64,000 nucleotides of DNA from an uncultured Bacteroidota bacterium (GTDB lineage Bacteria > CLD3 > SB21 > JBBIRG01). Location of the stretch: positions 10,942 to 74,941 of the forward strand of contig CAYPIY010000014.1 in assembly GCA_964410965.1 (NCBI GenBank), written 5' to 3'. Shown piece after piece: positions 1-64,000 of this stretch. The translations under genes and the position numbers were made by a program. The notes beneath the pieces are model-generated. The model made no database searches and was not told where the DNA came from. It saw nothing but the letters and a program-made list of their open reading frames with translations. Within the stretch, counting starts at the first letter, position 1. The number at the start of each line of letters is the position of its first letter.

Positions 1-118
1 TCAGTTTCAGCTTTTTCAGTTCACGTACTTTTTTCGGCATATCCCGCCGTCCCTGTGCAAAAGACGAACCCGATATCAGCGCGATGAAAAATATGAGGAA
101 AGTATAATTCAGTTTCAT
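1..118 (-). CDS. partial CDS (N-terminus only, continues past the window start): small secreted/periplasmic protein
   Basis: The reverse-strand ATG at 118 reads MKLNYTFLIFFIALISGSSFAQGRRDMPKKVRELKKLKL, which looks like a signal peptide. It lies directly downstream of the sigma/anti-sigma pair. It is truncated by the window edge, so it is absent from the ORF track. Confidence 0.4.
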   Translation of the reverse strand, partial: MKLNYTFLIFFIALISGSSFAQGRRDMPKKVRELKKLKL

Positions 119-133
119 GGCTTGTCCTTTAAA

Positions 134-772
134 TTATAAAAATTCGGTTTTTGACAATTCTTTCAGAATCTCATCCTGCTCTGATGCTTCGAGTTTCTGA
201 AATTCATCGACCGGTTCGAGATACACGGACTCGGACTCATTGACGCTGCCGTTGAAGTATTCGTCCAGCGAACCGGCTTCAACATCTGACAGGGAAATGG
301 AATTCAGAAATTCATCGGCGGAGAGATATTGTGCGTTCAGCATGGATTCGATGGAATCTTCCGGGTAAACGGAGTACAGCCAGTCGCGGGCGGGCTGAAA
401 GCCCGTGTCATCGGGAATTCGGAAGAATATCAGGAATAAAGCGGCCAGACCCAGAGCCGGGGCGGTGAAGAATGACCAGCGTTTAAAGAGTTTCACATGA
501 CGGCGATGTTCCCCAATCCGGTCGTTCAGCCGGGGATTGAAGGAATTCCAGTAATACGGCGGAGGCTGGACATCCGGAGAATGCGTTTTCAGAAATTCCT
601 GGGTGGCCTGTATCCCGCTCTGCAGATTTGCACAGGCGTCGGCCCAGGCCTTGTCCGTCTGGATAAGCTGACGGATGTTTTTCATGTTCGCTTCGGGTAA
701 ATCATCCGCAAGAAAACGGACCAGCGTATGTTTATCAATCTTTTTCATGGTTCGGCTTTTGTTTGCGTTCAA
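134..772 (-). CDS. single-pass membrane protein, putative anti-sigma factor (assigned by position only)
   Basis: The 212 aa ORF overlaps the stop of the upstream ECF sigma gene. It has one hydrophobic helix (WSFFTAPALGLAALFLIFF) and an acidic C-terminal tail. The more likely start is MKKIDKH at 748. I saw no zf-HC2 motif. Confidence 0.5.
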   Translation of the reverse strand: MNANKSRTMKKIDKHTLVRFLADDLPEANMKNIRQLIQTDKAWADACANLQSGIQATQEFLKTHSPDVQPPPYYWNSFNPRLNDRIGEHRRHVKLFKRWSFFTAPALGLAALFLIFFRIPDDTGFQPARDWLYSVYPEDSIESMLNAQYLSADEFLNSISLSDVEAGSLDEYFNGSVNESESVYLEPVDEFQKLEASEQDEILKELSKTEFL

Positions 773-1307
773 TGTAATCTTTAACTTTATTTAATGCATG
801 AAAATAATTCGCTTTTATGGTTCCTTCCGAATTCCCGGTAATCTTCGCGATGTCGGCATTGCTGAGATCATCCACGTACCGGAGAATGAACACCGTTTTT
901 TGTTTTTCCGGCAGTGCGTCCGTCGCTTCCTGTATCCACTGTTTCATCCGGGACTGGTCGGTGAGCGCGTCGGGAAGCGGCTGGGCTGCGGCAAGGGAGT
1001 CTGTGACGAGTTCGAGGGGAATCCAGCTCCGAAGTTTCATTTTCCGCAAATGCGAGAGCGAACGGTTGATTGCGATTCTTGTCAGCCAGGTATACAGGCT
1101 GCTGTCGCCGCGGAACCCGGATAAATGCTGATACGCTTTCATGAACGTTTCCTGAAGAATATCGTCGGCATCATCATGGTCTTTCACATAACTCCGGATG
1201 ATGGCGTAAAGTCTTTCTCGGTAACGGTTGACGATGTCGATGAAAGCCCTGTCTTTGTCCTTTTCTGATTTTTCCCTGAAAGTCTTTACAAATTCCTGTT
1301 CATCCAT
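735..1307 (-). CDS. RNA polymerase ECF-type sigma-70 factor
   Basis: Region 2 (DDADDILQETFMKAYQHLSGFRGDSSLYTWLTRIAINRS) and region 4 (LPEKQKTVFILRYVDDLSNADIAKITGNSEGTIKANYFHALNKV) signatures are present. The length is 190 aa. Confidence 0.9.
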   Translation of the reverse strand: MDEQEFVKTFREKSEKDKDRAFIDIVNRYRERLYAIIRSYVKDHDDADDILQETFMKAYQHLSGFRGDSSLYTWLTRIAINRSLSHLRKMKLRSWIPLELVTDSLAAAQPLPDALTDQSRMKQWIQEATDALPEKQKTVFILRYVDDLSNADIAKITGNSEGTIKANYFHALNKVKDYIERKQKPNHEKD

Positions 1308-1475
1308 CCGCTTTTCTCATTATTAAAGATCCGTTCAGCATGAATTAGACGCTCAAAGAATAAATGGGTTTAATCCTGTTGAAACTCAGTCTGAATGTAG
1401 TCAATTTGAACGGTAAAAGCAAAAACACTTGGATATAACCGATCCGGAATATATATTGAATGGATTATCCTGTCC

Positions 1476-2564
1476 TTGCCATACATAAAGCGCATGATTA
1501 AAAAACCCTGCAACATCAAGATACAAAGCCGGCATCCGGCCTCGTCTGACCTTTCCTCCGCATCAGGATTTGCAGGCAGTATATCCGATATTGGCGAATT
1601 CGGATTGATCGCCAATCTTGAAAAGATGATCGGAAAAAACAGACGACAAGATGATTCAATAAAACTTGGTGTCGGTGATGATGGGGCGGTAATATCGCCC
1701 GGGAAAAACAAGCAGTTAGTCATGACCGTTGACGGAATGGTAGAGGACATTCATTTCAGCAGAAAGAACAGTGACTGGGAGAGCGCCGGATGGAAAGCAG
1801 CCGCGATGAATCTCAGCGACCTCGCGGCGATGGGTGCTGAACCGCGCTGGTTGCTTGTCAATCTTGTTCTGACAACGGATATGACACTGAAAAACGTTTA
1901 CTCGCTTTACCGCGGGATGCTCGCGTGCGGAAAAAAATTCAGAGCGGCAATTATCGGCGGAAACACGGCGAGGTCGCATAAGGAATGCTCCGTTACCGTA
2001 ACCGCGATCGGCGAGGTAAATAAGAACAAATTCCTGCGACGTTCGGGCGCGAAAGAGGGCGATGTTATCGTTCTTACGGGACACCTCGGCCTTGCCGCGG
2101 CCGGACTTATGCTGCTGAATTCAAAACATTGCCCGAAAAATTCTGTCCTTGTCCGAAGTCAATTACGGCCGGTTCCGCGCGTACATGAAATTCAGAAAAT
2201 TATTCATCATAAGATTCACATTCACGCCTGCATTGATATCAGCGACGGTTTCGCTTCCGATCTCGGTCACGTCTGTGAAGCGTCGAATCTCGGCGCCGAA
2301 CTCGATGAATCCATGATACCCGTCCATCCGGGACTGAAAAAAACATCGGAACTATTTTCGGTCAATCCGTATGATTTAATATTTTATGGCGGCGAGAATT
2401 ACGAGCTGCTGTTGACCATGACCGAAAAGGAATTCAGTAAAGCGAAAATAATTCTTCCTCAATTGTACACAGTCGGATATATGACGTCTCACAGAGGCAT
2501 CCGAATAAGAACGAAAAATCATCAATTAACAAACATACAACAAACAGGATTTCGCCACTTTTAA
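1476..2564 (+). CDS. thiL: thiamine-monophosphate kinase
   Basis: It carries the AIR-synthase-related N-terminal motifs GEFGLIANL...GVGDDGAVI...VMTVDGMVEDIHF and AAMNLSDLAAMGA. The N-terminal 30 or so residues look like an over-extension, so the true start is uncertain. Confidence 0.8.
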   Translation: MPYIKRMIKKPCNIKIQSRHPASSDLSSASGFAGSISDIGEFGLIANLEKMIGKNRRQDDSIKLGVGDDGAVISPGKNKQLVMTVDGMVEDIHFSRKNSDWESAGWKAAAMNLSDLAAMGAEPRWLLVNLVLTTDMTLKNVYSLYRGMLACGKKFRAAIIGGNTARSHKECSVTVTAIGEVNKNKFLRRSGAKEGDVIVLTGHLGLAAAGLMLLNSKHCPKNSVLVRSQLRPVPRVHEIQKIIHHKIHIHACIDISDGFASDLGHVCEASNLGAELDESMIPVHPGLKKTSELFSVNPYDLIFYGGENYELLLTMTEKEFSKAKIILPQLYTVGYMTSHRGIRIRTKNHQLTNIQQTGFRHF

Positions 2565-2577
2565 CCCGGAGAGATTT

Positions 2578-3798
2578 ATGGAAGAAAAATATGGCATGGA
2601 CTTCATGCACAGCCGTTTCCCGCGCATCCAGGAAGCGATCAAGACTAACGGTATAGACGGCTGGCTGTTATACAGTTTCCGTCATAACAACCCGATCGTG
2701 AAAAAAGTACTCGACCTGCCCCCGCATCTCGTCCAGGGCCGGCGGTTGTTTTATTTCATTCCCGCCGAAGGCATGCCGCAGAAACTGGTTCACGGCATCG
2801 AACGCGGAGCCTTGGACACGGTTCCGGGCGACCGCACGATATTCTCAAGCTGGCAGGAACTGGAAGCCGGGTTAAAAAAAATAACCGGAGGCGCAAAAAA
2901 AATCGCCATGGAATATTCACCCGAATGCCAGATCCCCTACATCTCCATCGTGGACGCGGGCACGATCGAACTTGTCCGAAAGGCTACCGGCGCGACCATC
3001 GTCTCCTCCGCCGACCTGATCCAGCAGTTCGACGCCACCTGGGACGATGAACAGCTGATGCTCCATCTTGACGTATCCAAAGCCCTGATGGTCATCCAGA
3101 AAGAAGCGTTCGACATGATCCGCGATAAACTCAAAGCAAAAGCGAAAGTCACCGAATACGACGTTCAGCAGTTTATCCTGAAACGGTTCAAGGATAACAA
3201 TCTGGTAACCGAGCATCTGCCGAACTGTTCCGTGAAAGAAAATTCCGGCGACCCGCATTATGAGCCGTTACCGGACTCAAGCAAGGAAATCGTCGCCGGC
3301 GATCTGATCCTGATTGACTTATGGGCGAAGAAAAACGTTGCGCGGGGAGTGTACGCGGATTATACCCTGATGGGTTATGCCGGTGATGCGGTGCCCGAGA
3401 AATATGAAAAAATTTTCCAGGTCGTCAAAGGCGCTCGGGACGCTGCGGTCAGTTTCGTCAAAGACACCCTTCGGCAGGACAAACCCCTCTACGGATGGCA
3501 GATCGACGATGTGTGCCGGAATTACATCAAAGAACGCGGATACGGCGAATATTTCATACACCGCACAGGCCATTCCATCGGCGAGGAAGTTCACGGCAAT
3601 GGCGCGAATCTCGATAATCTGGAGACAAAAGACAACCGGCGCATTCTCCCGCGGACCTGCTTCTCGATCGAACCCGGTATTTATTTCGTCGGCGATTTCG
3701 GCGTGCGGAGCGAGATTAACGTTTACATTACCGACAAAAACGACGCGCTGGTAACCGGCACTCCGCTTCAGCAGGAAATTCTGGCTATTATGAAATAA
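2578..3798 (+). CDS. M24 family metallopeptidase (Xaa-Pro aminopeptidase-like)
   Basis: The C-terminal pita-bread fold motifs DLILIDLWA, HRTGHSIGEEVHG and FSIEPGIY are present. Confidence 0.85.
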   Translation: MEEKYGMDFMHSRFPRIQEAIKTNGIDGWLLYSFRHNNPIVKKVLDLPPHLVQGRRLFYFIPAEGMPQKLVHGIERGALDTVPGDRTIFSSWQELEAGLKKITGGAKKIAMEYSPECQIPYISIVDAGTIELVRKATGATIVSSADLIQQFDATWDDEQLMLHLDVSKALMVIQKEAFDMIRDKLKAKAKVTEYDVQQFILKRFKDNNLVTEHLPNCSVKENSGDPHYEPLPDSSKEIVAGDLILIDLWAKKNVARGVYADYTLMGYAGDAVPEKYEKIFQVVKGARDAAVSFVKDTLRQDKPLYGWQIDDVCRNYIKERGYGEYFIHRTGHSIGEEVHGNGANLDNLETKDNRRILPRTCFSIEPGIYFVGDFGVRSEINVYITDKNDALVTGTPLQQEILAIMK

Positions 3799-3830
3799 AT
3801 TCGTTATACTCCGTTATCAGTTATTGATCA

Positions 3831-3872
3831 CAGGCTTTGAATCATCCGGATTCAAAGCCTGATTTTTAATTC
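3831..3872 (+). terminator. rho-independent terminator after the M24 peptidase gene
   Basis: A perfect 13 bp stem (CAGGCTTTGAATC / GATTCAAAGCCTG) with a 5 nt loop is followed by ATTTTT. Confidence 0.75.
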
Positions 3873-3993
3873 AGTCCGCCGTCCGGTGAATGGCGGTCGG
3901 ATAGTTTTTTTTAATTCGCCCGAACCAAGACACGCTATTATTTATTCTTTGTGCCTTTGAGTCTTCGTGGCGAGATAGGATAAGGAACAGAAC

Positions 3994-4467
3994 ATGAGCA
4001 AACAGTATTTCACACCCGAAGGCTTGCGCAAGCTGAGGGAAGAAGTCGAACATCTTAAAAAAGTGAAACGGCCGGAGATCGCGAACCGCGTGCAGATCGC
4101 CCGGGAACATGGTGATTTGAGCGAGAACGCAGAATACCACGCCGCGAAAGAGGAACTCCAGCTTCTGCAGAACCGGATCAATGAGATGGAAATGCGGATC
4201 ATGAACGCGACAATCATAAACGAGGACGACATCCCCCAGGACAAAGTATACATTCTCGCGACCGTGGAACTGCAGAACATGAAGACGAAGGATAAAGTGA
4301 CGTATACGCTTGTCCCCGACTCCGACGCGGACTGGGAAAACGGGAAGATTTCCGTGAATACACCGATCGGCAAAGGATTATTAGGCAAGGGCGTGGGCGA
4401 GATCGCGACGATTACCGTTCCAGCGGGTGAACTGAAATTAAAAGTGCTGAAAATTACACGAGAATAA
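3994..4467 (+). CDS. greA: transcription elongation factor GreA
   Basis: The sequence TPEGLRKLREEVEHLKKVKRPEIANRVQIAREHGDLSENAEYHAAKEE is the canonical GreA N-terminal coiled coil. The length is 157 aa. Confidence 0.95.
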   Translation: MSKQYFTPEGLRKLREEVEHLKKVKRPEIANRVQIAREHGDLSENAEYHAAKEELQLLQNRINEMEMRIMNATIINEDDIPQDKVYILATVELQNMKTKDKVTYTLVPDSDADWENGKISVNTPIGKGLLGKGVGEIATITVPAGELKLKVLKITRE

Positions 4468-5175
4468 TTATTTAATAATGACCTGACTATTATCAATCGC
4501 AATATCGTTAAAATTTTTCCCTGATAATTCCACCCCAGTATTCTTTTTCAGTTTCTCGACTGTGGTGCCGAGCTTGTCGGCCAGTTCACCAAGCGTCATC
4601 TGCATCTCACCGATATTGACTTTCGCGTCCGACTCGAAATTCAGTTTCCCTTTTTCCATCACGGGCTTTCCCTCGACGGAGATATGAACTTCCTTGTCTT
4701 TCAGGAACGGAAATACTTTTGTCGCGGTTTGCACAAGTTCTTTTCCGTTTCCGGTTAACGACTGATCGGACAATTTCGTCAAATCGACGACCGCACCGGT
4801 CTCAATGGAATTGGGATTGATCTTCAGATGCGTGGCCTTGACAGACTTCATCAGCGAGTCGCCGTCCCCGCGCTCCATCATCTGGCCGAGCATCAGGTCA
4901 TGCAGTTCCTCCGCGTTCAGTGAAACCGGCTTGGTGACGGCTTGTTTTTTAGTCACTCGACCGGCCTGATCGATTTTTTCCCTCACGATTTTCGAACGGT
5001 TGTCGATGGCATCCTTGTCAAATTCACGACGGAACACTTCGCGTTCGGTGTTCACCTGAAGTTTGGGCTGTTGATACCATTCAGGCAACGTTGTGATTTT
5101 ATCAATATAATAATAGACGACGCATAATGCGGCGACAAGTATGACGAGCAGAATGAGCAGAATTTTTTTAAACAT
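4468..5175 (-). CDS. hypothetical N-terminally anchored membrane protein
   Basis: The 235 aa ORF has an N-terminal TM helix (ILLILLVILVAALCVVYYYI). I recognised no family motif. Confidence 0.55.
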   Translation of the reverse strand: MFKKILLILLVILVAALCVVYYYIDKITTLPEWYQQPKLQVNTEREVFRREFDKDAIDNRSKIVREKIDQAGRVTKKQAVTKPVSLNAEELHDLMLGQMMERGDGDSLMKSVKATHLKINPNSIETGAVVDLTKLSDQSLTGNGKELVQTATKVFPFLKDKEVHISVEGKPVMEKGKLNFESDAKVNIGEMQMTLGELADKLGTTVEKLKKNTGVELSGKNFNDIAIDNSQVIIK

Positions 5176-5308
5176 GGAATCTTTCCTTTAAACACTCTTT
5201 GATTACTTACAGCTTATCACTTAAACTAATAAAATTAATTTGCATTTCAATATGATTTTAAATAGCTTTGCCGCGTCATTTTTATCACTACTTCCAAAGG
5301 AATTATAC

Positions 5309-8212
5309 ATGAAACATTTAATGTACTCTCTGTCCGTTCTTGCGATTCTGCTGGTTTTCGTATCCGCGATTTCATCCGTCTTCGCACAGGGAAAGTTGAG
5401 TTCGAGGGTTGCTATGGCATCCGGGCATGAAGATCAGCTGCTGGTATGGATCACGTTTAAAGACAAAGGTACTCTCGCCGCGAAATATTCAGAAGCCACG
5501 CGGAACGTTTCCCCGCGCGCGATTCAGCGCCGTTCCAAAATGATGCCGCTTGATAAACTCATCGATGATAAAGACTATCCCGTAGAATCATCCTATATCA
5601 CGCAAGTCGAACGGACTGGCGTTACAATCCGCCAGCAATCGCGCTGGTTCAACGCCGTCAGCGCGCAGGTGAGCAAAGAACAACTTCGCGAACTGGAAAA
5701 ATTAAATTGCGTCGCGAATATCGACCTGGTGATGCGGTTGAAGAAAAGCGCGAACGATATTGAATTCAAGTCTTCCGGCGACAAAAGCTCAACGGTTACA
5801 GGAAAATCGACAGGAATAGAAACCATCGATTACGGAACTTCGTTCACGCAGAACAACCAGATCAGCGTGCCCGCGGTGCATAATCTTGGCATTTACGGGC
5901 AGGGCGTAATGATCGCGGTATTCGACGCGGGTTTCAACAATCTCGGGCATGAGGCGTTCGACAGCATGAATATTGTCGCTACGCACGACTTCGTGAACGG
6001 CGACAGCAGCGTGGCGGACGATCCCGGGCAGATGGGCGAAGGCAGTCACGGCACGAATACATTATCGGTATGCGGAGGCTACAAACCGGGACAGCTGGTC
6101 GGACCGTCGTTCCGCGCATCGTACGTGCTGGCCAAGACCGAGAACACCGAAAGTGAAACGCCGTTGGAAGAGGACAACTGGATCGCCGCGATCGAATGGG
6201 CGGAAGGATACGGCGTGGACATCATCAGCAGTTCTCTCGGCTATATCGGCATGGACGCCGGTTCCGCATACAGTTATGACTGGACATGGATGAACGGCGA
6301 TTCCTGCAAAATAACCAAAGCGGCGGACATGGCAACCTGGCGGGGCGTAGTGGTCGTGAATTCCGCGGGCAATGAATACGACGATCCCAGCCATAATACA
6401 TTAGGGGCTCCTGCGGACGGCGATACGGTAATCGCGGTCGGTGCGGTTTATTCAGACGGATCCCGAGTTGGTTTCAGTTCTGTCGGCCCGACAGTGGACG
6501 GACGCATCAAACCGGACGTGATGGCGATGGGTTCCGGCGTAAAAGCCGCTTATGGAAGCCCTGGAGCCACGGGTTATGAAAACGTTGACGGAACTTCGTT
6601 TTCCTGTCCCCTGACGGCCGGGGTTTGCGGATTGATTTTATCCGCTAATCCGAATCTCACCCCTTATCAAGTCCGGGAGGCCTTGCGCAATACGGCCTCG
6701 CAGTCAGGATCACCGGATAAATATTTCGGCTGGGGCATCGCGAACGCGCTGAACGCCGTGAATTATTACCGCGCGGTCATCATACATACACCCATGACGG
6801 ATACCGAAGACCTGACGGGCCCGTATCCCATCAATGCGACGATCACCTCAACCATGGCAATCGATTCAGTTGTGCTCGTATATGGTACGGACGGCTCATT
6901 CGATCAGACCGTTAACATGAGTCATACCGGAAACAATTATTTCGCTAACATTCCCGGGACAGGCGTACCCACGAATTATAATTATTATATCAAAGTCAAA
7001 AATACGATGGGCTTGATCAGCTATGAGCCGAAGAACGCTCCGGCGGTTTATCATTCGTTCACCGCTTCGGCCGATACGGTAAAGCCGGTGATCACACACA
7101 CGCCCATTCCCGCCGCGGTGATTTATTTCCTGCCCGTCCAGATTACCGCGACGATTACCGATAATATCGGCATCGACAGCGTGTGGGTGGAATACGAGAT
7201 CAATCATGCGCCGTTCTCATCCTTCCCGATGACAACCTCCGGAGGGAATATTTTTAACGGTTCATTCAACTTCAGCGAAGGACAGGTGACTGCCGGAGAT
7301 ACCGTTTCGTACCGGATATGGGCACGCGACCTGTCATCCAATCAGAATGTGAAAACGTCGCCGGACGAATCGTCGTTCTTTCATTTTCCGATTACTACAG
7401 ATACGGGTTATGTCACGGTGTTCTATGATGATTTCACATCGGGCGCCGGCAACTGGACAATCGCGAATAACGGAGGAACCTGCCTTTGGGAAATTCAGGG
7501 TCCATCCTATCCCAATGAATATACTTTACCGGTTACTTCCTCAGGCAACGTGATGGCCGCCGACGCCGATGACTGCGGTTCCGGCGGATCGCTTTTATCC
7601 GATCTGATACTGACAACCGGGGTGGATGTTTCTTTTGATTCCGTTCGTCTGGAGTTTGATTCGGACTGGAATAATTATGTCTCTTCTGACACAGCAATCG
7701 TTTATGTTTCCGCGGGTGCCGGAATATGGCATCGTATACTGACTTATTCAGCGGATTTCCGCAATACTCATGTTAAATTGGACGTCACTTCACAACTTCG
7801 CGGATCGAACCAGGCTAAAGTCCGTTTCCGTTCCATTCAGCCCGGATATGATTGGTGGTGGGCAATTGACAATGTCAAGTTGTCCGTACGGGGTCCGCGT
7901 GTTCTAGATGCGAATATATACCAGAATACCCCGAAAATATTCGCGCTTGAACAGAATTACCCTAACCCGTTCAACCCCGCCACGACGATCCGTTATCAGA
8001 TTCCCGCAAGCGAAAAAGTTTCGCTGAAAATTTACAACACACTCGGACAGGAGGTACGAACGCTCGTTAACGCTAAGCAGAATGCCGGAGCGTATTCGAT
8101 ACAGTGGGACGGAAAAGACACGCAGGGACGGGCGGTGTCCAGCGGAATTTATATTTACCGTTTGAAAGCGGGAAGCAATGTAAAATCACAGAAGATGATG
8201 CTGATACGGTAG
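5309..8212 (+). CDS. S8 (subtilisin) family serine peptidase with T9SS C-terminal sorting domain
   Basis: The catalytic triad contexts are IAVFDAGF (Asp), SHGTNTLS (His) and GTSFSCPLTAG (Ser). The signal peptide begins at MKHLMYSLSVLAILLVFVSAISSVFAQ (ATG 5309), and the 5240 start in the ORF track is probably spurious. The C-terminus is NYPNPFNPATTIRYQIP...GIYIYRLKAGSNVKSQKMMLIR. Confidence 0.9.
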   Translation: MKHLMYSLSVLAILLVFVSAISSVFAQGKLSSRVAMASGHEDQLLVWITFKDKGTLAAKYSEATRNVSPRAIQRRSKMMPLDKLIDDKDYPVESSYITQVERTGVTIRQQSRWFNAVSAQVSKEQLRELEKLNCVANIDLVMRLKKSANDIEFKSSGDKSSTVTGKSTGIETIDYGTSFTQNNQISVPAVHNLGIYGQGVMIAVFDAGFNNLGHEAFDSMNIVATHDFVNGDSSVADDPGQMGEGSHGTNTLSVCGGYKPGQLVGPSFRASYVLAKTENTESETPLEEDNWIAAIEWAEGYGVDIISSSLGYIGMDAGSAYSYDWTWMNGDSCKITKAADMATWRGVVVVNSAGNEYDDPSHNTLGAPADGDTVIAVGAVYSDGSRVGFSSVGPTVDGRIKPDVMAMGSGVKAAYGSPGATGYENVDGTSFSCPLTAGVCGLILSANPNLTPYQVREALRNTASQSGSPDKYFGWGIANALNAVNYYRAVIIHTPMTDTEDLTGPYPINATITSTMAIDSVVLVYGTDGSFDQTVNMSHTGNNYFANIPGTGVPTNYNYYIKVKNTMGLISYEPKNAPAVYHSFTASADTVKPVITHTPIPAAVIYFLPVQITATITDNIGIDSVWVEYEINHAPFSSFPMTTSGGNIFNGSFNFSEGQVTAGDTVSYRIWARDLSSNQNVKTSPDESSFFHFPITTDTGYVTVFYDDFTSGAGNWTIANNGGTCLWEIQGPSYPNEYTLPVTSSGNVMAADADDCGSGGSLLSDLILTTGVDVSFDSVRLEFDSDWNNYVSSDTAIVYVSAGAGIWHRILTYSADFRNTHVKLDVTSQLRGSNQAKVRFRSIQPGYDWWWAIDNVKLSVRGPRVLDANIYQNTPKIFALEQNYPNPFNPATTIRYQIPASEKVSLKIYNTLGQEVRTLVNAKQNAGAYSIQWDGKDTQGRAVSSGIYIYRLKAGSNVKSQKMMLIR

Positions 8213-8397
8213 TTTATTTTACCCGCGAAGGACGCGAATAATACAAAGAAAAATCAGATATATAAAAACCACAGAGATCACAGAGGACAAAGAAGAATAA
8301 CTGAATTTACAAATCAAAGACCACTGCGAACTCTGCGGTTAAATTGTTCGCCTGATTCGCGGGCAGGTTTCAGAGGGCTTAGAGTTTATTAACATTA

Positions 8398-8432
8398 CCG
8401 CTCGTAAATAATTCGGGCGGTTTTTTTTTGCG
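8398..8432 (+). terminator. rho-independent terminator after the S8 peptidase gene
   Basis: The ACCGC...GCGGT hairpin is followed by a T9 run. Confidence 0.55.
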
Positions 8433-8441
8433 ACCTTTTTC

Positions 8442-8470
8442 TTGATTTGTATGTCTTGGAAGTGTATTAT
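8442..8470 (+). promoter_or_regulatory. candidate sigma-70 type promoter for rlmN
   Basis: TTGATT, a 17 nt spacer, then TATTAT, ending 6 nt before ATG 8477. This would make the mRNA nearly leaderless and makes the 8447 start implausible. This is a motif match only. Confidence 0.3.
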
Positions 8471-8476
8471 CTGCCC

Positions 8477-9529
8477 ATGATGAACGATATTAATCAAAAA
8501 ACAAAACTTTTCGGAATGTCAATTCCTGAACTCACCGAGTGGTTTGAAACCATCGGCGAAAAGAAATTCCGAGGAGCGCAGGTGTTCCAGTGGCTCTATA
8601 AATACGGCGCGGAAACTTTTGACGATATGACCGATTTGTCAAAAAATCTCAGAAACACGCTTCATGACGCCGCCGTAATTCAAAAACTCAAACCGCTGCA
8701 AACCGTAGCCACGAATGACGATGAACGGGAAACAACAAAGAAGATATTATTTGAATTGCCCGACGGCCTGCGGGTCGAATCCGTTTATATCCCGGATGAA
8801 GGCCGTAAAACGGTCTGCCTGTCCACACAGGTCGGATGCAGTCTCGGCTGCCGGTTCTGCGCGACGGGAACCATGGGATTGATGAGGAATCTGTCCACGG
8901 GTGAGATGGTTGACCAATTAGTGCATATGCGTAAATACACCGATCCGGACATCACAAATATCGTATTCATGGGCATGGGCGAACCGTTCCAGAATTACGA
9001 CAACCTGATTGCCGCCTGTGAAATCGTCACCCACCAGAACGGGCCGTGCGTCGGGAAAAAGAAAATCACCATCTCCACGGCGGGCCTGGTTCCGGAAATC
9101 ATGCGGTTTGCCGAAGAACGCCAGCCGTACAGCCTCGCCGTCAGCCTCAACGCCACCAACGATGAACAGCGGAAATCGATTATGCCGGTCGCCAAAAAGT
9201 ATCCGCTCGACGCGCTGCTGGACAGCCTGAAATATTATAATTCGTTCAACCGCAACCGCGTCACGCTGGAATATGTCCTGATCGCCGGCGTCAACGATAC
9301 CCCGGAAGATGTCGGACGGCTGAAGAAAATCGTTTCCTATATCGGCCGCTGCAAGGTGAACGTCATTGTGTTCAATCCCGTGGAGCATTCGGAATTCCGC
9401 CCGCCGGATGAATCAACGATCGAACGGTTCATGCGGGAATTATCCGTTATCAACAGCCCGCTGACGCTCCGGAAATCGAAAGGAAGCGATATATCCGCGG
9501 CCTGCGGCCAGCTGGCGGTCAAATCATGA
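8477..9529 (+). CDS. rlmN: 23S rRNA/tRNA adenine-C2 methyltransferase RlmN (radical SAM)
   Basis: FRGAQVFQWLY, the radical SAM cluster CSLGCRFCATG, the GMGEP motif and a C-terminal GSDISAACGQL are all present. Confidence 0.9.
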   Translation: MMNDINQKTKLFGMSIPELTEWFETIGEKKFRGAQVFQWLYKYGAETFDDMTDLSKNLRNTLHDAAVIQKLKPLQTVATNDDERETTKKILFELPDGLRVESVYIPDEGRKTVCLSTQVGCSLGCRFCATGTMGLMRNLSTGEMVDQLVHMRKYTDPDITNIVFMGMGEPFQNYDNLIAACEIVTHQNGPCVGKKKITISTAGLVPEIMRFAEERQPYSLAVSLNATNDEQRKSIMPVAKKYPLDALLDSLKYYNSFNRNRVTLEYVLIAGVNDTPEDVGRLKKIVSYIGRCKVNVIVFNPVEHSEFRPPDESTIERFMRELSVINSPLTLRKSKGSDISAACGQLAVKS

Positions 9530-9557
9530 GTTTTTCCGTTTCTTCCGGACATCATCC

Positions 9558-10298
9558 GTGAAAGCAACCCGCAAAGTGCTCGCCCGGTTCCTCGCCTGTG
9601 CTGTCGCCGCCTGTACGATTCTCGCAGTCGTTTATTTCTTTTTGATCATCAGCCCTTCAATCCTGTTTACCTGCCGGACAGAGGTCGGAAATTGCCGGAT
9701 TTATTCAAACGAAAGCTTCCCAGCCGATTCAATGATCGTATACTCGTTGCAAAAACTCAACCGTTCCGGGCTTATGCGGGACGATACGCATTTTGACATT
9801 TTTATCTGTGACAATTATTCCCTGTATACATTTCTCGCGCCGGCCAGCCGGAATTCTTTCGGCGTACACTACCCCGTGACCGGAAACATCATTTTGACGA
9901 AATCGGATCTTCAGTGCGGGACCGTCACCCGAAACGGAACGGACAATAACATACGCTCCCTCGAAAGTGTACTGGCTCATGAAATGACCCACCGCCTGAT
10001 CGAATCCGAATTCGGATTCTGGAAAACCCGCTTCATGCCGGCCTGGAAAGAGGAAGGCTTCTGCGAGTATATCGCCGGGGCCAGTTCCTATGATGTAAAG
10101 GAAGGTTTGAAAATATTTGCATACGGAAAAGACGACGGATCCCTTTCCTATCGGTATTTTACATACCGGCTTTTTGTGACCTGCCTGACGGAACGGAAAG
10201 GCCTGACCATACGGCAAATTGCAGAACGGGATTTTGATCTTGAACAGCTCAGTGATGAAATCCGATCCTTGATCCGTGAGCAGGGTTTTACCCTTTAA
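9558..10298 (+). CDS. hypothetical membrane-anchored protein with HExxH zinc-metalloprotease-like motif
   Basis: It has a GTG start, an N-terminal TM helix and the motif LAHEMTHRL. I recognised no further family. Confidence 0.5.
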   Translation: MKATRKVLARFLACAVAACTILAVVYFFLIISPSILFTCRTEVGNCRIYSNESFPADSMIVYSLQKLNRSGLMRDDTHFDIFICDNYSLYTFLAPASRNSFGVHYPVTGNIILTKSDLQCGTVTRNGTDNNIRSLESVLAHEMTHRLIESEFGFWKTRFMPAWKEEGFCEYIAGASSYDVKEGLKIFAYGKDDGSLSYRYFTYRLFVTCLTERKGLTIRQIAERDFDLEQLSDEIRSLIREQGFTL

Positions 10299-10400
10299 CC
10301 TCATTCCTGAAAAACTAATCTGCTTGACATTTCGGGTCATTTAATATATGTTTGTACCGTTTTTATAACGATATGAACAACCTTATTCCAGGATAATAAT

Positions 10401-12371
10401 ATGTTGAAAAAAGCCGTTTGTTCCGCTTATTTTCTGATCCTGTTTTCTTTAACGCTGACGGGCCAGGACAAGATCGTAACCCTTACCACTTCGGAAACGG
10501 GAGTCCGGGATCAGCAGTTTACTTTGAACGTACAGGCCGTGATCGACGGCCAGTTCCACATATACGGCCTGCATGAACCGGAAGGACCGATCGCTACGTC
10601 GATTACTTTCAAACTGCCGAAGGGACTGAGAACCAGCGGAACTCTGACCGCGCCGGCCGGAAAAAAACATTTTGACGAAGGATTCGGCGTGGAAGTGACC
10701 TGGCATTCGGGAACGGTCGTTTTCAGTCAGCCGCTCAAGATCATCGGTTCGGTCAGCCCCGGAGATGTCATTGATATTGAATTTTTGTACCAGGCATGCA
10801 CGGAAACGTATTGCCTTCCTCCCAAAACCATTACGTTGGCGCACTCACTGGAAGATCAGGTCATAAAAGCATCGCAGTCGCTCGGTAACGTTCAGAAAAA
10901 AAATAATTCTTCGGATGAGACAGTCGCCGATACCGTGTCCGCGGGCGGGACTGAAAAAAAAAAACCGATTGAAGATACTGTTGTAAAGACCGGAATCTCG
11001 GCCGGCGGAACGTCGATTAATGAGCGCACACGTTCATACGACGCACTGAGGAATGAGTCGTTCTGGTCTTTTATCGGCCTTGCTTTTCTGACGGGATTCC
11101 TCGCGCTGCTCACGCCCTGCGTATTCCCGATGATTCCGATTACGGTTTCCTTTTTCACGAAACATTCCGCATCGGGACGCAAACAGGCGGTCAAAAAATC
11201 GGTTGTGTACGCATTTGGCATTATCTTCTCTTTTACGCTGTTCGGCTGGCTGATGTCGCTGGTCCTGGGCGCGACGGGCGCTCAGAATTTCGCCGCGAAT
11301 ATCTGGGTCAACCTGTTTATCGGAATCTTATTCATTGTATTCGCAATGAGCCTGTTCGGGATGTTCGAGATCCGCTTGCCGGCGTTTCTTGTGAATTTGT
11401 CTCAGAAACAGTCAGGTTCGCAGGGATATGCGGGTACGCTGTTTGCCGGTGTGACGTTTACGCTGGTCTCTTTTACCTGTACCGTGCAGTTCCTCGGAAT
11501 CCTGATGGTCGCGTCCGCTCAGGGCGAATGGTTTCTCCCGGTGATCGGCATGCTGTGCTTCGCGACAGCATTCGCGGCTCCGTTCTTCCTGCTGTCGCTG
11601 TTTCCTCAGTACGTGGCGAACCTTCCGAAAAGCGGCGGATGGCTGCACGCGACCAAGATCGTCATGGCGCTGATTGAGATCGCAGCGGCGTTCAAATTCT
11701 TCAGCAACGTGGATCTCGTTCTGGACCTCGAATTCCTGACCCGTCCGGCCCTGCTTGCGATCTGGATCGTGCTGTTCGGCCTGACCGGCTGGTACCTGCT
11801 CGGTAAACTGCGTTTTTCCGAGGAAGACGATACTCCGAAAATCGGTTTCGCACGGATGTCGCTGGGCGTGTTTTTCCTGAGCCTGACCATGTATTTGTTT
11901 TACGGTCTGTTTGACAATCCCCTGCAGTCCGATATCGACGCGTATCTTCCGCCGCGCGAATACGGCAACTTTGCGTATACGCAGAAAAACACCGCGGAGC
12001 ATGAAGAATACTGGATCGAAAATTACGAACAGGCTCTGGCGAAAGCCCGCGAAACGGGCCGGCCCATGTTCATCGATTTCACAGGCAAAACCTGCACCAA
12101 CTGCCGCCTGATGGAAAAGACCATGTTTGAGCGCCCGGACGTGAAATCAATCTTCAATGAAATGATCCTGGTCCGCTTGTGGACCGACTTCGGCGAGACT
12201 AAGGAATATAATCAGGAACTCCAGCAGCGGCTGGTTGGCAGTGTTGCTCTTCCGTTTTACGCGGTAATAGACGCCGAAGAAAATGTGCAAGCGGCATTCG
12301 GCGGACTGGAACGCGATCCCGAGGTGTTCAAGCAGTTTTTGAGAGAAGGCCTGAAAAACGGGTTAAAATAG
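10401..12371 (+). CDS. dsbD: protein-disulfide reductase DsbD family (N-terminal domain + CcdA-like membrane core + C-terminal thioredoxin)
   Basis: It has a signal peptide, the membrane core LTPCVFPMIPIT and FTCT, and a C-terminal thioredoxin fold FIDFTGKTCTNCRLME. Confidence 0.85.
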   Translation: MLKKAVCSAYFLILFSLTLTGQDKIVTLTTSETGVRDQQFTLNVQAVIDGQFHIYGLHEPEGPIATSITFKLPKGLRTSGTLTAPAGKKHFDEGFGVEVTWHSGTVVFSQPLKIIGSVSPGDVIDIEFLYQACTETYCLPPKTITLAHSLEDQVIKASQSLGNVQKKNNSSDETVADTVSAGGTEKKKPIEDTVVKTGISAGGTSINERTRSYDALRNESFWSFIGLAFLTGFLALLTPCVFPMIPITVSFFTKHSASGRKQAVKKSVVYAFGIIFSFTLFGWLMSLVLGATGAQNFAANIWVNLFIGILFIVFAMSLFGMFEIRLPAFLVNLSQKQSGSQGYAGTLFAGVTFTLVSFTCTVQFLGILMVASAQGEWFLPVIGMLCFATAFAAPFFLLSLFPQYVANLPKSGGWLHATKIVMALIEIAAAFKFFSNVDLVLDLEFLTRPALLAIWIVLFGLTGWYLLGKLRFSEEDDTPKIGFARMSLGVFFLSLTMYLFYGLFDNPLQSDIDAYLPPREYGNFAYTQKNTAEHEEYWIENYEQALAKARETGRPMFIDFTGKTCTNCRLMEKTMFERPDVKSIFNEMILVRLWTDFGETKEYNQELQQRLVGSVALPFYAVIDAEENVQAAFGGLERDPEVFKQFLREGLKNGLK

Positions 12372-12410
12372 CCTTTCTGATGCCTGACCGGATATATCGG
12401 AGATAACCGA

Positions 12411-12731
12411 ATGAATAAATATCTTACCGGCTTGTTGGCGGGAACGATCGCAGGAATCATCGACGTCATCCCTATGATCATTCAGGGTCTGACGTGGGAT
12501 GCCAATCTGTCCGCGTTCTCGCTATGGGTGATTTGCGGATTTCTGATCTCATCAAGCGAACTGAAACTGAAGGGATGGATAAAAGGTCTATTCATTTCAT
12601 TCCTGGTCATCATTCCCTGCGCGATATTGATCGGGTGGAAAGAGCCCTTGACGCTGATTCCGATTTCGCTGATGACTTTTTTACTGGGTTCGGCTTCGGG
12701 TTGGGTCATTGAGAAAGTCAGTGCACGATGA
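12411..12731 (+). CDS. small hydrophobic membrane protein, hypothetical
   Basis: The 106 aa ORF has 3-4 predicted TM helices. No motif was found. Confidence 0.45.
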   Translation: MNKYLTGLLAGTIAGIIDVIPMIIQGLTWDANLSAFSLWVICGFLISSSELKLKGWIKGLFISFLVIIPCAILIGWKEPLTLIPISLMTFLLGSASGWVIEKVSAR

Positions 12732-12838
12732 ACGCGGTGTTGTTGGTAATCCATATTGCCTTTGTATCTTACTCAATTGGATTTTTGATTGATTGCATAA
12801 TATAGTTGCTGATTCGTATATGTTTTCTGAATATTAAT

Positions 12839-12866
12839 AAACACAGACACATTAATGCCTGTGTTT
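12839..12866. terminator. candidate bidirectional terminator between convergent genes
   Basis: The hairpin AAACACAG-12 nt-CTGTGTTT has A/T runs on both sides. It sits between 12411..12731 (+) and 12927..14213 (-). Confidence 0.45.
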
Positions 12867-12926
12867 CAGTTGTAACTAACAATTATTGATTACCGGAAAA
12901 CAAAAAAACCTCTTCCAATTAATCTT

Positions 12927-14213
12927 CTACTGACTGACTTCGATTCGTGGCCAGAAATAAGGCTCTCTTTTAATATAGACGCCATTACCATCATACTCAT
13001 TAAAAATTTCGATTTCAAAATCATATTGGGGGTAACGCATGGTAAGACTATGCAGATCCTTCTGGGAAGCGTTGAGCTGAAGCAGCTGGATTCGCTTCAG
13101 TGATTTGAAAACGCCTGAAGACAAAACGGCTTCTACGGATTCAACATCCCATGACCGATACCGGAATATCAGATTTTCTGTGTATTGGGAGCGAGGGGTC
13201 TGGGCAAACTGGTTCAGCATAGACATGGAATAAAATTCATAGTTATTGATTACGGATTTGATCGGTTTGCCCACCATCTTCTTGAATTGATTATAGGCAA
13301 CGCTCCTTTTTTTCCTTTCCGAAATATCTTCATTGTCATAATTGAAAAGCAATAAATATTTAAATGATCGGAATCCTAAAAAATGCTTGAGATTGCAAAG
13401 TACAGTATCTTCATGCAACAAAGAAGGATCATCTTCTTCATCGGCTTCAGCATCGATTTCAAGTCGTTCCAGATTCCTGAAGTAAGGCGATGACCAATTA
13501 ATTGCCGGCAATGTTTTTCCTATTATATAGGACAAAGCCGGAAAATCGGCAGAATATTTTTTATTTTCAGAAATGGTAAATCCGCATTCATTCATTTTTA
13601 ATATTTTAATCATTCCGGGATCATCAGATGGAAACAGGGTTAGCAGTCGGTTTCCTTCTGAACTCCCGCTAAGATCGAGGTATTCAACATTTCTGAAACC
13701 CGGCCAGTTTTTTAGGAATTGGAATGTTTTTTCATCAAGATTTGTATTTGACAGGTCCAAAATTTTCATCCGTTCATTACCAGTCGTGAAAAACTTCATA
13801 AAAACCGAAGAATTTAATCGGCAGCCTGTGATCCGTAACTCTTCCAGTTTGTCCCCAAAATTCTCATTAATGTTGAATTCATAGGGCTGGCTGATTTCTG
13901 AAATATGAAGCCTTTTAATGGCCGAAGATGTGAAAAATGAGAATAATTTTTCCAGATTAGTCCTAGATGCCTGTTTTAAATTAAACAGGTTCAGGCCTTC
14001 AACCCGATCCAATTTATCACATTCGGATATTTGCTTCAGATTATCGCTGCTCAAATTCAAGTGATCTAAAGTCAGTTCAACCGGTAACGCAGATATGCTT
14101 TTCAGTTTATTCAGGTCATCCGTTTTTGAAATCACAATATTCTGAATATCCTGACTGAAAGCATGAGAAGTCAGAAAAACAAGAATCATTATTTGACACA
14201 AAATCGTTTTCAT
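12927..14213 (-). CDS. secreted protein with irregular leucine-rich-repeat-like segments, function unknown
   Basis: It has a signal peptide (MKTILCQIMILVFLTSHAFSQ) and LRR-like stretches (LDHLNLSSDNLKQIS, MKILDLSNTNLDEKTFQFLKNWPGFRNVEYLDLSGS). The coding sequence is markedly AT-rich. Confidence 0.6.
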   Translation of the reverse strand: MKTILCQIMILVFLTSHAFSQDIQNIVISKTDDLNKLKSISALPVELTLDHLNLSSDNLKQISECDKLDRVEGLNLFNLKQASRTNLEKLFSFFTSSAIKRLHISEISQPYEFNINENFGDKLEELRITGCRLNSSVFMKFFTTGNERMKILDLSNTNLDEKTFQFLKNWPGFRNVEYLDLSGSSEGNRLLTLFPSDDPGMIKILKMNECGFTISENKKYSADFPALSYIIGKTLPAINWSSPYFRNLERLEIDAEADEEDDPSLLHEDTVLCNLKHFLGFRSFKYLLLFNYDNEDISERKKRSVAYNQFKKMVGKPIKSVINNYEFYSMSMLNQFAQTPRSQYTENLIFRYRSWDVESVEAVLSSGVFKSLKRIQLLQLNASQKDLHSLTMRYPQYDFEIEIFNEYDGNGVYIKREPYFWPRIEVSQ

Positions 14214-14225
14214 GGGTATAAATCC

Positions 14226-15662
14226 TTATCTGAGTCCTTTTGGAATATTCTTTAATGCGTCTTTCATCATTTGCTGATGAAATTGTTGATCGAAAAAAGT
14301 ATTGTTATTGAAACGATAAGAAATAATGGGCGCATTGGCAGAAGTATTGATAATATTGATTTGAGTTCCTTCAGCATCCGATAATTGCCTAATCGCATCA
14401 TAATCCGGATATGTAATCCGCGTATGTATAAGGCTGACTGTTTTACATACAGATTTATTCTTCAGGACACGCAACAAATGGATCAGATGATATTTATTGA
14501 TATCGGGCGAAAACAACACAAGATCGTTGTAACGGGATACCGGGTATTTATTTAAAAAAATATCGATATCCTCCTGTGACGCAAGCACCAGTTTTAAGCC
14601 CATCGAGTCCAATCGGCTGTCCGGACCGTTTTCCGTGGGTCTCTGGAAGGAACCTGAAAATTTGAGATTAGGAAACCATGTAAAAAACAAACCATCATCG
14701 CCAAGATTATTCATGGCTAAAGGCTTTCCGTAATCATAAATAAATGAACCGTCGGTGGTCATATGAATATCTTTGTAAGGCTTTTGATAAATATTCCGAC
14801 GTAAATTTATAACAACACTCTCAGCACTTTTAATCCAGCTGTTGTTATTTGAGAAAAGTATGTTGAAGTTTTTTAAATAAGATCGTTCTTTATATATTGT
14901 TACGGTCTTTAAAGATGCAAATACTTTATCTGATGTTATCATACTTTTTTCATTAAAATCCACGTCATTCAGATTTAAGAAGCGAAGAGAGGGGAAATTT
15001 TCCGCATGAGAAACCAGTGAATCCAGCAAATTATATTTGAGAGCTGTTTCAGCCAATTCAAGTGTTTGCAGAGAATCAAAAGATATTCTGTGAATGAAAA
15101 AAGCCTTTTCCCTGATTTTTGTTTTATTGAAGGAAAGGGTTTTCAGTTTGTTCCAGAACGAAGGGATTTTGCTCAGGTGATCTGCCAAAGCCGGGTCATC
15201 AATGGCATCCTGATTTTCCCATTTAAATTCGATAACCGAGAAATCCCTGATTCCGTCGATCAGGGGCATGAGAAATTCCTGCGGCATGGATTTTCCATCA
15301 TGTCTTTTAAAATACAGATTCTGTAATGATGCTCCCTGCGTTTTGATAAAATCCAGCAGTTTATCAAAATAATTTTTCGATGCAAAATCCCGGATGATCA
15401 GAGTTTTCAGTTTAAAACGGGAAATTGAATTCTGATAATTGTCCAGAAAATATTCGGTTTCTTTTGTTCCGCATAATTCCAGGAAAACAACGTCACCGTT
15501 ATTATCCTGCAGGAGGTTATTGTGGCTGATTCCGTCTTTCGCAAGAATCCGGCTTGTTTGTTTCTTATCTCTGATCACGGAAAAAAATTCCTGATCGTCC
15601 TGAGCGTACAGGGAGCTACAGAACCATCCTCCGAAAAAAAACAGGATAAAAATCCGCTTCAT
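14226..15662 (-). CDS. secreted protein with irregular leucine-rich-repeat-like segments, function unknown
   Basis: It has a signal peptide (MKRIFILFFFGGWFCSSLYAQ) and LRR-like stretches (LKTLSFNKTKIREKAF, LQTLELAETALKYNLLDSL, LRFLNLNDVDFNEKSM). It is AT-rich like its neighbour. Confidence 0.6.
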   Translation of the reverse strand: MKRIFILFFFGGWFCSSLYAQDDQEFFSVIRDKKQTSRILAKDGISHNNLLQDNNGDVVFLELCGTKETEYFLDNYQNSISRFKLKTLIIRDFASKNYFDKLLDFIKTQGASLQNLYFKRHDGKSMPQEFLMPLIDGIRDFSVIEFKWENQDAIDDPALADHLSKIPSFWNKLKTLSFNKTKIREKAFFIHRISFDSLQTLELAETALKYNLLDSLVSHAENFPSLRFLNLNDVDFNEKSMITSDKVFASLKTVTIYKERSYLKNFNILFSNNNSWIKSAESVVINLRRNIYQKPYKDIHMTTDGSFIYDYGKPLAMNNLGDDGLFFTWFPNLKFSGSFQRPTENGPDSRLDSMGLKLVLASQEDIDIFLNKYPVSRYNDLVLFSPDINKYHLIHLLRVLKNKSVCKTVSLIHTRITYPDYDAIRQLSDAEGTQINIINTSANAPIISYRFNNNTFFDQQFHQQMMKDALKNIPKGLR

Positions 15663-15734
15663 ACTTATGACTCTTTCTGAAATGGTGGTGAGATATGGTT
15701 ATCCATACAATTGGAAAAAAATGTGTTTCCTTTG

Positions 15735-17306
15735 TTACTTCGCCATATCGATCGCCCGGTATTCGCGGATCACGGTGATCTTGATCTGACCGGCGTAGGT
15801 CATATCGGTCTCGATTCGGTGAGCGAGATCATCGGCGAGAAGGACCGCTTTCGCGTCATCGATCATCGCGCAGTCCACCATGATGCGGATCTCGCGGCCG
15901 GACTGAACGGCGAACGCATGGGTCACGCCCGGAACGGAGCGCGCGAGTTCCTCCAGGGCGTTCACCCGGGTCAGGTACAGGCTCAATGCCTGCCTTGACG
16001 CGCCGGGCCGTTCCTTGCTGATGACGTTCGCGATGTACACAAGCACGTTCACGGGATGGGTCACCGAGGGGTCTTCATGGTGCGCCAGTATGGCGTTCTG
16101 CACGACCTGGTTTTCGCCGTATTTTCTCGCGAGTTCCGCGCCGACGGCCGCATGATGCTGGTCGGTGCGTTCCGCGGCGAACCCGATGTCATGCAGGATG
16201 CCGGCGCGCTTGGCCAGCTGGACGTCCAGCCCGAGTTCGGCGGCCATGCTTCCGGCGAGCAGGGCGGTCTCGATGCTGTGCTGGAGCAGGTTCTGTCCGC
16301 TCATGTTGATGTATTTCAGCCTGCCGATCAGCTTGATAATTTCGATATGGGTTCCGTGTACGGAGGTTTCAAACAGCGCCCGCTCGCCTTCGGCGATCAC
16401 GTTTTCGTCAAACTCGCGCTTCGCTTTCTCCACCACGTCCTCGATGCGGCCGGGATGGATGCGCCCGTCCACGACGAGCATTTCCAGCGCGAGCCGGGCG
16501 ATCTCGCGGCGGATGGGATCGAAACCGGAAATCACGATCTTGTTGGGCGTATCGTCGATCAAAACTTCGCATCCCGTGATGGTCTCGAACGCGCGGATAT
16601 TACGTCCCTCGCGCCCGATGATGCGGCCTTTCATCTCGTTGTTCGGAAGGTTCACCACGGTGACGGTGCTTTCGACTGTCTCGTCGATCGCGCTGCGGTC
16701 AATGGCCTGAAGCAGGATGTTTCTCGCGTCCTCCCGCGCGGTGGCCTGGGCCTGGTCGCGGATCTGCCGGACGGCACGCGCCGCGTCGTTCCGGGCGCGC
16801 TCGTACATATGATCCATCAGCGCCTGCTTGGCCTCCTCGGCCGTCATGCGCGCGATCTGCTCAAGTTTCTGGTTCTGGACCTGGAGAAATTTGTCCACCT
16901 CGTTTTCTTTCCGGGAAAGGTCTTCGCTCCGTGTTTTCAGCTGGAGCTCTTTCTGGGCGATCTCTTTTTCCTTGCGGTTGATCCAGTCGCCCTTCTGTTC
17001 GATGCTCCGCTCACGGCGCAGGAATTCGTCCTGCTGGTTTTTCATCTGGGCTTTGATGTTTTTCGTCTGCTCGTCAAACTCCTGTTTCTTGCGGTACCAT
17101 TCCTCCTTGACTTCGAGCATTTTTTCCTTGACCAGGTTTTCGGATTCTTTTTTCGCGTCCTCCCGGATCTTCCCGGCTTCACGCTCCGCGTCGCGGATCC
17201 TTTTGGCCACATGGATACGGACCGCCCAGACCTGACCGAAAATAAACGCCGTGACAATCAGCACAAGCGCGGACAAAATGATGATGATGAGCAAAATATC
17301 GTTCAT
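15735..17306 (-). CDS. rny: ribonuclease Y
   Basis: It has an N-terminal TM helix, a long coiled coil, a KH domain (GRIIGREGRNIRAFETITG) and an HD domain (HSIETALLAGSMAAELG...AGILHDIG). Confidence 0.95.
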   Translation of the reverse strand: MNDILLIIIILSALVLIVTAFIFGQVWAVRIHVAKRIRDAEREAGKIREDAKKESENLVKEKMLEVKEEWYRKKQEFDEQTKNIKAQMKNQQDEFLRRERSIEQKGDWINRKEKEIAQKELQLKTRSEDLSRKENEVDKFLQVQNQKLEQIARMTAEEAKQALMDHMYERARNDAARAVRQIRDQAQATAREDARNILLQAIDRSAIDETVESTVTVVNLPNNEMKGRIIGREGRNIRAFETITGCEVLIDDTPNKIVISGFDPIRREIARLALEMLVVDGRIHPGRIEDVVEKAKREFDENVIAEGERALFETSVHGTHIEIIKLIGRLKYINMSGQNLLQHSIETALLAGSMAAELGLDVQLAKRAGILHDIGFAAERTDQHHAAVGAELARKYGENQVVQNAILAHHEDPSVTHPVNVLVYIANVISKERPGASRQALSLYLTRVNALEELARSVPGVTHAFAVQSGREIRIMVDCAMIDDAKAVLLADDLAHRIETDMTYAGQIKITVIREYRAIDMAK

Positions 17307-17422
17307 GGGAATGTTCTCTTGGTTATGGATTCATGTATTTAAAATATAGTAACATACCTGTTTCGCCGTACCGGAACGGTGATCATGAATTCAGTGCAGC
17401 AAACCCGGATCGGAGCCGGATC

Positions 17423-17785
17423 CTACTCTTCGGAAAATAACGAGATTGTCTGGACTTCTTTCGCCCCGGCGATCGGGGGCTCGGAGTCGGCAGGCTCGTT
17501 GAGAGCTGAATCCATTAAATCGATGTAGGATTGGATGCGTTGTTCGACCGACTCCATCTGCTGCAGGGCCTGATCGCGGTACCTGTAATACTCGTCGGCG
17601 ATATTCAGCGCCGTAAGAATCGCGAGTTTCAGGTTTGACTTGACTGCGCCGGATTTATTGATCTCCTGCATTTTCTGGTCCACCAGCGACGCGACTCGCT
17701 GCATGTGCTCCGGCGGAGAATCGCCCCTGAGTACATACTCGGAACCGAAGATCGTGACCCTGACAGTTTGTTTCTCGGCGGTCAT
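17423..17785 (-). CDS. zapA: cell division protein ZapA
   Basis: VRVTIFGSEYVLRGDSPPEHMQRVASLVDQKMQEI...LAILTALNIADEY matches ZapA. The length is 120 aa and it lies between pheT and rny. Confidence 0.85.
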   Translation of the reverse strand: MTAEKQTVRVTIFGSEYVLRGDSPPEHMQRVASLVDQKMQEINKSGAVKSNLKLAILTALNIADEYYRYRDQALQQMESVEQRIQSYIDLMDSALNEPADSEPPIAGAKEVQTISLFSEE

Positions 17786-18309
17786 GCGTTCGGCTGGCTT
17801 AAGGTATCGGTTAAGGACGCAGGCTGCACCATGCGTTCCAGTTGATCCAATTTATTCAGTACGGCATGGATCCGTTCCCGGATCCGTTCTGTCATTTGGG
17901 AATTGACCGGAGCAATGACCGGTTCTTGCAGGTCCAGCCGGACCTCGTTCAGCTCCTGTTTTAGTTGCAGGGTTTCATGGGTTAAGGCAGCCACCGTCTT
18001 TTCCTGCCGGGTAACCGTTTCCTGCAGGTCCTTGATCTGCGCGTCTTTACTCTGGAGCGCCGCCTGCAGGCGGATCATCATCTGGTCTTTCTGGACCAGT
18101 TCCTTCGACAGATGATGTTTCGTCTGGTCGACGCCGTGCTTGTGCTTCTGGTAAAACAGCTGATATTCGGTGTTCTGTTGTTCCAGCTCATGGATCCGTT
18201 CCACGCATTTGTAGATCCGCTGTTCCAGCTGATTGACCCCGTCGGCTATCGAAGGAACGGCGGAAAATTTAGGTTCCCTTGCCCGGTTTTTTCGTATCAC
18301 GGTTTTCAT
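17782..18309 (-). CDS. coiled-coil protein, hypothetical (ZapB-like position)
   Basis: The 175 aa ORF has heptad-rich, Q/E/L-rich sequence. Its stop overlaps the zapA start by 4 nt. Confidence 0.55.
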   Translation of the reverse strand: MKTVIRKNRAREPKFSAVPSIADGVNQLEQRIYKCVERIHELEQQNTEYQLFYQKHKHGVDQTKHHLSKELVQKDQMMIRLQAALQSKDAQIKDLQETVTRQEKTVAALTHETLQLKQELNEVRLDLQEPVIAPVNSQMTERIRERIHAVLNKLDQLERMVQPASLTDTLSQPNA

Positions 18310-18315
18310 GTGAGC

Positions 18316-20742
18316 TCAGCGGATCTGCGCCGCATATTGTTTCTCCAGCTGTTGCAGGATCGATTTCATCAGGCGGTCCACGTCATCCTCGACCAGCGTC
18401 CGTTCCGGCGACTGGAATTTCAGCGAAAACGCGAGGCTCTTTTTGTCTTTCGCGACCTGGTCGCCGGTATATACGTCAAATACCTCAGTATCGCACAACA
18501 GGGAACCGCCGGCTTTCCGGATAGTCTCTGCCAGCTGACCGGCCGGAATCACTCGGTCCACTGTAACGGCCAAATCCCGCCGGATGAAAGGAAATCTGGG
18601 AATGGCCCGGTACACGGAACGCGAAACGGCCTGCCGGAATAAGGGCTGTAAACTGATTTCAAAAGCCCAAACCTCAGCGTCTATATCAAAATGTTTCAGG
18701 ACGTTCCGTTTAATTTTACCGAACTGACCGATCCGGCGATTCCCCGACTCGCCGGCATGAACCACTTCCAAAGCCAGTTCAGTATAGACCGTACCCTCAT
18801 TATATGAATTAAAATTCAGCTTATCAAGCATAAACTGAGCGATGACGTTTTGCACAGCGTTCTTCAGATCATAAAAATCGAAAGGGACGGGCCTGGAATC
18901 CCAGCGGACCGGATCACGGTTCCCGCATGCGCATCCCGCAAGAACCCATTCCTCCCGGGGTAATTCACCGCCGGTTGGAATGGTTCCGGCTGACTTCAGG
19001 AATGTTTTTCCGATTTCATAAATACGTACGTCCTGGTTTTTCTGGAACAGATTGTGCCGTACAATATCCAGAAGGCCCGGCAGCATTGTCCACCGCATCA
19101 CGGAAAGATCTTCGTTGATCGGATTGAGAAGTTTCACGATACGGTCTTCTTCCACGGGAACGATCAGCTGCTGGCCTTTCGGACTGACCATGGAATACGT
19201 TATGGTTTCGTTAAAACCGCATGATTGCAGGGCTTTATGAACCCTGGTACGGGCCTCATCGTCTTTCGAGGCGGAAGGAACGTAATAGACCGGCGCCTGT
19301 TTCGAGGAGGGCAGGTTATCGTATCCGTATACGCGGGCGATTTCCTCGATCAGGTCATGTTCGGCATTCAGGTCTGTCCGGTAGGAAGGAGGAACCACGT
19401 CAAAGGTCAGATCATCAGCAATCAGCACGCCGCATTCCAGTTTTTTCAGTATACAGCTGATGATTTCGGTGGAAATGGGCTGTCCCAGCAGCCGGCTGAC
19501 GGCTGAATGGCGGAGCCGTATCTTACGCGGGGCCCCGGTCCTTGCGCGGATGTCAATCACGCCTTTTGCGACCGTTCCGCCGGTGAGTCCGGCGATCAGC
19601 TGTGCGGCCCGGTCAATGGCGTAAATCACGCCGTCGGGATCGACCCCGCGGCTGAACCGCAGGGACGCGTCGGACATGATGTCCAGTTTCTTCATCGTGC
19701 GGCGGATACGCCCGGGGTCAAAATACGCGGATTCCAGTAGAACATTCACTGTCGTGTCGGATATTTCCGAATTCAGCCCGCCCATGACGCCCCCGAGCGC
19801 GACCGGCTTTTCCCCGTCGCAGATCATCACCGCGGGTTCATCCAGCCTGTGGATCTTCCGGTCCAGCGTCTGGAAAGTCTCTCCGGGACTGGAAGAACGG
19901 ACGATGATTGCATGTCCCGCGAGGGTATCGTAATCGAACGCGTGCAGTGGCTGGCCGCATTCAAGCATGACGTAATTCGTGATATCGACGATATTGCTGA
20001 CGGAACGCACCCCGACCGATTCAAGCCTTTTCACGAGCCATTCCGGCGACGGGCCGGTTTTTACGTTGCGGATCACGCGGGCCGCGTACCTGGCGCAGCC
20101 TTCAGGATCGACGATCTGAACGGAGGCTAATTGCCCGACAGGAACGTTTTCCTCGGGAACCTGCGGAACAGGAATCCTTACGGGGTTTTCCTGAATGACG
20201 GCTATTTCGCGGGCAATGCCGAGCAGGCTCAGCCCGTCAGGCCGGTTGGACGTCACATCCAGCGTAATCACGGTGTCCGATGAGCCAAGGTATTCCCCGA
20301 ACGGCAATCCGGTCATGGACGCAGCCCTATCATCCAGAGGCCAGATCCCTTCCGATGTGCCGGATTCAAAACCCAGTTCACTTCGGGAACAGATCATCCC
20401 GAACGAGGCTTCGCCTCGTATCTTCGCCTGTTTGATTTCCATTCCGCCGGGCAAACGGCAGCCAATTGTCGCCACGGGTACGTATTGGCCTGCCGCGACA
20501 TTCGGAGCGCCGCAAACGATGGATAAGATTTCCTTCCCTGTATCTACTTTCGTGACGGATAATTTATCCGCATTCGGGTGCCGCTGTACTTCTTTGACAT
20601 ATCCGATCATCACGCCGGGGAACGGATCCTGATTAACGATATCTTCGACTGGAAAACCAGCCATGCTGATTTTGTGCGATAAATCCTTTATTGACAGATG
20701 TATATCTACGTATTCTTTGATCCAATTCAGCGAAATCTTCAT
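18316..20742 (-). CDS. pheT: phenylalanine--tRNA ligase beta subunit
   Basis: It has the MKISLNWIKEYVDI N-terminus and the tRNA-binding, B3/4, B5 and FDX-ACB domain order. The length is 808 aa. Confidence 0.95.
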   Translation of the reverse strand: MKISLNWIKEYVDIHLSIKDLSHKISMAGFPVEDIVNQDPFPGVMIGYVKEVQRHPNADKLSVTKVDTGKEILSIVCGAPNVAAGQYVPVATIGCRLPGGMEIKQAKIRGEASFGMICSRSELGFESGTSEGIWPLDDRAASMTGLPFGEYLGSSDTVITLDVTSNRPDGLSLLGIAREIAVIQENPVRIPVPQVPEENVPVGQLASVQIVDPEGCARYAARVIRNVKTGPSPEWLVKRLESVGVRSVSNIVDITNYVMLECGQPLHAFDYDTLAGHAIIVRSSSPGETFQTLDRKIHRLDEPAVMICDGEKPVALGGVMGGLNSEISDTTVNVLLESAYFDPGRIRRTMKKLDIMSDASLRFSRGVDPDGVIYAIDRAAQLIAGLTGGTVAKGVIDIRARTGAPRKIRLRHSAVSRLLGQPISTEIISCILKKLECGVLIADDLTFDVVPPSYRTDLNAEHDLIEEIARVYGYDNLPSSKQAPVYYVPSASKDDEARTRVHKALQSCGFNETITYSMVSPKGQQLIVPVEEDRIVKLLNPINEDLSVMRWTMLPGLLDIVRHNLFQKNQDVRIYEIGKTFLKSAGTIPTGGELPREEWVLAGCACGNRDPVRWDSRPVPFDFYDLKNAVQNVIAQFMLDKLNFNSYNEGTVYTELALEVVHAGESGNRRIGQFGKIKRNVLKHFDIDAEVWAFEISLQPLFRQAVSRSVYRAIPRFPFIRRDLAVTVDRVIPAGQLAETIRKAGGSLLCDTEVFDVYTGDQVAKDKKSLAFSLKFQSPERTLVEDDVDRLMKSILQQLEKQYAAQIR

Positions 20743-21041
20743 TCACGTTTCTCCGTATTCATTAAAATCCGGTTCAAAATAATATAATTTATTATTATAA
20801 TGTTATAATAAGTTATTTTCAATGATTTTTATATTGTTTTCCGATTTTGATATTCAAATTGATATTCTTAACTTCATCATCACATCAGGGCCCATTCAAT
20901 AGCGCTTTAATTGGAAACCGGTTTTATTTTCTGCAGGCATCCGTAAACAGAATCCCGATTTTTATTGAAATTCAGAAATATATTTGTTATATAAACTATC
21001 GAAAAAACATTTGTTTCTTTTTCACCTACAACGAGGAACCT

Positions 21042-22292
21042 ATGGCCATTATCAGACCCTTTCCCGGCTTACGGCCGCCAAAAGAACTTGCCTCCAAAGT
21101 CGCTTCACTGCCGTATGACGTCATCAATTCCGAAGAGGCCCGGCAGCTGGCAAAAGGCAATCCATACAGTTTTCTGCATGTTTCAAGACCTGAAATCGAT
21201 CTTGATCCGAAAATCGACATTCACAGCGAAGAGGTTTATGCCAAAGCGACGGAAAATTTCAATAACTTCATCAAAAACGGCACGCTGAAAAAAGATCCGA
21301 AACCGTACTACTATCTCTATGAGCAAACGATGGGAAAAGTCGTGCAGGTCGGACTGGTCGTAACCGCAGCCGTGGACGATTATCAGAAAGAAATCATCAA
21401 GAAGCACGAACTCACGCGCAAAGACAAGGAAGAAGACCGTACGCGTCATGTTGAAGCGACCAACGGCAACAACGAACCCGTGTTTTACACGTATCTCGCG
21501 AAACCTGAAATTGACGCCATCGTCAACCAATGGATTAAAAAAACTCCGGAATACGATTTCACCGCCGACGACGGAATCCGTCACCGGTTATGGGTCGTGG
21601 ACGATCAATCCGCCATCGATCAGTTAACGAAGTTATTCGCGCAAATCCCGACGCTGTACGTGTCAGACGGACATCACCGGAGCGCCGCGGCGAGCAATCT
21701 CTGCACGAAACTGCGGAAGCAGAATCCGAATTACACAGGGAACGAGCCGTTCAATTATTTTCTTACCGTGATCTTCCCGCACAATCATCTGTTTATCATG
21801 GATTATAACCGCATTGTGAAAGACCTGAACGGCATGTCGTCCGATGAATTCATGAAAAAAGTCGGCGAGAAATTTGAAGTAAAAAAATATGACCAGTCCG
21901 GTCCGTACAAGCCCGAAAAGAAACACACCTTCGGCATGTATCTCGATAAAACATGGTATGTCCTGACCGCGAAGTCTTCCGTCTATGATGAAAAGGATCC
22001 CATCGACAGTTTAGACGTTCAGATCATGCAGAAACATTTATTGTCGCCTATTCTCGGAATCAACGACCCGCGTACGGATAAACGGATTGATTTCGTCGGC
22101 GGTATCCGCGGTTTAGGCGAACTGGAACGCCGCGTGAATGAAACCGGATTCAAAGTCGCGTTCTCGATGTTCGCCACGTCCATTGAGGATCTGATTCGTG
22201 TGGCGGATTCAGGACAGATCATGCCGCCGAAGTCAACATGGTTCGAGCCGAAACTGCGCAGCGGACTTATTTGTCACTGGTTTAATTACTAA
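21042..22292 (+). CDS. DUF1015 domain-containing protein
   Basis: MAIIRPFPGLRPPKELASKVASLPYDVINSEEAR is the typical DUF1015 N-terminus, and SDGHHRSAAA is also present. The 20847 start in the ORF track lies in AT-rich promoter sequence. Confidence 0.85.
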   Translation: MAIIRPFPGLRPPKELASKVASLPYDVINSEEARQLAKGNPYSFLHVSRPEIDLDPKIDIHSEEVYAKATENFNNFIKNGTLKKDPKPYYYLYEQTMGKVVQVGLVVTAAVDDYQKEIIKKHELTRKDKEEDRTRHVEATNGNNEPVFYTYLAKPEIDAIVNQWIKKTPEYDFTADDGIRHRLWVVDDQSAIDQLTKLFAQIPTLYVSDGHHRSAAASNLCTKLRKQNPNYTGNEPFNYFLTVIFPHNHLFIMDYNRIVKDLNGMSSDEFMKKVGEKFEVKKYDQSGPYKPEKKHTFGMYLDKTWYVLTAKSSVYDEKDPIDSLDVQIMQKHLLSPILGINDPRTDKRIDFVGGIRGLGELERRVNETGFKVAFSMFATSIEDLIRVADSGQIMPPKSTWFEPKLRSGLICHWFNY

Positions 22293-22297
22293 TATTA

Positions 22298-22386
22298 GCC
22301 ACCAAGTCGCAAAGGCACGAAGATATATTCAATACGAAAAGCCACAACTCACTTGAAAAAACTTAGTGTCTTGGTGTCTTTGTGGC
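22298..22386. repeat. imperfect inverted repeat built from purine-rich octamer units (likely terminator or RNA hairpin)
   Basis: GCCACCAAGTCGCAAAGGCACGAAG (22298..22322) faces CTTAGTGTCTTGGTGTCTTTGTGGC (22362..22386). Confidence 0.5.
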
Positions 22387-22434
22387 AAAACAACTGATCA
22401 TTAACTAACTATTCACATAACAGCAGGTGAGATC

Positions 22435-23319
22435 ATGAAAATATTAATCTCGGACGCGTTTGACGCCGGGCTGCCCGAAAAACTCAAACAATTCGGTGAA
22501 GTCACCGACGATAAAAACCAGTTTACGGAAGCGGATATCATCCTGATCCGCAGCGCGACGAAATGCAAGAAAGATTATTTAGATCAGGCGAAGAACTGCA
22601 AGTACATTATCCGCGGCGGCGTCGGGCTGGATAACGTGGATGTGAAATACGCGGAATCGAAAGGAATCATCGTAAAAAACACCGCATCGGCCTCAGCGAT
22701 TGCCGTGGCGGAACTGGCGTTTTCCATGATGCTTGCGATCCCCAACCGGCTGATCGAAGCGCACAACAGCATGAAGGAAGGCAAATTCCTGAAGAACGAG
22801 CTCAAACGCACCGAGTTATACGGAAAAAACCTGACCGTGATCGGTACCGGAAATATCGGTATCGAAGTCGCACGCCGCGCGCACGCGTTCGGCATGAAAG
22901 TTTTCGGATATGATATCATCAAGCCCGCCGAACCGGTGATTACGATGATGCCGTCGGTCGAGGAAGCGGTGAAGAACGCCCATTATATCTCGTTGCATGT
23001 GCCGCTGACCGATACCACGAAAGGCATGATCAATAAAGACCTGATCGCGAAAATGCGGGATGGCGTTTCGATCATCAACGCTGCCCGCGGTGAAGTGATC
23101 GTCGAGGAAGATGTCGCCGAAGCGCTGAAGAGCGGCAAGATGAAAGCCTATGCGACCGATGTATGGTACAGCGACCCTCCGGCCCCGGCGTCGCCGATCC
23201 TCTCCGCGCCGAATACCATCATGGCTCCGCACATCGGCGCCTCCACGAAAGAAAATTTACTCCGCATCGGCGAAGTGGTGATCCAGCTGATCTCGGATTA
23301 CGTGAAAATGAAAAAATAA
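22435..23319 (+). CDS. serA: D-isomer-specific 2-hydroxyacid dehydrogenase, short phosphoglycerate dehydrogenase type
   Basis: It has the NAD-binding loop GTGNIGIEVARRAHAFGMKVFGYD and the catalytic region NAARGEVIVEEDV...APHIGAST. It lies immediately upstream of serC. Confidence 0.75.
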   Translation: MKILISDAFDAGLPEKLKQFGEVTDDKNQFTEADIILIRSATKCKKDYLDQAKNCKYIIRGGVGLDNVDVKYAESKGIIVKNTASASAIAVAELAFSMMLAIPNRLIEAHNSMKEGKFLKNELKRTELYGKNLTVIGTGNIGIEVARRAHAFGMKVFGYDIIKPAEPVITMMPSVEEAVKNAHYISLHVPLTDTTKGMINKDLIAKMRDGVSIINAARGEVIVEEDVAEALKSGKMKAYATDVWYSDPPAPASPILSAPNTIMAPHIGASTKENLLRIGEVVIQLISDYVKMKK

Positions 23320-23327
23320 AAAACGAT

Positions 23328-23416
23328 AAACCTTGAAGGTCTGCAGCGTTAAAGTGAAAGAAAAAATATTTACCAAATTTAACAAATAATAATCAAGCGC
23401 AAGACCTTCAAGGTTT
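23328..23416. repeat. perfect 15 bp inverted repeat with 59 nt AT-rich spacer between serA and serC
   Basis: AAACCTTGAAGGTCT (23328..23342) pairs with AGACCTTCAAGGTTT (23402..23416). Confidence 0.7.
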
Positions 23417-23444
23417 AGTAAACTAAATTAAAAGGAGAATCATC

Positions 23445-24536
23445 ATGGGTCGCATATTTAATTTTAACGCCGGACCGTCCGCGTTACCGTTGCCCGTACT
23501 TGAAAAAATGCAGGCCGAACTGCTCGACTTCAACGGTACCGGTATGTCCATCATGGAACACAGCCACCGCGGCAAGGATTTTGAGGCGGTTCTGGCGGAT
23601 TCCAAAAAGCTGATGAAAGAAGTCATGGGTATTCCGGACAATTACAAGATCATCTACTGCACCGGCGGCGCAAGCACGCAGTTCGCGCTGATTCCGATGA
23701 ATTTCCTTCACGAAGGATCGGGTGATTACGTTGAAACCGGCGAATGGGCGGAAAAAGCGATCAAGGAAGCCAAAATCCAGGGCAAGAAATTCAGCATCGC
23801 CGCTTCCACCAAGGAAGCGAACGGCCTTTACACCCGCATACCCAAACAGAGTGAACTGAAAATCGATCCGAATGCGAAATTCCTTCATATCACCACGAAC
23901 AATACGATATTCGGCACCCAGTATAAGTACCTGCCCGAAGCCGGCAAAGTTCCACTTATTCTCGACATGTCTTCCGACATCATGTCCAAGAAAATGAGTT
24001 TCAACAATGTCGGCATGATCTACGCCGGCGCGCAGAAAAATATGGGTCCTTCGGGCGTCACCGTCGTCATTTTGCGTGATGACATGATCGAAAAACTCGC
24101 TCCCGGCCTTCCCTCCATGTTCAGCTACAAGACTTACGTGGATAACGATTCTCTGTACAACACGCCCCCGACCATCGCGATTTATCTCGTAAAGCTCGTG
24201 CTGGAATGGGCCAAGAGCGTCGGCGGATTGCCGCAGATCGAGAAATGGAACGACGAAAAAGCGAACCTACTGTACGCGACGATTGACAAATATCCAGGTT
24301 TTTACAAAGGCACAACGGAAAAAGAAAGCCGCTCCTGGATGAACGTGACCTGGCGCCTTCCCAGCACGGAATTAGAGGATAAATTCGTTTCCGAAGCCAA
24401 GAAAGCCAAACTCGGCGGACTCAAGGGCCACCGCAAAGTCGGCGGCATCCGGGCTTCGCTGTACAACGCCGTGACCGTCGAAGGCGTGAAAGCTCTTTGC
24501 GGATTTATGGATGAGTTTTATTCGAAGAACAAGTGA
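23445..24536 (+). CDS. serC: 3-phosphoserine/phosphohydroxythreonine aminotransferase
   Basis: IFNFNAGPSALPLPVLEKMQAELLDFNGTGMSIMEHSHRGKDF is present, and the length is 363 aa. Confidence 0.95.
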   Translation: MGRIFNFNAGPSALPLPVLEKMQAELLDFNGTGMSIMEHSHRGKDFEAVLADSKKLMKEVMGIPDNYKIIYCTGGASTQFALIPMNFLHEGSGDYVETGEWAEKAIKEAKIQGKKFSIAASTKEANGLYTRIPKQSELKIDPNAKFLHITTNNTIFGTQYKYLPEAGKVPLILDMSSDIMSKKMSFNNVGMIYAGAQKNMGPSGVTVVILRDDMIEKLAPGLPSMFSYKTYVDNDSLYNTPPTIAIYLVKLVLEWAKSVGGLPQIEKWNDEKANLLYATIDKYPGFYKGTTEKESRSWMNVTWRLPSTELEDKFVSEAKKAKLGGLKGHRKVGGIRASLYNAVTVEGVKALCGFMDEFYSKNK

Positions 24537-24570
24537 TCCTTCGCCACCAAGGCACAAAGACAAAAAAAAA

Positions 24571-24625
24571 AATTAAGGTCAATCATAAAAACCCGCTGTG
24601 CGTCAGGCATGGCGGGTTTTGTGTT
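24571..24625 (+). repeat. 55 bp direct repeat copy 1 (contains the serC terminator hairpin 24591..24620)
   Basis: AATTAAGGTCAATCATAAAAACCCGCTGTGCGTCAGGCATGGCGGGTTTTGTGTT is identical to 29439..29493. The hairpin is ACCCGC-15 nt-GCGGGT followed by TTTT. Confidence 0.85.
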
Positions 24626-24853
24626 GTGAAACAGTCAGAGTGAAACGATCAGGGATCATTATTCTCTTGATAATCAGAGTAATTTGCAGTAAACTCATTT
24701 TACACAGATTGCGCTTTCATTCCCGGTCTGTGCCGATGTTAATGGATAAATAAGTTCTGCATATTGTATAGTCTAAAGTGTTGACCCGTTTGGTTTTTTT
24801 CGCATTAAAGCAACTAATATATTTGCTTATCTTTCAAAACAAATGGAAGTATT

Positions 24854-25348
24854 ATGCGAATGCTATATTTTGTTACTGCGTTTATGCTTTTATCGGTGAG
24901 AAGGCTTAATCTTCTAGCTCAGAATACTCGCCGGGCTGGACTCGCTGAAGCTCTGAACGCCGATGGACCGGTCAAATCCGGTGACTCCGGCATTTTTTAA
25001 TACTCAGGAATAACAGATGAAATACGTTAATACCGGAGGAAAATATTGTCTTCTTCAGACTGCAGGTATTGGGAGATATACGGCATCCAAAACGATATTC
25101 CCATCTCCGGCATTGATGAAAACGGAGTTATTGAGCATTCCTTCGAATTAAAGCAAAACCATCCCAATCCCTTCAATCCCACCACGGCCATCCGATATGA
25201 ATTGCCGGTCAATGGGAATGTCAGTTTGAAAAAATTTAACAACCCCGGCCGGGAAGTGAGAACACTGGTCTACGGTTACGTAACAGCCGGAATAAAGCAA
25301 GTGAAATGGGATGGTAAAGATAACCGGGGAGCGCTGTTGCTGAAGTGA
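24854..25348 (+). pseudogene. decayed T9SS cargo gene (signal peptide fragment plus degenerate C-terminal sorting domain)
   Basis: 24854..25000 encodes MRMLYFVTAFMLLSVRRLNLLAQ... and then stops. 25046..25348 encodes ...NHPNPFNPTTAIRYELPVNGNVSLKKFNNPGREVRTLV... but lacks the terminal G.Y.YRL strand region. No passenger domain lies between them. Confidence 0.5.
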
Positions 25349-25431
25349 TGAAAGGTTAATTTTTTGTCGGATAAGTTGAAGGGCATAAACTCATAAAGTT
25401 GATTATTGTTAATAATTTTAATAAGGAGATT

Positions 25432-28400
25432 ATGATTATGAAAAATAATATGAAGTTACTCCGGACATTCATCATATTAGTTTTGTTTCCTTTATTGCTG
25501 CAAGGAATAATTCCGAATCGGGTTATATCACAGAAAAAGAACACGTTTTTTTATATTGAAAATGTGATATCAACACAAGATGGAGATATAATTCTCCCAT
25601 ACCTTGTTTCAACAACAAAGGGATCGAAAGCAGTACCTCTGGTAAGTAAAACCCTTTCCATCGAATCGGAAAAAATGTTTGAAGGGTTTGAGTCAACCAC
25701 TTTTCCGCCTGCCGGATGGACTTCTTACAGTGTTTGTGGACCTAAAGTTTGGAACCGATCTACAAGTTCTCCCCGCAGCGGCGCCGCAGCCGGTCATATT
25801 AATTGGGAAAATCCTTATGGTGAAGACTGGCTGATCACTCCGGTTATCAATAATATTGAGGCTTCGGATAGCGTAATCTTTTTTCTTCGCGCCAACCTTT
25901 CCAATTATTCTGACTCAACAACTGTTTTCTTATCGACAACCGGAAATGACACCGGTGATTTCAGAACGGTTTTAGGGTTGTATACCGGATATCCGTATAA
26001 CACGCCCAACTACCAGAAAATATCGATTCCGCTAGGCGCTTATTCCGGACAAAATGTGTATATTGCTATCCGCCATACCAATGCAAACGGAGGCGGCATC
26101 TTCATTGATGATTTTTATGTCGGCGGACCCGATCCGAATGACATCCGGGCCCTTGATTTTGTATATCCGGCAAATAACGGAATTATCCCTCCTTCGACAG
26201 CCTTTTCACCAACCGCCCATTTTAAAAATATTGGTACGGAAACGCAGAATAATGTCTTGGTGAAATATGAAATTACAAATAACGTACCAGTTGTAGTGTA
26301 TTCAGATACAACTTATATCCCTGCAATAAACACCTATCAGACGCTATTGGTAACGTTTGCAGAGGTCACGGGAGGACTCACGACAGGAGATTACGGCATT
26401 AAAATTAAAGTTGAAACGCCGGATATGAATCCAGCCAATGATTCATTAACAGGGGCATTAAAAATTAAAAACTCTTTAATGGGAATTAAAACGATAGGCG
26501 GATTATCGCCGGATTACACTACGTTTAATGATGCAGTTGATGATTTAATTCTTAAAGGCGTAGGCACGGGCGGCGTGACCTTTCATGTCCGTGAAGGTAA
26601 TTATGGCGTTGACGCCGGCACAGAAATTGACCAGAAAATTATCATACCCCCGATCGATAATGTCTCGGCCGGCAATCCCATTATTTTTCAAAAAGATCCC
26701 GCTGCTCACAATCCGGTGAATATTGTCAGTGACAGCCTGTTTGCCGTTGCTTTATCGGGCTGTGATTATGTGACCTTTGACAGCATTAATATCGAACAAA
26801 AAACCGGCGGGCACAATCTGGGATTTGGATATTACATAACCAATGCATCGGAAACCGATGGCGCGTGGTTTAATACAATAAAAAATTTCAGCGTTCGTTT
26901 AACTGATTCCACATCCGGTAACCAGCCGACAGGCGTTCTGATCGTAAAAAGCTACTCTGCGGTTGTATCTTCGGGCGCCAACAGTTACAATAAGATTCTC
27001 AATTTCAGAATTTATGGTCAATGGGGCATTAAAGTATCCGGTACGAGCACAACCTATCCTGATATCGATAATGAGATCGGCACCGACGGCCTGGAAACCA
27101 GCCTGATTGAAGCATCCGCTGTTACTAATTATAACGCCGGCATAATGATAGGCTATCAGGAAAATATTAATATTCATGACGTGGAAATATCAGCCTATTA
27201 CAATGGCGCCGCCAGTTTATACGGCATCTATGCTCCTTTAGCCAATGTATCCGCAACCATTCACAACTGTCATATTCATAACCTGGTTCATAAGGGCGCC
27301 ACAACCGGCAATGCCCGTGCGATTACGGTTTTTGGCTCAGGTGATTACCGCATTGATAATAATCGCATTCATGATCTCTATCATTATGGAACCGGCACGA
27401 ATTATATTGTCGGCCTATCGGTCGAAGGCGGAACGAATATTACCGCTTTCAATAATATGATTTCTGATATTAAAATGCCCGGCGGGACGGCTTCAGGCGG
27501 CAGTTCCTGTAACATCCAGGGAATCAGAACCTCCGGAGGCACAAATGTAAAATTGTACAATAATACCGTGTATCTGGATGCTTTAAATATGTCGGCATCA
27601 AGGAATAGCGGTTGCCTGGTTATCACCGCGGGAGTAACTTCTTCCGATTATCGAAACAATATATTTGTAAATCTGAGTCAAAACGGGTCCGGAACTGCGG
27701 CCAGGCAAACCGCCGTTCATAAAACTTCCACTACCTACACGAATATTGCCGGTACGACTGATTACAATATTTTATATTCCGGCGCAGGCCCGTTTGCCGG
27801 AAAAAGGGCGCTGTTCTTTGATGGTACAAATACCGATTCGACCATTGCCCAGTATCAGGGGCATCTCACCAGCCGTGAATTCAATGCAGTAAGCGGCCAT
27901 GTTGAATTTGCGAATACGGCGGCGGCACCCTATGATTTGCATGTTTACGCTGGCAATACTATTCCTAATAACAATGCGATGGCGTTACCGGGTATTGTTG
28001 ATAATGATTATGACGGTCAATTACGCGATGCCTCTGTGCCCGACCGTGGCGCGGATGAATATACGCCGTCTTTGCCTCTTTCGTTTAATCTGTCTTTACC
28101 GGCAAACTTAGCAACGAATATCCCGGTTAACGGTAATCTGATATGGGAAATGTCCGCATTTGCAACGGCGTACGATGTTTATCTGGATGTTGTTGATCCA
28201 CCGGTAACCATTGTGAGCGCCGATCAAACCGATACAACATATACATATTCCGCTTTAGCATATTCGGATACTTTTTACTGGAAAGTGATTGCTAAGAATC
28301 CGGCTGGGAATACCGCCTCCAATGACGCTGCCTACAGTTTTATAACGGAAGCTGCGACCAATGATCCTCCCTCAGCCTCAAATCTGACAGAACCGGCCGA

Positions 28401-29400
28401 TGGTTACTTAATCATTGCAAGTTCTGTTTCCGCCGATTCACTGGATTTTACCTGGACAGCTTCCGTTGATCCGGAAACACAACCGGTTACTTATCATGTT
28501 GTGTTTTCAGGCAATTTAGCGGGAACTGCCCATCCGATGATCTCCCCGGCAATTACGGATACAACCGTAAAAGTTCCTTATAATGTATTATACGAATATG
28601 TTGTTGATTCTTTGGGCGTAATAACCGGCGACACAACGGATGTATTCTGGCAAGTCATATCTTCCGATGGCGTTCATGAAGTGAACAGCGCAGAAACATG
28701 GTTATTGCGCGTTCTGTATGTCAATGTCGGACCTTCCGTATTTCATCTCTTGGAGCCTGCTGATAATACGATTGTGGCCGTCGACGGGACCTATACGGAT
28801 ACACTTACTTGTATCTGGTCAGCAGCAACCGATCCGGAAAGTTCCCCGGTTACCTATACTTTCAGGGCTTCTCTGGATATATCATTTGCAGACTGTCTGG
28901 TTCTTCCCTCTGCAAACAGCGGTGCCGATTCATCTGCTGACATTCTCTATTCTGTCATTGATCAATGGCTAGCCGGCCAGGGAATTGCCGACGGCGATAC
29001 CGTGAACATATACTGGAAAGTCGTCGCGACCGACGGCGTGAATGAAGTCAATAGCGCTGAAATATTTGTATTGACCGCAATTCGTCAGATTGTATGCGGA
29101 TCAGATGAGGGCGATCGTCCGCTTTCTTATGAATTGTATGCGAATTATCCGAACCCTTTCAATCCGAATACTACGATCAAGTACGATCTGAAAGAGAATG
29201 CGAAAGTGACTCTGAAGATCTTCAATTCGATCGGCCAGGAAGTAGGGATATTAGTGAACACACAGCAATCATCAGGCAATCATTCGGTTATCTGGGACGG
29301 AAAGAACAACCAAGGCCAGAGAGTCACGTCCGGCGTGTATTTTTACAGACTGCAGGCGGGCGATTTCGTGAAGACAAGGAAGATGGTGCTGCTGAAATAA
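25432..29400 (+). CDS. large T9SS-sorted protein: choice-of-anchor-J-like N-domain, parallel beta-helix repeats, two Fn3-like internal repeats, T9SS C-terminal domain
   Basis: The RBS AAGGAG at 25423 precedes ATG 25432. It has the signal peptide MKLLRTFIILVLFPLLLQG and the motif FEGFESTTFPPAGWT. Beta-helix style repeats are present (IHNCHIHNL, RIDNNRIHDL, ITAFNNMISDI, VKLYNNTVYL, YRNNIFVN). The C-terminus is NYPNPFNPNTTIKYDL...GVYFYRLQAGDFVKTRKMVLLK. Confidence 0.85.
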   Translation: MIMKNNMKLLRTFIILVLFPLLLQGIIPNRVISQKKNTFFYIENVISTQDGDIILPYLVSTTKGSKAVPLVSKTLSIESEKMFEGFESTTFPPAGWTSYSVCGPKVWNRSTSSPRSGAAAGHINWENPYGEDWLITPVINNIEASDSVIFFLRANLSNYSDSTTVFLSTTGNDTGDFRTVLGLYTGYPYNTPNYQKISIPLGAYSGQNVYIAIRHTNANGGGIFIDDFYVGGPDPNDIRALDFVYPANNGIIPPSTAFSPTAHFKNIGTETQNNVLVKYEITNNVPVVVYSDTTYIPAINTYQTLLVTFAEVTGGLTTGDYGIKIKVETPDMNPANDSLTGALKIKNSLMGIKTIGGLSPDYTTFNDAVDDLILKGVGTGGVTFHVREGNYGVDAGTEIDQKIIIPPIDNVSAGNPIIFQKDPAAHNPVNIVSDSLFAVALSGCDYVTFDSINIEQKTGGHNLGFGYYITNASETDGAWFNTIKNFSVRLTDSTSGNQPTGVLIVKSYSAVVSSGANSYNKILNFRIYGQWGIKVSGTSTTYPDIDNEIGTDGLETSLIEASAVTNYNAGIMIGYQENINIHDVEISAYYNGAASLYGIYAPLANVSATIHNCHIHNLVHKGATTGNARAITVFGSGDYRIDNNRIHDLYHYGTGTNYIVGLSVEGGTNITAFNNMISDIKMPGGTASGGSSCNIQGIRTSGGTNVKLYNNTVYLDALNMSASRNSGCLVITAGVTSSDYRNNIFVNLSQNGSGTAARQTAVHKTSTTYTNIAGTTDYNILYSGAGPFAGKRALFFDGTNTDSTIAQYQGHLTSREFNAVSGHVEFANTAAAPYDLHVYAGNTIPNNNAMALPGIVDNDYDGQLRDASVPDRGADEYTPSLPLSFNLSLPANLATNIPVNGNLIWEMSAFATAYDVYLDVVDPPVTIVSADQTDTTYTYSALAYSDTFYWKVIAKNPAGNTASNDAAYSFITEAATNDPPSASNLTEPADGYLIIASSVSADSLDFTWTASVDPETQPVTYHVVFSGNLAGTAHPMISPAITDTTVKVPYNVLYEYVVDSLGVITGDTTDVFWQVISSDGVHEVNSAETWLLRVLYVNVGPSVFHLLEPADNTIVAVDGTYTDTLTCIWSAATDPESSPVTYTFRASLDISFADCLVLPSANSGADSSADILYSVIDQWLAGQGIADGDTVNIYWKVVATDGVNEVNSAEIFVLTAIRQIVCGSDEGDRPLSYELYANYPNPFNPNTTIKYDLKENAKVTLKIFNSIGQEVGILVNTQQSSGNHSVIWDGKNNQGQRVTSGVYFYRLQAGDFVKTRKMVLLK

Positions 29401-29438
29401 AAAATCCACCACGAAGCAGCAAAGACACAAAGAATAAA

Positions 29439-29493
29439 AATTAAGGTCAATCATAAAAACCCGCTGTGCGTCAGGCATGGCGGGTTTTGTGTT
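29439..29493 (+). repeat. 55 bp direct repeat copy 2 (contains a terminator hairpin 29459..29488, possibly bidirectional)
   Basis: It is identical to 24571..24625. It lies between the convergent genes 25432..29400 (+) and 29503..29877 (-). Confidence 0.85.
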
Positions 29494-29502
29494 TAACTTA
29501 GC

Positions 29503-29877
29503 TTAATCCTCTTTTCTCATCGTCTTCAATTTCAGTATATGAATCGTAACGGCAGAGGCGATCACAATCAGCAGGATTCTTACCCACAACTGATCCGTAA
29601 AAACAACCATTGAGCTGAGAATGGTGATCCACAGAAAAACAATCGCGGTGATTTTGGTTTTCGCCGATACGGCGCGGTACTTCATATAGTTACTGATATA
29701 ACGGCCAAACCACCGGTGATGCATCAGCCAGTGATAAAGCGGATCGGAACTTCTCAGGAAACATGCCGCGGCCAGCAGTAAAAAAGGCGTCGTGGGGAGC
29801 AAGGGCACGAAGATGCCGATGATGCCAAGAGACAGCGAGGTAATGCCGGATGCGATTAACAGATAGCGTTTGATCAT
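29503..29877 (-). CDS. DUF454 (YbaN) family inner membrane protein
   Basis: GIIGIFVPLLPTTPFLLLAAACFLRSSDPLYHWLMHHRWFG is the typical YbaN/DUF454 signature. Confidence 0.8.
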   Translation of the reverse strand: MIKRYLLIASGITSLSLGIIGIFVPLLPTTPFLLLAAACFLRSSDPLYHWLMHHRWFGRYISNYMKYRAVSAKTKITAIVFLWITILSSMVVFTDQLWVRILLIVIASAVTIHILKLKTMRKED

Positions 29878-29889
29878 CGGTTTGCAATC

Positions 29890-29932
29890 TTAAAATAAAC
29901 AAGGCAGGCAGCGGTTTCACCTGCCGCCTGCC
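29890..29932 (-). terminator. rho-independent terminator after the catalase gene
   Basis: The GC-rich hairpin GGCAGGC...GCCTGCC (29903..29932) is followed on the minus strand by TTGTTTATTTT. Confidence 0.55.
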
Positions 29933-29949
29933 CTGAATAAACACGGTCG

Positions 29950-31407
29950 CTATTTAACATCGCTCATCGGTATATTCAGCGCCTTCGCCACTCCTTCTCC
30001 GTAAGCCTTGTCCGCCTTGAGGCAGTTCTTGATGTGACGGATCATGATTTCCTTCGGTACGCCGTTCATGTTCCGCGCGGTATTTTCAAAAAGAACTTTC
30101 TTCTGATCGGCGCTCATGTTATTGAACAGCTTGCCGGGCTGGGAATAATAATCGTCGTCGTCCTCGCGGTGGTTCCAGTGATCAGCGTCGCCCTCGATTT
30201 TCAGCGGCGGTTCCTTGAATTCCGGCTGTTCTTCCCATTCGCCGTAGCTGTTGGGCTCGTAGCCGAGCGTTCCGCCGAAGTTGTCGTCCACGCGCATGAA
30301 TCCGTCGCGGTGATAGTGATTCACGGGACAGCGCGGCTTGTTCACCGGGATCAGGTGATGATTCACGCCGAGACGGTAGCGCTGGGCGTCGCCGTAGGAG
30401 AACAGCCGGCCCTGAAGCATCTTGTCCGGAGAGAAACCGATGCCGGGAACGACATTCGCCGGATTGAACGCCGCCTGCTCCACGTCAGCAAAATAATTTT
30501 CCGAATTCTTGTTGAGTTCCATCACGCCGACATCCATCAGCGGATAATCCCCGTGCGGCCACACTTTGGTCAGGTCGAACGGATTGAACGTGCATTTCCG
30601 TGCCTGCTCTTCGGTCATGACCTGGATTTTCATGTTCCATTTCGGGAATTCGCGTTTTTCGATGCTGTCGAACAGGTCGCGCTGGTGGCTTTCGCGGCAT
30701 TTTCCGACAATGGTTTCCGCTTCCTGATCGGTGAGATTCTTGATGCCCTGCTGGGTTTTCAGATGGAATTTCACCCAGATACGCTCATTTTTCGCGTTGA
30801 TCAGGCTGAACGTGTGGCTGCCGTATCCGTTCATGTGGCGGTACGAATAGGGTATGCCGCGGTCGCTCATCGTGATGGTCACCTGGTGCAGCGCTTCGGG
30901 CAGGTTGGACCAGAAATCCCAGTTGTTTTTCGCGCTGCGCAGGTTGGTTTTCGGGTCGCGTTTGACGGCGTGATTGAGATCGGGAAATTTCAGCGGATCA
31001 CGCAGGAAGAACACCGGCGTGTTGTTGCCGACGAGGTCCCAGTTGCCTTCCTCGGTGTAGAATTTGATGGCGAATCCACGGATGTCGCGTTCGGCGTCGG
31101 CGGCGCCGCGTTCCCCGGCCACCGTCGAGAAGCGCACGAACAGTTCGGTCTTCTTGCCGATTTCCGAAAAGATCTTCGCTTTGGTGTACTTCGTGATGTC
31201 ATGCGTGACGGTAAACGTTCCGAAGGCGCCGGAACCTTTTGCGTGCATGCGGCGTTCAGGGATCACTTCCCGGTCAAAGTGCGCGAGCTTCTCGAGAAAC
31301 CAGATGTCCTGCATCAGCAGCGGGCCGCGTTTCCCCGCCGTGACGGTGTTCTGGTTGTCCTCGACGGGCGCTCCGTTCACCCGCGTGAGTTTCTTTTTGT
31401 TTTTCAT
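29950..31407 (-). CDS. katA: monofunctional heme catalase
   Basis: [39 protein letters not shown] contains the distal His/Asn region. [14 protein letters not shown] contains the proximal Tyr region. The length is 485 aa. Confidence 0.95.
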
Positions 31408-31419
31408 GTCTGTGCCTTT

Positions 31420-31890
31420 CTATACGGTTACTTGCGTGGTTAAAAACACCTGTAAAGACATTTGATCGATCTGGTTCTGCAGTCCCTCGATGCCGTCCAT
31501 GTGGGCGTCTTCGTCGTTGAGGATCTTCTGGAGCAGGTCGCGGGTCGCGAAATCCCGGACTTCGCCGGCCAGCACGATTGCGTCGTTGTAGGCTTTGATG
31601 GCGCCTTCTTCCGCGGAATGGTCGTTCATGAGCTGTTTGGTTACATTTTCGCCGATCATGATCTTATTAAGAGTTGACACTGTGGGCGTTCCTTCGAGAA
31701 AAAGGATCCGACCGATGAGCTTCTCCGCGTGTTTCATTTCGTCGATCGCGCGTTTCTCGAAATGCTTGTGCAGTTTTTCGTAGCCCCAGTCATCGCACAT
31801 TTCCGAATGAACCATGTACTGGTTGATGGCCGTCAGTTCATCAGCCAGGAGCGCATTAAGCGTTTGAATGAGTTTCTCATTTCCTTTCAT
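31420..31890 (-). CDS. bfr: bacterioferritin
   Basis: MKGNEKLIQTLNALLADELTAINQYMVHSEM...EMKHAEKLIGRILFLEG is present, and the length is 156 aa. Confidence 0.9.
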   Translation of the reverse strand: MKGNEKLIQTLNALLADELTAINQYMVHSEMCDDWGYEKLHKHFEKRAIDEMKHAEKLIGRILFLEGTPTVSTLNKIMIGENVTKQLMNDHSAEEGAIKAYNDAIVLAGEVRDFATRDLLQKILNDEDAHMDGIEGLQNQIDQMSLQVFLTTQVTV

Positions 31891-32294
31891 TTTTTGGTTC
31901 CTTTCGTTTTAGATTTACATTTCATGCATATACCTGAAAACTGGATTGTATGGCCTGTAATAATATGTCCGGATCGTGAGCCGGCTTTTTTTTCCAGCTG
32001 TTGCTGCACCGGCATGTGAAAATCAAGGATTTTCCCGCAGCGCTCGCAGATAAAGTGATAATGCGAGTCCGTGACCGCGTCATAATGCTCGACGCCGTCG
32101 CCGAAATCCCTGCATTTCACCCGCCCTTCTTCGATGAGTATTTTGATGTTCCGGTACACGTTCCCCACCGCGGCGGAGGGCATTTCTTTTCTCAGCCGTT
32201 CGGTGATCTGCAGCGCCGTCGGATGATCGGCGCTTTTGTGAATGACCGTGTATATTTTTTCTCTCTGAATGCTTTTACGGCGCGCGGGTGTCAC
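31887..32294 (-). CDS. Fur family transcriptional regulator, PerR-like by context
   Basis: It has a winged-helix N-domain (HPTALQITERL...VGNVYRNIKILIEEG) and the HYHFICERCGKILDF and CMKC metal sites. It is the first gene of the bfr-catalase operon. Confidence 0.8.
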   Translation of the reverse strand: MTPARRKSIQREKIYTVIHKSADHPTALQITERLRKEMPSAAVGNVYRNIKILIEEGRVKCRDFGDGVEHYDAVTDSHYHFICERCGKILDFHMPVQQQLEKKAGSRSGHIITGHTIQFSGICMKCKSKTKGTKK

Positions 32295-32306
32295 TGGAAA
32301 TCCTTA

Positions 32307-32323
32307 TTAAGAATTATTCTTAA
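32307..32323. promoter_or_regulatory. candidate Fur/PerR box (8-1-8 perfect palindrome)
   Basis: TTAAGAAT-T-ATTCTTAA lies 13-29 nt upstream of the regulator start codon. It resembles the 7-1-7 AT-rich Fur-family box architecture. Confidence 0.5.
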
Positions 32324-32395
32324 TATGACGAATCGCCCGGTTTTTGTCAAGTGTTTTCGGAAAATCATTCCTGATTGGTTGAAATCCGATTCAGC

Positions 32396-32425
32396 TTGAC
32401 TATGACCAGGATTTAGGGCTATATT
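32396..32425 (+). promoter_or_regulatory. candidate sigma-70 type promoter for the LysM gene
   Basis: TTGACT, an 18 nt spacer, then TATATT, about 45 nt upstream of ATG 32469. This is a motif match only. Confidence 0.3.
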
Positions 32426-32468
32426 TTAATGATAACAATTCATTCGTTACCATCATTCCGAAAGGAGC

Positions 32469-32846
32469 ATGATCATGATACCCGACAAATTCAAACCCGT
32501 TCTTGATCTGGCCAATCAATTAGGAGTAAAGATCACCAAAACCGTTCCGGAAGGATCGGGCTTCAAAGTAGAAGCCATCGCCAAAACAGGTTATGACCGG
32601 GACATCATTATCGCGAAAATCAAGGAAGTCGGTGGGGCGGAAGCGACGTTCATAAAAACTGATATTAAAACCGAACTGACCGATTGCTATCACATCCACG
32701 AAGTTGTGTCCGGTGACACGCTGAGCGCTATCGCGAAAAAGTATCTCGGCAACTCGGGCAAATACACGGACATCGCGAAATTCAACAGCATCAGCAATCC
32801 GGATGTCATCAAGGTCGGGCAAAAAATTAAAATCCCTCATCCGTAA
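32469..32846 (+). CDS. LysM peptidoglycan-binding domain protein (BON/LysM YgaU-like)
   Basis: The C-terminal LysM domain is YHIHEVVSGDTLSAIAKKYLGNSGKYTDIAKFNSISNPDVIKVGQKIKIP. Confidence 0.75.
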   Translation: MIMIPDKFKPVLDLANQLGVKITKTVPEGSGFKVEAIAKTGYDRDIIIAKIKEVGGAEATFIKTDIKTELTDCYHIHEVVSGDTLSAIAKKYLGNSGKYTDIAKFNSISNPDVIKVGQKIKIPHP

Positions 32847-32874
32847 CGTAACCCATCCCTGAAGTTTATGATTG

Positions 32875-32902
32875 AGGCTGTTGGAATAACAGCCTTTTTT
32901 TA
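32875..32902 (+). terminator. rho-independent terminator after the LysM gene
   Basis: AGGCTGTT-GGAAT-AACAGCCT is followed by a T7 run. Confidence 0.7.
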
Positions 32903-32984
32903 TATGCACGGGCAGAATTTGGATTCCCAGTCTTCGTCCGGATTCCCTGTTGAATTTCAGTCAACTATTTAGTATCGTGGAATT

Positions 32985-34025
32985 ATGCGAATCGGAACCA
33001 AACAGCTTGACCGTCCGCTGGTCCTCGCGCCAATGGATGACGTAACCGACATCTCTTATCGGACGGTTTTGAAGCGGCACGGTGTGGATCTGCTGGTCAC
33101 TGAATTTGTCGCCAGCGAGGCGCTGATACGCGACGCGGCAAAAGCCATGAAAAAAATGGAATTCTCCGGAGAAGAAAGACCAATCGGCATACAGATCTTC
33201 GGTGCGCTGGAGCAATCAATGTCGGCGGCGGCGAAAATCGCCGAAAGACTTGAACCGGATTTCATCGACATCAATGCCGGATGCTGGGTCAAAGACGTCG
33301 CCATGAAAGGCTCAGGCGCCGGGCTTCTTCAGGATCTTCGGAAATTTGAATCAATCGTGACCAGCGTCGTGAAAGAGGTGAATGTTCCCGTTACCGTCAA
33401 GACAAGGCTTGGATGGAAAGCGGATCAGATCATCATCCTCGATGCCGCGAGAATGATAGAACAATCCGGAGCGGCGGCGCTGTTCGTGCACTGCCGAACA
33501 CGCGACCAGGGACACAGCGGTTTCGCCGACTGGTCATGGCTGGAGAAAATCAAGTCAGTAATCAGCATTCCCCTGATCGGAAACGGCGACGTGAAATCTC
33601 CGGAAGACGCCAAGCGCATGTTCGACACCGGGGCAGACGGAGTCATGATCGGCCGCGCGGCGATCGCCAACCCTTGGATATTCCGCGAAGTCCGGCATTA
33701 CCTGAACACCGGAACTCACCTTCCGCCTCCGTCAGTGGACGAACGCGTGAACGTCTGTATCGAGCACCTCCGGATGTCAGTCCTCAGCAAAGGCGAACGG
33801 CGCGGCGTCATCGAACACCGGAAATATTATTCCGGATATCTCCGCGGTCTCCCGAACGTCTCCAAAGTACGCGCTGATCTGATGCAATGGACCGAGGTAC
33901 AGCCTGTCATCGACCGGCTGTTCCGGTTTGCCGAAGATACAAAAATTTCCGGTGTAGACCTTACAACGCTTCCACCGCTCGGAGGGCTGATCGGAACACG
34001 GTATGAATCACAGTTGAATCCGTAA
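32985..34025 (+). CDS. tRNA-dihydrouridine synthase
   Basis: LAPMDDVTDISYR, IQIFG, DINAGC and VTVKTRLGW (the Dus TIM-barrel signature) are present, with a C-terminal helical domain. Confidence 0.9.
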   Translation: MRIGTKQLDRPLVLAPMDDVTDISYRTVLKRHGVDLLVTEFVASEALIRDAAKAMKKMEFSGEERPIGIQIFGALEQSMSAAAKIAERLEPDFIDINAGCWVKDVAMKGSGAGLLQDLRKFESIVTSVVKEVNVPVTVKTRLGWKADQIIILDAARMIEQSGAAALFVHCRTRDQGHSGFADWSWLEKIKSVISIPLIGNGDVKSPEDAKRMFDTGADGVMIGRAAIANPWIFREVRHYLNTGTHLPPPSVDERVNVCIEHLRMSVLSKGERRGVIEHRKYYSGYLRGLPNVSKVRADLMQWTEVQPVIDRLFRFAEDTKISGVDLTTLPPLGGLIGTRYESQLNP

Positions 34026-34098
34026 ATACTTTTACGGCAAGCGCATCATGCTCCTGTAAAACGATCTTGTGTTAATTTTATTATTGGACTGAAAATTT

Positions 34099-35106
34099 AT
34101 GAACCAAGGAACCGTACGAATCGATCGCCACCGCAGCGAATGCCTGAAAGACAATCCATTAGGCGATCCCTCGGAACGCAAACTGGTAATCTATCTTCCG
34201 CCGGGATATGAAGATGATCCTCATCGCCGTTACCCGGTGATCTACCTGCTGAGCGGATTCATGGGATTCGGCACAATGTACCTGTCGCCCCAGGCCTGGG
34301 GCTTTTCCATGGACGAACGCTGCGACATGCTTATCGGCGAAGGCCGCATGAAGAAAAGCATCGTCGTCATGCCTGACTGTTTCACAAAATACGGCGGCGC
34401 GCAATACCGGAATTCCACTGCTCTCGGAAATTACGAGGATTACCTCATCCGTGAAATAATTCCGTATGTCGATCGTCAATACCGGACACTCCCGGATAAA
34501 CGCCATCGCGGCGTCATGGGAAAATCCAGCGGCGGTTACGCTGCGCTGACGCTGTGCATGACTTACCCGGAATTGTTTGAAGCCTGTTACTGCAGTTCGG
34601 GCGATATGTATTTTGATTACGCGTATTTTCCTGATATCCCGAAGTGCTACGACACGATTCATTCCTGCGGAGGCTTGAATGATTTTCTGAACAAATTTTA
34701 CAGCGCCCCGAAAAAGACCGGCGATATGATCACAGCGATTAATATTATCGCGATGGCCGCGGCCTATTCGCCAAATCCGGATAATAAACCTTTCGGATTC
34801 GATCTGCCGTTCAATGAATCCACAGGCGAACTGCGGAAGGATATCTGGAACATCTGGAAACAACATGATCCGGTCAGCATGATCGAACGGGCAACATGCC
34901 GGGATGCCTTAAAGAACATCCGCGGATTTTTTCTTGACTGCGGTTCGCGCGATGAGTACCATCTCCATGTCGGAGCTCGAATCTTCACACAGAAAATAAA
35001 AACGTATGGTATTCCATATCATTACGAAGAATTTAATGACGGCCATATGGGCACAAGCTATCGATATGACGCCGCCCTCTCGGCCGTGAGTGAGATTATA
35101 CAATAA
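34099..35106 (+). CDS. alpha/beta hydrolase, putative esterase family
   Basis: YPVIYLLSGF and the nucleophile elbow GKSSGGYAAL are present. The length is 335 aa. Confidence 0.7.
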   Translation: MNQGTVRIDRHRSECLKDNPLGDPSERKLVIYLPPGYEDDPHRRYPVIYLLSGFMGFGTMYLSPQAWGFSMDERCDMLIGEGRMKKSIVVMPDCFTKYGGAQYRNSTALGNYEDYLIREIIPYVDRQYRTLPDKRHRGVMGKSSGGYAALTLCMTYPELFEACYCSSGDMYFDYAYFPDIPKCYDTIHSCGGLNDFLNKFYSAPKKTGDMITAINIIAMAAAYSPNPDNKPFGFDLPFNESTGELRKDIWNIWKQHDPVSMIERATCRDALKNIRGFFLDCGSRDEYHLHVGARIFTQKIKTYGIPYHYEEFNDGHMGTSYRYDAALSAVSEIIQ

Positions 35107-35120
35107 CCCTAAGGATCGTT

Positions 35121-37472
35121 ATGAAAAATATTCTGTCCCTGATCGCGGTGATGCAAATTTCCGGATTCCTTCATGCTCAAAAACCTTCGGCCGCATTGCC
35201 GGATACTGTGCTTCTTTTGCCGGTGATAACCGTTAACGCCTTTCCTGACAGTCTGCAGTGGCTGCCGTTCATGTTTGACGAATCCCTTAAAAACGGTTTA
35301 TCGTCGCTTCCCGATTTCTATCCGGTAAAACAAATTCCTGAGTACAAGTCAATCAATCCCGTTGCCGATGAGTTTATCAAACTCGCCAAGTCCGTCCGCG
35401 CGCGGTATGTTATAGGATGTTATCTTACGCTCGAAAAAACCAGCATATTCATCAAATGGTCTCTGGTTGACGCGAAAAAACCGAAAGAAATCGCTATCAC
35501 GCTGCTTAACGAACCGGCCGGCGATTATAAAATCCTTCTGATTTATCCTGAAAAGATACTGACCGACCTCCTGAAACTCTCCGGGAAAATGACCAAGAAG
35601 AACATCGAACGCATCAAGGATCAGCTGACGACCACAATAAATCCTTTCTCGCTGTATAAATATTTTTCAGCGCTGAGCTTTGAAAAAAAATCAGGAATCA
35701 GCGACAGCGTCGAATCCAGACTTCTGCAGTCAGTCCGTTCCGACAGTTCCTTTATTGAGGGATATGCTCAACTCGCCCGTGTTCAGTCCCTGCTAAAAAA
35801 ATATGACCCATCCGTACAATCTTATCAACGGTTGATCCGGCTGGATTCAAACAATTCGCAATGGTATCGTAGCCTGGGCGATATTTATTATTATCACAAA
35901 GACCAGGTATCCCAGGCGAAACGGCTTTATCAAATGGCTGTCCGTTTTAACCCGTTAGACGTAAAATCAGTACTCCATATCGGTTACTGCGATTATGTGT
36001 CCAAAGAATATGAACTGGCGGGTTATCAGGGCAAGCAGGCGATCGCGCTGGACTCAGCCAACAGCGACGCTTACAACCTGCTCGGTATCTGCGCCGTCTC
36101 AATCGGCGACACCGCCCGCGGACAAGACTATTTCCGGAAAGCTGTCATACTCAGCGAGAAAGAGATCATGGCGCGCAAGAACCTCGCGCGGCTTTACCAG
36201 GAACAGAAACGGGACGAGGACGCCCTTCGGCTGCTGAAAGAAGTCGCCGCGCTTGATCCCTCCGACGGCGCAGTGAGACTGACGCTCGCGTCGATCCATT
36301 ACAAACTCAATAACACGTTCAACGCGATCGTTGATTATATCGCCGCCGTTATCCTGAAGCCGGAACTTGAAAACAGCAAGACAAATCCCGTACAGATATT
36401 ATCCCTCATCACTAAAAACCGTAATAATCTTCAGCCTCTGCAGTGGGCCGCGGATTCTCTCCAGACGCTGTCGCTTGACGCTGAGTCCGGAACAACGGAT
36501 GAATTCTGGTTTCGCGCGTCGCTCGGCTACCTTCAGCTTTATTTTCTGAACAAGCCCGGCGAGGCCGCCAATCATTTTCAAAGCATTCTTGCAATACGGT
36601 CCGATATTCCGCGCCTATATTTCCTCACCGGAGAAGCGTATTACGCTATGGAAAAGTGGACACTCGCCTCGCAAGCCTACACCCGGTACGCGAACGACGC
36701 CGCGGATAATTTCAGTTACGCGAAGACTCTGATCATGATCGGTAAAATTCTCCTCAAACAACGCCGTTTCGAGGAAGCCGAACTCGCCGTTCTCAAAAGC
36801 ATGCGTATGTATCCCAACGCTGAATCCTACTATCTCTACGCTGTTGCGCTCAGCGGCGGAAAAAAACACGACGAGGCGGTTACCCAGTACCAGAAAGCGA
36901 TCAGCGTATTCCCGAATTACACCGACGCGTATATCGGTCTCGGTAACACGTTCCATCAATTAAACAAGACCGACCAGGCGATCAGATCTTTTCTCAAAGC
37001 CGCCGAACTCGACAGCGGCAATGCCAGCCTGCGTCAGTCTCTCGCCGCGTTTTATCTCTCTCAGGGACAACTCCGCGAAGCCGAACAGGAAGTCATGACG
37101 GGCTTCCGTCTCGCCCGATCAAATAAGACTGAGCTTCCGACGCTGTACGGCATTTACGGCGACATTCTCTATCAGCAGAAGAAATACAAAGAAGCACTGA
37201 AACAGTTTCAGACGCAGATCCTGCTGGATACGGTGACGCTCGATCCTTACATGAGAATCGCGTCGATTTACGCGATTCAGAAAAAACACGATGACGCCGT
37301 CTTGTGGCTGGAAAAGCTTTTCGTCAGGGGTTTCCGGCTTTTTTCGAAAATTGAGACCGAACCGGCGTTCGCGACGCTCAGAGAAAAGAAATCCTATAAA
37401 GAGCTGATGGCGCTGTACAAGAAAAAATATGACGATGAAGTAATGAAAAAACTACTGCAGCAGGAAAAATAG
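35121..37472 (+). CDS. tetratricopeptide repeat protein with signal peptide
   Basis: It contains many TPR-like units (for example AKRLYQMAVRFNP, AYNLLGICAVSIGDTARGQDYFRKAV, AYIGLGNTFHQLNKTDQAIRSFLKAAELD). Confidence 0.8.
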   Translation: MKNILSLIAVMQISGFLHAQKPSAALPDTVLLLPVITVNAFPDSLQWLPFMFDESLKNGLSSLPDFYPVKQIPEYKSINPVADEFIKLAKSVRARYVIGCYLTLEKTSIFIKWSLVDAKKPKEIAITLLNEPAGDYKILLIYPEKILTDLLKLSGKMTKKNIERIKDQLTTTINPFSLYKYFSALSFEKKSGISDSVESRLLQSVRSDSSFIEGYAQLARVQSLLKKYDPSVQSYQRLIRLDSNNSQWYRSLGDIYYYHKDQVSQAKRLYQMAVRFNPLDVKSVLHIGYCDYVSKEYELAGYQGKQAIALDSANSDAYNLLGICAVSIGDTARGQDYFRKAVILSEKEIMARKNLARLYQEQKRDEDALRLLKEVAALDPSDGAVRLTLASIHYKLNNTFNAIVDYIAAVILKPELENSKTNPVQILSLITKNRNNLQPLQWAADSLQTLSLDAESGTTDEFWFRASLGYLQLYFLNKPGEAANHFQSILAIRSDIPRLYFLTGEAYYAMEKWTLASQAYTRYANDAADNFSYAKTLIMIGKILLKQRRFEEAELAVLKSMRMYPNAESYYLYAVALSGGKKHDEAVTQYQKAISVFPNYTDAYIGLGNTFHQLNKTDQAIRSFLKAAELDSGNASLRQSLAAFYLSQGQLREAEQEVMTGFRLARSNKTELPTLYGIYGDILYQQKKYKEALKQFQTQILLDTVTLDPYMRIASIYAIQKKHDDAVLWLEKLFVRGFRLFSKIETEPAFATLREKKSYKELMALYKKKYDDEVMKKLLQQEK

Positions 37473-37476
37473 GCCT

Positions 37477-38316
37477 ATGAACGAATCTTCACTGCACTCC
37501 GTGATAGACACCGAAAGCATCGTCATCCCCGATGACCCTGCCACGGAAACCGTCCGTCTACATTTCGGCCGGTTATACAACATTATGCGTGAACTGCGCG
37601 TCAAATGCCCGTGGGACAAAGAACAAACCCACGATTCGCTGCGTCCGTACCTGCTGGAGGAAACGTATGAAGTACTGGAGACGCTCGATCAGCGGCGTTA
37701 CGATGAATTGAAAAATGAAATGGGCGACCTGCTGCTTCAGATCCTGTTTCATTCCATTATTGAACAGGAGCAACAGAGGTTTGACCTCGGCGACGTTATC
37801 CGCGCGATCAACGACAAGCTGATCCGCCGTCACCCGCATGTATTCGGAACCGTGGAGGTCAGCGGATCGGATCAGGTGCTGGAGAACTGGGAGCAGATCA
37901 AACTGAACGAGCCCGACCGCAATTCCGTTCTCGACGGCGTCCCGAAACACCTGCCCGCATTAGTCCGGGCGGCGCGCGTGCAGGAAAAAGCTTCGCGAGT
38001 CGGTTTCGACTGGGGCCATATTGACGAGGTATGGAAAAAAGTACACGAGGAAATCGACGAGCTCAAGTCCGCGCAACAGGACAACGACCCGAAAAAAACC
38101 GAGGAGGAACTCGGCGATCTTTTATTTTCCATCGTCAATGTGTCGAGATTCCTTCCCGCCAACCCTGAAGACGCACTGCGCGGAACGATCGAGAAATTTA
38201 TCAGGAGATTTCAATATGTCGAAAAACGGTTCAACGATCAGAACCTGAACATGAAGGACGCCTCGCTCGATGAAATGGATGTGTACTGGAACGAAGCCAA
38301 ACGAATGTCGCTTTAA
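37477..38316 (+). CDS. mazG: nucleoside triphosphate pyrophosphohydrolase MazG
   Basis: LRVKCPWDKEQTHDSLRPYLLEETYEVLE and a second EELGDLLFSIVN repeat are present. Confidence 0.9.
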   Translation: MNESSLHSVIDTESIVIPDDPATETVRLHFGRLYNIMRELRVKCPWDKEQTHDSLRPYLLEETYEVLETLDQRRYDELKNEMGDLLLQILFHSIIEQEQQRFDLGDVIRAINDKLIRRHPHVFGTVEVSGSDQVLENWEQIKLNEPDRNSVLDGVPKHLPALVRAARVQEKASRVGFDWGHIDEVWKKVHEEIDELKSAQQDNDPKKTEEELGDLLFSIVNVSRFLPANPEDALRGTIEKFIRRFQYVEKRFNDQNLNMKDASLDEMDVYWNEAKRMSL

Positions 38317-38331
38317 TACGGTAACCCCTTC

Positions 38332-39516
38332 ATGACTCTCCTGAAACGAATATCCCCTTTCGCGCGGTTTGTAATGCTGGTCAATGCCGTCATCATCCTT
38401 TTATCCCTGACGAAAGTGATCAAGCCCCCGCCGAAAAGCCTCGCTAACGATTACCGATCCATACTTGAGAGGGTGATACCGGATACCGTCGAATGGAATC
38501 ATTTCAAAGACCGGCTGGGTTTTCAATCGTATGACCGTTTTTCAAAAATATGGATTACACTGACCGGCGGCCGTTCCGATTCGACGGTTACGGTTCTTTT
38601 GTCGGATCACGCGGTCAGAATTTTTTCTTTCGACTCTTTATCGGCGCAGTATCCTGAGTGGGATCCCGTGCCGTTGCGGACGGTTTATTTGTCAAACGAC
38701 AAATTACCTGTTCATGATTCCGATTACACGGATTGTCAGCTGGTCTTTCCTGTTATTTATTTTATTCATCCTGAAAAAGGACGGATCGTTTCCCTTGATC
38801 TGGAATCATCCGAAAGATCTTTATTCAAGGGAAGGCCCTTTTATAATTTCAACGTCTCTTCAAAGACCGTTGTGATCCGTGAATCTGACGGGTATTATTT
38901 CTACTCACTGAATTCCTACCGTACCGCGGGACATCCGTTTATACGCGTACCCGCTGATTCATCGAAAATACTGTCCTCAGGGCAAAACGCCGTTACATTT
39001 TCAGACGACGGACAGTATGTAGCACTGGCGCATACGATACCCTCCGGCCATCAGGGATTATATGCTTATGATTCCATGAAGCTGAAATTGATCTACAGTT
39101 TCGATTGCACCGACTGTGAACAGGTTTTGATCAGTCCGCACGCGAATACGATGTTGATCAGGGACAAAGGATCAAACGAGTACCGGATCTACAGGTATGA
39201 TGAACCGACCCGCTCGTTTCAAAACCCGTATCATTTTAATCCGGGCGTTTTTATTGAGTCTTGCGTCTGGCATGAAGAAGGCAACACTTTTTTTATTAAA
39301 ACCGTAACGGGACGTCAGGTGATCTCGCTTTCCGCCGGTCAGATCATGACATACAAAGATAAAGATTACGAATGGATCGGTGCGGAGGACGGATCGTTCT
39401 CTGTCCGCTTTCTTTATCTGATCCGCAGCGTTGAAATGCCGGCCGGGTATAATCCGATTCTGAAGCGTTCCACAAAACGCGATCAGACCCTGATCTACAG
39501 GATGCCCCTGCCATGA
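38332..39516 (+). CDS. hypothetical protein with N-terminal membrane anchor
   Basis: The 394 aa ORF has the TM helix FARFVMLVNAVIILLSL. I recognised no motif. Confidence 0.5.
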   Translation: MTLLKRISPFARFVMLVNAVIILLSLTKVIKPPPKSLANDYRSILERVIPDTVEWNHFKDRLGFQSYDRFSKIWITLTGGRSDSTVTVLLSDHAVRIFSFDSLSAQYPEWDPVPLRTVYLSNDKLPVHDSDYTDCQLVFPVIYFIHPEKGRIVSLDLESSERSLFKGRPFYNFNVSSKTVVIRESDGYYFYSLNSYRTAGHPFIRVPADSSKILSSGQNAVTFSDDGQYVALAHTIPSGHQGLYAYDSMKLKLIYSFDCTDCEQVLISPHANTMLIRDKGSNEYRIYRYDEPTRSFQNPYHFNPGVFIESCVWHEEGNTFFIKTVTGRQVISLSAGQIMTYKDKDYEWIGAEDGSFSVRFLYLIRSVEMPAGYNPILKRSTKRDQTLIYRMPLP

Positions 39517-40232
39517 AATCATTCATTCAAAACCTGTCGGCGAGGATTGAAAACTGGATCTTGTTTATCCTTTGCATGGTGTTCAATTTTTTTTATACCT
39601 CCTGGATTGAATCATCGTTAAATACGGTTCTGCTGGCCACATTGATATTATATTATGCCGGTAAATTCATGGCGGCCTTCTCCCCGGCGATGCTGTATAA
39701 CGTCCGCTGCAACAAGGAACGCTATCAATCCGGGCACGGACTGATCGGTTTTATTTGGATCCTTGAACTGATGGTATCGCCGTTAATCCTTTTCTCAACG
39801 GGACTGATCACCGATCACGGATGGTTTACAGGAATCGTGATCTTTTTTCTCGTGTTTACATTCGGGTTTAACCTATGGATCGATTCTCGTTCGGAATCAG
39901 CCGTTAAACCGGACGTTTCAACAGGCCGTGATTATTATTCCGCTGTTTCCCGTTTATTCCTTTATTCCGCAGAGTTATTTTGCCTCATGCAGATTTACGA
40001 TTTTGCTTTTACGATGTATGAAATCATACCGGACGGCGAGATACTGTTAAGCCTGTTTTCGACATTGGCGATCGGAGGCCTGCTGTTCATTCCCCTCGCC
40101 GCGTTCGGCAAATTCAGGCATTTTCTCACGGAGCATTCCTGGCATGATAACCTAATGACCGATAAATTCGTCATCATATTCTCAAACCTTGTGACGCTGG
40201 TAATTACCGGGCGTCATTTCGGAGGATCATAA
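39513..40232 (+). CDS. hypothetical polytopic membrane protein
   Basis: The 239 aa ORF has 6 or so hydrophobic helices. Its start overlaps the upstream stop by 4 nt. Confidence 0.5.
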   Translation: MKSFIQNLSARIENWILFILCMVFNFFYTSWIESSLNTVLLATLILYYAGKFMAAFSPAMLYNVRCNKERYQSGHGLIGFIWILELMVSPLILFSTGLITDHGWFTGIVIFFLVFTFGFNLWIDSRSESAVKPDVSTGRDYYSAVSRLFLYSAELFCLMQIYDFAFTMYEIIPDGEILLSLFSTLAIGGLLFIPLAAFGKFRHFLTEHSWHDNLMTDKFVIIFSNLVTLVITGRHFGGS

Positions 40233-40235
40233 ATT

Positions 40236-40883
40236 ATGGATTCAGGCAAGACGGCTTTGGACAAAGGACTGTTCATTACGTTTGAGGGCATCGATCAGAG
40301 CGGAAAAAGCACGCAGGCCGAACGGCTTGAAAAACACCTGACCGAAAACGGTTACGCTGTACAGTCCTGGCGTGATCCGGGAAGCACGCTGATATCGGAG
40401 CAGATACGCGAAATCCTGCTTTCCTCAAAGAATCATGGCATGAGCGCGATTGCCGAATTGTTGCTCTATGAAGCTGCCCGAGCACAGATTGTCGAAGAAT
40501 ACATCCGACCCGCGCTGGACAAAAACCGGATCGTGATCATGGACCGGTTTTACGATTCCACGACGGCGTACCAGGGCTACGGGCGCGGCATTCCTTTGGA
40601 TACGATCACCCACGCCAATCGCATCGCGACGGGCGGACTTGTACCGGATATGACGTTTTTCATCGATGTGACGTGGGAAGAATCCTGTCGTAGAAAAGGA
40701 AAAGACGCGAGAGACCGCATGGAAAGCGAAAGTCGCTTTTTTTTCGACCAGGTACGCAAAGGGTACCTTGCGTTAGTAAAATCTGAACCTGAACGTTTTG
40801 TCCTGATTGACGGCTCTCAGACTAAAGCGGCAATCGAGGGACAGATATGGGATCAGATACGGTTACGATTCGGGCCGGCCTGA
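40236..40883 (+). CDS. tmk: dTMP (thymidylate) kinase
   Basis: It has the P-loop FITFEGIDQSGKST, the DRF motif (MDRFYDSTTAYQG) and a lid region. Confidence 0.9.
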   Translation: MDSGKTALDKGLFITFEGIDQSGKSTQAERLEKHLTENGYAVQSWRDPGSTLISEQIREILLSSKNHGMSAIAELLLYEAARAQIVEEYIRPALDKNRIVIMDRFYDSTTAYQGYGRGIPLDTITHANRIATGGLVPDMTFFIDVTWEESCRRKGKDARDRMESESRFFFDQVRKGYLALVKSEPERFVLIDGSQTKAAIEGQIWDQIRLRFGPA

Positions 40884-40986
40884 ACGTGCCGGACCCTTCT
40901 TTTTACATTTTTCGTTCCATTTTATTCCTTGATTATCTTTGCTGTTTTCGATATAATGTTTTTTTCTACGAAGATACGCATATAAT

Positions 40987-42309
40987 ATGGATGAATCCGG
41001 TTCAGAGATAACTGTTTTTTTTGTGCTTGTGCTCATATCAGGGCTTTTTTCCTCTGTGGAGAGGGCGATTTATTCGCTTCCGAAAATCACGCTGAAAAAA
41101 ATTCAGGCGAGTTCAAACCCGGCATCGAATCTTATTGACTGGTGGGAAAACCGTCCGGCCGATTTCTTTAACGTTTTGTACGCCGGTAATATCCTGTTCA
41201 AGATCGCGGCGGCGGTTCTGGTCACGCCTATGTTTATCCATCTTATGGCTCATTACGGATACCCTGAATGGTGGGGAGTCGGGGGAGCGATGATTATTAT
41301 CTCCTTTTTGGTGCTCCTGCTGGGCGAAGTGATCCCGAACACGATTGCCAGCCATGCGCCTTCGATCGTTCTGAGAATGCTCGGTCCGATGATGGTGCTG
41401 TTCATGAAAGCCCTCCGTCCGCTCGCCTGGCTGTTCCTGCTGACGTCAAAAGGACTGATCCGCGTGATGGGCAGCAAGGATGAGACGGTCAACACGAGCG
41501 TCACCGAGCAGGAGATCAGGGAAATTGTCGAGGCCGGAGAGGCGGCCGGCGCGATCGAGCAGACCGAACGCGACATGATCCACAGCATCATCGAGTTCGG
41601 CGACACCGTCGTGAAGGAAATCATGGTGCCTCGCGTCAACATGGTCTGCGTGGAAATTTCGGCGCCCATGGAGGAGATCCTTGAAATCATGGCCAAGGAA
41701 AAATTGTCGCGTCTTCCCGTGTATGATCATACCATCGATACGATTTCAGGAATCCTGCATATCAAGAACATCCTCAACTGCTGGCGAAAGAACATCAAGG
41801 AGATGTCCGCGATCGAGTTTATCGCCATGCCGTATTTCGTTCCGGAAACCAAGCCGGTATCTGAATTGCTGAAGGAATTCCAGGCCAACCGCCTGCAGAT
41901 GGCGATCGTGGTGGATGAATACGGAGGAACCGCGGGCTTGGTGACGATGGAAGACATCCTTGAGGAAATCGTCGGCGAGATCAAGGATGAGTACGATGAG
42001 AATGTCCCCGTCATCAAACCCCAGGACGACGGATCCTATCTTCTGGACGCCTCGCTTGAGATTGACACGGTCAACGAATCCCTGGACCTGAATCTGCCGA
42101 CGGAAGATTACCATACCATCGGCGGCTTTCTTCTGTGGGTGCTGAAACGGATGCCGCATAAACACGAAACCCTGACGTTCCAAAACCTGAAATGGACCGT
42201 GAAAGACGCCGACCGCAAAAGAATTTACAAAGTCCTGCTTGAAATCGAGTGTCCCCCCGGCGCAGAAAAAGATGATGAATCCGGCGCCAAATTAAAAAAC
42301 GGGAACTGA
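40987..42309 (+). CDS. CNNM/DUF21 + CBS pair + CorC_HlyC domain protein (hemolysin family / CorB-CorC type putative Mg/Co efflux)
   Basis: It has an N-terminal 4-TM DUF21 region, the CBS region EIMVPRVNMVCVE...LSRLPVY and the C-terminal transporter-associated domain GGFLLWVLKRMP. Confidence 0.8.
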   Translation: MDESGSEITVFFVLVLISGLFSSVERAIYSLPKITLKKIQASSNPASNLIDWWENRPADFFNVLYAGNILFKIAAAVLVTPMFIHLMAHYGYPEWWGVGGAMIIISFLVLLLGEVIPNTIASHAPSIVLRMLGPMMVLFMKALRPLAWLFLLTSKGLIRVMGSKDETVNTSVTEQEIREIVEAGEAAGAIEQTERDMIHSIIEFGDTVVKEIMVPRVNMVCVEISAPMEEILEIMAKEKLSRLPVYDHTIDTISGILHIKNILNCWRKNIKEMSAIEFIAMPYFVPETKPVSELLKEFQANRLQMAIVVDEYGGTAGLVTMEDILEEIVGEIKDEYDENVPVIKPQDDGSYLLDASLEIDTVNESLDLNLPTEDYHTIGGFLLWVLKRMPHKHETLTFQNLKWTVKDADRKRIYKVLLEIECPPGAEKDDESGAKLKNGN

Positions 42310-42312
42310 GCC

Positions 42313-43368
42313 ATGTTCACCATTTTCGCTCAACTCAATGAACGGGAGCTGATGAAGTCCGTCAGCTTTGACGAAATGGTGATTTACCTGAACCAGCCCA
42401 AATCCGTATTCTGGCTCGACGTCGAGGATCCCACCGACGAGGATATGGAGGAACTTCAGGAAGTCTTCAGTTTTCATCCGCTGTGCATTGAAGATTGCCT
42501 GTACTATCCCAACAGCCCTAAAATTGACGAATTCGAATCCTATATTTTTATTATTCTCAACGAGCCTATTCTCGATGAGGAAAAACAGGAGGTCGTACAG
42601 GAGGAACTGGATTTCTTTCTCGGGAAAAATTACCTCGTGTCGGTGCACAAAGGCCCGAACCAGACGATCGAAAAAATCAAGAAACGCATGCAGACGGATG
42701 TCGTCCTTCATCAATCTCTGAAGTTTCAGCGCGGACAATCCGCACGGGCGATGCTGAAGGAGAACCTGATTTTCCGGAATTCCGATTTTATCTTTCATGC
42801 CATACTCGACACGCTGATTGACCAGTGCTTCCCGATTGTGGACCGCTGGGACGATTTGCTGGACATCATCGAGGAATCGATGCTGTCGGTACAGGATCCA
42901 AAACTGCTTTTGAACCAGCTGATGTCGATCAAACGTCAGCTGACCCAGCTTCGGCGGCTGATGGGGCCGCACCGTGACATCATTTCCCGGCTGATCCATA
43001 CCAATAACCAGGCGGTATCGAAAATGTCGCACATGTTTTTCAGGGACATCTACGACCATACCATCCGCCTGAATGAGTTCATCGATTCACACCGTGATTC
43101 GGTCACGAATATTCTCGAAACGTATTACTCGTACCAGTCGCATCTCATGAACGAGAATTCCCAGCGGATCAACCTGATCATGCAGCGGCTTACGATCATC
43201 ACGACGATTTTCATGCCGCTATCCTTTATCGCCGGCGTATACGGGATGAATTTCACGGTATTGCCGGAAAAGGACTGGGAATACGGCTATCCGGCGGTGT
43301 TGCTGCTCATGGCCGGCGTGGCGGTGTTTATGTATTTCTTTTTTAAAAAACGGAAATGGTTTCAATAA
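42313..43368 (+). CDS. corA: magnesium/cobalt transporter CorA
   Basis: The YGMNF signature (AGVYGMNFTVLPE) sits between the two C-terminal TM helices. The length is 351 aa. Confidence 0.9.
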   Translation: MFTIFAQLNERELMKSVSFDEMVIYLNQPKSVFWLDVEDPTDEDMEELQEVFSFHPLCIEDCLYYPNSPKIDEFESYIFIILNEPILDEEKQEVVQEELDFFLGKNYLVSVHKGPNQTIEKIKKRMQTDVVLHQSLKFQRGQSARAMLKENLIFRNSDFIFHAILDTLIDQCFPIVDRWDDLLDIIEESMLSVQDPKLLLNQLMSIKRQLTQLRRLMGPHRDIISRLIHTNNQAVSKMSHMFFRDIYDHTIRLNEFIDSHRDSVTNILETYYSYQSHLMNENSQRINLIMQRLTIITTIFMPLSFIAGVYGMNFTVLPEKDWEYGYPAVLLLMAGVAVFMYFFFKKRKWFQ

Positions 43369-43386
43369 CTGAATACAGGAGAACCG

Positions 43387-45642
43387 ATGCATCAGGTTAA
43401 ATGGCTTCCGGCGGACCGGATCATGGAACCGGAGGTGAATCCGGAACTGGCGAGACATCACGGATTGCTGGACGACGAATACGGGCGGATCCTCAGGATA
43501 CTCGGGCGGACGCCGACTTTCACGGAACTTGGCATTTTCAGCGTCATGTGGAGCGAGCACTGCAGTTACAAGAACTCCATCGCACTGCTCAAGACGCTTC
43601 CGAAAAAGGGCGCGAATGTTCTCAAGGGCGCCGGCGAGGAAAACGCGGGCCTGATCGATATCGGCAATAATCTCGCCGTAGCGTTTAAGATCGAAAGCCA
43701 CAACCATCCGTCCGCGGTAGAGCCTTATCAGGGCGCCGCCACGGGCGTAGGCGGGATTCTCCGCGACATTTTCACCATGGGCGCCCGTCCCATAGCGGCG
43801 CTGAACTCACTCCGGTTCGGCGACCTCAAAGAAGCGCGTACGCGCCATCTGTTCGCGAATGTCGTCAAAGGCATCGGGGATTACGGCAATTGTTTCGGAG
43901 TGCCCACCGTCGCCGGTGAGGTTTATTTCGATGACTGTTATTTTGACAATCCGCTGGTCAACGCCATGGCGGTGGGAATCGTCCATCATCACCAGACGGC
44001 GAGCGCGGTCGCGAAGGGAAAAGGAAATCCCGTGATGATCGTGGGGTCATCGACCGGCCGCGATGGCATTCACGGCGCGACTTTCGCGTCGGTGGAAATA
44101 TCAGAGGAAAGCGAATCGAGGAAATCAAACGTCCAGGTCGGCGACCCGTTCACGGAAAAACTGCTTCTGGAGGCCACGCTGGAAGCGATTCAGTCGGGAT
44201 ACATCATCGGGATCCAGGATATGGGCGCGGCGGGACTCACCTGCTCCGGCTCGGAAATGAGCGCCAAAGGCCAGTCGGGAATGGAGATCGAACTGTCGCT
44301 CGTACCGGTCCGCGAAGACAACATGACGCCGTATGAGATCATGCTTTCAGAGAGCCAGGAACGGATGCTGCTGGTCGCCGAAAAGGGTCATGAATCCGAA
44401 GTACAGAAAATATTTGAGAAATGGGATCTTCATGCGGTCATCATCGGGCAGGTGACGGATGACGGATTGCTTCGAGTGAAATACCAGGGCAGGACATTCG
44501 CCGAGATTCCGGCGCATGAACTCGTACTGGGCGGAGGCGCGCCCGTGTATCAACGGGAAACGCAAAAACCGGATTATGTGGAGGAATTAAAAAAACTCGA
44601 TGTAGATTCTCTTCGTGTTCCGTTTGACCTGAATCACACTCTGAAACAACTTCTCGCGTCTCCTAATATCGCCAGCAAAGAATGGGTGTATGAACAGTAT
44701 GATTCCATGGTTCGCACCAATACGGTCGTGACGCCGGGCAGCGACGCGGCGGTGATCCGTATCAAAGGAACAACCAAAGCGCTCGCGACGAAAGTGGACT
44801 GCAACGCGCGATATGTGTACCTGAATCCGAAACGGGGAACGATGATCGCGGTGGCGGAAGCCGCGCGGAATGTCGTGTGTTCCGGGGCGAAACCGACAGC
44901 GATCACCAATTGCCTGAATTTCGGGAATCCTTACAAACCGGGCATGTACTGGCAGTTCAAGGAAGCGATCGACGGTATGCGTGAAGCCTGCCTTGCCTTC
45001 GATACGCCCGTCACGGGCGGAAACGTGAGCTTCTACAACGAGAGCCCGGATTACGCCGTTTATCCGACGCCGACAATCGGCATGATCGGCATCATTGACC
45101 ATGTGTGGAAAACCGTTACATCATGGTTTAAGGACGAGGGCGACCTGATTTTCCTGATCGGAAAAAACGGAGACGAAATCGGCGGCAGTGAATACCTGAA
45201 ATTAATTCACGGAAAAGTTTGCGGCGACATTCCTCAATTGAATCTTGATTATGAGAAAGCGGTTCAGAAAACGGTGCTCGACGCGATTGATCACGGATCG
45301 GTGAAGTCCGCGCATGACGTGTCCGACGGAGGGCTGGCTGTGGCGCTGGCGGAATGTTGTTTTCAGAATTCCGGCCGCCGCGTAATCGGAGCTAAAATTA
45401 ATATACAATCTGATATTCGTCCTGATTTGCTGTTATTCGGGGAAACCCAGTCAAGAGTGATCGTGACGGTTCCCGACTGCCGTGCCGATCTTGTTCCTCA
45501 GCTTGCCAAAGCCAACGGCGTCGAGGCCGTTCAAATCGGAGTTGTCGGAGGATCGCACCTGACGATTAACGACTGGATTCACCTTCGCGTCAGGGAAATG
45601 GAAACTGTCTACCGTTCCGCCATTGCGCAAAGAATGCAATAA
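43387..45642 (+). CDS. purL: phosphoribosylformylglycinamidine synthase subunit PurL
   Basis: [41 protein letters not shown] and [10 protein letters not shown] are present. The length is 751 aa. Confidence 0.95.
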
Positions 45643-45657
45643 ACTCAGAAAGGGAGT

Positions 45658-46116
45658 ATGAATGTGAAAGCAGTATTGTTCCTTTTATTAACAGTCTTTT
45701 TGAGCTTCTGTGTCATACCGATATTCCTTTCCGCTCAGGAAGAGGATGAAACGGTCTCGGCGACTATTCTTTATGACGCATCCGGAAGCCGGATCGGAGA
45801 AATCGGGCAGGACGGCGTCGTCTATGATAAAGCCGGAAGCCGCATCGGCGAATTCGGATCCGACGGTACGGTATACGACGCCGCGGGAAGCCGCATCGGG
45901 GAAGTCACCAGCGAAGGGTATGTGTATGACGCCTCCGGAAGCCGTTTGGGCGAGATCGATACCGAAGGCGTCGTGTACGACAAGTCCGGCAGCCGGATCG
46001 GCCAGGTCACTTCAAAAACAGTGTATGACGTTTCCGGATCACGGATCGGGGAGGCGGACGGCAACGCAAGTACGGATCACATCGCCGCTTTTTTCTTTTT
46101 CTTTTTTGTAAAATAA
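45658..46116 (+). CDS. small secreted protein made of six 17-residue tandem repeats (G.VYD..GSRIGE...)
   Basis: It has the signal peptide VLFLLLTVFLSFCVIPIFLSAQ. The Tyr of the YD..GSRIGE unit recurs at residues 39, 56, 73, 90, 107 and 123. The C-terminal tail is AAFFFFFFVK. Confidence 0.65.
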   Translation: MNVKAVLFLLLTVFLSFCVIPIFLSAQEEDETVSATILYDASGSRIGEIGQDGVVYDKAGSRIGEFGSDGTVYDAAGSRIGEVTSEGYVYDASGSRLGEIDTEGVVYDKSGSRIGQVTSKTVYDVSGSRIGEADGNASTDHIAAFFFFFFVK

Positions 46117-46147
46117 TATATACATTATCATCCAACCGAGGTTTCCC

Positions 46148-46690
46148 ATGAATTTCAAAAGCCCCGAGGTTTTCCGTTTAAGCGAATGCAAACTGGATAT
46201 CCACGATTCCGCGTTCATCGCCGATTCGGCAACGGTGGTCGGAAACGTCAGAATTGACAAAAACGCCAGCATATGGTTCGGCGCTGTATTACGCGGCGAC
46301 ATGTGCCCGATCGTGATCGGGGAAAACACGAACATCCAGGACAATACCGTGATCCATGTGGACTGGAACCTCCCGGCGATCATCAGTCCGAACGTATCGG
46401 TCGGGCACAGCGTGGTGATTCACGGCGCGAAGATCGGTTCCAACTGCATCATCGGCATGCACTCGACGATTTTAAGCGGAGCGGAAATCGGCGAGAACTG
46501 TATTATCGCGGCGGGAGCGGTGGTCATGCAGGGTCAGGTCATTCCGCCGAACTCGGTCGTGATGGGCATCCCCGCGCAGGTCAAAAAACAGGTCGATGCC
46601 AAGACACTGGAGATGATTACAAAAAACTGGCAAATTTATTGCGATTACGCGAAAGAATTCAGGCAGTCCGTTTACCATAAAAAACTTTAA
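46148..46690 (+). CDS. gamma carbonic anhydrase family (left-handed beta-helix, YrdA/PaaY-like)
   Basis: It has hexapeptide repeats and the His motifs VRIDKNASIWFGAVLRGD, IGENTNIQDNTVIHV and VGHSVVIHGAKIG. Confidence 0.85.
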   Translation: MNFKSPEVFRLSECKLDIHDSAFIADSATVVGNVRIDKNASIWFGAVLRGDMCPIVIGENTNIQDNTVIHVDWNLPAIISPNVSVGHSVVIHGAKIGSNCIIGMHSTILSGAEIGENCIIAAGAVVMQGQVIPPNSVVMGIPAQVKKQVDAKTLEMITKNWQIYCDYAKEFRQSVYHKKL

Positions 46691-46714
46691 TGAAACCAGA
46701 AAGGAATATTTCCT

Positions 46715-48163
46715 ATGGAATCTCTTACCAAACTGAAGAACAAGATTTTTACCGCGCCGGTCATCACCGGGATTTTTGTCACGGTGGTCTTGTTTTTCAT
46801 CATGACCATGTTTTCTTCCGAACCCGTTCTGCGTCATGAAATCAAAGACGGTCAGGAAACCATGAACTGGCTTTTGTTCGGCATTCGAGTTGAATTCATA
46901 TTTTTCGGCCTGACGCTGGTCTGTGTCGCGTTATTCCATCATGCGGTATTGCAGGTCGCGCTGACGGGCCTGAGCGTCATTCTCGCCTATAAACTGATAT
47001 TCACCGATTTTAACGTGTGGCATCACATGTTCGGGGGCACGCACCCGATCTGGCGCGAAATGGCCGACAAAGAACTCCGCGAGGGTGAATGGCCGATCCT
47101 GCTTAATCTTCTTGGATTACTGATCGGATTCGCGATCTTGGCGAAACATTTTGAGGAATCCAAAGTTCCGGATATACTTCCCAAGTGGCTGCCGAAAGGC
47201 GTCATGGGCGGCGTCATGCTGCTCGTATTGGTGTTCATTTTATCCTCCTTTCTGGATAATATCGCCGCGGCGATGATCGGCGGAACGATCGCGCTGGTTG
47301 TTTTTAGAAAGAATGTTCATATCGGATTTATCGCGGCGATTGTCGCGGCCAGCAATGCCGGGGGTTCCGGAAGCGTTGTGGGCGATACGACCACAACCAT
47401 GATGTGGATCGACGGCGTCGCGGCGGCTGATGTTCTTCATGCCTACGGCGCGGCTATTCCCGCACTGCTTGTTTTCGCATTCATCGCTGCTCGTCAGCAG
47501 CATCAACTCCAACCGCTCGAAATGGCCGATATTACAGGCATCAAGATCGACTGGGTAAAAATTATCATCGTGGCGATGATCCTTGCCGGCACCATCGCGA
47601 CCAATGTATTGTTTGATTTTCCGGCGCTGGGAGTCTGGGCGGCGATCCTGGTCGGCGCGACGTTCAGTAAGACCCCGTGGCATGAAATTCCCAGCGCGTT
47701 CAAGGGCAGCGTGTTCCTGCTGTCGCTTGTGACCTGTGCGTCGATGATGCCCGTGAATGAATTGCCGCCCGCAACATGGCAATCGGCATTTTCACTGGGT
47801 TTCATTTCCGCCGTGTTTGACAACATCCCGCTGACCAAGCTTGCGCTTGACCAGGGCGGATACGACTGGGGAGTGCTCGCCTACACCGTCGGTTTCGGCG
47901 GATCGATGATCTGGTTCGGATCCTCAGCCGGCGTAGCGATTTCCAACACGTTCCCGAAAGCCAAGTCCGTCGTGTTCTGGCTTAAAGACGGCTGGCATGT
48001 CGCTGTGGCTTATATCATTGGGTTCTTTATTATGCTCTATTTATTAGGCTGGGCTCCTCATGAACCGCACCGCAAGGAAGGCTCCAAAAAGAAAAGCGGT
48101 CATGGAGCAGTCATACAGAAACCGGTTCAGCTTGAATACGGAAGTTTCGCGCATATCCGGTAA
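46715..48163 (+). CDS. NhaD/ArsB superfamily permease, NhaD-type sodium:proton antiporter-like
   Basis: It is polytopic, with SSFLDNIAAAMIGG and SNAGGSGSVVGDTTTTMMW resembling the paired NhaD signature segments. Confidence 0.65.
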   Translation: MESLTKLKNKIFTAPVITGIFVTVVLFFIMTMFSSEPVLRHEIKDGQETMNWLLFGIRVEFIFFGLTLVCVALFHHAVLQVALTGLSVILAYKLIFTDFNVWHHMFGGTHPIWREMADKELREGEWPILLNLLGLLIGFAILAKHFEESKVPDILPKWLPKGVMGGVMLLVLVFILSSFLDNIAAAMIGGTIALVVFRKNVHIGFIAAIVAASNAGGSGSVVGDTTTTMMWIDGVAAADVLHAYGAAIPALLVFAFIAARQQHQLQPLEMADITGIKIDWVKIIIVAMILAGTIATNVLFDFPALGVWAAILVGATFSKTPWHEIPSAFKGSVFLLSLVTCASMMPVNELPPATWQSAFSLGFISAVFDNIPLTKLALDQGGYDWGVLAYTVGFGGSMIWFGSSAGVAISNTFPKAKSVVFWLKDGWHVAVAYIIGFFIMLYLLGWAPHEPHRKEGSKKKSGHGAVIQKPVQLEYGSFAHIR

Positions 48164-48236
48164 TTTTCGATAACTACAAACCGGTCTGCCGTTCCGTCAG
48201 ACCGGTTTTTCTTTCCATACTATGTGTAAAGTCAAT

Positions 48237-49034
48237 ATGAAAAAAGTCAGATTCGGAGAATGGATTTCGGAGGGTTTTCAGTTGCTGAAAGCAGAATGGC
48301 AAACCTGGGTTCTGATCAGCCTGATATATTTCATTCCGGTCGGGATTATTTATGGGATTTCGCAGATCATCAGTTTCCAGTTCAGCCAGCATATGAATGT
48401 GAACGCACGATCGCTGGAGGATTTGATTCAGATCTTTTCGCAGAGCCTCGCCCAGTCGCTGATCCTGAGCCTGGTAACGGCGTTCGCGATGAATTTCGTT
48501 CAGGCGTTTCTCCTCGGAGGAATGTATAAGGCGGCGTTCAAGCAGATCCGCGGAGAATCCATAAGCGTCGGTGACCTTTTCAGCGGCACGGATTTGTTCG
48601 TGAAAATCCTCGTCGCTTCGGTGCTGCTGACCATCATTCAGTTTGTCACGGTGATGATTTGTTATATCCCGATGCTGGTCGCGCAGGGACTGCTGTTTTT
48701 CACCATACCGCTGATCGTACGGCAGAATCTTGAGCCGGTCGAGGCGCTGAAGTCCAGTTATCAGGAGACGAAGCAGGACTGGCTGATGTTCATCCTGTAC
48801 GCGTTTGTAGTCAATGTTCTTGCGTTTATCGGCGTGATCGCCTGCCTGATCGGAATTTTATTTACGTTCCCGCTGCTTGTGATCCTTTCGGCGGTGGCGT
48901 ACCGGGATTGTTTTGAGGCTGACACTCCCATGACGCGGGCCGAGGCCCTGTCAACCAAATTCTGTCATGCCTGCGGCCAGCCGCTGGATGTGAAAGCGAA
49001 TTTCTGCGGAAAATGCGGGGCAAGCCAGGTATGA
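48237..49034 (+). CDS. polytopic membrane protein with C-terminal zinc-ribbon, paralog 1
   Basis: FGEWISEGFQLLKAEWQTW, the shared core FLLGGMYKAAFKQIRGE and the C-terminal CHACGQPLDVKANFCGKCG are present. The start is taken at MKKVRFGEW. Confidence 0.65.
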   Translation: MKKVRFGEWISEGFQLLKAEWQTWVLISLIYFIPVGIIYGISQIISFQFSQHMNVNARSLEDLIQIFSQSLAQSLILSLVTAFAMNFVQAFLLGGMYKAAFKQIRGESISVGDLFSGTDLFVKILVASVLLTIIQFVTVMICYIPMLVAQGLLFFTIPLIVRQNLEPVEALKSSYQETKQDWLMFILYAFVVNVLAFIGVIACLIGILFTFPLLVILSAVAYRDCFEADTPMTRAEALSTKFCHACGQPLDVKANFCGKCGASQV

Positions 49035-49099
49035 TCCCGGCAGTAGAATTCATTCAGTTAACGTTGTACATTTAAACCGTAATTCATGCGAGGATCAAT

Positions 49100-49882
49100 A
49101 TGTCTGGTGAAAATATAGTAAAATTCGGCGACTGGATTTCCGGGGGCTGGAACCTGTTCAAACAAGAATGGAAAACCTGGTCGCTCATGGGAGCGATTTT
49201 TTTCCTGCCCGTTCTGATTATCATCATCGCAGCGGCAATCGGAATCCTTCTGCTGTCCGCGCGCGGAAAACCGGATGCCGCCTTCGTCACGGGCATGATC
49301 GCGGTCCTTTTTCTGATGATGGCGGGAATCCTCGTCTATGTCAGTTATGTGACAGGCGGGTTGTACCTTACTGCCTTTAAGCAGATCCGGGGCGAAAAAA
49401 TCGGGGTATCGGACATCTGGTCCGGCGGAGCGTTTACCCTGAAAATCCTCGGCGCCAGCATCATCATTACATTCTTAACGCTCATCGGCGCGATCATGTG
49501 TTACTTTCCGGCTTTCGTGGTCGGCGGATGGCTGTACTTTACTCTGCCGCTGATCGTGAAGAAAGGACTCGGGGTCTTTGACGCCATGGGCAGGAGTTTC
49601 GACCTGACGAAAAAAGGCTGGTTCATGTTCACGTTATTCGCCTTTGTGGTCGGCATGATATCGCAGATCGGCGTGTACGCGTGCTATGTGGGAATCGTTT
49701 TTACGCTTCCCCTGCTGTACACGATCTCCGCGGTGGCTTATACCGACTGCTTCGAGGGAGGATATCATCCGGAGGGCCAGGAAGTCCAGGGCGGTACGCC
49801 ATCCCGGCATTGTTCTTCATGCGGAAAGCCCATTCCGGCGGATGCCAATTTCTGCGGCCATTGCGGAAGCGGCCAGCGGTAA
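49100..49882 (+). CDS. polytopic membrane protein with C-terminal zinc-ribbon, paralog 2
   Basis: FGDWISGGWNLFKQEWKTW, YVTGGLYLTAFKQIRGE and the C-terminal CSSCGKPIPADANFCGHCG are present. It is collinear with the upstream paralog. Confidence 0.65.
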   Translation: MSGENIVKFGDWISGGWNLFKQEWKTWSLMGAIFFLPVLIIIIAAAIGILLLSARGKPDAAFVTGMIAVLFLMMAGILVYVSYVTGGLYLTAFKQIRGEKIGVSDIWSGGAFTLKILGASIIITFLTLIGAIMCYFPAFVVGGWLYFTLPLIVKKGLGVFDAMGRSFDLTKKGWFMFTLFAFVVGMISQIGVYACYVGIVFTLPLLYTISAVAYTDCFEGGYHPEGQEVQGGTPSRHCSSCGKPIPADANFCGHCGSGQR

Positions 49883-50098
49883 ATCGTGACGTTCCGTTAT
49901 GAAAAGGAACCTGGATAACACGGGTTTCACCGATTCACCCGGTTGAGACAGCAATAATATTGATGGGTAATCCGTTTTATCCGTGAAATTCGTGTTCGCA
50001 TTTATCCGCATTCAGTTCTTTTCAGTTGATTACATTGAAATTTTTTTTATATTTGGCGTTTTACTGGACAGCAATATTAACTTGAAAAAAGGGAAAAT

Positions 50099-50989
50099 AT
50101 GTCAAAATTCGCATTAACGCTCGGTCCGATGCGCGTACCTTTTTTAATTCTGACTCCCGCCTGTGTGGTGCTTGGGCTTGGAACGGCCCTGTGGACAAAA
50201 GGTTCCGTGGACTGGTGGTATTTTACCCTGGCCATGATTGGTGCTGTGGCGTCGCATATCAGCGTCAACTCATTTAATGAGTACCTGGATTTCAGAACCG
50301 GCCTGGATTTCAGGACTCAGCGCACGCCTTTCAGCGGCGGAAGCGGAACTTTACCGCAGCATCCGGAGATGGCCGGAACGGCGCTATGGACAGCGCTTAT
50401 CTCGATGATCATCACCGCGGGTATAGGGATTTACTTTGTGTACGTCTGGGGTTGGAAACTGCTTCCTCTCGGCATCGCCGGAGTGATATTATTGTACGCT
50501 TATACCAAATGGCTGGTTTACAATCCCTGGCTGTGCCTGATCGCGCCGGGACTGGGGTTCGGGACGCTGATGGTTACGGGCACTCATTTTGTCCTGACAG
50601 GCGAATATTCATGGACAGCATTTCTGGCGTCGTTCATACAGTTTTTTCTCGTAAGCAACCTTCTCTTTTTGAATCAGTTTCCCGACATTGAGGCCGACCG
50701 TTCGGTCGGGAAAAAACATTTTCCTGTGTTGCTCGGAGGGAAAAAAAGCAGCCTGATTTACGGTTTCTTTTTGCTGATGACGTATGTCGTGATCGCCGGC
50801 GGTGTAGCCGTAAAATTATTCCCCGTCACGGCGTTACTCGGATTGATCACTTTAGCGCTGGCGGTACCCGCGTTTATCGGTGCGAACAAATACCACGACA
50901 ACATCCCTAAACTGATCCCGTTTATGGGGTTCAATGTGATCATTAATATTGTTACACCGGTTCTTGTCGCGATCGGAATGATGATCTGA
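50099..50989 (+). CDS. UbiA family prenyltransferase (MenA-like)
   Basis: It is polytopic, with NEYLDFRTGLD (the NxxxDxxxD first Asp-rich motif) and a second motif region NQFPDIEADR. Confidence 0.8.
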   Translation: MSKFALTLGPMRVPFLILTPACVVLGLGTALWTKGSVDWWYFTLAMIGAVASHISVNSFNEYLDFRTGLDFRTQRTPFSGGSGTLPQHPEMAGTALWTALISMIITAGIGIYFVYVWGWKLLPLGIAGVILLYAYTKWLVYNPWLCLIAPGLGFGTLMVTGTHFVLTGEYSWTAFLASFIQFFLVSNLLFLNQFPDIEADRSVGKKHFPVLLGGKKSSLIYGFFLLMTYVVIAGGVAVKLFPVTALLGLITLALAVPAFIGANKYHDNIPKLIPFMGFNVIINIVTPVLVAIGMMI

Positions 50990-51012
50990 CATAAAACAAT
51001 CTGCATTGTCTG

Positions 51013-51055
51013 ACCGTTCCGGAACCTTAATTAAAACACCGGAACGGTTTTTTTA
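51013..51055 (+). terminator. rho-independent terminator after the prenyltransferase gene
   Basis: A perfect 10 bp stem (ACCGTTCCGG / CCGGAACGGT) with a 16 nt loop is followed by a T7 run. Confidence 0.8.
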
Positions 51056-51583
51056 TACTTTGAAGTCACTTCGGAAAAACCTGCAATCGTAATTGCTGAT
51101 GACCCGTTTTTGAATTATGCTGAATTGAGTCTTTAAAAGGCCAATATTTTGGACTTCTTTCTTGATAATAGCTTCATAAGATCAATATTTTGATCCATAG
51201 CAAATTATTTTTATCATAAATCAATTAAATACAAGGTCTTTCATTTTGGCATTAATTTTGTCACTAGTATTTGTTCTCTATGATAATGAAAAAAATAATA
51301 AATTTTTATAAATTGTTTACTTTTTTAGGTTTATGATATTTATCAACAAATAAGATATGACATTGAACAAATATTTTTTTATCACTTCTAATGACCACTC
51401 AAGTGAAATTTTGACCGCTTGCACTGAATTACTTTCTATTCACAGTAAAATGCGCTACCTTCTTACAAGGACTTGCCGGTATTATCTGAATAGAAAACTG
51501 CGACGAAGGAAATGACTTTATGAAATAATAAGGACCTCGGTTCTTTCCGGATGAGTCTGTCACGAATCGATGGTTCCGGAATC

Positions 51584-51603
51584 AAAAAAAAAAAAAAAAA
51601 AAA
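51584..51603. repeat. A20 homopolymer tract immediately upstream of the first leader element
   Basis: Twenty consecutive A residues, counted directly, end 2 nt before GTCGGTTCG at 51606. Confidence 0.95.
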
Positions 51604-51605
51604 CA

Positions 51606-51672
51606 GTCGGTTCGGGTAGTCCGCTGCGGCGGACGTACTTGTCCTGAGTGAATCGAAGGATCGAGAACCGAC
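51606..51672 (+). promoter_or_regulatory. conserved structured leader element, copy 1 (long form); the leader continues to ATG 51750
   Basis: The outer stem is GTCGGTTC/GAACCGAC. The inner hairpin is GTCCGC-TGCG-GCGGAC. The second hairpin is GTCCT-11 nt-AGGAT. An extra 77 nt tail with two small hairpins precedes the RBS AAGGAG. Confidence 0.6.
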
Positions 51673-51749
51673 AGCAAATAAAGCGCTTCCCTAAACAGTC
51701 CGACAAAAGCCGGGCTTGCTCAAAGCGACGAATATAAAGGAGACAGAAT

Positions 51750-54221
51750 ATGAAAAAAGCTACCCTGCTCGTCATCGCGGCGATGCTGTTCCTTCACACA
51801 CAGATCAGCGCGCAAAACGCCGAACGGTACATTTCGGACAATCTGGGACGGATCGTGGAAGTTGCCAATTCCGGCGGTACATTAACTACGCCCCATCTAC
51901 TTATCGGGTATGATACGACCGGCATTGTGTACCAGTCGAATTCCGTAAATACATACAAAATATTCGGATTATTCCCAGATGAAACCAGTCTGCAGAATTT
52001 AAACAGCTGGAATAAATTTGGATCCCCGTCGGGTGATGACAGTTACGAAATCCGTTTCGGTTCCGATTCCAGCCGCTACTGGATCAACACCAACTGGTAT
52101 GGTACAGGCGGTAATCTCGCGCCGAATCAGCTCCCGTTTTCGGTTTATCATGTCGGACCGAAATCATCGGCGGATACTTCGGTTACCGGTGGAATTAAAC
52201 TGTGCCTGAAAGTCACGGACCAGGATGCGGACGGCATTTTCACCGCCGGTGAGATGATCTATGTTTTCGCTGATCTGGCTTTGCCGTTAGACAGCACATA
52301 CGACAGCCTGAGTCAAAGAACCAGCAACCCGTTTGTCCAAAGCCGCAGCGTCATGACTTATCTCCGCTTCGGAGCCGCATCCGTGCCCTACTCACAAACG
52401 ACTTTTTCCGTTCCCGGTGACGGATTCATCCCGCCATACGGCACGGTGATCCGGTTTGTGGCCCAAACTGCTGATTCGATAGAACCCGTTATTCAGTTTC
52501 CTTATACAATCTCTGCTCCGCGCGCAGGAATTGTTTATCGGTTTCCGATTACCGCTTATTCATTTGAAGCGATCGATTATTCATTGGAAAATCAACCGGA
52601 AAATATGACTCTCAGTCATGACACTCTCCTTTGGACCGTTTCGGCAAATCAATTCGGACACTTATACCCTTTTATCCTCCGAGCGACGAATTCAGCCGGA
52701 CATAGTTATAAAACCGTTCAGGCTTTTGCGGGTTATCAAAACTCCACAAACTATGTGCAATTAGGCGAAAATCAAATTGAATACTGGACGTCCAATAACG
52801 GTTCGATCGCTTTCAATTTTCCGATCCAGGAACGTGGCCTTGGATGGATTAATGATCCGGCCGGTTTATTTTACGCAGCAGGGATGTATCTCGGGGGCCA
52901 GAAACAGGGAACAGCGGGGAATCCGGATACCATCAGCGTTTCGCAGGTTGAATTTCAGGGAGAACTGGATGCCGGCCGAATCTTGAATAACGGACCCTTC
53001 GGGAGTTTGCTGGTTGAGAATCCCGATACGTCAGCGGCCAGTGTATTGATTCTTCCGGACCATAGTAATGCATGGCCACCGGAAGCGCCGCATGATGAGC
53101 TGGGTAATCCGCTGAAATTATCCGTCCGGGATACCTGGACGGTGTTTAACGATGTGTGGGCGAAAAGCAGAACGGATGACCCGTTTTCTTTATCTCCCGG
53201 ATTTGGCATTGAATGTCAAAGACAGACATTTCAGTTTCCGGAATATCCGTTTGATCAGGCGGTATTGGTACGGTTGAGAATGATCAACAAATCCGACGCG
53301 GCGTATGATTCGTGTTTCTTCGGCCTGTGGGCTGACCCGGATGTGGGTTTGAATTCGGTAGATGATTTATGCATGGTGGATTCGACCCTGCCGTGTCTGA
53401 TTACCTACAGCGACCCGGCGGGCAGTGACCAAAGTACATCTGCGGCCGGAATTCTTGTTATACAAAGTCCTGTTACGGCAGGTAATGTTAACGATACCGC
53501 AACAGTGATTGAAATCGGAACCCAGGGGTTTGAACCAAAGAGAAAAACCGGAAAGAAATATGCCCTTCCTTCATCAGCGTACGTCTACATGGGCGCGCAA
53601 TGTGAACCCGATGGCTATACTGGAAAGCGTGACATATCCAGATACTGGTATTTAATGGGTTTGGATAATTGGGGAAGCTGGAAACCCAACGGACGTTTTG
53701 ATTTGACCAATTGTGTCGGAACATCTCCTGCCGATCTGCGTGTCATCATGGGTATCGGCCCATATACGTTCCTTGCCGGAGATACGCAGGAAGTCTGGTA
53801 TTCTCTGATGGGCGCTAAGGGCACAACCAAAGCCAATTCTGTGGATTCGATCCTGAGTCGCGCTTATCTGATGAAAGAAAAGTTTTACAGTGACATGAAC
53901 AGCGTAATAGTTGGAGTGAATGACCCGGTGAATCCCGTTCCGCAAAGCATGAAACTGCATCCGAATTATCCCAATCCGTTCAATCCATCCACGACGATAC
54001 GTTATCAGCTGGCAGAGAACAGTAAAGTGACGCTGAAGATCTACAACCTGCTTGGCCAGGAAGTCCGGACATTAGTCAATGCGCAAAAATCCTCCGGCAT
54101 GCATTCAGTTATCTGGGACGGGAAAAACCATCATGGCCAGAGAGTCACATCCGGCGTGTATTTTTACAGGCTGCAGGCGGGTGATTTTGTGAAGACGAGG
54201 AAGATGGTACTGGTGAAGTAA
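51750..54221 (+). CDS. T9SS-sorted paralog 1 (N-module type a, C-module type alpha), function unknown
   Basis: It has the signal peptide MKKATLLVIAAMLFLHTQISAQ, the EF-hand-like loop DQDADGIFTAGE and the T9SS C-terminus NYPNPFNPSTTIRYQL...GVYFYRLQAGDFVKTRKMVLVK. Confidence 0.85.
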   Translation: MKKATLLVIAAMLFLHTQISAQNAERYISDNLGRIVEVANSGGTLTTPHLLIGYDTTGIVYQSNSVNTYKIFGLFPDETSLQNLNSWNKFGSPSGDDSYEIRFGSDSSRYWINTNWYGTGGNLAPNQLPFSVYHVGPKSSADTSVTGGIKLCLKVTDQDADGIFTAGEMIYVFADLALPLDSTYDSLSQRTSNPFVQSRSVMTYLRFGAASVPYSQTTFSVPGDGFIPPYGTVIRFVAQTADSIEPVIQFPYTISAPRAGIVYRFPITAYSFEAIDYSLENQPENMTLSHDTLLWTVSANQFGHLYPFILRATNSAGHSYKTVQAFAGYQNSTNYVQLGENQIEYWTSNNGSIAFNFPIQERGLGWINDPAGLFYAAGMYLGGQKQGTAGNPDTISVSQVEFQGELDAGRILNNGPFGSLLVENPDTSAASVLILPDHSNAWPPEAPHDELGNPLKLSVRDTWTVFNDVWAKSRTDDPFSLSPGFGIECQRQTFQFPEYPFDQAVLVRLRMINKSDAAYDSCFFGLWADPDVGLNSVDDLCMVDSTLPCLITYSDPAGSDQSTSAAGILVIQSPVTAGNVNDTATVIEIGTQGFEPKRKTGKKYALPSSAYVYMGAQCEPDGYTGKRDISRYWYLMGLDNWGSWKPNGRFDLTNCVGTSPADLRVIMGIGPYTFLAGDTQEVWYSLMGAKGTTKANSVDSILSRAYLMKEKFYSDMNSVIVGVNDPVNPVPQSMKLHPNYPNPFNPSTTIRYQLAENSKVTLKIYNLLGQEVRTLVNAQKSSGMHSVIWDGKNHHGQRVTSGVYFYRLQAGDFVKTRKMVLVK

Positions 54222-54296
54222 TTTCTCGCAAAGACGCAGAGGCGCAAAGGGAAAAAAAACATATAAGAATATGAAGACAAGGAAGAAAAATAGATA

Positions 54297-54341
54297 GTCG
54301 GTTCGAGTAGGTCGCTTGAGGTGACCCTATCGAGAACCGAC
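54297..54341 (+). promoter_or_regulatory. conserved structured leader element, copy 2 (short form)
   Basis: It has the same outer stem GTCGGTTC/GAACCGAC. The inner hairpin is changed to GGTCGC-TTGAG-GTGACC, which still pairs. The second hairpin is absent. The RBS AAGGAG follows 6 nt after the stem. Confidence 0.6.
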
Positions 54342-54360
54342 AGAATTAAGGAGAAAGAAC

Positions 54361-56820
54361 ATGAAAAAAGTTACGGTACTCATCATCGCAGCGGCAATGA
54401 TCCTTCACACCCGGATCAGCGCGCAAACCACCGAAGGTTACTTATCCAACAACCTCGGCCGGATCGTGGAGGTGGCCAATTCCGGCGGCACATTAACTAC
54501 CCCCCATCTGCTGATCGGATACGACACCACCGGCATTGTGTATCAGTCAAATTCCCTGAATGCCTTCAGGATTTTCGCGAACTCTCCTTCCACAACCACT
54601 CTGCAGAGCCTGAACAGCCAGAACCGGTTCGGAGCGCCGGGAACCAATGACTGTTACGAGATCCGGTTCGGTTCCGATTCCAGCCGGTACTGGATCAACA
54701 CCAGTATTTTGGGTACTGGAGGAAATCTCGCGCCGAATCAGCTCCCGTTTTCGGTATATTACGTCGGGCCGAAACCATCGGCGGATACTTCGGTGACCGG
54801 AGGGATCAAATTATGCGTGAAAGTCACGGACCAGGACACGAACGGCATTTTCACCGCCGGTGAGCGGATTACGGTTTTCGCCGATCTGCAAGTACCCTTA
54901 GACAGCACATACGACAGCCTGAGTCACCGTGCCGCCAATCCATTTGTCACAAACCGCAGCGTCATCACGTATCTCCGCTTCGGTGCCGCTTCTGTGCCCT
55001 ACTCACAAACGACTTTTTCCGTTCCCGGTGACGGATTCATCCCGCCATCCGGCACAGTGATCCGGTTTGTGGCAAAAACGGGAGACGCCATAGCCCCGAT
55101 TGTCTATAACTTAACCGATACGTTCAGAACATCCGGCATCGGAATTTTTACATCCTCTTTTAATGTATATTCGTATGAAGTTCCTGTCTATACACTGACG
55201 GATGCGCCTGCGGGGATGACGGTATCGGACGGTGTGATAACCTGGAATGTCACAGAAAGCCAAATCGGACAGGTGTATAATGTTATCCTTCAGGCAAGCA
55301 ATGGTGCAGGGGTATCAACTCGAATGTTCCGGGCAAAGGGCAGCTGGGGAACCCAGGAAATCAAGACCGAAGGCGCAGGAAACCTGATCCGGATGTGGCA
55401 GAGAAATGACGGATCGATCGCATACCGTGCCAGTCAAAGCATTTACGGAATGGAATATCCGATCAATTCGGGTTACACACTGAATTATGCGGGAGGATTT
55501 TACTTCGGCGGAATAAAGTCCGGCAGCGGAAATCCCGATACCGTCAATGTCGCTCAGTGCGAATATCAATCCGAATTCCAGCCCGGACGCATTTTGAACT
55601 CGGGACCGTTCGGGACGCTGCAGGGACAGGATTATATGCAACACAACACATTATTCACCCTGCCCGGGAACGAGCTGACCTGGCCGCCGGACGCGCCGCG
55701 GAACACATTGAACGAACCGCTGAGACTTTCTCTGATTGACACGTGGACGGCATTCAACGATCTTTCTATCAGTAACGTATCCGATCCTTTCTCTTTATCG
55801 CCGGGTTTCGGGCTTGAAATCCAGCGCCAGACGTTTCAGTTCAGCCTGTATCCCTTCAACAATGCCGTGCTCGTCAGAATGCGGTGCATCAACAAGTCCG
55901 ACATGAATTATGACAGCTGTTACTTCGGATTGTGGAATGATCCGGACGTCGGTGGAAACGCCGGCGATGACCTCGCAACAGTCGATTCATCCCTTGCCCT
56001 TATAACCGTTTACAGCGACCCGGCCGGCAGTGACCCTCATCCGAGCGCTTTCGGCTGCGCGTTCCTTCAACTCCCCCTGAATACCGGGACCGCCGGAGAT
56101 ACGGCGGTTGTCATCGGCATCACCGAACAGGGTTTCAGCCGAATCACCAAACCCGGTTATAAAAGTTCAGGTCCTTCAGCAGCGATAGCCTATCAGGGTG
56201 GCATAGGAGATCCTGACGGACGAGGAATGGGCGACCGAAGCCGGTACTGGTATGAATCAGGATATGACCTTTTCGGCTATCCAAAACCATTGGGTCCATT
56301 TGACTTGACGACAGTTGGAAATGAACCTGGAGATAAACGTATGGTATTCGGAGCAGGCCCGTTTTCTTTCACGGCGGGAGACACGCAGGACGTCTGGTAT
56401 GCGATGATCGGCGGAATGGGAGTTACCAAAGCCGCCGCGGTCGATACGATACATCATTACGCGGAAATGATGCGCCGGATTTTTATGGAAAACATGAACG
56501 ATTATCTTGTCAGCATTCATGACCCTGTAAATCCGCTTCCACAGGGTGTCAGCCTGCATCCCAATTATCCGAACCCGTTTAATCCTTCGACTACGATCCG
56601 GTACGAGCTGAAACAGGCTTCGAAAGTGACGCTGAAGATCTACAACCTGCTCGGCCAGGAAGTCCGGACATTAGTCAATGCGCAAAAATCCTCCGGCATC
56701 CATTCGGTTATCTGGGACGGGAAGAACCATCATGGCCAGAGGGTCACGTCAGGAGTGTATTTCTATAGGCTGGAGGCGGGTGATTTTGTGAAGACAAGGA
56801 AGATGGTGCTGGTGAAATAA
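54361..56820 (+). CDS. T9SS-sorted paralog 2 (N-module type a, C-module type beta), function unknown
   Basis: It has the signal peptide MKKVTVLIIAAAMILHTRISAQ. The N-terminal 250 or so residues are close to paralog 1, and the C-half is close to paralog 4. It has a T9SS C-terminus. Confidence 0.85.
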   Translation: MKKVTVLIIAAAMILHTRISAQTTEGYLSNNLGRIVEVANSGGTLTTPHLLIGYDTTGIVYQSNSLNAFRIFANSPSTTTLQSLNSQNRFGAPGTNDCYEIRFGSDSSRYWINTSILGTGGNLAPNQLPFSVYYVGPKPSADTSVTGGIKLCVKVTDQDTNGIFTAGERITVFADLQVPLDSTYDSLSHRAANPFVTNRSVITYLRFGAASVPYSQTTFSVPGDGFIPPSGTVIRFVAKTGDAIAPIVYNLTDTFRTSGIGIFTSSFNVYSYEVPVYTLTDAPAGMTVSDGVITWNVTESQIGQVYNVILQASNGAGVSTRMFRAKGSWGTQEIKTEGAGNLIRMWQRNDGSIAYRASQSIYGMEYPINSGYTLNYAGGFYFGGIKSGSGNPDTVNVAQCEYQSEFQPGRILNSGPFGTLQGQDYMQHNTLFTLPGNELTWPPDAPRNTLNEPLRLSLIDTWTAFNDLSISNVSDPFSLSPGFGLEIQRQTFQFSLYPFNNAVLVRMRCINKSDMNYDSCYFGLWNDPDVGGNAGDDLATVDSSLALITVYSDPAGSDPHPSAFGCAFLQLPLNTGTAGDTAVVIGITEQGFSRITKPGYKSSGPSAAIAYQGGIGDPDGRGMGDRSRYWYESGYDLFGYPKPLGPFDLTTVGNEPGDKRMVFGAGPFSFTAGDTQDVWYAMIGGMGVTKAAAVDTIHHYAEMMRRIFMENMNDYLVSIHDPVNPLPQGVSLHPNYPNPFNPSTTIRYELKQASKVTLKIYNLLGQEVRTLVNAQKSSGIHSVIWDGKNHHGQRVTSGVYFYRLEAGDFVKTRKMVLVK

Positions 56821-56894
56821 CCTCTCGCCAGGGCGCAGAGGCGCAAAGGGAAAAAAACATATAAGAATATGAAGCCACGGAAGAAAAATAGATA

Positions 56895-56961
56895 GTCGGT
56901 TCGGGTAGTCCGCTGCGGCGGACGTACTTGTCCTGAGTGAATCGAAGGATCGAGAACCGAC
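56895..56961 (+). promoter_or_regulatory. conserved structured leader element, copy 3 (long form)
   Basis: It is nearly identical to copy 1, including the tail. The tail hairpin is AGCCCG...CGGGCT here and AGTCCG...CGGGCT in copy 1, which is a C-G to U-G change. Confidence 0.6.
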
Positions 56962-57039
56962 AGACAAATAAAGCGCTTCCCTATACAGCCCGACAAAAGC
57001 CGGGCTTGCTCGAAGCGACGAATACAAAGGAGACAGGAC

Positions 57040-59510
57040 ATGAAAAAAGCTACCCTGCTCGTCATCGCGGCGGTAATAATCCTTCACACACGGGTCAGCG
57101 CACAAAACACCGAAGGATACCTGTCCAACAACCTCGGACAGATTGTTGAGGTAGCGAATCCGGACGGAATCATGCCTCAGACTCGTATTCTGATCGGGTG
57201 GGACAGCACCGGATATCTCCGTCAAAGTAACAGCCAGAATACATATAAAATATTCGGCTACGAACCGAAAAACACATGGCTGAATAATGATCAGGGCGTA
57301 TATACGCTCAATATGGCCAATCATTTTGGTTCACCCGGAGGAAATGACGGTTATGAAATCAGATTTGGCTTTGACTCAAGCCGATACTGGATTATCGGGG
57401 GTACGCTCGCGCCGGATCAAGCACCATTTTCTGTTTACCATGTGGGACCCAAACATTCAACCGATACGTCCATTACGGGAGGAATAAAATTATGCATGGG
57501 TATCTGGGATGATGACAGCAACGGTGTCTATACACCGGGAGAAAGGATCCATTTTTATTCTGACCGGGCGTTGCCTTTGGACAGCACCTACGACAGCCTG
57601 AGCACCCGCCTGAACAATCCGTTCAACTATACCATGAGGGTAATTTCCGAACTTCGTTTCGGATCAGGGTCTGTTCCATACACTCAGTCCGGATTCAGAA
57701 TTCCGGAGGACGGGGTGATCCCTCCGGCCGGAACGGTCATCCGGTTCGTTGCGAAATCCGCCGACTCAATCCCGCCGGTCGTTCAGCTTTATTCTTTGCA
57801 GGCTCCCAATGCGGGTGTTCAGTACCGTTTTCCGGTACCGGTATATTCCTTTGAAAGCCCGACGTTATTACTGGAAGATGCTCCTCCGGCTATGATACTG
57901 AGCAATGACACAATTCTTTGGACCATTACTGCCTCACAATTTGGCCAATCCTATCCGTTCCGGATCAGAGCGACGAACTCTGCCGGGTACAGTTATCAAA
58001 GTTGTACCGCTAAGGCAGGTTACTTGTCCGGTTCGGACCTCGTGAATCTCAGAAACAACCAGATTGATTACTGGACATCGAATACCGGTTCTTTCGCTTA
58101 CAATTTTTCAGAAACCATGCCGGGATTTCGCTGGGTAAATGATCCGGCCATACTTTACTTCGCTACCGGCCTGTATTTAGGCGGGAAAAAGCAGGGAACC
58201 GGAGGGAATCCGGATACCATTAGTGTAACTCACACTGAATTTACGCCAAAGTATGAATTAGACGCAGGACGCATTCTCAATAACGGCCCGTTTGGAAGTC
58301 TAACGGTAGAGAATCCTGACACATCAGCGGCAAAAGTGTTTGTGCTGCCGGAGCATAGCGGAATATGGCCTCTCGAAGCGCCGCATGATGAACTGGGTAA
58401 TCCGTTAAAATTATCAGCAAGAGATACATGGACGGTGTTTAATGATGTTTGGGCCAGAACGAGAAATACAGATCAGTTTTCTTTATCTCCTGGATTCGGT
58501 ATAGAGTGTCAGCGACAAACGTTTCAGTTTTTGGAGTATCCGTTTGATCAATCGGTATTGGTGCGGCTGCGGATGATCAATAAATCTGACGCGACTTATG
58601 ATTCGTGTTTCTTCGGACTGTGGGCTGATCCGGATGTGGGTTTGGAATCATCAGATGACTTATCTATTGTAGATTCAACTTTACCGTGTCTGATGACCTA
58701 CAGCAACCCAACGGGTAGTGACCAAAGTACTTCTGCCACAGGAATGCTTGTCATACAGAGTCCTGTTACGGCAGGCAATGTAAACGATACCGTGACTGTG
58801 ATTGAAATCGGCTCTCAGGGGTTTGAACAAAAAAGAAAAGCCGGGAAGATATACGCCATTCCTGCTTCAGCGGTATCATATCGGGGAGGTGTTGGTTCTC
58901 CGACTGGGGCAAATGGTCGTGGCGATTTGACCAGATATTGGTATTTAATTGGGCATGATTATCTGGGCGGATGGAAACCGAACGGCAGATTTGATGTTAC
59001 GGTCAGCGGAACGACACCCGGTGATCAGAGGCAGATCATGGGCGTGGGTCCGTACACATTTCTTCCCAACGATACCCAGGAAGTCTGGTACGCTCTCATG
59101 GGCGCAAAAGGCACAACCAAGGGCAATGCCGTCGATTCGATCCTGAACCACGCCTATCTGATGAAAGAAATATTTACAGCGACATGAACAGCATGATCGT
59201 AGGGGTGAATGATCCGGTGAATCCCGTTCCGCAAAAAGTGATCCTGCATCCTAATTACCCCAATCCGTTCAATCCATCCACGACGATCCGGTACGAGCTG
59301 AAACAGGCTTCGAAAGTGACGCTGAAGATTTACAACCTGCTCGGCCAGGAAGTCCGGACATTAGTCAATGCGCAAAAGTCATCCGGCGTGCATTCGGTTA
59401 TCTGGGACGGAAAGAACAGCCATGGCCAGAAAGTCACGTCGGGAGTGTATTTCTACAGGCTGCAGGCGGGCGATTTTGTGAAGACGAGGAAGATGGTGCT
59501 GGTGAAATAA
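57040..59510 (+). pseudogene. T9SS-sorted paralog 3 (N-module type b, C-module type alpha) split by a 1 nt deletion into a passenger ORF (57040..59187) and a sorting-domain ORF (59184..59510)
   Basis: Aligned to paralog 1, GAAAAGTTTTACAGTGACATGAAC becomes GAAATATTTACAGCGACATGAAC (TTTT to TTT near 59173). The frame shifts and stops at 59187. The +1 frame continues as MNSMIVGVNDPVNPVPQ... through an intact T9SS domain. Confidence 0.7.
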
Positions 59511-59582
59511 CCTCTCGCCAGGACGCGAAGGCGCAAAGGAAAAACCATTAAGAATATGAAGACAAGGAAGAAAAGTAAAAAA

Positions 59583-59650
59583 GTCGGTTCGAGCAGGTCG
59601 CATGAGGCGGACGTACTTGTCCTGAGTGAATCGAAGGATCGTGAACCGAT
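59583..59650 (+). promoter_or_regulatory. conserved structured leader element, copy 4
   Basis: The outer stem ends in GAACCGAT, so the closing pair becomes G-U. The inner hairpin is chimeric, with a left arm like copy 2 (GGTCGC) and a right arm like copy 1 (GCGGAC). The second hairpin is present. The RBS AAGGAG follows. Confidence 0.55.
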
Positions 59651-59669
59651 AGGATTAAGGAGACAGAAT

Positions 59670-62600
59670 ATGAAAAAAGCTACCCTGCTCGTCATCGCGG
59701 CGATGCTGTTCCTTCACACACGGGTCAGCGCACAAACATCTGAGGGGTATATCCAGAACAACCTCGGGCGCATCGTTGAAGTGGCGACGCCGAACGGTGT
59801 TCTGTCCAGGCCGCATGTTCTGATCGGATGGGACACGAACGGATTCGTGAAACAGGCGAATTCACAGAGCGCCTATAAACTATTCGGAAATACGCCCAGC
59901 AACACCGGATTAAACAATACCGGATTCAACAGTGGCGGCAAATTCGGAGCGCCGTCCGGTCATGATTGCCTCGAGTTCCGGTTCGGCGATTCCAGCCGCT
60001 ACTGGATCGGCAATGACCTCGCCCCGGACAAGGTTCCTTTCAGCGTGTACAACATCGGACCCAGATCATCCGCCTATCCGGTCATAACCGGGGGAGTGAA
60101 ACTGTGCCTTCAGGCGTATGACGATAACGGCAACGGCGTTTTCGATCCGGGAGAAAGAATCAATGTTTACGGTGATCTTGCGATGCCCTTTGACAGCGCT
60201 TATGCAGACCTGGGCCAGTCCGGCACGTTTCCGTTTTCGATCAGCCAGCGCTATATCGTGAGCCTTCGAATCGGGAAGTCATCGGTCCCCTACACCCGGA
60301 CAACATTTACGGACTCCTCGGACGGGATCCTGCCCGGGTCCGGAACCGTGATCCGGTTACTGGCGCAGACGTCGGATACCTCGGCGCCGTTTTTTACGGT
60401 GCGTGAACATATCCTGCAGGATACCGGAACGGTGACGTATCCGGATTTTGTCAGTTATTATTCCTTCGAAAAGCCTCGATTTGAACTGTTCCATGGGCCC
60501 TCGAGAATGACCGTGGACTCGGCGGGGGTTCTCCGCTGGACGGTGTATTCGCACCAGCGGGGCAACGCGTATCCGGTATTGCTGAGATTATCCAATGCGT
60601 ACGGGGATTATGAAAGGCCTTTCACGGCGGCCGTGGACGCCAAAGCGCCTCCCGATACCGGTATCGTGGAATATGAAACGACAGCCGAGGGCAACCTCAT
60701 CCGTTTCTGGCAGAGAAATGACGGGTCGATAGGATATCGGGCCAGTCAAAGCATGTACGGAATGGAATATCCCGCAGGAACACATTATTCTCTTGTTTAC
60801 GCCGGAGGAGTCATGCTGGGTGGAAAGAAAACAGGGTTGAATGGAAATCCAGACACGGTAAATGTTGCACATTGTGAATTTCAATCAGAAATGCAACCCG
60901 GACGAATTGTAAACAGCGGACCATTCGGAAGTTTGCAGTCCGAGGATTATCACAACAACATGACATTTTATACATTACCGGAGAACAGCAGTAATTGGCC
61001 GATTGAAGCGCCTCATAATGGATGGGGACTACCGTTACAGCTTTCGGGCCGGGACACGTGGACGGTTTTTAATGATCTTTCCATTGACAAAGTCATTGAT
61101 GAATATTCTTTATCCCCCGGATTTGGATTAGAAGTACAAAGGCAGACTTTTCAGTTCACTCACTATCCATTTAACAATGCCATGATTGTAAGATATTCAT
61201 TTATCAATAAATCAGACAAAAACTATGATTCCTGTTACGTGAGCTTCTGGGATGATGCGGATGTCGGCGCTAATTCAGGTGATGATTTGGGACAACTTGA
61301 TTCAGCGTTGTCATTGAAAATCACATACAGTAATCCTGCGGGAATCGATATTCATCATAGCGCAGTTGGAGTCCAGATTCTGCAGGGTCCAACGGCAGAT
61401 GGAACCACCGGCGATACAGCTTCAATTGTAACTTTGAGCCGGGAAGGGTTTAAACAACTAATACTTTCAGAAAAAAAGGTACAGTTAGCCACATCGGGGT
61501 ATTTTTATTTTAAATCGATGGAAGAACCGGACGGACGGGGTATGGGTGATATATCCCGGTATAATTTTTTAAGCGGAAAAGACCTGTGGGGAAACCCAAA
61601 ACCTGGCGGCCCATTTTATCCCGGCCTGGCCTCCACATCCCGCAGTGACCAACGAAGCCATATTTCCTCCGGCCCCTTCAACTTCGCTGCCGGCGATACG
61701 CAGGAAATCTGGATGACATACATCGGCGGGATGGGCGTGGATAATGCCTCCGCGGTCGATACCGTACGTGACTATGCGAGAAGAATACTCGACGATTTCA
61801 CGAACAACCGGATCTACTCCGGGGATAATCTTCCTCTGGATATCACTCTCTATGGGCTCAGCACACAGGCCGTCAACCGGATACGGTTCATCGCGCATGT
61901 CAATAAGCCGGTCAGTTCACTGATCGTCAGGGCCGGGAATGATACGCTGATCGTTCAGCCTTTAAAAGAAGGCTACTCCGCCGATTACGACATTACAAAA
62001 ACCGGTACCGCAGAGTTGATCGTGACAGGCAGGGATCTGGGCGGAAAACAGGATACCGTCCGAAGAAATTATCAGATATCAGCGATGAACAAACCTCTGC
62101 AGTCAGGTCCGTACCGGTTCTTGGGACAAGGTGAAGGATATCTATTGGTGTCTCAGATTGAACCGATGGTCGTTCCGTTGGGATGGATCCGGTTGGGAGA
62201 GCCGATGGAAGTATTGAGAACGACGGCCTCGGATGTCAGCGCCGAATACACAATGACTGCAAGAGACATGGATAAGATCAAATCGAAATATCCTGAATTG
62301 AATGAAGAGCATATCGGAATATATTACTGGAACGGGACGAAGTGGGAGGAGACAGGAAGCCGGATTCAGGGAAATACAGTCAAAGGGATCTTAAAAGGAT
62401 CGAGGATCGCGGTATTCTACAATCCTGATATCAATAATGCGCCGGAGAGATTCGCGCTGGAGCCGAATTATCCCAATCCGTTCAATCCATCCACGACGAT
62501 ACGTTATCAGCTGGCGGAGAACAGTAAAGTGACGCTGAAGATCTACAACCTGCTTGGCCAGGAAGTCCGGACATTAGTCAATGCGCAAAAGTCATCCGGC

Positions 62601-62723
62601 ATGCATTCCGTTGTCTGGGAAGGAAAGAACAGCCAGGGCCAGAGAGTCACGTCAGGAGTGTATTTCTACAGGCTGGAAGCGGGTGATTTTGTGAAGACGA
62701 GGAAGATGGTGCTTGTTAAGTAG
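59670..62723 (+). CDS. T9SS-sorted paralog 4 (N-module type c, C-module type beta, extra 215 or so aa insert before the sorting domain), function unknown
   Basis: The start is taken at MKKATLLVIAAMLFLHTRVSAQ (ATG 59670, RBS AAGGAG at 59657). The 59556 start in the ORF track would read through the leader element. It has a T9SS C-terminus. Confidence 0.85.
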   Translation: MKKATLLVIAAMLFLHTRVSAQTSEGYIQNNLGRIVEVATPNGVLSRPHVLIGWDTNGFVKQANSQSAYKLFGNTPSNTGLNNTGFNSGGKFGAPSGHDCLEFRFGDSSRYWIGNDLAPDKVPFSVYNIGPRSSAYPVITGGVKLCLQAYDDNGNGVFDPGERINVYGDLAMPFDSAYADLGQSGTFPFSISQRYIVSLRIGKSSVPYTRTTFTDSSDGILPGSGTVIRLLAQTSDTSAPFFTVREHILQDTGTVTYPDFVSYYSFEKPRFELFHGPSRMTVDSAGVLRWTVYSHQRGNAYPVLLRLSNAYGDYERPFTAAVDAKAPPDTGIVEYETTAEGNLIRFWQRNDGSIGYRASQSMYGMEYPAGTHYSLVYAGGVMLGGKKTGLNGNPDTVNVAHCEFQSEMQPGRIVNSGPFGSLQSEDYHNNMTFYTLPENSSNWPIEAPHNGWGLPLQLSGRDTWTVFNDLSIDKVIDEYSLSPGFGLEVQRQTFQFTHYPFNNAMIVRYSFINKSDKNYDSCYVSFWDDADVGANSGDDLGQLDSALSLKITYSNPAGIDIHHSAVGVQILQGPTADGTTGDTASIVTLSREGFKQLILSEKKVQLATSGYFYFKSMEEPDGRGMGDISRYNFLSGKDLWGNPKPGGPFYPGLASTSRSDQRSHISSGPFNFAAGDTQEIWMTYIGGMGVDNASAVDTVRDYARRILDDFTNNRIYSGDNLPLDITLYGLSTQAVNRIRFIAHVNKPVSSLIVRAGNDTLIVQPLKEGYSADYDITKTGTAELIVTGRDLGGKQDTVRRNYQISAMNKPLQSGPYRFLGQGEGYLLVSQIEPMVVPLGWIRLGEPMEVLRTTASDVSAEYTMTARDMDKIKSKYPELNEEHIGIYYWNGTKWEETGSRIQGNTVKGILKGSRIAVFYNPDINNAPERFALEPNYPNPFNPSTTIRYQLAENSKVTLKIYNLLGQEVRTLVNAQKSSGMHSVVWEGKNSQGQRVTSGVYFYRLEAGDFVKTRKMVLVK

Positions 62724-62766
62724 AAAGTTGAAAGTATGAAAGTTGAAAGTAAAATACAAAAACCAA

Positions 62767-62834
62767 GTCGGTTCGAGCAGGTCGCATGAGGCGGACGTAC
62801 TTGTCCTGAGTGAATCGAAGGATCGAGAACCGAC
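62767..62834 (+). promoter_or_regulatory. conserved structured leader element, copy 5
   Basis: It matches copy 4 but has a fully Watson-Crick outer stem (GTCGGTTC/GAACCGAC). Confidence 0.55.
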
Positions 62835-62853
62835 AGGATTAAGGAGACAGAAC

Positions 62854-64000
62854 ATGAAAAAAGGTACGATGCTCATCATTGCGGCGATGCTGATCCTTCA
62901 CACACAGATCAGCGCACAAACATCTGAGGGGTATATCCAGAACAACCTCGGGCGCATCGTTGAAGTGGCGACGCCGAACGGTGTTCTGTCCAGGCCGCAT
63001 GTTCTGATCGGATGGGACACGAACGGATTCGTGAAACAGGCGAATTCACAGAGCGCCTATAAACTATTCGGAAATACGCCCAGCAACACCGGATTAAACA
63101 ATACCGGATTCAACAGTGGCGGCAAATTCGGAGCGCCGTCCGGTCATGATTGCCTCGAGTTCCGGTTCGGCGATTCCAGCCGCTACTGGATCGGCAATGA
63201 CCTCGCCCCGGACAAGGTTCCTTTCAGCGTGTACAACATCGGACCCAGATCATCCGCCTATCCGGTCATAACCGGGGGAGTGAAACTGTGCCTTCAGGCG
63301 TATGACGATAACGGCAACGGCGTTTTCGATCCGGGAGAAAGAATCAATGTTTACGGTGATCTTGCGATGCCCTTTGACAGCGCTTATGCAGACCTGGGCC
63401 AGTCCGGCACGTTTCCGTTTTCGATCAGCCAGCGCTATATCGTGAGCCTTCGAATCGGGAAGTCATCGGTCCCCTACACCCGGACAACATTTACGGACTC
63501 CTCGGACGGGATCCTGCCCGGGTCCGGAACCGTGATCCGGTTACTGGCGCAGACGTCGGATACCTCGGCGCCGTTTTTTACGGTGCGTGAACATATCCTG
63601 CAGGATACCGGAACGGTGACGTATCCGGATTTTGTCAGTTATTATTCCTTCGAAAAGCCTCGATTTGAACTGTTCCATGGGCCCTCGAGAATGACCGTGG
63701 ACTCGGCGGGGGTTCTCCGCTGGACGGTGTATTCGCACCAGCGGGGCAACGCGTATCCGGTATTGCTGAGATTATCCAATGCGTACGGGGATTATGAAAG
63801 GCCTTTCACGGCGGCCGTGGCCGCCAAAGCGCCTCCCGATACCGGTATCGTGGAATATGAAACGACAGCCGATGGCAACCTCATCCGTTTCTGGCAGAGA
63901 AATGACGGATCGATCGGATACCGGGCCAGTCAAAGCATGTTCGGAATGGAATATCCGATCGGTTCAAATTATTCTATTATTTACGCCGGAGGATTTCAAT
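62854..64000 (+). CDS. T9SS-family paralog 5, partial (runs off the window end); N-module type c
   Basis: ATG 62854 follows the RBS AAGGAG, with signal peptide MKKGTMLIIAAMLILHTQISAQ. Positions 62909..63820 are identical to 59725..60636 in paralog 4, after which the sequences diverge. Confidence 0.8.
   Translation, partial: MKKGTMLIIAAMLILHTQISAQTSEGYIQNNLGRIVEVATPNGVLSRPHVLIGWDTNGFVKQANSQSAYKLFGNTPSNTGLNNTGFNSGGKFGAPSGHDCLEFRFGDSSRYWIGNDLAPDKVPFSVYNIGPRSSAYPVITGGVKLCLQAYDDNGNGVFDPGERINVYGDLAMPFDSAYADLGQSGTFPFSISQRYIVSLRIGKSSVPYTRTTFTDSSDGILPGSGTVIRLLAQTSDTSAPFFTVREHILQDTGTVTYPDFVSYYSFEKPRFELFHGPSRMTVDSAGVLRWTVYSHQRGNAYPVLLRLSNAYGDYERPFTAAVAAKAPPDTGIVEYETTADGNLIRFWQRNDGSIGYRASQSMFGMEYPIGSNYSIIYAGGFQ

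Follow-up and report, generated by a model that had tools for sequence, protein, structure and literature searches.

A tandem array of mosaic T9SS cargo paralogs in an uncultured relative of Ignavibacteria

Interlocus gene conversion occurs in the surface-protein families babA/babB of Helicobacter and tpr of Treponema. In the vlp locus of Mycoplasma hyorhinis, where switching has been demonstrated, a poly-A tract lies between the -35 and -10 elements of every gene, and the genes encode lipoproteins that have repetitive tails. Proteins with a type A sorting domain take the type IX route across the outer membrane and are then released or covalently attached to the surface. Interlocus gene conversion has also been described for the FLO adhesins of yeast, a paralogous family of surface-protein genes (PMC3512402), and the combinations of adhesin modules in RgpA, Kgp and HagA of Porphyromonas gingivalis have been attributed to domain rearrangement, gene conversion and allelic exchange (PMC5266723).

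Here we describe a locus in the 64,000-nt stretch of DNA that was analysed (the window), whose host is an uncultured relative of Ignavibacteria. Positions 51750-64000 hold five same-strand, head-to-tail paralogs (c1-c5, Table 1), and the array thus comprises at least five related genes for exported proteins that are probably surface-attached. Like the gingipain/haemagglutinin family of P. gingivalis, a host-associated pathogen, it encodes T9SS cargo with a conserved C-terminal sorting domain and variously combined modules. However, RgpA, Kgp and HagA are encoded by dispersed genes instead of a tandem array, and their modules are cleaved-adhesin and DUF2436 domains on a cysteine protease, none of which occur here. 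As in FLO, babA/babB and tpr, surface paralogs appear to swap segments by ectopic homologous recombination, leaving chimeric genes whose ends are homogenised and whose interiors have diverged. In contrast to these families, which differ in protein type and export route, the exchange points in the present array are predicted domain borders, and what is homogenised at the 3' end is a secretion signal that a non-homologous cargo gene has too. With vlp the array shares tandem surface-protein paralogs, strong conservation of the 5' regions and signal peptides, and an upstream poly-A tract; here, however, the long tract is seen at the first copy only and the products are multi-domain T9SS cargo.

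The five-gene tandem array reported in the preliminary description is confirmed, with c3 frameshifted and c5 incomplete at the window end. The repeat unit measures about 2.6-3.2 kb and runs from a trailer through a structured leader and a ribosome-binding site to the gene, and the spacers measure 139, 219, 159 and 130 nt in order. The ORF-list position for the start of c4, 59556, falls within the leader, and the gene was taken from 59670. The domain order is Sec signal peptide, N domain, Ig-like domain, C module and T9SS type A sorting domain; in c4 alone, some 200 additional aa (about 61803-62440) form a further module between C module and sorting domain, which the homolog P0012 has as well. 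Homology extends over the whole length of all five copies; rather than being unrelated cassettes, the modules are the same domains in diverged versions. This homology, the c4 insert, the c3 frameshift and the leader element had been overlooked in the preliminary description, although its starting coordinate, 51606, is exactly where the conserved leader element begins. Each copy has its own conserved structured leader, AAGGAG ribosome-binding site, start codon and signal peptide. The non-coding leaders are 88-97% identical; those of c1 and c3 (95% identical) have in common a 73-nt extra segment seen in no other copy.

Table 1. Positions of the array genes, their leaders and spacers, and associated tracts in the window
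Feature	Position	Strand	Remarks
SusE-like T9SS cargo gene (1333 aa), sorting-domain end	29275-29400	+	last 126 nt
Poly-A tract (A20)	51584-51603	+	two bases upstream of first leader
c1 leader	51604-51749	+	conserved stem-loop element 51604-51676; AAGGAG ribosome-binding site
Copy 1 (c1)	51750-54221	+	823 aa
c1 signal peptide	51750-51812	+	
c1 N domain	51813-52478	+	
c1 Ig-like domain	about 52488-52730	+	
c1 C module	52731-53888	+	beta-supersandwich
c1 T9SS sorting domain	53955-54218	+	
Spacer 1	54222-54360	+	conserved trailer, then short leader and ribosome-binding site; stem element 54295-54346, without third hairpin
Copy 2 (c2)	54361-56820	+	819 aa; N domain c1-type, Ig and C modules c4/c5-type
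Spacer 2	56821-57039	+	trailer and long leader; stem element 56893-56965
Copy 3 (c3)	57040-59510	+	frameshifted; Ig and C modules c1-type
Spacer 3	59511-59669	+	trailer and leader; stem element 59581-59654
Copy 4 (c4)	59670-62723	+	1017 aa
912-nt tract	59725-60636	+	exactly identical to 62909-63820 in c5
Spacer 4	62724-62853	+	sigma-70-like TTGAAA-16-TAAAAT site at 62728-62755, then leader; stem element 62765-62838
Copy 5 (c5)	62854-64000	+	cut by window end, 382 aa seen

With regard to export, the near-identical signal peptides and the T9SS cargo identity noted earlier both hold. The Sec signal peptides show 83-95% nucleotide identity and end at SA-Q, where they are probably cleaved between A and Q, and the sorting domains of c1, c2 and c4 score above the TIGR04183 and PF18962 cut-offs. 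The five genes are T9SS type A cargo paralogs, and their products would be exported through the type IX system and then released or covalently attached to the surface; no T9SS machinery genes lie within the window. Similarity of the sorting domain is seen outside the array as well: the end of a SusE-like cargo gene, though this gene is unrelated to the array, is 83-90% identical to the array sorting domains at the nucleotide level, as against 56-59% for a control S8-peptidase cargo at 5240-8212. This suggests that homogenisation extends beyond the array, to the SusE-like gene. The sorting domains of P0001 and P0004, from other genomes, are 86-92% identical. Conservation of leader and sorting domain could in part reflect functional constraint rather than conversion.

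The interiors of the genes are mosaic, and the N and C modules have incongruent histories, as judged by quartet sites, MaxChi and trees; the reassortment proposed in the preliminary description thus withstood the test named there for refuting it. Among c1-c4, the quartet-informative sites of the N domain favour the grouping of c1 with c2 and c3 with c4 (47 sites, against 10 and 12 for the alternatives), those of the Ig and C modules favour c1 with c3 and c2 with c4 (153 against 32 and 34), and those of the sorting-domain core favour c1 with c4 and c2 with c3 (14 against 2 and 0). These proportions differ strongly across segments (contingency test, chi2 = 159, p about 1e-25). MaxChi placed breakpoints at about 52467 (the N/Ig border), at 53960 and 59283 (start and interior of the sorting domain) and at 63891; those cited for c1, c3 and c5 were reached in none of 300 permutations, and a weaker comparison in c2 in 5 of 300. 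The exchange points inside genes fall at domain borders, so that differing combinations of N, Ig and C modules arise. Incongruence is likewise seen between the module trees when homologs from other genomes are included.

Amino-acid identities agree with most of the module sharing that had been proposed. For the N module, c1 and c2 share one version (79%), c3 has a related but distinct one (62-63% to c1 or c2), and c4 and c5 share another (100%). The C half common to c1 and c3 is borne out by 75% identity. That of c2 and c4 is less alike than had been claimed: the two are each other's nearest copies within the window, but they are 56% identical overall, with nucleotide identity of 70-75% limited to the first 60 or so codons, and this amounts to a distant affinity only. 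The Ig-like domain is highly variable (28-55% between most copies). In c5, the N and Ig modules are identical to those of c4, and the roughly 50 visible codons of the C module show 82% amino-acid identity to c4 and 78% to c2. The gene bodies are under purifying selection, as judged from their codons (dN/dS, or omega, 0.07-0.4 across modules). dS is saturated in most gene bodies and 0.37-0.67 in the sorting domain, which, with the high identity of the leaders, points to concerted evolution of the ends. For the whole N module of c1 and c2, dN is 0.13, dS 0.60 and omega 0.22, and in the stretch where mostly synonymous changes had first been pointed out, there are 16 synonymous and 3 non-synonymous codon differences, with 18 of 21 differences at third positions; both that remark and the selection deduced from it were sound.

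We read the 912-nt tract as a recent gene-conversion tract. It begins where the signal peptide is cleaved, ends with the Ig domain and has diverged flanks (8 differences in the 56 nt upstream, divergence rising again from 60637). In c3, a TTTT run at about 59175 lacks one T, and this 1-nt frameshift ends the ORF at 59187 after 715 aa, the sorting domain running on out of frame to 59510; with the T restored, 823 aa including an intact sorting domain are read through. Since the short-read (Logan) assemblies of this organism break off on entering the array, with contigs that end after 30 nt of the first leader, the exact repeat, which is hard for short reads to resolve, could be an assembly artefact. 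In this metagenome-assembled contig, paralogs or strains might have been chimerically joined or collapsed into a consensus, which would account for the mosaic or at least for the c4/c5 identity and the c3 frameshift, and a look-up of four array gene products in the contig index found none of them. We nevertheless consider this very improbable: the window matches two independent assemblies without a single difference over 15,143 nt, the older mosaic tracts are 75-85% identical with hundreds of informative sites, which collapse cannot create, module discordance is also present between proteins of other genomes, and arrays recur in another MAG. Relatives form arrays too, with at least two copies in L002 and at least three, one of them frameshifted, in L003. 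The frameshifted copies in this array and in L003, together with the recent tract and the variable Ig-like domain, would also fit a contingency locus resembling antigenic variation, where length changes in the A20 tract switch array expression and frequent gene conversion yields new surface variants within the population, for instance as an escape from phages or grazers. No homopolymer in the window is longer than the A20 tract (the next is 11 nt), and an independent short-read contig of the same organism, L013, has A18 at this site. Such switching seems quite unlikely to us, however, because each copy carries its own leader, ribosome-binding site, start codon and signal peptide, with no single expression site and silent cassettes, the two-base homopolymer difference may be a sequencing error, and the T4 run in c3 is too short for typical slippage switching. 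Moreover, there are no repeats of the invertible-promoter type upstream of c1 and, as stated earlier, no recombinase or reverse transcriptase, either in the window ORFs that were searched with Pfam or in the overlapping Logan contig L011 as annotated with Pfam. Most exchanged tracts are also old (dS 0.4-1.4), and the mosaic types are partly common to other genomes; the shuffling is evolutionary.

The passenger region had been described as free of recognisable domains, which is true of Pfam and NCBIfam searches but not of structure prediction. The latter gives a beta-rich orphan N domain of about 225 aa (about 10 clusters among 1.8 billion representatives), an Ig-like domain matching 4nzj (rmsd 1.8 A over 88 residues) and, for the C module, a beta-supersandwich of about 385 aa (model pLDDT 94). 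The best PDB matches of the C module are the N-terminal beta-supersandwiches of GH94 cellobiose phosphorylase, GH15-like dextran dextrinase and GH116 and GH63 glucosidases (Foldseek E = 1e-7 to 1e-4, probability 1.0; TM about 0.4, rmsd about 10 A, sequence identity about 10%). One might therefore ask whether the C module is itself an enzyme, of a new glycan-active or other hydrolytic family on a supersandwich scaffold, the array encoding isozymes of different substrate specificities. Its superfamily retains (near-)invariant residues rich in acidic and aromatic side chains (for example E161, D202, D204, D141, D212, D217, D351, E354, W115, W136 and W200) despite a mean column identity of 14%, the N module is fused to true M28 peptidases in P0014-17, and enzymes are known among supersandwich proteins, aldose 1-epimerase for example. 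We find this unlikely, as all confident structural matches are to a non-catalytic accessory domain, whereas the (alpha/alpha)6 catalytic barrel that defines these enzymes is absent, the T9SS sorting domain following directly on the C module. No catalytic domain is present in the array proteins, the C module has no Pfam, NCBIfam or PDB sequence match, and its W-x-D-P-D-V-G...DD motif resembles a calcium-binding loop. Like the N module with its M28 fusions, the C module is portable: other T9SS proteins of the FCB group carry it by itself or together with cohesin and dockerin domains. A role in ligand binding or adhesion at the cell surface is likely, with glycans as possible ligands; because the C module resembles its structural matches only moderately, glycan binding should be taken as no more than a lead.

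We thus favour, with a probability of about 0.75, a birth-and-death tandem multigene family with interlocus gene conversion, its products presumably serving in binding or adhesion. On this reading, the family grew by tandem duplication and now evolves by birth and death of copies, with interlocus gene conversion or unequal crossing-over through the general homologous-recombination machinery repeatedly swapping whole domains between them; the leader, signal peptide, sorting domain and trailer, which are 83-97% identical at the nucleotide level, could act as homology anchors. The array is a real and clean example of a known mode of surface-protein diversification and not a new mechanism. For the bacterium, such diversity among paralogs would widen or alter binding specificity, or change the exposed epitopes.

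The ORF listing and translation bore out the five same-strand paralogs of the preliminary description (copies 1 to 5 of the array, c1 to c5, see the table), which lie on a source contig of 75.8 kb and are separated by spacers of 139, 219, 159 and 130 nt. Their interiors had been described as modules reassorted among the copies. Divergent types do differ between copies, but a protein alignment gave homology across the full length of all five, showing that the "modules" are really diverged versions of the same domains. In c3, one T is missing (GAAATATTTACAG where c1 has GAAAAGTTTTACAG), and the frame ends at 59187 after 715 aa, while an intact sorting domain runs on out of frame to 59510. Programmed frameshifting at this point was rejected, as the break is a plain 1-nt deletion without a slippery heptamer. 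Two independent short-read assemblies agreed with the window base for base, without a mismatch or gap over 15,143 nt and 14,035 nt, which makes a real frameshift in c3 likelier than a sequencing error. In L003, a related locus from another MAG, an array homolog is split at ~1690-1790 by a 1-nt deletion outside any homopolymer, so frameshifted copies recur in these arrays. A Logan contig of the same organism that comes from upstream ends 30 nt inside the first leader, and such a stop at the array edge fits a genuine repeat.

Coordinates of the array, its recombination signals and other features of the window
Feature	Position	Strand	Remarks
c1	51750-54221	+	823 aa
c2	54361-56820	+	819 aa
c3	start 57040	+	interrupted ORF
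c4	59670-62723	+	1017 aa; mechanical ORF start 59556 falls within leader
c5	start 62854	+	cut by window end
Signal peptide through SA↓Q, c1	51750-51815
Leader element, c1	51604-51676
Leader element, c2	54295-54346
Leader element, c3	56893-56965
Leader element, c4	59581-59654
Leader element, c5	62765-62838
A20 homopolymer	51584-51603
Upstream ATG, spacer 1	54271-54297
Upstream ATG, spacer 2	56869-56895
Upstream ATG, spacer 3	59556-59580
MaxChi breakpoint, c1	~52467		N/Ig border; 0/300 permutations
MaxChi breakpoint, c1	~53960		sorting-domain start; 0/300 permutations
MaxChi breakpoint, c3	~59283		within sorting domain; 0/300 permutations
MaxChi breakpoint, c5	~63891		0/300 permutations
Exact tract, c4	59725-60636		912 nt
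Exact tract, c5	62909-63820		912 nt
S8-peptidase T9SS cargo gene	5240-8212
SusE-like T9SS cargo gene	25399-29400		1333 aa; last 126 nt of sorting domain, 29275-29400
Small secreted repeat protein	45658-46116
Membrane protein	48222-49034		zinc-ribbon paralog
Membrane protein	49100-49882		zinc-ribbon paralog

With regard to secretion, the copies passed the curated cut-offs for a type A sorting domain, with 46.8 and 45.6 bits for TIGR04183 (cut-off 23) and 32-34 bits for PF18962 in c1, c2 and c4 (cut-off 27); the domain is only out of frame in c3 and lies beyond the window in c5. A Sec signal peptide, consisting of MKK, a hydrophobic core and (I/V)SA↓Q, could be read directly from the sequence in 5/5 copies, which supports the identification of the proteins as T9SS cargo. 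Proteins with type A sorting domains are known to pass through Sec and the type IX system and then to be released or attached to the surface, and c1-c5 would be expected to take the same route. None of the T9SS machinery genes porK/L/M/N, sov/sprA, porU and porV was found within the 64-kb window, which holds two more T9SS cargo genes, one of the S8-peptidase type and one SusE-like. Since the signal peptides of c1-c5 end in SA↓Q, the predicted mature N-terminus is glutamine, matching in a relative of the Ignavibacteria the "Q-rule" described for Bacteroidetes signal peptidase I substrates (PMC5837995). Upstream of the array lie a small secreted protein of YD(A/K)SGSRIGE-type repeats, which matches Pfam "beta-flower" families (PF21785), and two neighbouring membrane proteins, paralogs of each other with a zinc-ribbon motif at each C-terminus; L011, a Logan contig of the same organism, ends within the first of the latter two genes.

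Pfam and NCBIfam found only the C-terminal sorting domain, in agreement with the earlier statement that the passenger region carries no named domain, and a PDB sequence-profile search of this region gave no real match (the sole match was a titin Ig domain, E = 0.3). AlphaFold2 models were considered, built with family alignments for the C module and for the N domain together with the Ig-like domain (N+Ig). The C module (c1 residues 328-713; pLDDT 94, pTM 0.93) was modelled as an all-beta structure with a terminal helix, and its best PDB matches (E = 1e-7 to 1e-4, TM ~0.4) were the N-terminal beta-supersandwich domains of GH94 cellobiose/cellodextrin phosphorylases, a GH15-like dextran dextrinase, cyclic glucan synthase, and GH116 and GH63 glucosidases. 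A GH94/GH15/GH116-type enzyme was nevertheless rejected, as the catalytic (alpha/alpha)6 barrel is absent, the sorting domain follows directly, and neither Pfam nor NCBIfam reported a GH family. In the N+Ig model (pLDDT 86), residues ~247-327 form an Ig-like domain matching 4nzj with an rmsd of 1.8 A over 88 residues. The first ~225 residues had no confident structural relative in Foldseek searches of the PDB and BFVD, where only the Ig-like part was matched; a weak profile match of the N domain to seven short stretches of the seven-fasciclin protein P0247 was rejected as repeat-summed noise.

The full architecture is very rare, being found in ~17 proteins among 5.8 billion, at 3 loci among 185,579 species genomes (all "uncultured Bacteroidota" MAGs) and at 3 loci in the JGI metagenome collection. 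When 1.84 billion representatives were searched exhaustively with an HMM of the N domain, 15 scored E ≤ 1e-3 and 9 reached E ≤ 1e-30. The N+Ig unit is also fused to M28 aminopeptidases bearing a sorting domain (P0014-17, P0242). The C module is part of a broader superfamily of T9SS proteins that carries no annotation (83 matches), with Ignavibacteriales, Marinimicrobia, Latescibacteria, Calditrichaeota and Bacteroidota as sources where names are given; some members add just a signal peptide and a sorting domain to it (P0011, P0013, P0044), and in others it stands alongside cohesin and dockerin domains (loci L006 and L007). Judged by the Ig and supersandwich folds, the cohesin- and dockerin-bearing relatives and the lack of a catalytic domain, the array proteins may have a binding or adhesion role, possibly towards glycans. 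One distant C-module homolog, P0097 (808 aa, L014 7380-14548), has no detectable sorting domain and directly follows a gene for a TonB-dependent-receptor-like barrel, with two small ORFs and then a PorV homolog downstream; from this neighbourhood the superfamily could be functionally linked to outer-membrane transport. The closest named relatives of the window's PurL are from Ignavibacterium, Ignavibacteriaceae and Kryptonium (66-67% identity).

It is evident from the sliding nucleotide identity, followed by alignment column, that different segments of the copies have different relatives. c1 and c2 share ~80% identity in columns 1-240, after which the value drops to ~45%; c1 and c3 share ~60% in the N part, climbing to 80-85% in columns 440-600; c2 and c4/c5 share 70-83% in columns 341-400; and the interior of the sorting domain pairs c1 with c4 (96%) and c2 with c3 (95%). 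Quartet-informative sites were counted for c1-c4 in three regions. In the N domain, 47 sites supported c1 with c2 (and c3 with c4), 10 c1 with c3 (and c2 with c4) and 12 c1 with c4 (and c2 with c3); the corresponding counts were 32, 153 and 34 in the Ig and C modules and 2, 0 and 14 in the sorting-domain core (contingency test, chi2 = 159, p = 1e-25). The MaxChi breakpoints are listed in the table. An exact tract of 912 nt, taken like the copy order from the source assembly alone, is common to c4 and c5, starting at the signal-peptide cleavage site and stopping where the Ig-like domain ends; upstream it is flanked by 8 differences in 56 nt, and downstream the divergence rises. The array thus shows what defines an interlocus gene-conversion mosaic, namely incompatible segment relationships and an identity tract with diverged flanks and homogenised synonymous sites. 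The N and C trees were incongruent even with homologs from other genomes added, as the proposed reassortment predicts.

Module relationships are also discordant between genomes. The identity of P0009, a homolog from elsewhere, to c4 drops from 85% in the C module to 65% in the N domain and 47% in the Ig domain. P0004 resembles c1 in the N domain (81%) and c2 in the Ig domain (61%) and C module (56%), and the Ig and C modules of P0001 fall together with those of c1 and c3. Module exchange has therefore been long-running in the clade, and some chimeric types are old. In another MAG, the contigs L002 and L003 hold at least two tandem copies each, and both end within a further copy.

Omega values (Nei-Gojobori) ranged from 0.07 to 0.4 in the N, Ig, C and sorting-domain segments; the signal peptides, of only 20 codons, give noisy values. 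For c1-c2 in the N module, dN was 0.13 and dS 0.60, and for c1-c3 in the C module, dN was 0.16-0.26 and dS 1.2-1.4, while synonymous sites were saturated in most remaining copy pairs. The stretch cited in the preliminary description for its mostly synonymous changes was found to have 16 synonymous and 3 nonsynonymous codon differences. Against gene bodies that are mostly saturated, the sorting domain had a low dS (0.37-0.67), and the conserved non-coding stretches in the spacers were 88-97% identical among all copies before the genes (leaders) and 79-90% after them (trailers), indicating that the ends evolve in concert and the interiors diverge. The sorting domain of the unrelated SusE-like cargo gene matches the array at 83-90% nucleotide identity over its last 126 nt, this 3' half being as near to the array copies as those are to one another; the sorting domain of the S8-peptidase cargo gene is just 56-59% identical to that of the array. 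These nucleotide identities suggest that sorting domains have been homogenised between non-homologous cargo genes 22-34 kb apart.

The leader element upstream of all five copies has an invariant 8-bp outer stem (GUCGGUUC/GAACCGAC) around one or two hairpins, and c1 and c3 carry an additional 73-nt segment with a further hairpin; the stems are known from five closely related copies, which are too alike for covariation. Rfam gave no match at gathering or permissive thresholds. The motif GTCGGTTC...GAACCGAC precedes none of the homologs in the related loci L001-L010 and is thus specific to the array of this genome. Between the array genes there was no convincing intrinsic terminator. The A20 homopolymer, the longest of the window (the next has 11 nt), stands 2 nt upstream of the first leader stem. 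In L013, an independent short-read contig of the same organism, the sequence is otherwise identical with A18 at this place, and the difference could be slippage heterogeneity or homopolymer error. In three spacers a short upstream ATG occurs ~25 nt before the leader stem and reads MK(T/P)RKK (ATG AAG ACA/CCA AGG AAG AAA). Its frame stops after 8 codons in spacers 1 and 2 and is in-frame with c4 in spacer 3, which produces a misleading 1055-aa ORF for c4.

How such a mosaic might arise was considered against the known systems of programmed variation. In line with the earlier remark that no recombinase or reverse transcriptase is visible, a Pfam scan of window ORFs yielded no recombinase, integrase or reverse transcriptase, the neighbours found being housekeeping genes only. 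A shufflon would need a dedicated recombinase with cognate repeats nearby, and a diversity-generating retroelement a reverse transcriptase and a template repeat; both were rejected, as these parts were not found. The region upstream of c1 contains only weak AT-rich inverted repeats, and an invertible promoter was rejected there as well. Silent-cassette antigenic variation was likewise dismissed, since there is no single expression locus with promoterless or truncated donors; the copies are full-length, and none lacks a ribosome-binding site, ATG, signal peptide or leader of its own. The best-supported explanation combines tandem duplication, birth-and-death evolution and interlocus conversion or crossing-over. 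A unit of trailer, leader and gene would have been duplicated in tandem, and the copies would have undergone birth and death, as shown by the frameshifted copies in the array and in L003. Segments would then have been exchanged by interlocus gene conversion of the RecA type or by unequal crossing-over, with the homogenised ends as anchors, and internal junctions were presumably kept only at domain borders, where chimeras still fold.

A more far-reaching and, in our judgement, improbable reading sees in the array a surface-coat locus, variable in phase and sequence, of a non-pathogenic environmental bacterium, in which an A-tract prone to slippage would gate transcription of a leader-punctuated polycistron and conversion would be ongoing. 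If so, conversion reaching the sorting domains of unrelated cargo would continually make new N/Ig/C combinations, and the locus would be for T9SS what antigenic variation is in mycoplasmas or Neisseria, with phages or predators as the driving pressure. Under duplication, birth and death and interlocus exchange, the array reveals no new mechanism, and the overall interpretation in the preliminary description was essentially right.

Among described cases, the gingipain/HagA family of Porphyromonas gingivalis comes closest, being T9SS cargo whose combinatorial adhesin modules have been attributed to domain rearrangement and gene conversion (PMC5266723). Membership of c1-c5 in this family was rejected, as they gave no match to its cleaved-adhesin (PF07675) or DUF2436 modules. 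For the yeast FLO genes, too, chimeric adhesins have been described that arose when paralogs recombined ectopically (PMC3512402). Unlike both, the present array is strictly tandem, consists of uncharacterised domains with no relation to theirs, comes from an uncultured relative of the Ignavibacteria, and has a secretion signal that would serve as the shared homology block.

The array thus offers a clean case, open to quantification, of gene conversion at the level of domains in type IX cargo; earlier descriptions of this come from oral pathogens. The secretion signal itself appears to act as a shared recombination anchor, even across non-homologous cargo genes. Two uncharacterised domains are defined, a clade-restricted N domain that is also found on M28 peptidases and the supersandwich module, and the latter is a reasonable target for structural and glycan-binding work.

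Follow-up and report, generated by a model that had tools for sequence, protein, structure and literature searches.

A repeated stem-loop leader before each paralog of a T9SS surface-protein gene array, a candidate mRNA processing or stability hairpin

Five tandem paralogs encoding T9SS-sorted proteins are each preceded by a copy of the same palindromic leader, 45–68 nt long, and each copy is followed by AAGGAG and the ATG. The element is a discrete module within the duplication unit of this surface-protein array, and its most likely nature, judged from predicted folding and position, is that of an ordinary hairpin for mRNA processing or stability, copied along with the genes. The specific proposal, that a sense-strand RNA stem-loop serves as a determinant of processing or stability between cistrons, is put forward tentatively, at slightly less than an even chance. 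All searches and coordinates refer to a 64 kb stretch of DNA (the window) unless stated otherwise.

Anatomy of the leader and its array

The five copies lie exactly where a preliminary description had placed them, and its picture of a discrete, repeated and strongly folding module on the 5′ side of each paralog is supported. The array comprises the following features:

51582–51605, plus strand: A-rich tract directly 5′ of copy 1
51606–51672, plus strand: leader copy 1, long form (P1 of 8 bp, P2 and P3), 5′ of gene 1; covariance-model score 97.3 bits
51673–51749, plus strand: copy 1 tail, 77 nt, up to the ATG; hairpin AGUCCG/CGGGCU, AAGGAG at 51737–51742
51750–54221, plus strand: paralog 1, 823 aa; signal peptide, all-beta passenger, T9SS type A C-terminal domain (CTD)
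54222–54296, plus strand: spacer from the gene 1 stop to copy 2; homologous spacers at 56821–56894 and 59511–59582
54277–54296, 56875–56894, 59563–59582 and 62747–62766, plus strand: equivalent A-rich 20 nt before copies 2–5
54297–54341, plus strand: leader copy 2, short form without P3, P2 rebuilt as GGTCGC/GTGACC; covariance-model score 46.7 bits
54361–56820, plus strand: paralog 2, 819 aa, T9SS CTD
56895–56961, plus strand: leader copy 3, 100% identical to copy 1
56962–57039, plus strand: copy 3 tail, 78 nt; hairpin AGCCCG/CGGGCU, AAGGAG at 57027–57032
57040–59510, plus strand: paralog 3, split by a −1 frameshift near 59170 into 57040–59187 and 59184–59510, the second piece holding the CTD
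59583–59650, plus strand: leader copy 4, chimeric inner hairpin, G·U closing pair
59670–62723, plus strand: paralog 4, 1017 aa, T9SS CTD
62724–62766, plus strand: spacer before copy 5, unrelated to the other spacers (37–39% identity)
62767–62834, plus strand: leader copy 5, chimeric inner hairpin
62854–64000, plus strand: paralog 5, truncated at the window edge; matches paralog 4 without a difference over 912 nt

All five copies share the pattern GTCGGTTC...GAACCGA[C/T]; GTCGGTTC-N-GAACCGAY occurs nowhere else in the window and had 0 matches in dinucleotide-shuffled versions of it. The sequence anatomy agrees with the preliminary description. The closing stem P1 (8 bp) is perfect in four of the five copies, and the G·U-closed exception is copy 4. 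The inner hairpin P2 reads GTCCGC/GCGGAC in copies 1 and 3, GGTCGC/GTGACC in copy 2 and, as a chimera, GGTCGC/GCGGAC in copies 4 and 5. The second hairpin P3 (GTCCT...AGGAT) is missing only from copy 2, through a 23-column alignment gap; this copy has lost 23 nt internally, yet P1 is intact and P2, altered in both arms, pairs fully. The unpaired or junction sequence AGTCGGTTCG is invariant in all copies, as is ATCGAGAACCGACAG apart from one change.

Homology starts 1–2 nt before P1 in copies 1 and 5, whose upstream sequence is unrelated to the spacers of copies 2–4. These spacers are 80–89% identical to one another, and the one at 54222–54296 holds a CTD 3′-end relic, TGAAGACAAGGAAGA, and the motif GGCGCAAAGG followed by an A run. 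On the other side, the extra tail of copies 1 and 3, which had also been described correctly, is inserted immediately 3′ of P1. The two tails are 91% identical and occur nowhere else in the window, and their hairpin is thermodynamically unexceptional (z −0.15 in copy 1 and −2.55 in copy 3). In the short forms, 6 nt separate the element from AAGGAG, the lower end of the distance noted earlier. Because copy 1 stands before the first gene, the element belongs with the downstream gene. The 20 nt 5′ of every copy contain 11–19 A (background probability of 12 or more A, 0.008), and such a tract recurs before the stem in three non-homologous upstream contexts.

Predicted folding and strand asymmetry

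Predicted folds of the element span −22 to −33 kcal/mol. RNAfold gave −32.8 kcal/mol for copy 1 (z −5.26) and −24.1 kcal/mol for copy 2 (z −4.75), with z-scores of −4.38 for copy 3, −1.07 for copy 4 and −1.68 for copy 5. By MFE, copies 1 and 3 are within the most stable 0.1% of the 31,966 71-nt windows, at a GC content of only 58–59%. The three-helix model proposed earlier is predicted to be robust in copies 1 and 3 only: copy 2 has no P3, and only a minority of conformations contain P2 and P3 in copies 4 and 5 (P3 pair probability about 0.3 and 0.25, respectively), with the closing stem alone kept with confidence. Among the four copies computed, P1 pair probability was at least 0.85 in copies 1 and 2, at least 0.93 in copy 4 and at least 0.94 in copy 5. 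Folded together with the spacer and the start of the coding sequence, copies 1–3 remain closed modules, whereas P1 itself is missing from the predicted MFE structure of copies 4 and 5 in this longer context. That these two copies do not favour the three-helix fold speaks against a processing role.

The folding advantage of the sense over the antisense strand is 2.4–5.9 kcal/mol across the four copies tested and favours a reading as RNA; the variant pairs are G·U on the sense strand.

A possible role in transcript processing or stability

The element probably acts as RNA, from the sense strand. A stable P1 would enclose one or two inner hairpins, in a layout that runs from an A-rich, putatively single-stranded tract through the stem-loop to the AAGGAG ribosome binding site. 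A terminator scan reported no plus-strand terminator-like site between the array genes, and we infer that a transcript reads through the array with the element as its intercistronic determinant. An endonuclease could then cut the A-rich tract; candidates are RNase Y, encoded in the window (15735–17306, minus strand; RNase_Y_N, KH and HD domains), or an RNase E-like enzyme. After such a cut, the stem-loop would become a 5′-terminal structure shielding the downstream cistron, and with a cut on its 3′ side it would instead cap the 3′ end of the upstream cistron. In this way the mRNA of every paralog would acquire a separate lifetime and a ribosome binding site free of obstruction. The spacer before copy 5 also carries a sigma70-like match (TTGAAA-16-TAAAAT, 62728–62755), so that this gene at least would be independently transcribed, an observation at odds with the processing reading.

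Conservation, gene conversion and the main rival

The leader had been called far better conserved than the passenger sequence. This holds for the central passenger, where the paralogs are about 60% identical, but not for the immediate flanks (CTD codons, spacer and signal-peptide codons), than which the element is no better conserved: identity is 85–92% over the last 240 nt of the CTD and 79–95% over the first 66 nt of the coding sequence. Genes 4 and 5, identical over 912 nt, nevertheless show eight differences within 45 nt of signal-peptide codons (59680–59724), and there gene 4 matches gene 1. The whole junction block, from CTD codons through spacer, element and ribosome binding site to signal-peptide codons, is kept similar by gene conversion between copies, and mosaic conversion alone can account for the conservation of the element. 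Conservation is thus not evidence of function, since the flanks are equally conserved, including a spacer that is partly a coding relic, and recent gene conversion is evident. The compensatory changes reported earlier come down to two pairs, both in copy 2. Covariation did not exceed shuffle controls (195 of 500 shuffles were as high, for five copies of three sequence types), and this, too, weighs against the processing reading.

These patterns are what would be expected of a functionless hitch-hiker, that is, an ancestral palindromic leader duplicated with the genes and held similar by conversion tracts that span selected CTD codons to selected signal-peptide codons. The adjoining spacer, a conserved CTD relic without obvious role, the mis-paired chimeric hairpin of copies 4 and 5 and the distribution of the element fit this explanation as well. 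A covariance-model search of 13 related loci found no copy, and more distant homologues at 40–70% identity lack the element, an absence that also counts against processing; one relative (L017) has an ordinary terminator between its tandem paralogs and another (L005) a plain 65-nt spacer. Judged by these loci, the element is lineage-specific. A passive origin has difficulty, however, with the rank of copies 1 and 3 among the stablest folds of the 64 kb, with z-scores below −4 for copies 1–3, and with an internal deletion in copy 2 that spared P1 and left P2 fully paired although both arms changed. Further, homology breaks off right at the border of the element in two independent contexts, an A-rich stretch again lies 5′ of it where the sequence is not homologous, and element divergence (0–0.18, mean about 0.10) is lower in every matched pair than that of adjoining CTD codon third positions (0.18–0.27). 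We regard the hitch-hiker as the main rival of the processing hairpin, and as unlikely but deserving real weight.

Other readings

A new regulatory leader, in which a cis-regulatory RNA binds a trans factor (protein, small RNA or ligand) and co-controls all paralogs, would agree with the common junction sequences, the fixed site directly 5′ of the ribosome binding site and the sense-strand folding bias. What all copies share is limited to P1 and part of P2, however, and copy 2, merely 45 nt long and without P3, leaves little space for a ligand pocket. Neither the ribosome binding site nor the AUG is sequestered in predicted folds (mean unpaired probability 0.47–0.91 and 0.67–0.89, respectively), the two other T9SS cargo genes of the window lack the element, and Rfam gave no match, in keeping with the earlier statement that it is not a named RNA family. 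Such control is improbable.

Integron attC sites have the core consensus RYYYAAC...GTTRRRY. A role of the element in DNA, as a hairpin or cruciform palindrome for recombination between paralogs (cassette shuffling) or as a protein-binding palindrome, might be read from P1 and upper P2, which are perfect Watson–Crick palindromes that could form in DNA, from the resemblance of copies 4 and 5 to a recombinant of two hairpin alleles with its breakpoint in the loop, and from mosaic conversion tracts that end within about 100 nt. The clearest conversion boundaries fall instead in signal-peptide codons, outside the element; GGTTC in the 5′ arm and GAACC in the 3′ arm are unlike attC cores; half-sites 29 to 52 nt apart do not suit a dimeric DNA-binding protein; and several pairs are G·U on the sense strand only, with the antisense strand folding worse. 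We consider a DNA-level role quite improbable.

Read on the minus strand, P1 leads into T24 (copy 1), T6 (copy 4), TTGGTTTTTG (copy 5) or TATCTATTTTTC (copies 2 and 3), as in an intrinsic terminator that would stop antisense transcripts at the 5′ ends of the genes. The stem encloses a branched interior of 29–52 nt, unlike a simple hairpin, and the terminator scan did not report these sites; with poorer minus-strand folding, no credible minus-strand gene converging on the sites and no obvious benefit from five such terminators, this function is very improbable.

A dispersed mobile or repetitive palindrome inserted before the genes (REP/BIME-like, or a MITE such as the Correia element) would match a 45–68 nt intergenic repeat with inverted termini but is hardly credible, since a covariance-model search with filters off found no copy outside the array in the window, related loci had none, the closing-stem pattern gave no more than chance matches in JGI metagenome contigs and IMG/VR, plasmids gave no significant match, and no target-site duplication is visible at the element borders.

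The preliminary description had offered four possibilities (cis-regulatory RNA, RNA processing site, DNA palindrome and recombination homology block) and chosen none of them, and it had let the structured-RNA reading depend on further copies and on covariation. No further copy was found in the window, the distant loci, the JGI contigs and IMG/VR, covariation is not statistically detectable with these five copies and concerted evolution explains the conservation, so that this reading is partly weakened; what speaks for it is the better folding of the sense strand.

Comparison with known systems

Integron attC sites are imperfect palindromes of 57–141 nt, one per unit of an array whose genes share an orientation; their ends are conserved and their centre varies. 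The leader is likewise an imperfect palindrome that recurs with each array unit, but its core motifs do not fit, it lies 5′ of each gene and adjoins the ribosome binding site, and the genes are paralogs rather than unrelated cassettes; no integrase was seen among the ORFs examined. The RNase III signals of the phage T7 early region place a hairpin before each gene of a polycistronic transcript, as here, and are not identical repeats. P1 and P2 of the leader stack to about 19–20 bp with an internal loop or bulge, and any involvement of RNase III at this element would be pure conjecture. REP/BIME sequences such as the malE–malF intergenic REP are also imperfect intergenic palindromes, transcribed within operons, and stabilise a neighbouring cistron; REPs are about 35 nt long and dispersed in hundreds of copies, whereas the leader is found in one gene array within the available sequence.

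Closer parallels come from mRNA processing. RNase Y cuts in single-stranded, AU-rich sequence near secondary structure and may favour structured RNA 3′ of the cleavage point (PMC3997798). The sites in Bacillus subtilis cggR-gapA and Staphylococcus aureus sae (PMC3997798) resemble the leader in their single-stranded A/U-rich stretch with structure on the 3′ side, although the gapA cut lies inside an ORF, and the tract here is A-rich rather than AU-rich and its cleavage only proposed. In papBA, cleavage 5′ of a hairpin leaves that hairpin protecting papA (PMC5927463). The papBA and ompA 5′ UTR stabilisers (PMC5927463; references in PMC3997798) share with the leader an unstructured stretch, in them the cleavage site, just 5′ of a hairpin; after the cut, theirs forms the protected 5′ end of an abundant surface-protein mRNA, as the leader would. 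Cleavage in these cases was shown experimentally, by RNase E in Enterobacteria, whereas here it is proposed, with RNase Y, encoded in the window, as a candidate nuclease.

In the cip-cel operon of Clostridium cellulolyticum, the ratios between transcripts depend on intergenic stem-loops of −14 to −24 kcal/mol that lack U tracts (PMC4423207). This system of selective RNA processing and stabilisation (SRPS) shares several features with the array: stable intergenic stem-loops in a secreted-protein gene cluster, most of them without a U tract and not terminators, a structure also in the 5′ UTR of the first gene, and lineage specificity, with gain and loss between related species (PMC4423207). The cip-cel stem-loops vary in sequence and serve mostly as 3′ caps for the gene upstream. 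The leader adjoins the downstream ribosome binding site, its processing sites are putative, and it is a single sequence repeated through the array because the genes are paralogs.

Organization of the array and its leader copies

The palindromic element stands before each of the five tandem paralogous T9SS surface-protein genes, and element copies and genes follow one another in this order:

51606–51672, plus strand, element copy 1 (pattern match)
51750–54221, plus strand, paralog 1, ORF of the co-oriented array
54297–54341, plus strand, element copy 2 (pattern match)
54361–56820, plus strand, paralog 2, ORF of the co-oriented array
56895–56961, plus strand, element copy 3 (pattern match)
57040–59510, plus strand, paralog 3, ORF split by a −1 frameshift
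59583–59650, plus strand, element copy 4 (pattern match)
59670–62723, plus strand, paralog 4, ORF of the co-oriented array
62767–62834, plus strand, element copy 5 (pattern match)
62854 to window end, plus strand, paralog 5, ORF cut by the window end

The pattern GTCGGTTC-N-GAACCGAY matches exactly five times in the window and not once in shuffled sequence, and these matches coincide with the five copies, one per gene, located by the preliminary description. The anatomy proposed there was also read correctly. The inner hairpin (P2) is GUCCGC/GCGGAC in copies 1 and 3, GGUCGC/GUGACC in copy 2 and a mixed GGUCGC/GCGGAC in copies 4 and 5, the second hairpin (P3) is missing from copy 2, an extra tail of 77–78 nt is found in copies 1 and 3, and the short forms end close to AAGGAG, at a distance of 6 nt. 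In copies 4 and 5 the inner hairpin combines the arms of two alleles and is mispaired.

All five copies have the invariant flanks AGTCGGTTCG and ATCG(A/T)GAACCGA(C/T)AG, and their borders are sharp: sequences upstream of copies 1 and 5 are unrelated to the spacers (from the stop of one paralog to the next element) before copies 2–4, and homology starts 1–2 nt before the 8-bp closing stem (P1). The tail of copies 1 and 3 begins directly 3′ of P1, and the deletion in copy 2 is internal, leaving P1 untouched. Because copy 1 precedes the first gene, the element goes with the downstream gene rather than the upstream one. An ATG at 59556, ahead of copy 4, reads in frame through the element into gene 4 and so extends its ORF to 1055 aa.

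The 20 nt before P1 contain 11–19 A in every copy, in three unrelated upstream contexts, whereas only 0.8% of all 20-mers in the window have 12 or more A. These A-rich tracts are predicted to be unpaired in copies 2 and 3, whose closed fold survives inclusion of the spacer. Directly before copy 1 are 24 uninterrupted A (51582–51605). The run is of a size at which slipped strands may vary its length or a polymerase may slip, and it could also be an assembly artefact. Upstream of this run, a possible degenerate sixth copy lies at 51533–51584 (TCGGTTC ... GAATCGAtGGtTCcgGAAtC); the covariance model built from the five copies does not detect it, and its fold is unexceptional (z −1.2).

A T9SS type A C-terminal sorting domain (CTD) was identified in four of the five paralogs, paralog 5 being cut by the window end. 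The passenger, the variable part of each protein, has no match in Pfam and no sequence match in the PDB. Its AlphaFold model is all-beta (mean pLDDT 68, pTM 0.46), and Foldseek searches with this model returned generic beta-sandwich proteins at TM-scores of at most 0.2, with no informative neighbour or assignment. The protein family is small, with 18 clusters or members among 5.8 billion sequences in one protein search. In paralog 3, a −1 frameshift at 59160–59190 (GAAATATTTAC, as compared with GAAAAGTTTTAC in paralog 1) separates the passenger from the CTD: either paralog 3 is a pseudogene, or an A/T run was missequenced.

Predicted folding and covariation

As isolated RNAs, copies 1, 2 and 3 are predicted to close as proposed, at −32.8, −24.1 and −32.8 kcal/mol (z −5.3, −4.75 and −4.4), and they are still closed modules when folded with the spacer and the start of the coding sequence. 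A scan of both strands of the 64 kb in 71-nt windows puts copies 1 and 3 at the 0.1 percentile; the windows that fold better are mostly coding sequence of 65–82% GC, as compared with 58–59% GC in the element. The inner fold of copies 4 and 5 is weak, with z of only −1.1 and −1.7, a three-helix fold 0.2–0.6 kcal/mol above the MFE, a P3 probability of about 0.3 and a dominant rival GGAC/GUCC hairpin, and in longer context their predicted MFE structure is without P1. Folded in isolation, copies 4 and 5 pair in P1 with a probability of at least 0.93, and copies 1 and 2 reach at least 0.85. Given the weak inner fold of copies 4 and 5, P1 is therefore the only structure common to all five copies, along with the invariant flanks. 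Sequestration of the RBS was considered and rejected as unlikely, because the RBS and AUG are largely unpaired in the predicted ensembles.

The compensatory changes claimed earlier do not exceed the shuffle expectation: only two of the 25 RNAalifold pairs are changed on both sides, both owing to copy 2, and 195 of 500 shuffles scored as high. The covariation score was 0.104 against a shuffled mean of 0.087, from five copies and hence with very low power, and 96.6% of cells pair in the named structure, as compared with 95.5% in shuffles. The comparison of hairpin 'alleles' (copies 1 and 3, copy 2, and the mispaired copies 4 and 5) is suggestive but turns on a single contrast. Repeated well-folding non-coding blocks between tandem paralogs can persist through concerted evolution, and apparent compensatory changes among a few paralogous copies do not amount to evidence of selection on structure.

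Conservation and gene conversion

The element had been described as far better conserved than the passenger. This is true of the passenger itself (about 60% identity), but the conservation of the element is not special relative to its flanks, which are equally conserved.

Table. Nucleotide identity between copies of the segments of the array
Segment; identity between copies
Last 240 nt of the CTD; 85–92%
Spacer, copies 2–4; 80–89%
Element, copy 2 deletion left out; 88–100%
First 66 nt of the coding sequence; 79–95%
Passenger; ~60%

The spacers after paralogs 1–3 (54222–54296, 56821–56894 and 59511–59582) contain a relic of the CTD 3′ end (TGAAGACAAGGAAGA; ATGAAGACAAGGAAGAAAAAT, as compared with GTGAAGACAAGGAAGATGG), which is readable as a mini-ORF MKTRKKNR. 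This relic is hard to credit with function, though it is conserved as well as the element. Weaker look-alikes of the motif that follows the stop codon in these spacers (TCGCCA...AAGGC[A/G]CAAAG and a run of A) occur at 24537–24575 on the plus strand, directly after the stop of the ORF at 23445–24536, and at 3941–3990 on the minus strand. GGCRCAAAG occurs five times in the window against 0.9 expected, and the spacer motif may be a short one that recurs between genes across the genome.

A tract of 912 nt is 100% identical in genes 4 and 5 (59725–60636 and 62909–63820), which diverge again after 60637, while eight differences fall within the 45 nt just upstream of the identical tract (59680–59724). 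The signal-peptide codons of gene 4 match gene 1 over the first ~55 nt, including this stretch. Either gene conversion has left a recent mosaic here, or the assembly of this repeated region is chimeric. Such a mosaic junction block points to active gene conversion, which is thus able to explain the similarity of the leaders. Divergence is 0–0.18 in the element, 0.18–0.27 at third codon positions of the adjoining CTD and 0.05–0.27 in the signal-peptide codons, so that the element lies below the CTD third positions and overlaps the signal-peptide codons. A small excess of constraint on the element is possible but not demonstrable, and its conservation has a sufficient neutral explanation.

Occurrence outside the array

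Rfam 15 gave no match over the whole window at gathering thresholds, in agreement with the earlier statement that the element belongs to no named RNA family; at E values up to 10, the region 50900–64000 gave only two weak, unrelated matches inside coding sequence. With filters off, the covariance model found nothing in the whole window beyond the five copies (next best score 12.6 bits), and no further element copy on 18 loci. Weak matches of the model on two contigs (L014 and L010), pre-selected by the closing-stem pattern, were rejected, as they are located in a coding region and a tRNA-like stretch. The same closing-stem pattern, AGTCGGTTCG-N20-50-TCGNGAACCGAYAG, gave one chance match in JGI metagenome contigs and four in IMG/VR, the latter in coding sequence, and the only plasmid match to 51590–51750 (copy 1, its A-rich flank and its tail) by blastn was insignificant.

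Genome contigs searched with the paralog protein alignment gave CTD matches only. The element is absent from the contigs of the family members P0005, P0010, P0011, P0014, P0009 and P0016, and the contigs of relatives at 40–70% protein identity have no such element. Two loci (L004 and L007) have single genes with unrelated upstream regions, and in L005 a plain 65-nt spacer follows the preceding paralog. Other structures occupy the equivalent position in distant relatives: an intrinsic terminator, AATTGTTT-TATTG-AAACAATT followed by TTTTCT, lies between tandem paralogs at 360–470 of L017, and a terminator-like hairpin (CGACGGTCTTACCGTCG, then GCTTTTTT) lies within the leader of the single-copy gene of L007 (9930–9970). 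Judged from the window and the relatives at 40–70% identity, the element looks lineage-specific. It is not a general T9SS leader, because two further T9SS CTD genes of the window, for a subtilase (5240–8212) and a SusE-like protein (25399–29400), are without it. Upstream of the SusE-like gene, a CTD-like coding fragment (…NPFNPTTAIRYELP…) at 25100–25350 is apparently the remnant of a decayed T9SS cargo gene.

Transcription context

A scan of the plus strand found no terminator-like site between the array genes. The element is followed by AGAATTAAGGAG, AGGATTAAGGAG or AGCAAATAAAGC, with no directly adjoining U run, and a plus-strand intrinsic terminator was rejected on both grounds. As no such terminator separates the genes, transcripts that start in the AT-rich region upstream of copy 1 could plausibly read through the array, as we infer from the sequence. 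The spacer before copy 5 (62724–62766) is unrelated to the other spacers and has GAAAGT-type direct repeats. It also includes the best sigma70-like match of the array region (TTGAAA-16-TAAAAT, 62728–62755), with a predicted start 4–6 nt before copy 5; this putative promoter, if used, would equally make the element a 5′-terminal stem-loop.

Alternative explanations

That the element is a neutral hitch-hiker kept by gene conversion is somewhat unlikely, and gene conversion could by itself account for the likeness of the copies. A regulatory leader that binds a factor is improbable. A palindrome acting at the DNA level, in recombination or protein binding, is more doubtful still, given that the spacing of its half-sites varies from 29 to 52 nt and that its one-sided pair variants are G.U on the sense strand. 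The sense strand is predicted to fold better than the antisense strand by 2.4–5.9 kcal/mol in each of the four copies compared; together with the G.U variants, this speaks mildly for an RNA on the coding strand rather than a DNA palindrome.

We consider an antisense terminator very improbable: although the minus strand has T runs after P1, it folds less well than the plus strand, and what the stem encloses is large and branched. There is a similarly slim chance that the palindrome is a structure-specific recombination signal, marking the 5′ boundary of exchangeable cassettes and promoting gene conversion among the T9SS paralogs. Its footprints would be the mixing of two hairpin alleles in copies 4 and 5 and the alternation, around the element, of tracts that are identical and tracts that diverge, and such a signal would represent a new kind of antigenic or surface-variation system in an FCB-type bacterium. 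Integron attC sites carry the core sites R″/R′, RYYYAAC ... GTTRRRY, at their two ends. The ends of the element, GTCGGTTC ... GAACCGAC, have these the other way round, GTT standing in the 5′ arm and AAC in the 3′ arm, and an attC site was rejected. The array genes are paralogs with their own RBSs, and the upstream ORFs examined are not integrases. A REP- or MITE-type element is scarcely credible, as there are no dispersed copies but only the five array copies within 64 kb, and no target-site duplication, the flanks differing between copies with no bordering direct repeat.

A possible processing-stability hairpin

The best explanation of the element, which we hold tentatively and at slightly less than an even chance, is an intercistronic or 5′-UTR processing-stability hairpin, because the putative 5′-to-3′ succession of an A-rich single-stranded tract, a stable stem-loop and an RBS is the layout of known determinants. 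Features of the papBA/SRPS type are found here, namely a stable, non-coding stem-loop between co-oriented genes with no U tract after it, and an A-rich segment, predicted to be unstructured, that adjoins the stem and could be cut. RNase Y, with RNase_Y_N, KH and HD domains, is encoded on the minus strand of the window at 15735–17306, which bears on any mRNA-processing model for this organism. If the processing-stability reading is true, each gene in the surface-protein array of an uncultured T9SS bacterium would get its own mRNA lifetime and ribosome access, and one more compact, portable insulator hairpin would be known outside model organisms, where few are. In practical terms little is gained unless the function is confirmed by transcript data or orthologous arrays.

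In papBA, RNase E cuts upstream of a hairpin, which then protects papA (PMC5927463). RNase Y cuts in single-stranded, AU-rich RNA close to a secondary structure, and may prefer the structure to lie 3′ of the cut (PMC3997798). Transcript ratios in the cip-cel operon are set by intergenic stem-loops (−14 to −24 kcal/mol) that have no U tract and that come and go between species (PMC4423207). The element is real and has no Rfam entry. It is a small, apparently lineage-specific stem-loop, and its general kind is well known; it has its layout in common with papBA, SRPS and RNase Y sites, and is known here from its sequence and predicted folding.
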